Origin: Tolypothrix carrinoi HA7290-LM1
GTDB lineage: Bacteria > Cyanobacteriota > Cyanobacteriia > Cyanobacteriales > Nostocaceae
Reading direction: 5' to 3'
Length of the DNA stretch: 29,271 nt
Assembly (NCBI GenBank): GCA_019358935.1
Contig: JAHHIK010000100.1
Location: forward strand, 1 to 29,271
Positions 1-29,271 of the stretch are shown here, piece after piece. The position numbers and the translations under genes were made by a program. The notes beneath the pieces are model-generated. The model was not told the DNA's origin. It was given only the letters and a program-made list of their open reading frames with translations, and did not search any database. Positions within the stretch are counted from its first letter, which is position 1. Each line of letters starts with the position of its first letter.

Positions 1-63
1 ATTGAAGACTTGCTTGATACTTTGCCGGAACCACTAAAAGAAAATATCACGGCGCTTGGTTAA
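1..63 (+). CDS. 3' end of a small DNA-binding (RHH/CopG-like) protein of an IS200/IS605 element (partial)
   Basis: Frame 1 reads IEDLLDTLPEPLKENITALG*, resembling the C-terminus of small proteins encoded divergently from cyanobacterial tnpB. It is followed directly by an IS605-type hairpin. Confidence 0.55.
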   Translation: MEDLLDTLPEPLKENITALG

Positions 64-74
64 CCCTGCATCGT

Positions 75-125
75 AGCTTTCATCCCCTGGCTAAAGCCAA
101 GGGGTTTTCAGCATACCTCTTATAA
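75..125 (-). mobile_element. IS200/IS605-family subterminal (probably left) end hairpin with adjacent TTATAA
   Basis: GCTTTCAT-CCCCTGGCTAAAGCCAAGGGG-TTTTCAG (hairpin 84-104), then TTATAA at 120-125. The stem is nearly identical to the hairpin beside tnpB at 27502-27551. Confidence 0.7.
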
Positions 126-318
126 GATTTGTCAGCGGAATACACTACCAGTAAGGCAAAATTACTATGGTAATTTAAGATTCATCAAAATTTTTGATAG
201 TAACAATAATCAACCTGTTGGATGAATCAATCGGGTGAAGTCGCTAGTACCAACACTGTTTTAATTTAAAAGTCATGGAGGGAATACTAAATCAAAAATA
301 CTTACAACGAGGTTGATT

Positions 319-665
319 ATGAATCTGAGTATAATTGACGAAAAGTTACAGATAAAATTTAGTTTGAAAGAGCAATTGCGCTTCTGTTCGCTTTCACAAA
401 GTTTGGGAAATTCCACTAACCCATATTTAACAAGTTACGACAGCCTAACCCCAAAGTAATTGGAAAAAACTTCGTGCGCCGGGAAGCTTTATTCCTGGAG
501 TTGTTAAAGCGGGGACTTATTACACAGACAGGGGCAAAGAATTTTGGTACGTCAATAAAAAGACAAATTATTTAATTATTGAATTGCAAGATGAATCCTA
601 TAAGAGGATTATTTTGACCAGTGACAACAACGAGTCTTGGCAACAACAACTTTCAAAGGTTGACT
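319..665 (+). pseudogene. Degraded small conserved hypothetical protein (PH-like, LRAPG..PG..KAGTY..EFW motif)
   Basis: ATG at 319 preceded by GAGG gives MNLSIIDEKLQIKFSLKEQL. After a +1 frameshift near 380 it reads SVRFHKVWEIPLTHI*QVTTA*PQSNWKKLRAPGSFIPGVVKAGTYYTDRGKEFWYV...ELQDESYKRIIL, with two in-frame TAA stops. The 3' end is approximate. Confidence 0.7.
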
Positions 666-676
666 GCTGCATAGTT

Positions 677-789
677 TCTCGTTCCCATACTCCGCGTGGA
701 AACGCATTCCGGAGCGCTACCACCTCCAGTAATAATAAGAGGCAGCAGCCCTCTCTTAGCACATTCCCAGGTTCAACCTGGGAACGAGA
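677..789. repeat. MITE/REP-like element with TCTCGTTCCCA / TGGGAACGAGA terminal inverted repeats
   Basis: Perfect 11-bp TIRs plus an internal TTCCCAGGTTCAACCTGGGAA palindrome. Related copies at 5781-5813 and, degenerate, ~21334-21420. Confidence 0.75.
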
Positions 790-798
790 GACAACCAC

Positions 799-873
799 AG
801 ACCGCGTTCGCGTAGCGTGTCGCAGACAAGGCGGTCTTTGTACGTGTAGCCCACCCTTCTAGGGTGAGGGCTA
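799..873. repeat. Short palindromic repeats; possible terminator for the thrC-like/sulfur-carrier pair
   Basis: AGACCGC...GCGGTCT hairpin and TAGCCCACCCTTCTAGGGTGAGGGCTA hairpin immediately downstream of the - strand gene ending at 901. Confidence 0.45.
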
Positions 874-900
874 TTTTCAAAGTAGGGGATACTTCGTATA

Positions 901-1176
901 TCAACCACCAGCCACAGCGGGAACGATACTTACTTCATCGCCATCTTTGAGGGGTGTATCTGTCCCTTCTAAAAAGCGGATGTCTTCGCTATTGACGTAC
1001 AAATTCAAAAATCGCCGTGGTTGTCCGGCATCATCGCACAACCGCGACTTGATACCAGGACAGCTTTGCTCTAATGAGTCGAAAAGTTGAGCAATGTTGC
1101 TGCCGCTACATTCTAGAGTAGCTTGGTTATTGGTGAATTTCTGAAGAGGAGTAGGAACTAAAACTTTTACTGACAT
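901..1176 (-). CDS. MoaD/ThiS-family ubiquitin-like sulfur carrier protein (CysO-like)
   Basis: 91 aa with [38 protein letters not shown] and a C-terminal Gly-Gly. Confidence 0.93.
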
Positions 1177-1179
1177 AGT

Positions 1180-1360
1180 GAGTTGATAGTTGATAGTTGT
1201 TAGGTGTTAGTTGATAGTTGTTAGGTGTTAGTTGATAGTTGGAGCGTTGATGGTTGTTAGTTGGAGCGTTGATGGTTGATAGTTGATGGTTGATAGTTGC
1301 AAAATTCATAACTACTAACTACTAACCACCAACTACTAACCACTAACTACTAACTCCTAA
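1180..1360. repeat. STRR-like heptamer tandem repeats arranged as an inverted pair
   Basis: GTTGATA/GTTGTTA/GGTGTTA units at ~1180-1300, followed by complementary-type ACTACTA/ACCACTA units at ~1308-1360. Confidence 0.85.
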
Positions 1361-2665
1361 CTAAACAAGTACTTGTTGCCATTCTAGGCGGTCGAGTGTA
1401 CGCGATCGCTCTAGTGCGCGTTCAAAACTATCGAGTTTGGCGTCAATTGTCAAGGGTTCGCCTACGTAGCCTTGAACTGCTTCTTGGGTTTTCAAACCAT
1501 TGCCGGTAATGTATACCACGGTAGTTTCATCTGGATCTATCTTGCCAGCTTCTACCAATTTTTTCAGTACGGCAACGGTTGTACCTCCAGCGGTTTCGGT
1601 GAAGATGCCTTCGGTTTCCGCCAAGAGCTTCATGCCTTCAATGATTTCTGCATCATTGACTGACTCAATGTTACCATTTGTTTTCTTCGCTATCTCCACT
1701 GCGTAAATGCCATCTGCGGGGTTGCCGATCGCAATCGATTTCGCTATTGTATTCGGTTTCACTGGCTTAATAAAGTCGCGTCCTTCACGAAATGCTTCCG
1801 CAATTGGTGAACAACCATCGGCTTGTGCCCCACTAAAACGCACGTTTTTACCTTCAACTAAACCGACTTCTGTAAATTCTTGGAAACCTTTGTAAATTTT
1901 TGTGAACAACGAACCAGAGGCGAGGGGAGCAACGATATGGTCGGGTAATTCCCATCCGAGTTGTTCGGCAACTTCAAACGCTAAAGTTTTGGAACCTTCT
2001 GAGTAATAGGGACGCAAATTAATATTGACAAAACCCCAGCCTTGTGTATTGGCTACTTCACAACAGAGGCGATTAACTTGATCGTAATTGCCTTTCACAG
2101 CCATGAGGGTAGGACTGTAAATCAAGCTGCCGAGGATTTTACCAGCTTCTAAATCGGCGGGGATGAATACGCAACAATCTAAACCGGCGTGAGCGGCGAT
2201 CGCTGCGGTAGAATTTGCTAAGTTGCCGGTGCTAGCACAAGATACTGTTGTGAAACCTAATTCACGCGCACGAGAAAGAGCAACTGACACCACCCGATCT
2301 TTGAAGCTGAGGGTGGGCATGTTGACGGCATCATTCTTTATATATAGTTTATTTAAACCCAAGCGACGCGCCAAGCGGTGGGAACGCACCAAGGGAGTCA
2401 TACCAGTTCCCACATCTATAACATTATCTGTAGCGACGGGTAGAAACTGACGGTAGCGCCAAATCGAATTTGGTCCTGCTTGAATTTTTTCACGGCTGAC
2501 CGAAAGACGCAGGTTGCTGTAATTATATTTGACTTCCAAAGGACCAAAGCACAACTCACAAACATGGCTGGCTTTAAGTTCATATTCTGCGCCACATTCT
2601 TTACACTTGAGGGCTTCCAAGGTAGCAGTAGTGGTTTGGTTTGAGTGTGCGATCGCTTGAGTCAT
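1361..2665 (-). CDS. thrC: Threonine synthase-like PLP enzyme (fold type II) with N-terminal Zn ribbon
   Basis: CKEC...CELC, PTLSFKDR (PLP lysine), CASTGNLANS, PLASGSL, ETAGG, YITGNGLK. The likely start is ATG 2665 rather than the TTG at 2692. The function may be sulfhydrylase (see findings). Confidence 0.85.
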   Translation of the reverse strand: MTQAIAHSNQTTTATLEALKCKECGAEYELKASHVCELCFGPLEVKYNYSNLRLSVSREKIQAGPNSIWRYRQFLPVATDNVIDVGTGMTPLVRSHRLARRLGLNKLYIKNDAVNMPTLSFKDRVVSVALSRARELGFTTVSCASTGNLANSTAAIAAHAGLDCCVFIPADLEAGKILGSLIYSPTLMAVKGNYDQVNRLCCEVANTQGWGFVNINLRPYYSEGSKTLAFEVAEQLGWELPDHIVAPLASGSLFTKIYKGFQEFTEVGLVEGKNVRFSGAQADGCSPIAEAFREGRDFIKPVKPNTIAKSIAIGNPADGIYAVEIAKKTNGNIESVNDAEIIEGMKLLAETEGIFTETAGGTTVAVLKKLVEAGKIDPDETTVVYITGNGLKTQEAVQGYVGEPLTIDAKLDSFERALERSRTLDRLEWQQVLV

Positions 2666-2732
2666 AAAACAACTTCCCTGTGTCTGGGTCAACTTTGGTT
2701 GATGCTACCACGAGCCAAAATACGAGTCAAAC

Positions 2733-2757
2733 ATACCCGACAAATTTTGTCGGGATT
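2733..2757. promoter_or_regulatory. Rrf2-family (IscR type-1-like) operator upstream of the thrC-like gene
   Basis: ATACCCGACAAATTTTGTCGGGATT: a 25-bp palindrome close to the IscR type-1 consensus ATASYYGACTRWWWYAGTCRRSTAT. Confidence 0.6.
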
Positions 2758-3235
2758 GATTTGCCGATGTGACTGTGGGAGTTAAGTACTTGAAGTGATA
2801 GTAAGTCGGGCGATCGCTTCTGGAAATAAAGTAATCAAATAATTACATTGAAATGCGTAAGTGTTGTGAGTCCAAAATTCTTTTTGAAATCAGGGGATAG
2901 AGAGTCATCTAAGTTTCGACTACGCTGAAAATACGGTATTTTTATATACTGATTAATATTTTTAATATAAATATATTTCCTTATTTACACAGTAGATTTT
3001 GCGTTGTCTAAAAAGTTAGAGTTTTTAGTCAATCCCTCCAAAGCAGGATAAATCGAAGAGAAAATATTTGTTTTAAATTTTTCAGACCAATAGTTTAACA
3101 GGTTGAATCGTCAATCTGAACGCCCAAAGCTTGAAGTTTTGGGCTAATTTTACTTAGCAATTATTGCAGAAATTGTTGAGTTAAATTCTACTTGGAAAAA
3201 ACATTATTAATTGATGCCATAAATTAACATGTTCT

Positions 3236-5770
3236 ATGAAACGTCCCAGCAAAGTGAAGAAGAAACAATCAAAATTATATCGTTCATTAATAACAACGTT
3301 ATTATTAGCTAACGGAATTTTTCAATTAGTCGCACCTGCATTAGCTGAAGGTACAGCGGCTGGTCAAGATATTAGCAACACCGCTACAGCAACTTACAAA
3401 GATGATAGTGGTAACGACCTTAACGCTACTTCTAATACAGTTACTGTCAAAATTGCAGAAGTTGCTGGTATTACCATTACAAAGCAGAATTATGAAGATG
3501 ATAACGGCGATGAAGTAGAACCGGGTGATAAACTTAAATTCAAATTTGAGATAAAAAACGTTGGAAACGACCCTACTAAGTTCCACATTCCTGATAAAAC
3601 CAACGTGGGTATCACTAACGGTACTGTTGATTCACTAGAGTACAGCTTAGATGGTACTAATTGGATATCAATTAACAACTCAGATACACCTTCAATTGAT
3701 GCTGGGAAATCTATTTTTGTCCGCGTTAATGTGACCGTCAAGAATGATGCTCAAGCTGATGATAAAGTTACCGTTACTCTTGGTAACACGGCTGTTGACC
3801 CTAATAATGCTGAACTGCTATTACAGAACCAACAACGGGATACAGTAGAAGCTGGTGACGTTTACACTTCAGATAATACAACCACACTTCCGCCGGGTGA
3901 AATTGATGGCAACCCGGCTAACGGTGTCCGTGAGGCTGGTGCTTTCCAAACTGCAACGGGAAAGGCGAAAAAATATGCTTTAGCGACGATTTTTAAGACG
4001 GAAACTGGCTATGAGAATGCTGGTACAGCCAAAGTTAATGATGATTCTTTTACTTATGACCTGACTCTGAAAGTAGAGGGAACAGATACCACAAAAAATA
4101 ATATTATTCCGGGGACATTAGTAGGTACAAAAATTAATTTAAACGGGACTGCCGATACCATTCGCATCTTAGTTTCTGATGCTATTCCCCAAGACACAGA
4201 ACTTGCATCTGTACCCACACCACCAACTGGTTGGATAGCAGTTTATACAGAAGATGCGGTGACAACTAACGCTAATCTTGCACAATGGAAAACATTCACA
4301 GCAGCGACTGATTTAAGTAAAGTCAAAAGGATTGGTTTCGTCAACGATCCAACAGCGTTTACTTCTATTGAACCGAACGCACCGGAAATCAAATTTCCGA
4401 TCAAGATAAAAGTTAAATCTGATGTCGGCAAATCATCAGTGACAGTAGAGAACATCGCTCAAATATTTGGTCAAACCAAAGATGGCACTACCTTAGTTTA
4501 CGATGAATCTGGTGATAACAGACCCAGCAACTATGGCGATGATGGCAGTTTACCGCCTGGTGCAACAGATGCCAATGGCGATAAGATTCCTGATAACAAT
4601 CCTACTGTAGACAGCGGTTATATTGACAATCCTGGAAGCTTACCCGAAAGTGACACTGATAAAGATAATAACAACAGCGGTAAAGGTCCAGGTGGTGAAC
4701 CGAATCGGTTCGTAATTTCTAATGAGGCAACAGTCAAGAATGGACCGAAAGATGCCCCAGAAGCTAAAGGTCCTACTGCTGATGACAAGGGTGATTATAC
4801 AAACAGTGACTTTACCAACAAGTCTACGAAAGTACCAGCAGATAAGTCTGCACCCGGAAGCAAATTTGACCCGGATTTTGTCACTTTCGAGAACACGGTA
4901 AAGAATACCAGTACTCTCACAAACGACATTTCGCTGCTTCCTACTTTATCCGCAGGTTTGCCTAAAGATACAATAGTTACTATTTCTTACGGTGGCGTTG
5001 ATAAGGTTTATACCTGGGATGGCACTAATTTTACTTCCCAATCTGATTACATCACTATTAAGGATGTGGCTGCGGGTGCAAGTGTTACCTACACCGTTAA
5101 AGTTGATTTACCAAACGACACCCCACTATCCACAGATACAGGCACAGGTTTCCCAGTTGCGATCGCTGCTTTTGTTGATGATGCAACTCCTGGTTTAGGC
5201 ACCACAGAACCAAGAAATATCACTATTGACCGAGTTTACACGGGTTTCTTGAAAATGGTGAAAGTGTCACGAATTTTACAAGGAGATGGTCCTGCTGTTG
5301 GTACAGGTCAGGATGTCTTTGAGTCAACACCAGCTGTCAATAATATAGATCCGAATCCTAGCGTTGCTGATGTCGTCAGAACACCGGCTCCAGGAAACAT
5401 TATTGAGTACCAAATTAGGTACAAGAATATTTCTCAAAATGAAGGTGACGGAAATGGCAATGTGCTTTTAAATGCGAAAAATGTTGAAATTACTGAAGAC
5501 GGTACAGCGGGTACGAATAACTGGGCAAAGGATAACGATGGCGACAAAAATCTAGACACCACTCATGTTTCAGGTCAAGCTATCGATACTAAAGGCAGTA
5601 TTGAATATTACGTTGGAGCAACTGCAACAACTGTAGATCCAGAAGTTCCAGGTGTTACTAAGTATGTAGACAAGGTAACAGACCAAGTTAAACCGGGTGA
5701 CGAAGGAACGTTCACATTTCAACGCAAGGTGTACAAACCAGAAGAGGCAAATACTCCGTCTGAAACATAA
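3236..5770 (+). CDS. Secreted DUF11-type multi-Ig protein; candidate major (shaft) subunit
   Basis: Sec signal ending APALA; N-terminal GTAAGQDISNTATATY..SNTVTV; DUF11 motifs PGDKLKFKFEIKNVGN and PGNIIEYQIRYKN; DxDxDG-like Ca-binding loops. Confidence 0.85.
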   Translation: MKRPSKVKKKQSKLYRSLITTLLLANGIFQLVAPALAEGTAAGQDISNTATATYKDDSGNDLNATSNTVTVKIAEVAGITITKQNYEDDNGDEVEPGDKLKFKFEIKNVGNDPTKFHIPDKTNVGITNGTVDSLEYSLDGTNWISINNSDTPSIDAGKSIFVRVNVTVKNDAQADDKVTVTLGNTAVDPNNAELLLQNQQRDTVEAGDVYTSDNTTTLPPGEIDGNPANGVREAGAFQTATGKAKKYALATIFKTETGYENAGTAKVNDDSFTYDLTLKVEGTDTTKNNIIPGTLVGTKINLNGTADTIRILVSDAIPQDTELASVPTPPTGWIAVYTEDAVTTNANLAQWKTFTAATDLSKVKRIGFVNDPTAFTSIEPNAPEIKFPIKIKVKSDVGKSSVTVENIAQIFGQTKDGTTLVYDESGDNRPSNYGDDGSLPPGATDANGDKIPDNNPTVDSGYIDNPGSLPESDTDKDNNNSGKGPGGEPNRFVISNEATVKNGPKDAPEAKGPTADDKGDYTNSDFTNKSTKVPADKSAPGSKFDPDFVTFENTVKNTSTLTNDISLLPTLSAGLPKDTIVTISYGGVDKVYTWDGTNFTSQSDYITIKDVAAGASVTYTVKVDLPNDTPLSTDTGTGFPVAIAAFVDDATPGLGTTEPRNITIDRVYTGFLKMVKVSRILQGDGPAVGTGQDVFESTPAVNNIDPNPSVADVVRTPAPGNIIEYQIRYKNISQNEGDGNGNVLLNAKNVEITEDGTAGTNNWAKDNDGDKNLDTTHVSGQAIDTKGSIEYYVGATATTVDPEVPGVTKYVDKVTDQVKPGDEGTFTFQRKVYKPEEANTPSET

Positions 5771-5780
5771 GTCCCGATTA

Positions 5781-5813
5781 CTCTCGTTCCCAGTCTCAGA
5801 CTGGGAACAAGAG
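5781..5813. repeat. Minimal CTCGTTCCCAG palindrome (same family as 677-789); possible attenuator or mRNA stabiliser after the first gene
   Basis: CTCTCGTTCCCAGTCTCAGACTGGGAACAAGAG hairpin 10 nt after the stop codon. Confidence 0.7.
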
Positions 5814-5841
5814 AAAACCACAAAATGAAGAGGTTAATAAA

Positions 5842-6390
5842 ATGAAGCGTGTTTCTATTGCAAGTATCAGCGCGATCGCTCTTTTAACAATACCATTAAT
5901 CGGTGCAATTCCAGGTATCCCAAATATGTGGGATATGGGCGAAGCCATCGCTCAAAATACCAAAAATCAAGGGCAATTACAATTGCGTCTGGAAGCAGAA
6001 AAGAAAATTCTCAAGCAAGAAAAAGTAACTTGGCAAGCATTGCAAGGGCAAGCTGTGGTGCAACCAGGAGATGTGCTGCGTTATACCGTTGCTGGAGAAA
6101 ATAAAAGCGATCGCCCAGTTAAAAATCTCACTCTCAATCAGCCGATTCCCAAAGGAATGCAGTATGTGCTGAAATCTGCCACCGCTACCAGTAACGCCAA
6201 AATTACCTACAGCATCGATTCTGCACGCACCTTTGTGGAAAATCCTACCATACAAGTCAAACTTGCCAACGGCAAAGTAGAAACCAAACCTGCACCAGCA
6301 ACAGCTTACACCCATATTCGGATGAATTTTAACTCTTCTGTGCCTGCCAGAGCGATCGTTAAGGGGACTTATGAAGTGCAGGTGCGATAG
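5842..6390 (+). CDS. Small exported single-domain DUF11-like protein
   Basis: GAGGT RBS; hydrophobic N-terminus; VQPGDVLRYTVAGEN..VKNLTLNQPIPKGMQYV..SA; YTHIRMNF; ends YEVQVR. Confidence 0.85.
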   Translation: MKRVSIASISAIALLTIPLIGAIPGIPNMWDMGEAIAQNTKNQGQLQLRLEAEKKILKQEKVTWQALQGQAVVQPGDVLRYTVAGENKSDRPVKNLTLNQPIPKGMQYVLKSATATSNAKITYSIDSARTFVENPTIQVKLANGKVETKPAPATAYTHIRMNFNSSVPARAIVKGTYEVQVR

Positions 6391-6565
6391 GGAGACAGGG
6401 GGACAAGGAGGACAAGGAGGACAAGGAGGACAGGGGGGACAAGGAGACAAGGGGACAAGGGGCACACGGGGCACACGGGGGACAAGGGGACAAGGAAAAT
6501 AATTCTTCTTTCCCCCCATCTCCCCATCTCCCCATCTCCCCATCTCCCCCTCCCCCCCTCTCCCA
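6390..6565. repeat. Tandem GGACAAG(G)-type repeats followed by CCCCATCT octamer repeats
   Basis: Directly visible purine-rich block (6390-6495) and pyrimidine-rich block (~6510-6565). Confidence 0.85.
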
Positions 6566-6603
6566 CTATTAATTTTCAGGGTATTTCAGAGGAGAAAAAT
6601 TAA

Positions 6604-8124
6604 GTGATTCGTTTGCGAAAAAAACGGCAGACGGCATCTAGTAATAACTGGTTGCGAAGGTTAACAGCAACCATTTTGCTGGGAAGCGTCTTACAAAGTT
6701 CTATACCAACAAAAGCGCAACAAGTTGATAATAAAGCTGCGCTTATACCTATTAGAAATCAAGCTACATATACTTATACAGATTCAGCTAATAATACATT
6801 TCAAGGAACTACTAGTCAGTTGAGTGCTAGTTCGAGATTAATTGACCCATTAGGCAGAATTTTAGGCTGTGGTGGACAGATTCTCCCGGATTATATAGGT
6901 TTTTCTGTTGGGTTGTATGAGCCTAATTCTAACGATCCAACGCAAATTGAATTAGGAAGATTGCTTTCACTGACAACAACAGAGTTACCTGAAATTCCTA
7001 ATAACAATATTCCTGGCGGATTAAAACCAAATATTAATAATAAAAATCCTTACGTTTTAGATAATCAGGAACCGCGAGGTACTTATAACTTTTTATTAGA
7101 TTCAAATAAAGGTCAAGCTATACCTGGGAAAACTTACATTTTAGTAGTTAATCCGCCGGCGAATTCTATTTATAGTCAGCGGCGAATTAAAATTAAAATT
7201 CTTGATAACTCCAATGATATTATCCGATATTCTGCTACTTCTTTGGATGGTCAGCCAATTAGTACTACAGGGGATACTAGCTTTACAGATACGGTTGCTT
7301 TCATCCCTAATGCAGAAACAATAGGACTGAATTTATTTGCCTTTCAATTTCAGACTGGTTTGTGTCAACCGAATCAGGTGCAGATTATTAAAACAGGCGA
7401 TCGCGCTACTGCTGAACCTGGAGATACAGTCATTTATCGCCTTTCAGTAAAAAATGTATCTGATATTAATTTTAAAAATACGATAGTTATTGACAGCTTA
7501 CCTTTAGGATTCAACTTTATAGACAAATCTGTGCGCGGAGAACTTGACGGGCAAGCAGTAGCCATTACTACCTCACATAATGGTTCAACGGTGACATTAC
7601 GCACAGAGGCAATTATCCCAACTGGAAAAGTGCTGAATATTGCTTATGCTGTCCAACTTACCACAGATGCGGTGCGGGGTTCAGGCAAGAATAGTGCGAT
7701 CGCCAATATGCAACGCGCTGACAACAATTTCGCTGTTAAAGATGGTCCGGCAACTCATCAGTTGAAAATTCGACCGGGAATCGTCTCCGATTGCGGTACC
7801 ATCATCGGTCGCGTATTTGTCGATAAGAACTTTGACGGGGAACAGCAACCTGGTGAACCGGGAGTTCCCAACGCAGTGATTTTTATGGAAGATGGCAACC
7901 GTATAACTACTGACCCTAACGGTTTGTTCTCCGTCGCTAACGTGTTACCAGGAAATCATACAGGTGTACTAGACCTCAGCAGCCTTCCGGGTTACAGCCT
8001 CGCTCCTAACTTAAAATTCCGCGAACGCAATAGCCAATCTCGGTTAGTGCGATTAGAACCAGGTGGTTTAGTACGTCTAAACTTCGCAGTCACCCCATCC
8101 TTTCGGGAGGAAGCTAAAAAATGA
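6604..8124 (+). CDS. Exported DUF11 + SdrD-B-like protein; candidate base/adaptor subunit
   Basis: GAGGAG RBS and GTG start; signal peptide; IRNQATYTY; KTGDRATAEPGDTVIYRLSVKN..IDSLPLGF..KNSA; GTIIGRVFVDKNFDGEQQPGEPGVPNA..TDPNGLFS. Stop overlaps the next start (ATGA). Confidence 0.85.
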   Translation: MIRLRKKRQTASSNNWLRRLTATILLGSVLQSSIPTKAQQVDNKAALIPIRNQATYTYTDSANNTFQGTTSQLSASSRLIDPLGRILGCGGQILPDYIGFSVGLYEPNSNDPTQIELGRLLSLTTTELPEIPNNNIPGGLKPNINNKNPYVLDNQEPRGTYNFLLDSNKGQAIPGKTYILVVNPPANSIYSQRRIKIKILDNSNDIIRYSATSLDGQPISTTGDTSFTDTVAFIPNAETIGLNLFAFQFQTGLCQPNQVQIIKTGDRATAEPGDTVIYRLSVKNVSDINFKNTIVIDSLPLGFNFIDKSVRGELDGQAVAITTSHNGSTVTLRTEAIIPTGKVLNIAYAVQLTTDAVRGSGKNSAIANMQRADNNFAVKDGPATHQLKIRPGIVSDCGTIIGRVFVDKNFDGEQQPGEPGVPNAVIFMEDGNRITTDPNGLFSVANVLPGNHTGVLDLSSLPGYSLAPNLKFRERNSQSRLVRLEPGGLVRLNFAVTPSFREEAKK

Positions 8125-11100
8125 AACGCAGACTGCAACCCGGATATGAAAAGCTCACGCAAAGGAGCCACTGCGTTGCGGGGGTTCCCCCCGTTGTAGC
8201 AAGTGGCGTCCGCAGAGACGCAAAGGGATTTATTCCGCAACGGGATTATTTGCATTTCCTCGTTGGTGCTACAGTCGCCGTCGTCAGCACAATTTTACAT
8301 CCAACCGTCGCAACAGCACAAACCGAAACCCCCCCCTCTGCGTCCTCCGCACGTTCTGCGGTTCAAATCCTCTCCCCTACCCCTGACACCATAGCCGACG
8401 ATCCAGCAACTTCAGTAATTTTGCAATTTCCTGCTCTCACCCAGGTAGAACTACAAGTAAACGGACAACTCGTAGACAAATCCTTAATTGGACGCACAGA
8501 AACCGATTCTAAAACTAACTTAACAACGCAGATATGGTACGGTGTTTCTTTAAAAGAAGGCGAAAATACTATATCTGTACAAGTCGCCGGAAGCACACCA
8601 GTAATAACGCGGGTGGTAGTACGGGGAGCGCCGAAGCGGTTGACAGTGGAAACCGTGGAAGCCCGTATTCCGGCTGATGCACGTTCCATAGCGAAAGTCA
8701 AGGGGCAATTAGTTGATGAAAATGGCAATCGCTCTAACCGTGATGCTGTTATCACTTTGATACCTTCTGCTGGGGAGTTTATCGGCGCCGACTTGAAACC
8801 TGACCAACCCGGATTTCAGGTAGAGGCGAAAAAAGGAGAATTTACAGCTAATCTGCGTTCTGATTTGAAGGCGCAAACTGTGCGAATTCGAGCCACAGCG
8901 AATGATTTGGAAGCTTTTACCCAAGTGCAATTTGCAACGGCGTTGCGTCCCAGTCTTGTTAGTGGAGTGGTGGATGTGCGTTTAGGTGCAAGAGGTACAG
9001 ATTATTACGGTAAATTGCGTGATTTCCTTCCCCCGGACAACGATAAAAGAACGCAATTAGATTTTCACTCAGCCGTATTTGCTACTGGGGCAGTTGGCGA
9101 TTGGTTGTTTACAGGTGCGTACAATAGCGATCGCCCTTTGAACGAAGACTGCAATTGTGATAATCGTCTGTTTAGAACTTACCAGTTCAGCGAGCAAAAT
9201 TATCCAGTTTACGGTGATAGTTCTACAGTTGATGCGATCGCTCCTTCGATTGATAGCGTGTATCTGCGCTTCGAGCGCTCCACTGGCAAGGCTAGCCCCG
9301 ATTATGCCATGTGGGGTGACTACAACACCGAGGAGTTTGCACAGCGATCGCAGCAATTTACAGCGATTACTCGTCAACTCCACGGCTTTAAGGCAAACTA
9401 CAATTTAGGAAACCTGCAATTTACGGGTTTATACGGAAACAATTTAGAAGGTTTTCAACGAGATACTGTTGCTCCTGATGGTACAAGCGGCTATTATTTC
9501 CTTTCTCGTCGGATTCTCATCCCTGGTAGCGAAAATGTCTTTATCGAGTTAGAAGAACTGAATCGTCCCGGTACTGTACTTCAACGCAAACAACTGAACC
9601 GGGGACCAGATTATGAAATTGACTACGATCGCGGTACTTTATTATTCCGTCAACCTATCCTGCGGACTGATGTTGATGACCAAGGACAAGTCTTGGTAAG
9701 ACGGATTGTTGTCACTTACCAATACGACAGCAAAGACTCAAACAGCAATATTTATGCAGGTCGTCTGCAATATAATTTTTCTCGCACCCTCAATTCTGAA
9801 AGTTGGTTAGCAGCAACTTACTTACAAGAAAACCACGGATTGCGTGATTTTCAACTTTACGGTGCGGATGCGATGATTTCTTTGGGTTCTCAAGCTAAAT
9901 TCATCGCTGAATATGCTCATTCTCAAAATGAGTCAGATGTGATGGGAATGGTTAGCGGTGACGCTTACCGTTTAGAAGCTGAAGCAAACATTACTAACGC
10001 TTTGCAAGGTCGTGCTTATTATCGCTTTGCCGATGCTGGTTTTGCGAATAACGCTACCATCAGCTTTGTACCCGGTCAAACTCGCTATGGAGCGCAGTTA
10101 ACTGGTAAACTTACTTCCAGTACAAATTTACGGGTGCAATATGACCATGAAGACAACTTTGGAATTGCACCCCAACCGCTGAATACCTTTGAGGAATTGT
10201 TTACACCCCGTTCTCAAGCGATTCCTGGTAGTAAAGTTGATAATTCCCTCTCAACGATTTCTGCCGGAATTCAACAACGCTTGGGTAAAGCGACTTTAGG
10301 TGTAGATTGGATTCATCGGGATAGACAAGACCGGATTAGTGGAAGTGGATTGGATAGTAATTCTGACCAGTTGCGATCGCGTCTTTCATATCCTCTCGCA
10401 AAAAATCTCACCTTCCAGGCACAAAATGAACTTACTCTCAGTTCTGATACCGATAGCGTTTATCCAGATCGGACTATTTTAGGGATAAATTGGGCAGCAA
10501 TTCCCGGTATCAATGTCAGTCTAGCGCAACAGTTCTACACACGCGGTCAGTTTGATGGTAACTCGATTACCAGCTTGAGTATTAATGGCGAACATAAACT
10601 TGGTAGAGATACGACAATTATCGGTCGTTATTCAATTTTAGGTGGTGCGAATGAACTGACAACTCAAGGAGCGATCGGACTAAATAACCGCTGGACTGTT
10701 GCTTCTGGATTGCATCTAAATCTAGCTTACGAACATGTATTTGGCGGTTTCTTTGGACGAACTGCGGCAGGTTCGCAATTTGCTCAACCTTTCACCGCAG
10801 GTCAATCAGCTTCTTCGATTGGCTTTAACGGAGGTGATAGTTACAGCGTCGGTTTAGAATATACTGATAATCCGCAGTTTCAAGCAAGCGCTCGTTACGA
10901 ACATCGTACATCCTCAAGTGGTTCCAATACCGTAATTTCCGCAGGTGCGGCGGGTAAAATTTCCCCCGCTCTCACAGCTTTGCTGCGCTATCAACAAGCA
11001 AATTCTTCTAATCAAAAACTGACAGGATTGGGAGATACAGTCAATCTGCGGATGGGTTTAGCTTACCGCGACCCGAACAACGATAAATTTAACGCCTTAT

Positions 11101-11711
11101 TGCGTTATGAATATCGCGAAAATCCGGCGGTAATTCCTGACACCATCCTTTTGGGTAGTGGTACGGGTTCGCAAGACCATACCTTTGCTATGGAAGGTAT
11201 CTACGCACCGAATTGGCAATGGGAATTTTATGGTAAGTATGCTTTGCGTAACAGTACTTCTTATTTAGCTAACGATTTGGTAGGAACTAGCACAGTAAAT
11301 CTAGCACAGTTACGGGCTACCTATCGCTTAGGATACAGCATGGATTTGGTGGGTGAAGCTCGCTGGATAGGTCAATCTAGCTACACAGAGACAGGTTTTC
11401 TTTTAGAAACAGGTTACTATCTCACACCTAACTTGCGACTTTCTGCGGGATACGTTTTTGGTAATATCGATGACCGAGATTTTTCCGGGACGCGATCTGC
11501 TGGGGGACCTTATTTAGGTTTAACGCTGAAACTGAACGAATTATTTGACGGGTTTGGATTGCAAAAAGTGGTGCCACCTCAGCAACAGGAGTCAGTGGTG
11601 AAACAACTGCGTAATTCAAAGTTAAAGAATAAAACAGAGAATTACTCCCTTCCCGCTCAAAGAATACCTAATTTAACGAACCGCCAAGGCGCCAAGGACA
11701 CAAAGGAATAG
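8121..11711 (+). CDS. Large predicted outer-membrane beta-barrel protein with N-terminal Ig-like domains
   Basis: Signal region ending TVATA; invasin-like IPADARSIAKVKGQLVDENG; YPVYGDSS; several hundred residues of alternating amphipathic strands with aromatic girdle residues (e.g. GYYLTPNLRLSAGY, GPYLGLTLK). Confidence 0.8.
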   Translation: MKRRLQPGYEKLTQRSHCVAGVPPVVASGVRRDAKGFIPQRDYLHFLVGATVAVVSTILHPTVATAQTETPPSASSARSAVQILSPTPDTIADDPATSVILQFPALTQVELQVNGQLVDKSLIGRTETDSKTNLTTQIWYGVSLKEGENTISVQVAGSTPVITRVVVRGAPKRLTVETVEARIPADARSIAKVKGQLVDENGNRSNRDAVITLIPSAGEFIGADLKPDQPGFQVEAKKGEFTANLRSDLKAQTVRIRATANDLEAFTQVQFATALRPSLVSGVVDVRLGARGTDYYGKLRDFLPPDNDKRTQLDFHSAVFATGAVGDWLFTGAYNSDRPLNEDCNCDNRLFRTYQFSEQNYPVYGDSSTVDAIAPSIDSVYLRFERSTGKASPDYAMWGDYNTEEFAQRSQQFTAITRQLHGFKANYNLGNLQFTGLYGNNLEGFQRDTVAPDGTSGYYFLSRRILIPGSENVFIELEELNRPGTVLQRKQLNRGPDYEIDYDRGTLLFRQPILRTDVDDQGQVLVRRIVVTYQYDSKDSNSNIYAGRLQYNFSRTLNSESWLAATYLQENHGLRDFQLYGADAMISLGSQAKFIAEYAHSQNESDVMGMVSGDAYRLEAEANITNALQGRAYYRFADAGFANNATISFVPGQTRYGAQLTGKLTSSTNLRVQYDHEDNFGIAPQPLNTFEELFTPRSQAIPGSKVDNSLSTISAGIQQRLGKATLGVDWIHRDRQDRISGSGLDSNSDQLRSRLSYPLAKNLTFQAQNELTLSSDTDSVYPDRTILGINWAAIPGINVSLAQQFYTRGQFDGNSITSLSINGEHKLGRDTTIIGRYSILGGANELTTQGAIGLNNRWTVASGLHLNLAYEHVFGGFFGRTAAGSQFAQPFTAGQSASSIGFNGGDSYSVGLEYTDNPQFQASARYEHRTSSSGSNTVISAGAAGKISPALTALLRYQQANSSNQKLTGLGDTVNLRMGLAYRDPNNDKFNALLRYEYRENPAVIPDTILLGSGTGSQDHTFAMEGIYAPNWQWEFYGKYALRNSTSYLANDLVGTSTVNLAQLRATYRLGYSMDLVGEARWIGQSSYTETGFLLETGYYLTPNLRLSAGYVFGNIDDRDFSGTRSAGGPYLGLTLKLNELFDGFGLQKVVPPQQQESVVKQLRNSKLKNKTENYSLPAQRIPNLTNRQGAKDTKE
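8164..8211. repeat. 48-nt in-frame palindromic small dispersed repeat in the barrel gene's leader
   Basis: GGAGCCACTGCGTTGCGGGGGTTCCCCCCGTTGTAGCAAGTGGCGTCC, nested among ACGCAAAG/CGCAGAG units; translated as part of RSHCVAGVPPVVASGVR. Confidence 0.75.
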
Positions 11712-11800
11712 GACTTACGCACACTCTACAAACTCTTGGCGCACTTGGCGTCTTGGCGGTTCGATAAATCAAGGTTTATGACAATTTTTGCGTAAGTCCT
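11710..11800. mobile_element. MITE with AGGACTTACGCA terminal inverted repeats
   Basis: AGGACTTACGCA (11710-11721) and TGCGTAAGTCCT (11789-11800). The same terminus starts the IS701-like element at 28969. Confidence 0.75.
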
Positions 11801-11920
11801 GAGGAAGAAAAAAGAGGATAGGTAATCTTGAACCGGCAAGGAATTAATCGCTTTAAAAAGGTAGATTTTATGAGATTTCGGGAAACCTAAACAAGGTATG
11901 GGGAAGTTAAGAGCGATCGC

Positions 11921-14900
11921 ATGAGTGATTATGTTGTAACTAATAAAACAAAGATGAATAAACTTGCTAAATTAAATAACCGTAAAAGTATACCCTGGCA
12001 ACTGATAGCAACATCCGCGATCGCGATGTCTCTATTGCAAGCATTACTGACAACTCCCGCAAAAGCGCAAACTGTTTCTATTAGTAAAAATGCTAACGTC
12101 AACACTGTACCGTCTGGGCAAACTTTCGATTACTCACTCAAATACAGTTGTATCAGCGCTGGTCCTAGTTGCCAAAACGCTGTAATTACCGACGTGCTGC
12201 CATCAGAAGTGCAGTATGTCAGTACTATATTGGGTATAAACCCAGCAGACATTAAACACGATTCAAAGACTCGTAAACTTACAATCACTTTCACACAGCC
12301 AATTGCAGCAGGTGATACGAGTGAAATCACTGTGAAAGTAAAATTCCCCGCTGGTACTACTCCTAACAATACCATTGCTCAAAATAAAGCCAACATCAAT
12401 ATTAGTAATGGCTCATCAGCAACAAGTAGCACCGTATCTGTGATTGCAACCGCAGAAAACAAGTTTACCGTAGAAAAACCCCCACTCAGTACCACACCAA
12501 CGCTGGATCAAAATGTAACTTACACGGTAAGATTTAAAAATCCTACTGGCAGTGACATTGGCGGACTTAACCTCAACAATGCCCAATTGGTGGATAAGTT
12601 ACCCCCAGGAGCGGTATTCGTTTCTGCTAGCGATAATGGTGTGTACAATTCTGCTAACAACACTGTTACTTGGGCAATGGGCGACTTGAAAGTAGACAAT
12701 AACAACAAGGAGTATAATCGCACTGTAACCGTTAAATATCCCTCCTCTAGCTTTACCACTGCTAGCACTATAAAGAACATTGTTGAAGGTTACGGTCAGT
12801 CGGTGGGGGAAAACTCATCTAAGTTTATAGACACGGATAATATTAGTCATGGCTTTGCAAATCCCACACCCAACAGCGATATAGATAAGGGTAAGAGTGG
12901 TAGTGGTAATAATTATGCGATCGGACAAACTGTAAATTATACTTTGTCGGCGAAAAACACAGGCAACGTTCCCTTAGATAGCTTCGTTATTACAGATAAC
13001 ATTCCATCACAAGTCACAGTATCAAGTATCACTACAGGAATTTATAACAATCCGCCTTCTAATCTAATTATTCGTTATAAAACTAATCTCAAGAGTAATT
13101 TTACTAATTGGTCTGGAAGTCCCTTTAATCCTGCTATCAACCAAACCTTAAATGTCAGTGATTTGGGGCTGGCAACAAATGAATATATTACGGCAATTCA
13201 GTATGATTACGGTAGCGTTACCGTCGGTTTTAGCCCTTCAACCACGCCCAGAATTAACGCAACCATTAATAGTAACCTAACTGACGGTCAAAGCTTCCAA
13301 AACTGTGCAGACCTCAGCCGAACTTATGCTGGTACAACACCCACACCAAAATCTTCTTGTACAAAAGTAACAATTATTGACCCGCGCTCCATCATTGACC
13401 CAGGAAAAAGGATTGATACCAATTCTACAACAGGCACACCTGCACCTTATCTACCTAATGGCAATGTTCGCTTTCGCCTAGAAGTACGCAATACTTCTAG
13501 CAGCGGTGGTGCATTAACTGACCCAATTATTGCTGATTTGCTACCACCTGAGTTTGATTATGTTCCTGGAAGTTGGTCATTTGATAAGAAGGAAAATGCT
13601 AACGCTCCGACACCAGAATTTGAAGAAATCCCCAACTACAAAAATACTGGTCGTACCCTGTTGCGTTGGAAATTTACTGGAGCTTCTTCTTTCAGCTTTC
13701 CTGGCGATGGTAATAAATTATCATCATACATCTACTTCAAAGCGAAAGTCAAACCAGGGACACCGCCTACGAATTATACCAACACGGTAGCGATAACATC
13801 CAACAGTTCACCGTTTGTGTGTTCTGATAACAAAAGTCCTGGTACAAGCTTAGATACACTGGATTTAGATAATGATGGTAGCAGCAACGATACTTTATGT
13901 ACAGCTAATACTTCGGTAACTGTCAGTTCCCAAGCGGCTTTGACTTCACAAAAATTAGTTAGGGGTGAGTTAGATAATGATTATGTGGGGTATCCAACTA
14001 GAGGAAACTCTGTAGTAGGGGGACGAACTGATTACAAACTGACCATTACCAATCCTGGAAACGTGCCAATCAAAAATATCACCGTTGTGGATATTTTACC
14101 CTTCATCGGTGATACTCAAGTCGCTAATCCCTCAATTTCTCGTAATTCCGAGTGGCGTCCGAATCTCGTCAATGCAGTTACAGTCAGCGATTCTCGCATT
14201 AAAGTATATTATAGTACTGCAACTAATCCCTGCCGTCCGGAGGTGGTGTCTTCGGGTCCTGCGGGTTGTGTTAATGACTGGTCACTGACTCCCCCCGGTG
14301 ACATCACAAAAGTGCAAGCGCTAAAGTTTGATTTGGGTACCATCATCCTCAAACCACAGGAAAGTTTATCCCTCACCTGGCTGATGCAAGTTCCAACCGA
14401 TGCCAAAATAAATACGGACGCTTGGAACTCTTTCGCTTATGTGGGAACCCGTACCGATAACGATCAACCCCTCGTACCTGCGGAACCGGGTGCAGTGGGT
14501 GTTGACATAAAACCAGCAAAAGCAAAGTTATTATTGGTGAAACGCATTACCCGCATCAACAACCAAGACGTAACTGATATTGTGGATGGTCGCAGCGACG
14601 TTTCTATTAACGATCCGAATTATGTACCAGAACCCTATGCAACTGATGATAACGATCCAAAATGGACTGCTGGCTACTTGCGCGGATTGATTAATGCCAG
14701 CACTGTCAAACCAGGAGATGAGTTAGAATACACGATCTATTTTCTTTCTAGTGGCAATGTTCCCATCAAGAATGTTAGTATTTGTGACTTGATACCAGCT
14801 AATAGCAGCTTTGTTGAGAATGCCTTCGCAGCAGGTTCTGGTATTGCTTTGGAGATTAACTCCACATCAACTAATTTAACAAATATCAACGATAGCGATC

Positions 14901-15109
14901 GCGCTGAATACATCCCACCTAATACAATCGCTCCAGGTGCTTGTAACAAAGCTGACATCGCTAACAAGGTTACTCCGCCAACACAACTTCAAGCCGCTGA
15001 TAATAAAACAGGAGTAGTACTAGTTAATGTTGTAACTGGTTCAACAACTTTGCCTGAACCGAATAAACCTGCATACGGTTTCATTCGCTTCCGCGTCAAG
15101 GTAAAGTAA
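11921..15109 (+). CDS. Secreted tandem DUF11/isopeptide-domain protein (about six Ig domains); candidate tip/minor subunit
   Basis: Signal peptide ending PAKA; repeated K...Y.l...N...(I/V)xDx(L/I)P...N pattern (ITDVLP, LVDKLP, ITDNIP, IADLLP, VVDILP, ICDLIP); ends YGFIRFRVKVK. The start could be 11954. Confidence 0.85.
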   Translation: MSDYVVTNKTKMNKLAKLNNRKSIPWQLIATSAIAMSLLQALLTTPAKAQTVSISKNANVNTVPSGQTFDYSLKYSCISAGPSCQNAVITDVLPSEVQYVSTILGINPADIKHDSKTRKLTITFTQPIAAGDTSEITVKVKFPAGTTPNNTIAQNKANINISNGSSATSSTVSVIATAENKFTVEKPPLSTTPTLDQNVTYTVRFKNPTGSDIGGLNLNNAQLVDKLPPGAVFVSASDNGVYNSANNTVTWAMGDLKVDNNNKEYNRTVTVKYPSSSFTTASTIKNIVEGYGQSVGENSSKFIDTDNISHGFANPTPNSDIDKGKSGSGNNYAIGQTVNYTLSAKNTGNVPLDSFVITDNIPSQVTVSSITTGIYNNPPSNLIIRYKTNLKSNFTNWSGSPFNPAINQTLNVSDLGLATNEYITAIQYDYGSVTVGFSPSTTPRINATINSNLTDGQSFQNCADLSRTYAGTTPTPKSSCTKVTIIDPRSIIDPGKRIDTNSTTGTPAPYLPNGNVRFRLEVRNTSSSGGALTDPIIADLLPPEFDYVPGSWSFDKKENANAPTPEFEEIPNYKNTGRTLLRWKFTGASSFSFPGDGNKLSSYIYFKAKVKPGTPPTNYTNTVAITSNSSPFVCSDNKSPGTSLDTLDLDNDGSSNDTLCTANTSVTVSSQAALTSQKLVRGELDNDYVGYPTRGNSVVGGRTDYKLTITNPGNVPIKNITVVDILPFIGDTQVANPSISRNSEWRPNLVNAVTVSDSRIKVYYSTATNPCRPEVVSSGPAGCVNDWSLTPPGDITKVQALKFDLGTIILKPQESLSLTWLMQVPTDAKINTDAWNSFAYVGTRTDNDQPLVPAEPGAVGVDIKPAKAKLLLVKRITRINNQDVTDIVDGRSDVSINDPNYVPEPYATDDNDPKWTAGYLRGLINASTVKPGDELEYTIYFLSSGNVPIKNVSICDLIPANSSFVENAFAAGSGIALEINSTSTNLTNINDSDRAEYIPPNTIAPGACNKADIANKVTPPTQLQAADNKTGVVLVNVVTGSTTLPEPNKPAYGFIRFRVKVK

Positions 15110-15115
15110 TAAACA

Positions 15116-15314
15116 GTTAGGAGTGAGGAGTTAGGAGTGAGGAGTTAAACAGAGAGTGAGGAGTTAGGAGTGAAGAGTTAACAGTTAAAAATTCAAAACT
15201 CCAACTCCTAACTCCCAACTCCTAACTCCCAACTCCTAACTCCTACTCCAAACTCCTAACTCCTACTCCAAACTCCTAACTCCAAACTCCTAACTCCAAA
15301 CTCCTAACTCCTAA
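15116..15314. repeat. STRR-like heptamer arrays (TTAGGAG/TGAGGAG then AACTCCT/AACTCCC) between convergent genes; possible bidirectional terminator
   Basis: Two mutually complementary tandem arrays between the stop at 15109 (+) and the stop at 15322 (-). Confidence 0.85.
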
Positions 15315-15321
15315 CTTTTTG

Positions 15322-15579
15322 CTATCCTCCGCTAACTGGGGGAATTAAGACGACTTCATCACCATCTTGGAGAATGGTATCTGCTTCGACGAATTGCAGA
15401 TTCACGCCAAAGCGGGTGATTTCTCGCCATTGAGCAAGTTCTGGGTGTTCGGCAATTAGGCGATCGCATACCCCAGCTACTGTTGTACCATCAGGTAATT
15501 CCAGCATCAGTTCTGGAACTTTATAAGCTTCTTGATAAACAGCGAATAACTTGACGGTGACGGTGTTTGCATTGGACAT
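15322..15579 (-). CDS. moaD: Molybdopterin synthase sulfur carrier subunit
   Basis: VTVKLFA..E, VNLQFV...LQDGDEVVLIPPVSGG, the canonical MoaD signature. Confidence 0.9.
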   Translation of the reverse strand: MSNANTVTVKLFAVYQEAYKVPELMLELPDGTTVAGVCDRLIAEHPELAQWREITRFGVNLQFVEADTILQDGDEVVLIPPVSGG

Positions 15580-15741
15580 AGAATAATAGGAAAAAAATTA
15601 ACGCTGCTGTTGTGACTTGCAGCACTGATAGCCCATTTTAATTTTAATACTAATCGAGTAATAGGGATTGCTTAAAGGGGGCGATCGCGTTACTCCCAAT
15701 TCTCTGTATCGATTTTTGCAACAAATCTATTTACTACCAAA

Positions 15742-16185
15742 TTACGGCACAACCGTAAATTTCACAGTATAGCTATAATTACCGGCTCGCAGAGAACGAC
15801 CTCTATCTATAGCAAAATCAATCGTTAAAGGAGTAGTTCCCGCAGGTAAAGCTAAGGGAGCATCACCATTTTTAGTAGAGCTACCAGAGGGAATTGTGAC
15901 AGTTGCAACAGCAGATACCGGGGTGAATTCGGGTCCTGCAACTTGAATTGGTGCAGATACACTTATATTTGCCGATTGGCTACAAGTCGCATCAATTTTA
16001 GTTGGAGAACCACCAGCAGAAGCCAAGGTGGTTAATTTCTTTGGTAGAGTACCACCATTCGTGACTAACTGACCGGGAGTAGCTTGAGAAAAAGTGCATA
16101 AAGGTTCGGAAGCGATCGCACTTTTGAATAGAGTTAAATTAGCAGTGATAATTATAAGCGAGATAAATAGCGATCGGCGAATCAT
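15742..16185 (-). CDS. Chaperone-usher pilin-like subunit lacking an N-terminal extension
   Basis: Signal MIRRSLF..SAIA; CTF..PGQL; second Cys in IDATC; C-terminal AGNYSYTVKFT strand; GAGGA RBS. Confidence 0.75.
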   Translation of the reverse strand: MIRRSLFISLIIITANLTLFKSAIASEPLCTFSQATPGQLVTNGGTLPKKLTTLASAGGSPTKIDATCSQSANISVSAPIQVAGPEFTPVSAVATVTIPSGSSTKNGDAPLALPAGTTPLTIDFAIDRGRSLRAGNYSYTVKFTVVP

Positions 16186-16244
16186 TTTGCTTTTACTTTC
16201 CTCTGGAAATATCTATTTATCAAAATTTGTTTAATCTTTGACTA

Positions 16245-16724
16245 CTAAGGAGATGCGGTAAGAGTTACTGTAAAGCTATATTTTCCAGCGGAAATTTTAT
16301 TACTTCCGTTATCTGCTTTCATATTGACTATAATTTTCCCCTCCTGAGTATCTGCTGGTATAGTACCGGTAGAACCGTCAGAACTAACGTTTATATTATT
16401 AGGCAGGTTGGTACTAGTTGCTGTTGCGGTTAGCTGTTGTGGATCTAAAAACTTTGTTGTACCATCTGTTTGTTCAGGCTTAGAAATAGTGAGAGTAGCA
16501 GCATTATTGCAATCTATTAACACACTTGCAGGTGTTCCACCATTTTCGCTCTGGAGAATAGTACCACCAGAATTAAGAATCAACTCTCCTGGCACAGCGT
16601 TATAAAAAGTACAGTTACCTGTAACTGTACCACTAGCACCAGCATCTTCAGCATAAGCTTTGGTGGCGAAGGTAACAGTACTTGCAAGTATCAAAGCTGA
16701 ACTCATTAGCAAGTGACGAATCAT
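16245..16724 (-). CDS. Chaperone-usher pilin-like subunit (Csu/SCPU-like)
   Basis: Likely start MIRHLL at 16724; signal ending AYA; SGTVTGNCTF..PGEL, VLIDC, AGKYSFTVTLT. Confidence 0.8.
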   Translation of the reverse strand: MIRHLLMSSALILASTVTFATKAYAEDAGASGTVTGNCTFYNAVPGELILNSGGTILQSENGGTPASVLIDCNNAATLTISKPEQTDGTTKFLDPQQLTATATSTNLPNNINVSSDGSTGTIPADTQEGKIIVNMKADNGSNKISAGKYSFTVTLTASP

Positions 16725-16859
16725 GCTTGAATATCCATGTATATTCGGACAAGATATCAACCGTTATAGGTTAACTTCAATCCACAAGCTTTGTGTTGAG
16801 TGAAATAACGGATTTTTATTCACAGGCTATCTACGTGAATCATCTATAATACGATGCCC

Positions 16860-16892
16860 AGAAACGCGACTTCTTAAAGAAGTCGGGTTTCT
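16860..16892. repeat. Palindromic dispersed repeat
   Basis: AGAAACGCGACTTCTTAAAGAAGTCGGGTTTCT hairpin. Confidence 0.65.
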
Positions 16893-16944
16893 AAATTTCA
16901 CGCTCTTGTTTATAACTTACGCAATTGATACATCCTAAACTTTC

Positions 16945-16990
16945 GTAGTAAGCGTTTCAACGCTTTTTCGGGCATTAAAGTGCCCACTAC
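16945..16990. repeat. GTAG-type REP doublet
   Basis: GTAGTAAGCGTTTCAACGCT...GGGCATTAAAGTGCCCACTAC. A related half lies at 21423-21443 (GAGCGCTGAAGCGCTCACTAC). Confidence 0.6.
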
Positions 16991-17397
16991 AAGCCTCAAA
17001 TTTTTATTTGAATATCGACAAGTTAAGTACAAATACGTAAAAACATATAATTTATAATTTTGCAATTCACAATACAGGTTAGATTATTTTGAAGTTATTA
17101 AATAAAAAGCTACTTAAATTCATCAACTAATTCAAAATCGCTCCACAAACTCTTCAGAACAAACATAGTGTAACTACTGAGGCACTGATTTATCTCTCAA
17201 GTTGATAATTATTAGCTAATGGCTATTAGTTGTATTTTACGTAGCTTTGAAATAATTCAATATTTGTTTGGCAAATGGAGTTCATATAGATTTTATTTTA
17301 AAAAATAAAAAATTGATAATAAAAACTTTGATTTCTTGTCGAGAAATGTACGTTGAGTTTGCATACATAGTATCAATAACAAGTAGAGGTGTTTCAT

Positions 17398-20300
17398 ATG
17401 GTAACTTTAACTGGTACGCAATACAGTGAAGATTTTGACGGTATTGGCTCAGGTCTACCACTTGGCTGGCTGATATACACAGGTGCAACTAACTCATCTT
17501 TGGGAAATTCAGCAACTTGGACACAAGCAACAGCAACTTGGGGTGAAACTAACGGTAGATTCAAAAACTTTGCAGCAAACGATAGTGGTCTTGCATCAAA
17601 TGCTTCAGACATCGTGCAAAACTCAGCTACAGACCGAGCATTAGGTATCCGTCAGACAACCGGTTTTGGAGATCCTGGTGCATCGTTCGTTTTCAACCTT
17701 GACAACACACTTGGCTTTCAGAATTTTGGGCTTTCTTTTAAAGCTCAGATGCTGAGTGTTCAACCTCGTTCTACAACTTGGAGTGTTGATTATAGAGTTG
17801 GAAATTCTGGTAATTTCAATGTTCTTGAAACTTATTCAGATCCAAATGCATTTGGCTCTTCTACTCTAAATTTATTAAATTTTGGCACTGATATTAACAA
17901 TCAGTCTAACCAAGTTCAAATCCGAATATCTGCACTCTCAGTCAGTACAGGTAGTAGCAATCGAGACAGTTTTGGTATTGATGATTTTCAACTGACTTAT
18001 AGCTCTGTACCACCAAGTAATCCTCCTGTGGTGACTTTGCCTGGTACGGCTATCTCTTATACCGAAAATGCTTCAGCTACGATTCTCGATGCAAGTGCGA
18101 CTGTCACAGATATTGATTCACCCAACTTCAACAATGGTAGCCTCACTGTTCGTTTCACGACAGGAGGTAGTGCTGATGACCGTATAAACATTCGTAATGA
18201 AGGTACTGGGGCAACTCAGATTAATCTTGATGGCAGAGAAATTTATTACGGTAGCAACTTAATTGGTAACTTCATAGGCGGTATTGGCACTGAGAGTTTG
18301 GTAATTAGCCTGAATACAAATGCCACTCCAGAAAGGGTTCAGGCTTTATTACGTAACATTACTTATGTAAACGTTTCTCAAAATCCTTCAACAAGCAATC
18401 GTACTGTCGAAGTAGTATTGAATGATGGCAATAACGGCATCAGTACAGCGATTACAAAGACAATTGCAGTTGCCAAAGTAAATGATGCACCGCTAATTGG
18501 TGGAACTACTGTTCTTTACGATGGCTCTTTGGGAGGAACACCAGACAATCAAAATAAAGGATTAACATATTATGGACCTGGTATAACTCCCACCTATAGT
18601 AGTGGTGTTACAAATCTGAATACACTCGGAAATAATAGCTTCCAAGCAGGATTTTCTAACTATTCAACATCTGGAACCAATCTTACCTCATTTACACTTG
18701 ACCGTACCACTGGTTACACCATTAGTTTCTCTGCTAAAGTCACAGATGAAGCACGCGCTGCAACAGCTAATAAAAACAACGATGGTAAAGATGACCGTGC
18801 TGGTTTTAGTGTTATTGCTATTAGTAGTGATGGCAAGTTTGGTATTGAATTAGGTTTCTGGAAAGACCGTATTTGGGCACAAGATGATGGCACTACTCAG
18901 AAAAATCCTTCCTTGGAACCAGATGCTGCACCAACTAGCAATTTCCGCACCTTGTTTACTCAAGCAGAAGGTGTAGGCTTCACCACCACTAGTCTAGTGA
19001 ATTATGACCTGACTGTGCTGGGTGATACCTATACTTTATTTGCTGATAGTAATGCAATCCTCAGTGGTAAATTACGGGATTATAGTGCTTTTACTCATCC
19101 AGTTCTTCCAGTTCTTGATGTCTACGAAAAACCCAACTTTATTTTCTTTGGCGATAATACACCTTCGGCACGAGCGAATATTGATTTGAATCGGGTAGCG
19201 GTAACTACTAATAGTATCCCCAATCTGACAATTGACGAAGATAGTATTACAGGACCAATTCCTTTTAAAATTCGTGACTTTGAAACTGTTGCTAATTCCC
19301 TAACGGTTAATTTTTCTTCATCGAATACAGCTTTAGTTCCAAATAATAATATTTCTTATAGTGTTACAGAAGTCAATCCCACTCGCACTTTTACTGTTGT
19401 ACCTGCTGCAAATCAAAATGGCACAGCAACAATTACCTTGAGTGTCAGCGATGGTATTACGACAACTCAGCGTACCTTTGATATCACTGTTAATCCTGTC
19501 AACGATCGCCCCACTTTCACCATTGGCAATAACCAAAGCGTAAAAGCAGGTGCAGGACAACAAGCGATCGCAGGTTGGGCAAGCGGCTTTTATTCTGGTG
19601 CTGATAATGAATCAGGGCAAGGTATCAAAAACTATATAGTTGATTTCGTCAACTCTTCAGACAGTCAATTTTTTGATGGTACGCCAACAATCGATTCTTC
19701 TACAATCAACCCTTTAACAGGCGACCTTAAATATACTCCAACTAGCAACACAAGTATTACCAGCACTACTGTAAAATTTAAAGTCCAAGTCCAGGATAAC
19801 GGTGGTACTGCTAATGGTGGTGTCGATATTTCAACTGTGCAAACTTTCACAATCACCGTTAATCCCACAGCTACTAACTCAATGAATGGTACGCCAAATG
19901 CTGATACTAATTTAATGGGAACGGATCAAAGCGATCGCATTTCCGGTTTAGATAATGACGACACCATTTTTGGTGGTTTAGGTAGCGATCGCATTTTTGG
20001 CAATAATGGTAATGATACCCTCTACGGCGATTTAGAAACTATACCCACTTATGGCGTTAATTTTACGATAGATGACACAATTGCTGGCGGTTTAGGTAGC
20101 GATCGCATTTATGGCAATGGTGGCAATGACAAGCTTTATGGTGACGAGGGAGATGACCAAATCTGGGGTGGAGATGGCAATGATGAAATCTGGGGCGGTT
20201 ATGGCAATGATATCCTTAATGGTGGTCTTGGTAAAGATGCTTTTGTCTTAGTTAGAGGTCAGGGAGCAGATATTATCATGGATTTTACAAGTGAAGATGT

Positions 20301-20448
20301 GCTTGGTTGTGCTGGTGCTTTGAAATATAGTTCGTTGATATTTACTAAGCAAAACGGCGATACTTTAATTACTGATATAAGTACAAATCAGCTATTGGCA
20401 ACCCTCAAAAACTTTACCGGAACTCCTAATAATGGAGGTCAGTTTTAA
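17398..20448 (+). CDS. RTX (hemolysin-type Ca-binding) adhesin with cadherin-like and lectin-like domains; probable type I secretion substrate
   Basis: AGAGGT RBS and ATG at 17398; no signal peptide; cadherin-like motifs (YTENAS..D.DS, VNDAP, TVNPVNDRPTF); C-terminal GGxGxD nonapeptides (GGLGSDRIF, GNNGNDTLY, GGDGNDEIW, GGLGKDAF) and GADIIMDF. Confidence 0.9.
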   Translation: MVTLTGTQYSEDFDGIGSGLPLGWLIYTGATNSSLGNSATWTQATATWGETNGRFKNFAANDSGLASNASDIVQNSATDRALGIRQTTGFGDPGASFVFNLDNTLGFQNFGLSFKAQMLSVQPRSTTWSVDYRVGNSGNFNVLETYSDPNAFGSSTLNLLNFGTDINNQSNQVQIRISALSVSTGSSNRDSFGIDDFQLTYSSVPPSNPPVVTLPGTAISYTENASATILDASATVTDIDSPNFNNGSLTVRFTTGGSADDRINIRNEGTGATQINLDGREIYYGSNLIGNFIGGIGTESLVISLNTNATPERVQALLRNITYVNVSQNPSTSNRTVEVVLNDGNNGISTAITKTIAVAKVNDAPLIGGTTVLYDGSLGGTPDNQNKGLTYYGPGITPTYSSGVTNLNTLGNNSFQAGFSNYSTSGTNLTSFTLDRTTGYTISFSAKVTDEARAATANKNNDGKDDRAGFSVIAISSDGKFGIELGFWKDRIWAQDDGTTQKNPSLEPDAAPTSNFRTLFTQAEGVGFTTTSLVNYDLTVLGDTYTLFADSNAILSGKLRDYSAFTHPVLPVLDVYEKPNFIFFGDNTPSARANIDLNRVAVTTNSIPNLTIDEDSITGPIPFKIRDFETVANSLTVNFSSSNTALVPNNNISYSVTEVNPTRTFTVVPAANQNGTATITLSVSDGITTTQRTFDITVNPVNDRPTFTIGNNQSVKAGAGQQAIAGWASGFYSGADNESGQGIKNYIVDFVNSSDSQFFDGTPTIDSSTINPLTGDLKYTPTSNTSITSTTVKFKVQVQDNGGTANGGVDISTVQTFTITVNPTATNSMNGTPNADTNLMGTDQSDRISGLDNDDTIFGGLGSDRIFGNNGNDTLYGDLETIPTYGVNFTIDDTIAGGLGSDRIYGNGGNDKLYGDEGDDQIWGGDGNDEIWGGYGNDILNGGLGKDAFVLVRGQGADIIMDFTSEDVLGCAGALKYSSLIFTKQNGDTLITDISTNQLLATLKNFTGTPNNGGQF

Positions 20449-20456
20449 AACAGTGT

Positions 20457-20490
20457 TTGGCGTTTCTAGGTTTCTCTTGGGAACGCCTAA
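20457..20490 (+). terminator. Putative intrinsic terminator
   Basis: TTGGCGTTTCTAGG..CTTGGGAACGCCTAA imperfect hairpin just after the RTX gene's stop codon. Confidence 0.45.
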
Positions 20491-20586
20491 TTTAGCAAAA
20501 AATGAATTATAGTTTGGTTATTGGAGTGTTTGAGAGATATTGCGGTTTATACTGCTTAATTAAATAAAAAAGTTAAAATCTTAATT

Positions 20587-21036
20587 GTGTCCGCCAAAGA
20601 TGCTTTTCATTATGTTGTCAAAACAGCCCTTCAGAAAGATGGCTGGTTAATTACTCATGACCCATATCCCCTGCAAGCTGGTACATTTGACCTTGCTATT
20701 GACCTCGGTGCCCAAAAAGTGATTGCTGCTCAAAAGCAAGGGCTGGAAATTGCTGTGGAAATCAAAAGTTTCCTCGGTCCGTCCAAGATTTCCGAATTTT
20801 ACGGAGCATTGGGACAATTTATTACGTATAGGGCTGCTTTACGCAATCAAGAGCCAGAGCGTATATTGTATCTGGCAGTCTCCAGCGATATTTACGATCG
20901 CCTTTTTGCAACTGTATTTATTCGAGAACTTGTTGAGCAAAATCAAGTTTACCTGGTAATATACAATATTGATCGGGAGGTGATTGAACGATGGCTACCG
21001 TCGATGAGTACCGACGACATATCCAACACCTATTAA
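20587..21036 (+). CDS. xisH: XisH family protein
   Basis: MSAKDAFH..VKTALQKDGWLITHDP, DLGA, IAVEIKSF, ALGQF..YR, LYLAV, EVIERW. Confidence 0.93.
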   Translation: MSAKDAFHYVVKTALQKDGWLITHDPYPLQAGTFDLAIDLGAQKVIAAQKQGLEIAVEIKSFLGPSKISEFYGALGQFITYRAALRNQEPERILYLAVSSDIYDRLFATVFIRELVEQNQVYLVIYNIDREVIERWLPSMSTDDISNTY

Positions 21037-21323
21037 CTGAACAGGCAAAGTTAGTTTGGGATGAACGCATCCAGGCTGAAACTATTTTCGATATCGAACG
21101 CGATCGCTATCAACTAGTCTACGTTGGCTGGCGTGAGTCTAAGCGATTATATGGTACTGTTCTTCATCTTGACATAATTGATGGCAAAATTTGGATTCAG
21201 CAGGATGGTACTGAAGTTGGTATTGCCAACCAATTGGTGGAACTCGGTGTCCCCAAGCAAGACATTGTTTTGGGGTTTGACCCTCCAAAGATGCGTCATT
21301 ACACTGAATTTGCTGTGGGATAA
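20991..21323 (+). CDS. xisI: XisI family protein
   Basis: FDIERDRYQL..VGW, LHLDIIDGKIWIQQDGTE.GIA..L...GVPKQDIVLGF..P..R.YTEFAVG; overlaps xisH. Confidence 0.95.
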   Translation: MATVDEYRRHIQHLLTEQAKLVWDERIQAETIFDIERDRYQLVYVGWRESKRLYGTVLHLDIIDGKIWIQQDGTEVGIANQLVELGVPKQDIVLGFDPPKMRHYTEFAVG

Positions 21324-21439
21324 TGCCGCTTTTTTCTTGTTACCAAGCTTTGCCTCGTTTCATTCTAGCAGGCGGAGCCTACCGGAAGGCATTCCCATGC
21401 AGAGCGTTTGTGTACGAGAAAAGAGCGCTGAAGCGCTCA

Positions 21440-24400
21440 CTACTTATCTTTCTCTTTATTTGGCAAGGCACTTTGATTTACACTAGGAATTACAGCGCGA
21501 AATTCTTGATTTTCTAACTGCTGGACATTGAGTTCTTGAAAACCGAGGGAAGATGCATCTAAATTCAATGTCATACCACCCACAGGTTTATCATTTATCA
21601 ATAAATCGTAAGTGCCTTGTTGCAGTCTTTCTAAATAATAAACTCCAGCGGTGTTGGTGACAGAAAATAAGCGCACTTTAGAATCTTTAGAAACTGCTTC
21701 TACCCTCGCACCATTAATTGGTTTACCTTGAGCATCGGTAATAACTCCCGAAAAGGCGTAAGCACGAGTTAATGGTAACATTACTGGTGTGTAAGAACCT
21801 GCGATAACATCGACTGCGTAAGCGTCAGTTGTAGCTTGCCAATCTTCCGGGAAACCTGCGGGATCTAAATCTAAACGATAAGTTCCTGGATTTAAGCGTA
21901 CCAGAATGCGATCGCTTTGAATATCCGGTTGCAATGATTTGATAACTCGATTGTTCACAACTAGCAATGTATCCGGATTTTCTGTATATAATTTCTCACC
22001 CGCATCGCGTTTGCCGTTATTATTATTATCAAAGAACGGCTGAATCAATAAACCGCCTTGGGTACGGAAATAATCAGAACGTCTATCCCCTAGTGTAATT
22101 CCACTTTGCAAACCCGCGCTAGAAACTAAGTCTATATTAAAGCTGGCTTGGTCGGAAGTCACAGATACGCCTTGATAACGCGCCCGCAACAAAATACCTG
22201 GTAAAATTGTAGTTGATAATGAAGCAACAGGTCCGCTACCCTGAGAACCAATCCCATAGCCTAACTGCGCTTCCCAACGATAATTGCCATCGCTAGCGCG
22301 TTGTGTAGAACGATATCGCCAACCTAAAGTCAGTAAATTATTACTCAAATTTTGACTGCGGGTTTCATAACTTACTACCAGCGAGTTTCCTAAATTCAAA
22401 AAGCTGCTGTTTCTAGAGAAATTATAGGTGAATTCCGATAAAGTGCCGATTTCGTTACCGCGTTGATTTAATTCTAATCTGCCGAGACGTTGCAGCAAAG
22501 TCCAGCGCAAGCGGTTTTCGGTATCTAAGCTAATACGGGCGAAGGTAAAAGCGTTTTTACCACTAAAGTTTAATTGTACACCACCGCCTGTAGCGTCGCG
22601 GCTATCGGTAGTGGCAAATAAACTTAAGCCAGGAAACACGCGCCAATCTATGTTAAAACGATTAGAAAAGCGATCGCTTGTAAATGATGCACTCAAACTC
22701 CGAGTAGGATTAAACCGGATATCTGCGTTCACATCCCATTTACTACCGCTGAGTGCAGAAACTGCAACTTCTAAAGGCAAATTTGCCGGACGATAAAATA
22801 TTTCTGCTAAACCTCTGGCGGAATCGTCGTATACTCCACCTACACCGACTGTGAGATTTTCTGATAAACCCCATCTTTGAGCGATTCCACCGCGAAAATC
22901 TGAGAAGTTGCCCAACAGACTGTTATTTAATTCGCGTCGCAAACCACCAGAAAAAACCAACGCAGAAGAACCTGCGGGTAATTGTCCTGGTACAATTGAG
23001 TAAGTAGCTTCACGGATTTCTGGTTGAGCGGTGAGTCGTCCTTCTGGGTAAAGCAAGACGCGGTAACTGCTGCCATAGTATTGATTTTCGCTTCTGACGT
23101 TTTCAAAGCGGTAAATTCCGGAAGAATCTACCAAAACTTCGCCAATTACGCGATCGCCAAATGCTTCTGCTAACCTAACTAATGTACCAGGTTGAGCCGT
23201 ACCTGTAATTGTCCTGCCAATTTGTGAAGCTTGCAACCGCAAGCGAGGATCGACAAAACCACCACCAAACAGTTGCGGTGGGGTAAATCCTTGTCGTTGA
23301 ATATATGTAAAACCCCAATAATCGCTTGCACCTTGACTGCGCCAAAAAGTCGGTTGGGAACCTAATATATAGTCAGATCGATTATTTGGTCGATAAAATT
23401 GTGCTTCTGCTAATCTCCAACTTGATGCATCTTGGAAATTTGGCTGATCTGTACGCACAAACCAACTACCACCAAACAGACTACCAACCGCGAGAAAATC
23501 TCCTCTGTAACTCGCTGATGTGCCTTCGGAACCGCTGGCGTTAACTTTTTGTTCAATTGCGCCAAAACTGAAGTTACCCGGTGCAATTCGTGGTATACCT
23601 TCTAATATAATCGGGGATTCTGCTTGCCCAATTCTCGAACTCGATTGATTTAGCCAAGGTACATCTAGCTCAATTGCGTAATCGTTGATGTTGAATTGTG
23701 CTTTAATGCCAAAGAGAGTATTTAAGTCTTGAATCGAAAATACTAAGCCTAACTCTGGATCGTTGCGAAGCTTTTTTGGGTCGATGCGAGTGACAAGACC
23801 AGGCGATCGCACTTCTAATTGACCATCTGGTAGATTTTTTAAGTCTAATTTCAACGCTTGAATTATATCATCAAACGGTAAGAGCCAATTTTCAAAGTTA
23901 ATTGCTTGCGTTCCGTCTTCTTGTCCCCGGATAATCACGCTGGGGTTGACATTGCGTTTGCCCACACTTAAACCAACCGGAAATGTACTGAATTCCTTTG
24001 TCTTTTTTTCAAATTCAGATTTAACTTCCGGCATCAGTGTTTCCGACTTTGGTTGCGTCTTTTCTGCTAAATCAGCAGCAACGTTATCTTTAGACAGCGT
24101 AGGCTTTAGCCGTTGATGCCAATTTGAATCCTGACTTTTCACCTCATCTGGAAAACCTAACCCCCCAACACCCGAACCTACAAGGGAAGGGGGAGAGTCT
24201 AAACCTCTCTCCTCATCGGGAAGACCTAACCCCCCAACACCCGAACCTATGAGGGAAGGGGGAGAATCAAAGCCTCTCTCCTTGTAGGAGAGAGGTTTGG
24301 AGAGAGGTTTTCTAGATTTAACCGCTTCCCGATATTGAATCAGCCTTTCCCGCAGATCCGCACGACTAGCTTCACTAATCGGCAAACTTTTTAACCTTTC

Positions 24401-24652
24401 CTCTAAAGAGAGTGAATCGTAGTTCGTTTGATCTGAAGTTGCATTCGTAGGTATCACCTCACCCCCCCGTTGGCTTGCGTCAACACTTCCCTCTCCTTTA
24501 TAAGGAGAGGGGTTAGGGGGTGAGGTATTATCTATATTTTCGTCTGCAACAGTTTCTTCTGAGAAGTCAGGGGTAGGGTTCTTAGCCTTAGCTGGAGTAG
24601 CGCAAAAAAGGCAAACCGCAACCGCAGAAAGGTAAAATAGGGGATTTTTCAC
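21440..24652 (-). CDS. Fimbrial usher-like outer-membrane protein
   Basis: Signal peptide; plug-like GTAQPGTLVRL..IGEVLVDSSGIYRFENV; PGQLPAG; RWGLSENLTVGVG (usher YGL..LT.G motif); barrel strands; C-terminal SdrD-like FDNNNNGKRDAGE and carboxypeptidase-regulatory-like domains. It starts 8 nt after the chaperone gene's stop. Confidence 0.8.
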   Translation of the reverse strand: MKNPLFYLSAVAVCLFCATPAKAKNPTPDFSEETVADENIDNTSPPNPSPYKGEGSVDASQRGGEVIPTNATSDQTNYDSLSLEERLKSLPISEASRADLRERLIQYREAVKSRKPLSKPLSYKERGFDSPPSLIGSGVGGLGLPDEERGLDSPPSLVGSGVGGLGFPDEVKSQDSNWHQRLKPTLSKDNVAADLAEKTQPKSETLMPEVKSEFEKKTKEFSTFPVGLSVGKRNVNPSVIIRGQEDGTQAINFENWLLPFDDIIQALKLDLKNLPDGQLEVRSPGLVTRIDPKKLRNDPELGLVFSIQDLNTLFGIKAQFNINDYAIELDVPWLNQSSSRIGQAESPIILEGIPRIAPGNFSFGAIEQKVNASGSEGTSASYRGDFLAVGSLFGGSWFVRTDQPNFQDASSWRLAEAQFYRPNNRSDYILGSQPTFWRSQGASDYWGFTYIQRQGFTPPQLFGGGFVDPRLRLQASQIGRTITGTAQPGTLVRLAEAFGDRVIGEVLVDSSGIYRFENVRSENQYYGSSYRVLLYPEGRLTAQPEIREATYSIVPGQLPAGSSALVFSGGLRRELNNSLLGNFSDFRGGIAQRWGLSENLTVGVGGVYDDSARGLAEIFYRPANLPLEVAVSALSGSKWDVNADIRFNPTRSLSASFTSDRFSNRFNIDWRVFPGLSLFATTDSRDATGGGVQLNFSGKNAFTFARISLDTENRLRWTLLQRLGRLELNQRGNEIGTLSEFTYNFSRNSSFLNLGNSLVVSYETRSQNLSNNLLTLGWRYRSTQRASDGNYRWEAQLGYGIGSQGSGPVASLSTTILPGILLRARYQGVSVTSDQASFNIDLVSSAGLQSGITLGDRRSDYFRTQGGLLIQPFFDNNNNGKRDAGEKLYTENPDTLLVVNNRVIKSLQPDIQSDRILVRLNPGTYRLDLDPAGFPEDWQATTDAYAVDVIAGSYTPVMLPLTRAYAFSGVITDAQGKPINGARVEAVSKDSKVRLFSVTNTAGVYYLERLQQGTYDLLINDKPVGGMTLNLDASSLGFQELNVQQLENQEFRAVIPSVNQSALPNKEKDK
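24142..24310. repeat. 69-bp tandem duplication of a dispersed palindromic repeat, translated in frame in the usher N-terminus
   Basis: CCTCATC at 24142 and 24211; encodes ERG(F/L)DSPPSL(I/V)GSGVGGLG(L/F)PDE twice. Confidence 0.85.
24455..24526. repeat. ACCTCACCCCC...GGGGGTGAGGT palindromic repeat inside the usher ORF
   Basis: 11-bp terminal inverted repeat; an intergenic sibling lies at ~26095-26162. Confidence 0.7.
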
Positions 24653-24660
24653 GCTAACTT

Positions 24661-25536
24661 TTACCTTCTATTTCTGGTTGGCGATGGGGTAGAATTTCCT
24701 CCAGGAACAGTTAAATCCAGCTTGAATGGTAGTTTACTTTTGTCGTTATCTTCACCCCACAGCAACTCACCACTCAGTTGATATGTTCCAGGAGAAAGAG
24801 CTAATTCATCTTTTTTAGATTGATTTAAAATTAAATTGCGATCGCCATCAGGCACAATACCCGCATCTGGTGTTTCTCCAGATTTAACAACCGTTCCACC
24901 TTGCTTGAGAGTCCACTTAATAGATGTGTAAGCAGATGCTTTACCACTGTTGCGGACTAACATTTGTATCTTCTTTGCCTCTGCATTCCATCTGACGCTA
25001 TCCACCATCAAATTAGGACGCACATCACCTTTGCGGACAAAGAAGGCACTACCAACACGAGTGATAATGTTCGTTGTAATTCCATTCCCATTCTTAACAG
25101 TATTCGGCTTTAAAGGTTCGGTGAAAATCATTGTCCGATATTCACCAGCTGGCAAACTAGGAGCCAAACGAGCATTCAAGCGCACTCTTCTAGTTGTTCC
25201 CGGTGGGACAACAAGTTCACGCGGCGAAAATTGCAAATATGGTCTTAAATCGGAAGGGCTAGATGGTAAACTTTGAAAACCCGAATCTCGATTGTATGTA
25301 AAAGATTCAGCGTAGACGCGAGCGCGAAAGGTTTCGTTACTAGTATTTGTGATATTAATAACGCCTTGAGCTTGACCGCGATTTGTTTTAACTTCAATTT
25401 TTAATGGCGAGAGACTCACCTGTGCTTGACTTGCACCTGCCCAAAGTAAAGTTGCAGATAATGCCCAGGAACTTAAACGCAAAACAGTACGAACAGGTGC
25501 GGAAACAACTCCCACCTTTTGAGTTGAAAAGAACAT
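24661..25536 (-). CDS. Periplasmic pilus chaperone (PapD-like)
   Basis: AGGAG RBS; signal ending SQA; VSLSPLKIE..INITN, FSPRELVVPPG..RRVRL, GEYR.MIF.EP; second Ig domain VRNSGKA. Confidence 0.85.
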   Translation of the reverse strand: MFFSTQKVGVVSAPVRTVLRLSSWALSATLLWAGASQAQVSLSPLKIEVKTNRGQAQGVINITNTSNETFRARVYAESFTYNRDSGFQSLPSSPSDLRPYLQFSPRELVVPPGTTRRVRLNARLAPSLPAGEYRTMIFTEPLKPNTVKNGNGITTNIITRVGSAFFVRKGDVRPNLMVDSVRWNAEAKKIQMLVRNSGKASAYTSIKWTLKQGGTVVKSGETPDAGIVPDGDRNLILNQSKKDELALSPGTYQLSGELLWGEDNDKSKLPFKLDLTVPGGNSTPSPTRNRR

Positions 25537-25619
25537 TTTAATTTGATTCTCCTAGCATTTAAAGCTTATAAAAACCTGCTTGTTTTATTGTTAATATCGG
25601 GCTTTTCGTCCTCCATAAT

Positions 25620-25737
25620 CCGCCAGAGACTTTAAGTCTCTGGCTCATAGCGAAAGTCCGTTAAAACGGACTGAATTTAATTTTTAGTCGGTTTAAACCG
25701 ACTTTTGCTATTAGCCCGGAAATTAATTTCCGGGCGG
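25620..25737. repeat. Four-hairpin composite palindromic element (REPIN/MITE-like)
   Basis: CCGCC..GGCGG ends enclose CCAGAGACTTTAAGTCTCTGG, AGTCCGTTAAAACGGACT, AGTCGGTTTAAACCGACT and GCCCGGAAATTAATTTCCGGGC. Confidence 0.75.
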
Positions 25738-26094
25738 GTATGGTCGAGAATGAAATAGCCTTGATTCATAAATCTGAATGTGGATAATAGCAGGTTTATT
25801 ACATACCACGTAAATTTGTATGATTTTGGTAGATACTCACTTCTGAAAATTTGGCAATTAATAATCGAATAGTGATGAATTAAGAGTTAGGAATATTAAC
25901 TCTTAATTTATAACTTCTCAATTACTAATTACTCGTTAACAGTGATTCTGTTTTAGCAGTCTTTTTAGCCAGTGATAACCGTAGAATCTACAGTATTTGC
26001 CTGAGTTGATATTAAGCCTAGTTAAATACTCGCTATTTCCACCGAACCGCACCCCGCGTTTAACTTATCCGCTAAATTACCCGCAATATAAACA

Positions 26095-26424
26095 CCTCAC
26101 CCCTAACCCCTCTCCTTACGCTCGTAGAGGGGAAATAAAGCACAGCTTTATGGGGGTGAGGTTTTATCGGAATAATGTTAATTTACTCGACGTGATATGA
26201 TTCTTGCGGGGTGCATTTTGCGCTTTAAAAATGAAAAAGACGGGTGAGACACCCATCCTACAAAAATATAAATTTCATCCAGCAAATATACAACACTTAT
26301 GAAAAATTCCCCTCCTCGCAAGCGGGGAAGGGATACTTTTATGTTCTGTTATGTTGGGTTGAGATAAGAAAACTTAACATCATCCTTGAATTTGTTGGGT
26401 TTCACTTTGTTCAACCTAACCTAC
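26095..26424. repeat. Cluster of palindromic/REP-like repeats downstream of the pilin gene
   Basis: ACCTCACCCC..GGGGTGAGGT, GACGGGTGAGACACCCATCCTAC, TTCCCCTCCTCGCAAGCGGGGAAGGGA and TGTTGGGTTTCACTTTGTTCAACCTAACCTAC. Confidence 0.6.
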
Positions 26425-26436
26425 AATAACTACCGC

Positions 26437-26910
26437 CTATTTAGTTGCGGTAACAGTAACGTTGAAAACGTAATTTCCTGTAGCCAAAGCAGTACCATCA
26501 GTACGTGAGGCTGTCATGCTTACATCCACAGGTGTGTTAGTTGCAGGAGCATCAATTCCTGTTGCAGCACCAGAGTTAACAGCATTAGCACCAGATTTGA
26601 GTGTTGCTACTTTTGTTAAATCTGCGTCAGCAGTAGTTCCAGTGCTAGCAGGATCCTTTATAGGGGTAGATACTTTTAGCGTTCCACCAGCACAATTAAC
26701 GATAACCGTAGCAGGAGTAGTAGTGTTTAAAGTTGTATTGTCAGCATTCGCAGCCAAAGCTCCATCTGTTTTAGTACCAAAAGTACAGGATTCAGGAATT
26801 GACCCAGTCAAACTTAGAGTTGGTGAGACGACTTGAGCCTTAGCGCTAGAAGCAAAACCAACGACGCCAGCCAACATCAAAGCACAAGCGAATAAAGAAC
26901 GACGTAACAT
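26437..26910 (-). CDS. Chaperone-usher pilin; candidate major subunit
   Basis: GAGGA RBS before MLRRSLF (26910); signal ending AKA; alternating donor-like strand TLSLTGSIPESCTF; VIVNC; ATGNYVFNVTVT. Confidence 0.8.
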   Translation of the reverse strand: MLRRSLFACALMLAGVVGFASSAKAQVVSPTLSLTGSIPESCTFGTKTDGALAANADNTTLNTTTPATVIVNCAGGTLKVSTPIKDPASTGTTADADLTKVATLKSGANAVNSGAATGIDAPATNTPVDVSMTASRTDGTALATGNYVFNVTVTATK

Positions 26911-27492
26911 AGTAAAGTCCTCACGAATGTAAATTATTTTTGAAAAGCGCACAATCACAGAAACAACTTAGGTTGCAATTACGACTTTCAAATTAAGGGC
27001 AAAATTGAAAATTGCTGTGCAAAATGCCACAGCAGGTTCTACGCGCAACCTAAGATAATCAAGTGGTAGTGACATTGCCCTAATTACTTTTGAGGTTGGT
27101 TAAATCCAAAGTTGAAAAAACCAACCTTTGCTGTGCTACTTGGATGATTTGAATAAGCAAATATCAAGTTAGTCAGCTTTGAGTGAAATTTCTCTGAACC
27201 TGGTACTAAGTTAACTAGCAAAAGATACAAAGCAAACAGTGTTAATACGCAAAATAAACGCAGTGAAATAAACTGCGTCAAAATACCGATTTTCAGCGTA
27301 TTTATGTAAAGTTATCTTCAAATCAGCTTGAAGCGCTGGAAATTACGTTTTCATTTCCATCACTCGTCTATATTAATATACAGATAAATCATCCTCCCTA
27401 GGACAGATTTTGTGATTACACACTTTCAACCCGCTGGTGGAATTAACACCACATGAAAACTAATGCACAGGTCTTGGCATTAGATTAGCGCA

Positions 27493-27556
27493 TTGACACT
27501 GCCCTGGCTATCAAAACTTCGCTGTCGCTCGTTTTGATTTAAAGCCAGGGGATTCT
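27493..27556 (-). mobile_element. Right end of the IS200/IS605 tnpB element (3' part of the omegaRNA scaffold)
   Basis: The - strand reads GAATCCCCTGGCTTT-[insert]-AGCCAGGGCAGTGTCAA, ending in TCAA at 27496-27493, directly after the tnpB stop. Confidence 0.75.
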
Positions 27557-27565
27557 ACATTCTTC

Positions 27566-28789
27566 CTAGTTACTTGCTCGCTTCTGGGTTTCCTCAATCA
27601 GAGTAGAGGTCACTAGTCCTGTAGCGTTACTTCGGGACTGTCCGTCCCTAGCTTGTTTTCCAAGATTCAGAATATTTATTGCTGCGTTCACATCTCTTTG
27701 CATTTCGCAACCACAGCTACATTTATGGGTACGAGTTGAAAGAGACTTTTTCACAATTGCACCGCAATCAGAACACTTTTGAGAAGTCATTCTAGGATTG
27801 ACGGCAACAACTGTTGTACCGAACTTAACAGCAAAATATTCTAACCAACGACGGAATAGACTCCAAGCTACATCATTGATAGACTTGGCAAGACAATGAT
27901 TTTTTACCATGCCTTTGACATTCAAGTTTTCATAGGCGACTAAAGCGTTAGCTTTGCATACGTTACGCGCGATTCTCTTCGCGTGTTCATTCCGCTGCCT
28001 ATTTACTCTTAAATGCTTCCGAGCATATCTCTGTCTTGCTTTGCGTCGTTGGTTCTTTCCCTTTTCTTTCTTGTAGATTTGACGTTGAGCGTGTTTAATA
28101 GCTTTCTCGGCTTTCCTTAAAAACCTTGGATTTTCTTCGTGATGTTTGTTGGAATCAGAGTAGAAAAACTCAAGCCCAACGTCAAGACCTACCTCACCGT
28201 CAGCTATCCTAACCTCAGTCTTAACCTCGACATCAATAGCAAATTGACAGTAGTAACCATCAGCTTTTTTAACTAACCGAACGCGCTTAATTGATTTGAC
28301 TGGATAGGTTTGAATATCCCATTTGCCTAACAGCTTGACTTCACCAATACTTTTTTTGTCGGTAAAACTGATGCGTCGTTTTGTCGGGTGCAATGACCAT
28401 CCAGAAGTCTTATATTCAACTGAGCGATTATCTTTTTGGAAGCGTGGAAACCCGCAAAGTCTGCCGGACAGAGTATTCTGTCCGGCGAGCTTTGCCTTTC
28501 TACCTAGCTTTTTAGATTTACAATTGCTGTAAAATCTATCAATAGCACTCCATGCTCGCTCAGTAGCCGACTGACAAGCCATTGAATTTAAATCTGCAAC
28601 AAAACTAAACTCTTTACGCAGTGCTGTTGAGTAATTATTTAAAGCTATTTTATTAACTTTTGCTTCTCTAGGTGCATCCATCCAATATCTGACAGCTTTA
28701 TTTCTGATGAATTGGGTAGTCCTAATAGCCTCATCAATTGCTTGATATTGCTGTTGCTTACCTTTCACTTTGTACTCTAGTACCAGCAC
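27566..28789 (-). CDS. tnpB: RNA-guided endonuclease TnpB (IS200/IS605 family)
   Basis: AAGGAGGT RBS; GFPRF; RuvC residues GLDVGL (D), AYENL (E), RDVNAAINIL (D); Zn finger TSQKCSDC..CSC. Confidence 0.95.
   Translation of the reverse strand: MLVLEYKVKGKQQQYQAIDEAIRTTQFIRNKAVRYWMDAPREAKVNKIALNNYSTALRKEFSFVADLNSMACQSATERAWSAIDRFYSNCKSKKLGRKAKLAGQNTLSGRLCGFPRFQKDNRSVEYKTSGWSLHPTKRRISFTDKKSIGEVKLLGKWDIQTYPVKSIKRVRLVKKADGYYCQFAIDVEVKTEVRIADGEVGLDVGLEFFYSDSNKHHEENPRFLRKAEKAIKHAQRQIYKKEKGKNQRRKARQRYARKHLRVNRQRNEHAKRIARNVCKANALVAYENLNVKGMVKNHCLAKSINDVAWSLFRRWLEYFAVKFGTTVVAVNPRMTSQKCSDCGAIVKKSLSTRTHKCSCGCEMQRDVNAAINILNLGKQARDGQSRSNATGLVTSTLIEETQKRASN
28454..28495. repeat. 42-nt in-frame palindromic insertion in tnpB
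   Basis: GCAAAGTCTGCCGGACAGAGTATTCTGTCCGGCGAGCTTTGC. Removing it restores LGRK-GFPRF. Confidence 0.85.
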
Positions 28790-28817
28790 TGCGTTATCAC
28801 CTCCTTGCCCTTTGTGT

Positions 28818-28850
28818 TATACTCCTAAGACTAACTTATATAGGAGTATA
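28818..28850. promoter_or_regulatory. Inverted repeat between divergent tnpB and RHH genes; candidate operator
   Basis: TATACTCCTA-N13-TAGGAGTATA with perfect 10-bp arms. Confidence 0.55.
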
Positions 28851-28856
28851 TGTCAA

Positions 28857-29006
28857 ATGGCAAGAGGCAAAAAAATGCAGTTTTATTTATCTGACCAAGA
28901 ATATATTTTGCTTCAAGAATACGCTGAGGATAGGCAAATATCAATGGCAGAAGTATTACGAGATTATCAGGACTTACGCAACTGGCACATTGCGATCGCC
29001 AATTAG
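28857..29006 (+). CDS. Ribbon-helix-helix (CopG-like) protein divergent from tnpB; C-terminus replaced by IS sequence
   Basis: MARGKKMQFYLSDQEYILLQEYAEDRQISMAEVLRDY follows the RHH pattern; residues from 28968 (QDLRNW...) derive from the IS terminus. Confidence 0.7.
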   Translation: MARGKKMQFYLSDQEYILLQEYAEDRQISMAEVLRDYQDLRNWHIAIAN

Positions 29007-29271
29007 TAGTAATTTAGTACTAGAAACAAGTATTTCTGAAATCAGCCCTTTTTAGAATTGTTGATAGAAATGAATCAAGTAGATTCCGGGAAAAATTTTA
29101 TGAGACAATAAGTAGAGGGTGCATAAAAAAATTAGTTAGCAATTAAATTTACTAAACTTAATTATTGTCAATATTTACTTAGTAGTCAAATTAACTATGC
29201 AATGACTAATTTAGCAGAGCACTTAGAAAATATTAGTCATGATAAAATTAATTATTATTTAAAAAATCAAA
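28968..29271 (+). mobile_element. Left part of an IS701-like element, running off the window
   Basis: Terminus CAGGACTTACGCAACTGGCACA, followed ~170 nt later by a transposase-like N-terminus. Confidence 0.7.
29142..29271 (+). pseudogene. IS701-family transposase N-terminus (partial; ATT in place of the expected ATG)
   Basis: IKFTKLNYCQYLLSSQINYAMTNLAEHLENISHDKINYYLKNQ, recognised from memory as a cyanobacterial IS701-type transposase start; absent from the ORF track. Confidence 0.65.

What the first reader, a model, noticed from the sequence alone, without database searches (positions are those of the whole stretch)
3236..15109. Candidate new pilus: DUF11 subunits polymerising by donor-hairpin complementation with intermolecular isopeptide bonds
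Seen: complete domains of the 1062-aa protein show a Lys in the first strand, an Asp in xDxLP, and a final hairpin containing Asn (domain 1 ends PAGTTPNNTIAQNKANINISNGSSATSSTVSVIA). The last domains of the 1062-aa (LLLVK..PGDELEY..ICDLIP..FIRFRVKVK*), 844-aa (LKMVK..PGNIIEY..ITED..FTFQRKV) and 182-aa proteins stop before that hairpin. The mature N-terminus of the 844-aa protein is an isolated copy of it (EGTAAGQDISNTATATYKDDSGNDLNATSNTVTVKIA, 3347-3457). The 506-aa protein has a similar one (IRNQATYTYTD..GTTSQL, ~6751-6820). Established: Lys-Asn isopeptide bonds catalysed by an Asp/Glu occur in CnaA/CnaB-type pilin domains. Inference: 844 aa (donor + acceptor) is a self-polymerising shaft, 1062 aa (acceptor only) the tip, and 506 aa (donor only, coupled to the barrel gene) the base. 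This would be a sortase-free, natural SpyTag/SpyCatcher-like covalent fibre in a diderm with its own outer-membrane channel.
Basis: partly seen in the sequence, partly recalled or inferred. Interest (0 to 1): 0.92.

Follow-up and report, generated by a model that had tools for sequence, protein, structure and literature searches.

The report
Split-domain, self-locking cyanobacterial surface fibre
Five neighbouring genes of a filamentous cyanobacterium look like the kit for an undescribed surface fibre: the front hairpin of one subunit completes the unfinished last domain of the next, probably sealed by a self-made covalent bond, but nobody has yet seen the fibre.

Summary
The 844-aa (A), 182-aa (B) and 1062-aa (E) proteins end in a DUF11/CLIPPER-type domain that stops before its last two strands. 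A and the 506-aa protein (C) begin with those two strands. The bond-forming Lys, acid and Asn are invariant in 98 of 98 A, 76 of 76 E and 98 of 98 C homologues. A's hairpin docks into A's last domain in a predicted complex (0.72; best control 0.01), and A's first domain is complete without it.

B never keeps both Lys and acid (0 of 100 loci) and tracks A across 301 genomes, so it is probably a non-covalent cap or chaperone. Shorter C-barrel-E loci without A or B occur in 8 of 301 genomes and twice elsewhere in this genome.

Best reading: a donor-hairpin pilus (E tip, A shaft, C base, barrel D), probably locked by Lys-Asn bonds. The fibre, the bond and D's role are inferred, not shown. The chemistry has a precedent in Clostridium BsaA; ten paper searches found no description of this system. 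The scan noted the same arrangement earlier in other genomes.

The parts
3236..5770 (+). A, 844 aa: candidate shaft subunit (signal peptide, donor hairpin, three complete Ig/CnaA-like domains, incomplete acceptor domain)
   Evidence: DUF7925 at 249-433
3347..3463 (+). A donor hairpin (residues 38-76); Asn48 codon at 3377-3379
   Evidence: strands 45-55 and 61-72 at pLDDT 55-65; N48 98 of 98; docks in acceptor
3968..4726 (+). A domain 2 (DUF7925), complete CnaA-like domain with internal triad K254/D315/N406
   Evidence: aligns to the whole CLIPPER chain 9IFR, Z 8.8, rmsd 2.7, 122 residues; triad in 96, 97, 97 of 98
5243..5734 (+). A acceptor domain (residues 670-833); Lys676 and Glu754; lacks the last two strands
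   Evidence: K676 and E754 98 of 98; one residue follows the last strand in 92 of 98
5842..6390 (+). B, 182 aa: single incomplete domain without a full catalytic set (K54, Q100); candidate donor-capping chaperone or non-covalent cap
6604..8124 (+). C, 506 aa: candidate base/terminator (donor hairpin, Ig region, complete DUF11 with K263/D297/N363, SdrD_B-like domain); no acceptor
   Evidence: overlaps D by 4 bases in 91 of 95 loci
6733..6843 (+). C donor hairpin (residues 44-80); Asn52 codon at 6757-6759
   Evidence: N52 98 of 98; matches A hairpin
8121..11711 (+). D, 1196 aa: N-terminal Ig domains plus a large predicted outer-membrane beta-barrel; candidate platform or anchor
   Evidence: not folded here
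11921..15109 (+). E, 1062 aa: candidate tip (five complete isopeptide-type domains plus incomplete acceptor); N-terminal part varies between genomes
14519..15106 (+). E acceptor domain (residues 867-1062); Lys874 and Asp956
   Evidence: 76 of 76 for both; chain ends 1-2 residues after the last strand in 76 of 76

Best explanation
A secreted, head-to-tail protein fibre built by donor-hairpin complementation of a split CLIPPER (DUF11, CnaA-like) domain. All five proteins cross the inner membrane with signal peptides (inferred from hydropathy). E's unfinished last domain takes the N-terminal hairpin of A. A's unfinished last domain takes the hairpin of the next A, and so on. C's hairpin closes the last A, and C holds the fibre at barrel D (order inferred from who has a donor and who an acceptor). 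Each joint brings acceptor Lys and Asp/Glu together with donor Asn, so an autocatalytic Lys-Asn bond probably seals it (inferred, about 0.65). B is an acceptor that cannot form the bond and probably caps hairpins reversibly so that A does not lock too early (inferred, about 0.45). Loci without A and B would give a short C-E adhesin. Likely function: surface or cell adhesion with exchangeable tips. Shown: anatomy, conservation, gene order, predicted docking. Not shown: fibre, bond, export.
For: Complementary halves of one profile. B's model stops before the isopeptide Asn of solved CnaA domains: 9IFR 21-109 of 18-140; RrgB to 307 with Asn318; SpaD to 289 with Asn299 (Asn numbers from Table 1). 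A domain 1 is complete without the hairpin (74-244 on 7WRK 17-176, Z 8.8). Complex of A 668-836 with A 38-76: score 0.72, best of 3 controls 0.01; the mark was reached by 116 of 157 solved and 2 of 215 mismatched pairs; runs agree in at least 93% of contacts; partner pLDDT at least 78; hairpin 50-55 pairs antiparallel with 747-753 beside E754, and K676 touches 66/67/69. Invariant residues. A-B-C-D-E or an expansion in that order in 72 of 100 loci. E N-terminal parts fall into 15 clusters among 76, while the acceptor is kept. Short C' proteins start with an Asn hairpin (17 of 17, read by eye) and neighbouring E' proteins keep Lys and Asp (18 of 18). Four non-oxygenic loci and a Deinococcus plasmid show the same layout.
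Against: No fibre, ladder or cross-link has been observed. Halves of a split domain tend to pass the complex test by likeness to solved folds, the test used my own alignment, and N48-K676 was not among the 25 contacts listed. A's acid is Glu, whereas all CnaA-like rows in Table 1 of PMC12617251 use Asp. E is not adjacent in 22 of 100 loci, and in 12 of these an opposite-strand gene follows D. Donor profiles scored only 2 of 17 short C' hairpins. 6 of 34 unrelated tandem DUF11 proteins also end at the same strand, with no donor found on the same chain and no gene context. Only the A-A joint was modelled. D was not folded.
Confidence: 0.7

Rival explanations
1. Same donor-acceptor fibre, but held non-covalently or with only some joints covalent (for example E-A but not A-A); the conserved residues are structural.
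For: Glu instead of Asp in A; PMC12617251 notes that some DUF11 domains lack the bond; no geometry was returned.
Against: K676 is the single invariant Lys of 56, better kept than A's own internal triad; B loses Lys or acid in every homologue examined, which suggests the pair matters chemically.
Confidence: 0.13
2. A short, fixed-stoichiometry adhesin stalk (C-A-E, with one or few A) rather than a long pilus; B is a non-covalent end cap.
For: Shaft-less C'-D'-E' loci exist in 8 of 301 genomes and twice in this genome, so the core system needs no polymer; A is large (four domains) for a major pilin.
Against: A carries both halves and its own pair docks, so nothing in the sequence stops repetition; B is found with A and not in the eight shaft-less genomes.
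Confidence: 0.1
3. The hairpin closes the last domain of the same A molecule (a ring or stored, self-complemented form); no intermolecular joint.
For: The complex test cannot tell cis from trans.
Against: In the full-length model the hairpin has pLDDT 55-65 against 78-84 when given the acceptor; three domains lie between the ends; E (acceptor only), C (donor only) and the A-less loci cannot be explained in cis.
Confidence: 0.04
4. D is a TonB-dependent or porin-like uptake barrel and the DUF11 proteins are independent monomeric adhesins or substrate-capture proteins.
For: Databases auto-name D homologues 'TonB-dependent receptor'.
Against: No TonB receptor or plug family among the 13 Pfam families hit by 23 D homologues; C-D coupling and the matched missing/extra strands would be unexplained.
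Confidence: 0.03

Closest known systems
CLIPPER/DUF11 intramolecular isopeptide domain (PF01345; PDB 9IFR; PMC12617251, parts 1-5 of 8 of the text read)
   Same: CnaA-like fold with Lys in the first strand, Asp, and Asn in the penultimate strand; complete copies in A, C and E; the paper lists a predicted triad for DUF7925, the family of A's domain 2.
   Different: Described as stalk domains of monomeric fibrillar adhesins; here one domain is split between the C-end of one chain and the N-end of another.
Clostridium perfringens BsaA, TasA family (bioRxiv 10.1101/2024.11.04.621531; passages read)
   Same: N-terminal donor carrying Asn; Lys and catalytic Glu in the recipient; sortase-free 'exchange and lock', supported there by mutants.
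   Different: Monoderm, TasA-like fold, SipW-linked; no split CLIPPER domain, no outer-membrane barrel, no B-like protein.
Chaperone-usher pili (type 1, P; passages of review PMC13721041; PapH as donor-only terminator is recalled)
   Same: Polarity: acceptor-only tip, donor-plus-acceptor shaft, donor-only base, large outer-membrane barrel, small periplasmic helper.
   Different: Single donor strand, non-covalent; the chaperone donates a strand to the acceptor groove, whereas B is itself an acceptor; no usher or PapD family hit.
Archaeal thread Saci_0406 (PMC9715654; passages read)
   Same: Donor-strand complementation plus an intermolecular isopeptide bond, and a donor-only cap.
   Different: Bond joins Asn to the N-terminal amine two subunits away; different fold; archaeal.
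Sortase pili and engineered split pilin domains (SpyTag/SpyCatcher, recalled; RrgA Jo.In complex 5MKC among B's structural matches)
   Same: CnaA/CnaB folds and Lys-Asn chemistry; a split domain that re-forms its bond.
   Different: Sortase pili link subunits enzymatically; the engineered pairs are artificial, while this split is natural and conserved.
Cyanobacterial HesF (passages of PMC4390845) and CT pilus (passages of PMC12397347)
   Same: Cyanobacterial surface adhesion proteins; the CT pilus cluster also has an outer-membrane protein.
   Different: HesF has no signal peptide and depends on the type I system; the CT pilin is not a donor-strand Ig pilin. No sequence comparison with either was run.

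Membership tests
CLIPPER/DUF11 domain family | Match to PF01345 or TIGR01451 above cut-off | tested here: met
   C and E above both cut-offs; B above TIGR01451 only; A's acceptor has no Pfam hit but matches a tandem-DUF11 profile at 94%
CLIPPER/DUF11 domain family | CnaA-like fold | tested here: met
   A domain 2 and B align to 9IFR (Z 8.8, rmsd 2.7; Z 7.9, rmsd 2.0) and to pilin CnaA domains
CLIPPER/DUF11 domain family | Lys, Asp and Asn within one chain's domain | tested here: not met
   Present in the internal domains, but the terminal domains of A, B and E end before the Asn strand
CLIPPER/DUF11 domain family | Isopeptide bond actually formed | not testable with these tools
   Needs a structure or mass spectrometry; no side-chain distances were returned
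Chaperone-usher pili | Usher (PapC/FimD family) barrel | tested here: inconclusive
   No usher family in Pfam for 23 D homologues, none in NCBIfam for D, no usher among PDB sequence hits; D was not folded
Chaperone-usher pili | Two-domain PapD-like chaperone that donates a strand | tested here: not met
   B is one incomplete CnaA-like domain; no other candidate lies between A and E
Chaperone-usher pili | N-terminal donor completes the neighbour's fold | tested here: met
   In prediction only, with two strands instead of one
Sortase-dependent pili | Sortase gene and C-terminal sorting signal with membrane anchor | tested here: not met
   A, B and E end at or just after a beta-strand; no sortase family hit among the 11 window proteins scanned
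TasA/BsaA fibres | TasA-like fold with adjacent SipW peptidase | tested here: inconclusive
   No such family hit and none among the listed structural matches; absence from a list does not exclude it
TasA/BsaA fibres | Donor Asn with recipient Lys and acid conserved | tested here: met
Type V pili (Fim/Mfa) | Lipoprotein precursors and C-terminal donor strand (recalled) | tested here: not met
   Donor is N-terminal; no Cys follows the hydrophobic segments shown
TonB-dependent receptors (database name of D) | TonB receptor barrel and plug Pfam families | tested here: not met
   0 of 23 D homologues at E 0.05

The most novel reading that the evidence does not exclude
A separate, widespread class of pilus in double-membrane bacteria. 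A naturally split CLIPPER domain acts as a self-sealing connector at every joint. A catalytically disarmed copy of the acceptor (B) works as a 'reverse chaperone' that shields the donor instead of the groove. An unclassified giant barrel (D) assembles and exports the covalent chain, and tips are swapped, or supplied from other loci, through one shared acceptor module.
Probability: 0.35. Interest if true: 0.92.

Novelty: new variant of a known kind. Interest (0 to 1): 0.8.

Why it matters
If right, it adds an unrecognised pilus class to cyanobacteria (five-gene form in 31 of 301 sampled genomes of the phylum) and to other diderms, and gives a role to a barrel now mis-named 'TonB-dependent receptor'. 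It would show covalently locked fibres built across an outer membrane without a sortase. It would also offer a natural family of split isopeptide connector pairs for protein engineering. It meets the defining features of no known pilus family tested, but its working principle (donor strand plus isopeptide lock) has precedents, hence 'new variant'. It looks testable in Anabaena PCC 7120, which appears to carry the operon.

Tried and rejected
Covariation between hairpin and acceptor (210 sequences, about 45 effective): 15 of the top 50 hairpin couplings fell in the acceptor against about 11 expected; inconclusive. Foldseek on full-length A gave only generic tandem-Ig matches, and neither VIA list tested the acceptor domain alone. 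Global profile alignment of E's acceptor to the tandem profile was misregistered by insertions; hmmalign put an unconserved Asn1015 on the Asn column. The only invariant Asn in E's acceptor, N1028, lies before an earlier strand and was set aside as a bond partner without a structural test. The amphipathic-strand count for D (28 in residues 541-1150) was as dense in its Ig part, so it does not prove a barrel. The 50%-representative search with B was dominated by long tandem DUF11 proteins; these were reused as an independent profile and control. No RNA holder was listed for the operon. Promoter and terminator scans were at chance level. TTHA1873 (7WRK) matches A's domain 1, but two search listings gave no functional lead. 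Passages of the tafi paper (PMC11821415, haloarchaeal donor-strand fimbriae), the Litorilinea preprint (tandem DUF11 hook), PMC13297417 and PMC10406281, and the Elr pilus abstract describe other systems. Searches that found no description of this system. Subscription papers and supplements were not seen and could hold proteomic evidence for the PCC 7120 genes.
Full report
1. Observation. Five same-strand ORFs lie at 3236-5770 (A, 844 aa), 5842-6390 (B, 182), 6604-8124 (C, 506), 8121-11711 (D, 1196) and 11921-15109 (E, 1062). Each has a basic N-terminus and a hydrophobic segment like a signal peptide (hydropathy only). B, C and E match DUF11/TIGR01451, E also the isopeptide-domain model TIGR04226, and A matches DUF7925. 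PMC12617251 (parts 1-5 of 8 read) shows by crystal structure that DUF11 (CLIPPER) is a CnaA-like domain with a Lys-Asn bond between the first and penultimate strands, with a nearby Asp as presumed catalyst. It lists a predicted triad for DUF7925. E has five domains with all three residues and a sixth with only K874 and D956.

2. The domain is split. I built an independent profile from 300 of 1234 repeat units cut from 128 unrelated long tandem proteins; its conserved Lys, Asp and Asn sit at columns 9, 43 and 101. A 38-76 maps to columns 96-126 with N48 on the Asn (77%, E 2e-5). It was the only one of 60 windows along A to reach past column 106. The C-ends of A and B map to about column 90. The AlphaFold2 model of B aligns to 9IFR residues 21-109, whereas A's complete domain 2 aligns to 18-140. 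B's matches to RrgB and SpaD stop about ten residues before their isopeptide Asn. A's domain 1 is complete without the hairpin, and in the full-length model the hairpin is a two-strand element of low confidence. In the control proteins 3065 of 3123 internal units and 24 of 34 terminal units run through the Asn strand. Six end at the same strand as here, with no gene context; this may be the same trick elsewhere or a tolerated open edge.

3. The halves fit. A 668-836 with A 38-76 scored 0.72 against a best control of 0.01 (mark reached by 116 of 157 solved and 2 of 215 mismatched pairs; runs agree in at least 93% of contacts; partner pLDDT at least 78). Hairpin residues 50-55 pair antiparallel with 747-753, next to E754, and K676 touches 66, 67 and 69. 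Split halves can pass by likeness to solved folds, cis cannot be told from trans, and no Lys-Asn distance was given. Covariation was inconclusive.

4. Conservation. I examined 20 loci picked from the positive genomes for room on the contig and the best 80 of 354 from a genome scan (mostly Nostoc, so not independent). A N48, K676 and E754 hold in 98 of 98 (3 shorter ORFs of 101 dropped). E K874 and D956 hold in 76 of 76. C N52 and its internal triad hold in 98 of 98. A ends one residue after its last strand in 92 of 98, E within two residues in 76 of 76. K676 is the only invariant Lys of 56 in A. Gene order is A-B-C-D-E or an expansion in 72 of 100 loci, rearranged in one, cut short in five, and without an adjacent E in 22; in 12 of those 22 an opposite-strand gene follows D. 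E's N-terminal parts form 15 clusters among 76, and this window's has no match among them. Two of 76 E proteins also carry a donor.

5. B is a disarmed acceptor. Lys and acid never occur together: 95 K/Q, 2 L/D, 2 Q/Q and 1 L/Q among 100 loci; 0 of 22 cluster representatives (which may overlap those loci); 0 of 6 further homologues. Where Asp is present, Lys is lost. Among 301 genomes of the phylum, the 31 with a strong A match are the 31 with a strong B match; four more have distant B homologues. Eight genomes, all 99-100% complete, have a C-type gene but neither A nor B was found. Six of them show C'-D'-(OmpA-like)-E'; one stretch was cut short, and one is a C-D fusion with no E in range. 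This genome has two such loci (L131, L132). The short C' proteins begin with an Asn hairpin directly before a complete DUF11 domain (17 of 17 by eye, only 2 by profile), and E' proteins keep Lys and Asp (18 of 18). So B goes with the self-repeating subunit, as expected of a cap that prevents early locking. Binding of B to a hairpin was not modelled.

6. D. It has N-terminal Ig domains and a long beta-rich C-terminal part. Related clusters are auto-named outer-membrane or TonB-dependent proteins with no supporting Pfam family. C overlaps D by 4 bases in 91 of 95 loci. A 1289-aa homologue (P0391, 80% identical) is probably All3289 of Anabaena PCC 7120 (by length and recall), which PMC9705863 describes as having a C-terminal region that might form an outer-membrane anchor for a large soluble domain (passage). 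Whether D is a channel, an assembly platform or only an anchor is open.

7. Range. Four loci from a non-oxygenic lineage of the phylum and a Deinococcus plasmid have B, a donor-plus-acceptor protein and a C-like gene, mostly with D in range. The acceptor acid there is Asp in 5 of 5, and the Lys is visible in 3 of 5. B-like clusters are commonest in Pseudomonadota and Acidobacteriota.

8. Mechanism. E (acceptor only) is the tip. A (both halves) repeats as the shaft. C (donor only) ends the chain at D. Each joint reassembles a CLIPPER domain and probably its Lys-Asn bond, and B caps donors reversibly. Confidence is 0.7 for the fibre by donor-hairpin complementation; separately about 0.65 for the covalent lock and 0.45 for B as chaperone. 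The main doubts are Glu in place of Asp in A, the lack of any observed fibre, and the shaft-less loci, which show that the system can work without a polymer.

9. Comparison and novelty. It works like chaperone-usher pili in layout (review passages) and like BsaA in chemistry (passages); the archaeal thread is another covalent donor-strand fibre (passages). It does not meet the defining features of chaperone-usher, sortase or type V pili that could be tested. Ten library searches found no paper describing the split domain or this operon; the library lacks most subscription papers. Eight earlier notes of this scan report the same arrangement in other genomes; they are unchecked and not counted as evidence. 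A word search for the disarmed B and the shaft-less form returned none.

10. Verdict. A real, conserved and, as far as searched, undescribed system. Interest 0.8.

Noticed in passing
L131 4397-14840 and L132 4563-14955 (G000:C14 and C30): Two further, shaft-less loci in the same genome: short C' with hairpin, barrel D', OmpA-like protein, tip E'. In L131 the tip's acceptor domain is interrupted by a repeat-rich insert that shifts the frame.
   Followed up: yes
window 15742-16760 and 21440-26958, minus strand: Five secreted beta-rich proteins (173, 291, 1070, 171, 147 aa) laid out like pilin, chaperone, usher and minor pilins. No Pfam or NCBIfam family for four of them, and PDB sequence searches for two were blank. 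Possibly a second, unrelated pilus system next door, split by an inserted block.
   Followed up: partly
window 17389-20448: 1019-aa exoprotein with a choice-of-anchor Y domain, cadherin-like domain and RTX repeats, lying inside the second cluster.
   Followed up: no
window 20587-21323 and 27566-28789: A gene pair resembling XisH/XisI and a TnpB-like gene (names recalled, not tested).
   Followed up: no
L037 163-5196: Two extra genes after the tip carry both an A-type donor hairpin and an E-type acceptor: candidate adaptor or alternative shaft subunits.
   Followed up: partly
L033, L039, L047, L048 and most shaft-less loci: A 550-800 aa gene often follows D; many copies end in an OmpA-like domain (read from sequence), a candidate cell-wall tether. 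It is absent from this window's operon.
   Followed up: no
P0140, P0190, P0212, P0214, P0219, P0225: Long tandem DUF11 proteins, most without an evident signal peptide, that end at the same strand as the acceptors; the split domain may be used in other systems too.
   Followed up: partly
window 3455-3967 (A domain 1): Structural match to Thermus thermophilus TTHA1873 (7WRK), and Thermus was the only control genome ringing with DUF7925: Thermus may hold a related operon.
   Followed up: partly
G234:C47 (L011); L047: Second A-type genes: one in a genome with a single B match, one in a rearranged locus with two A genes.
   Followed up: no
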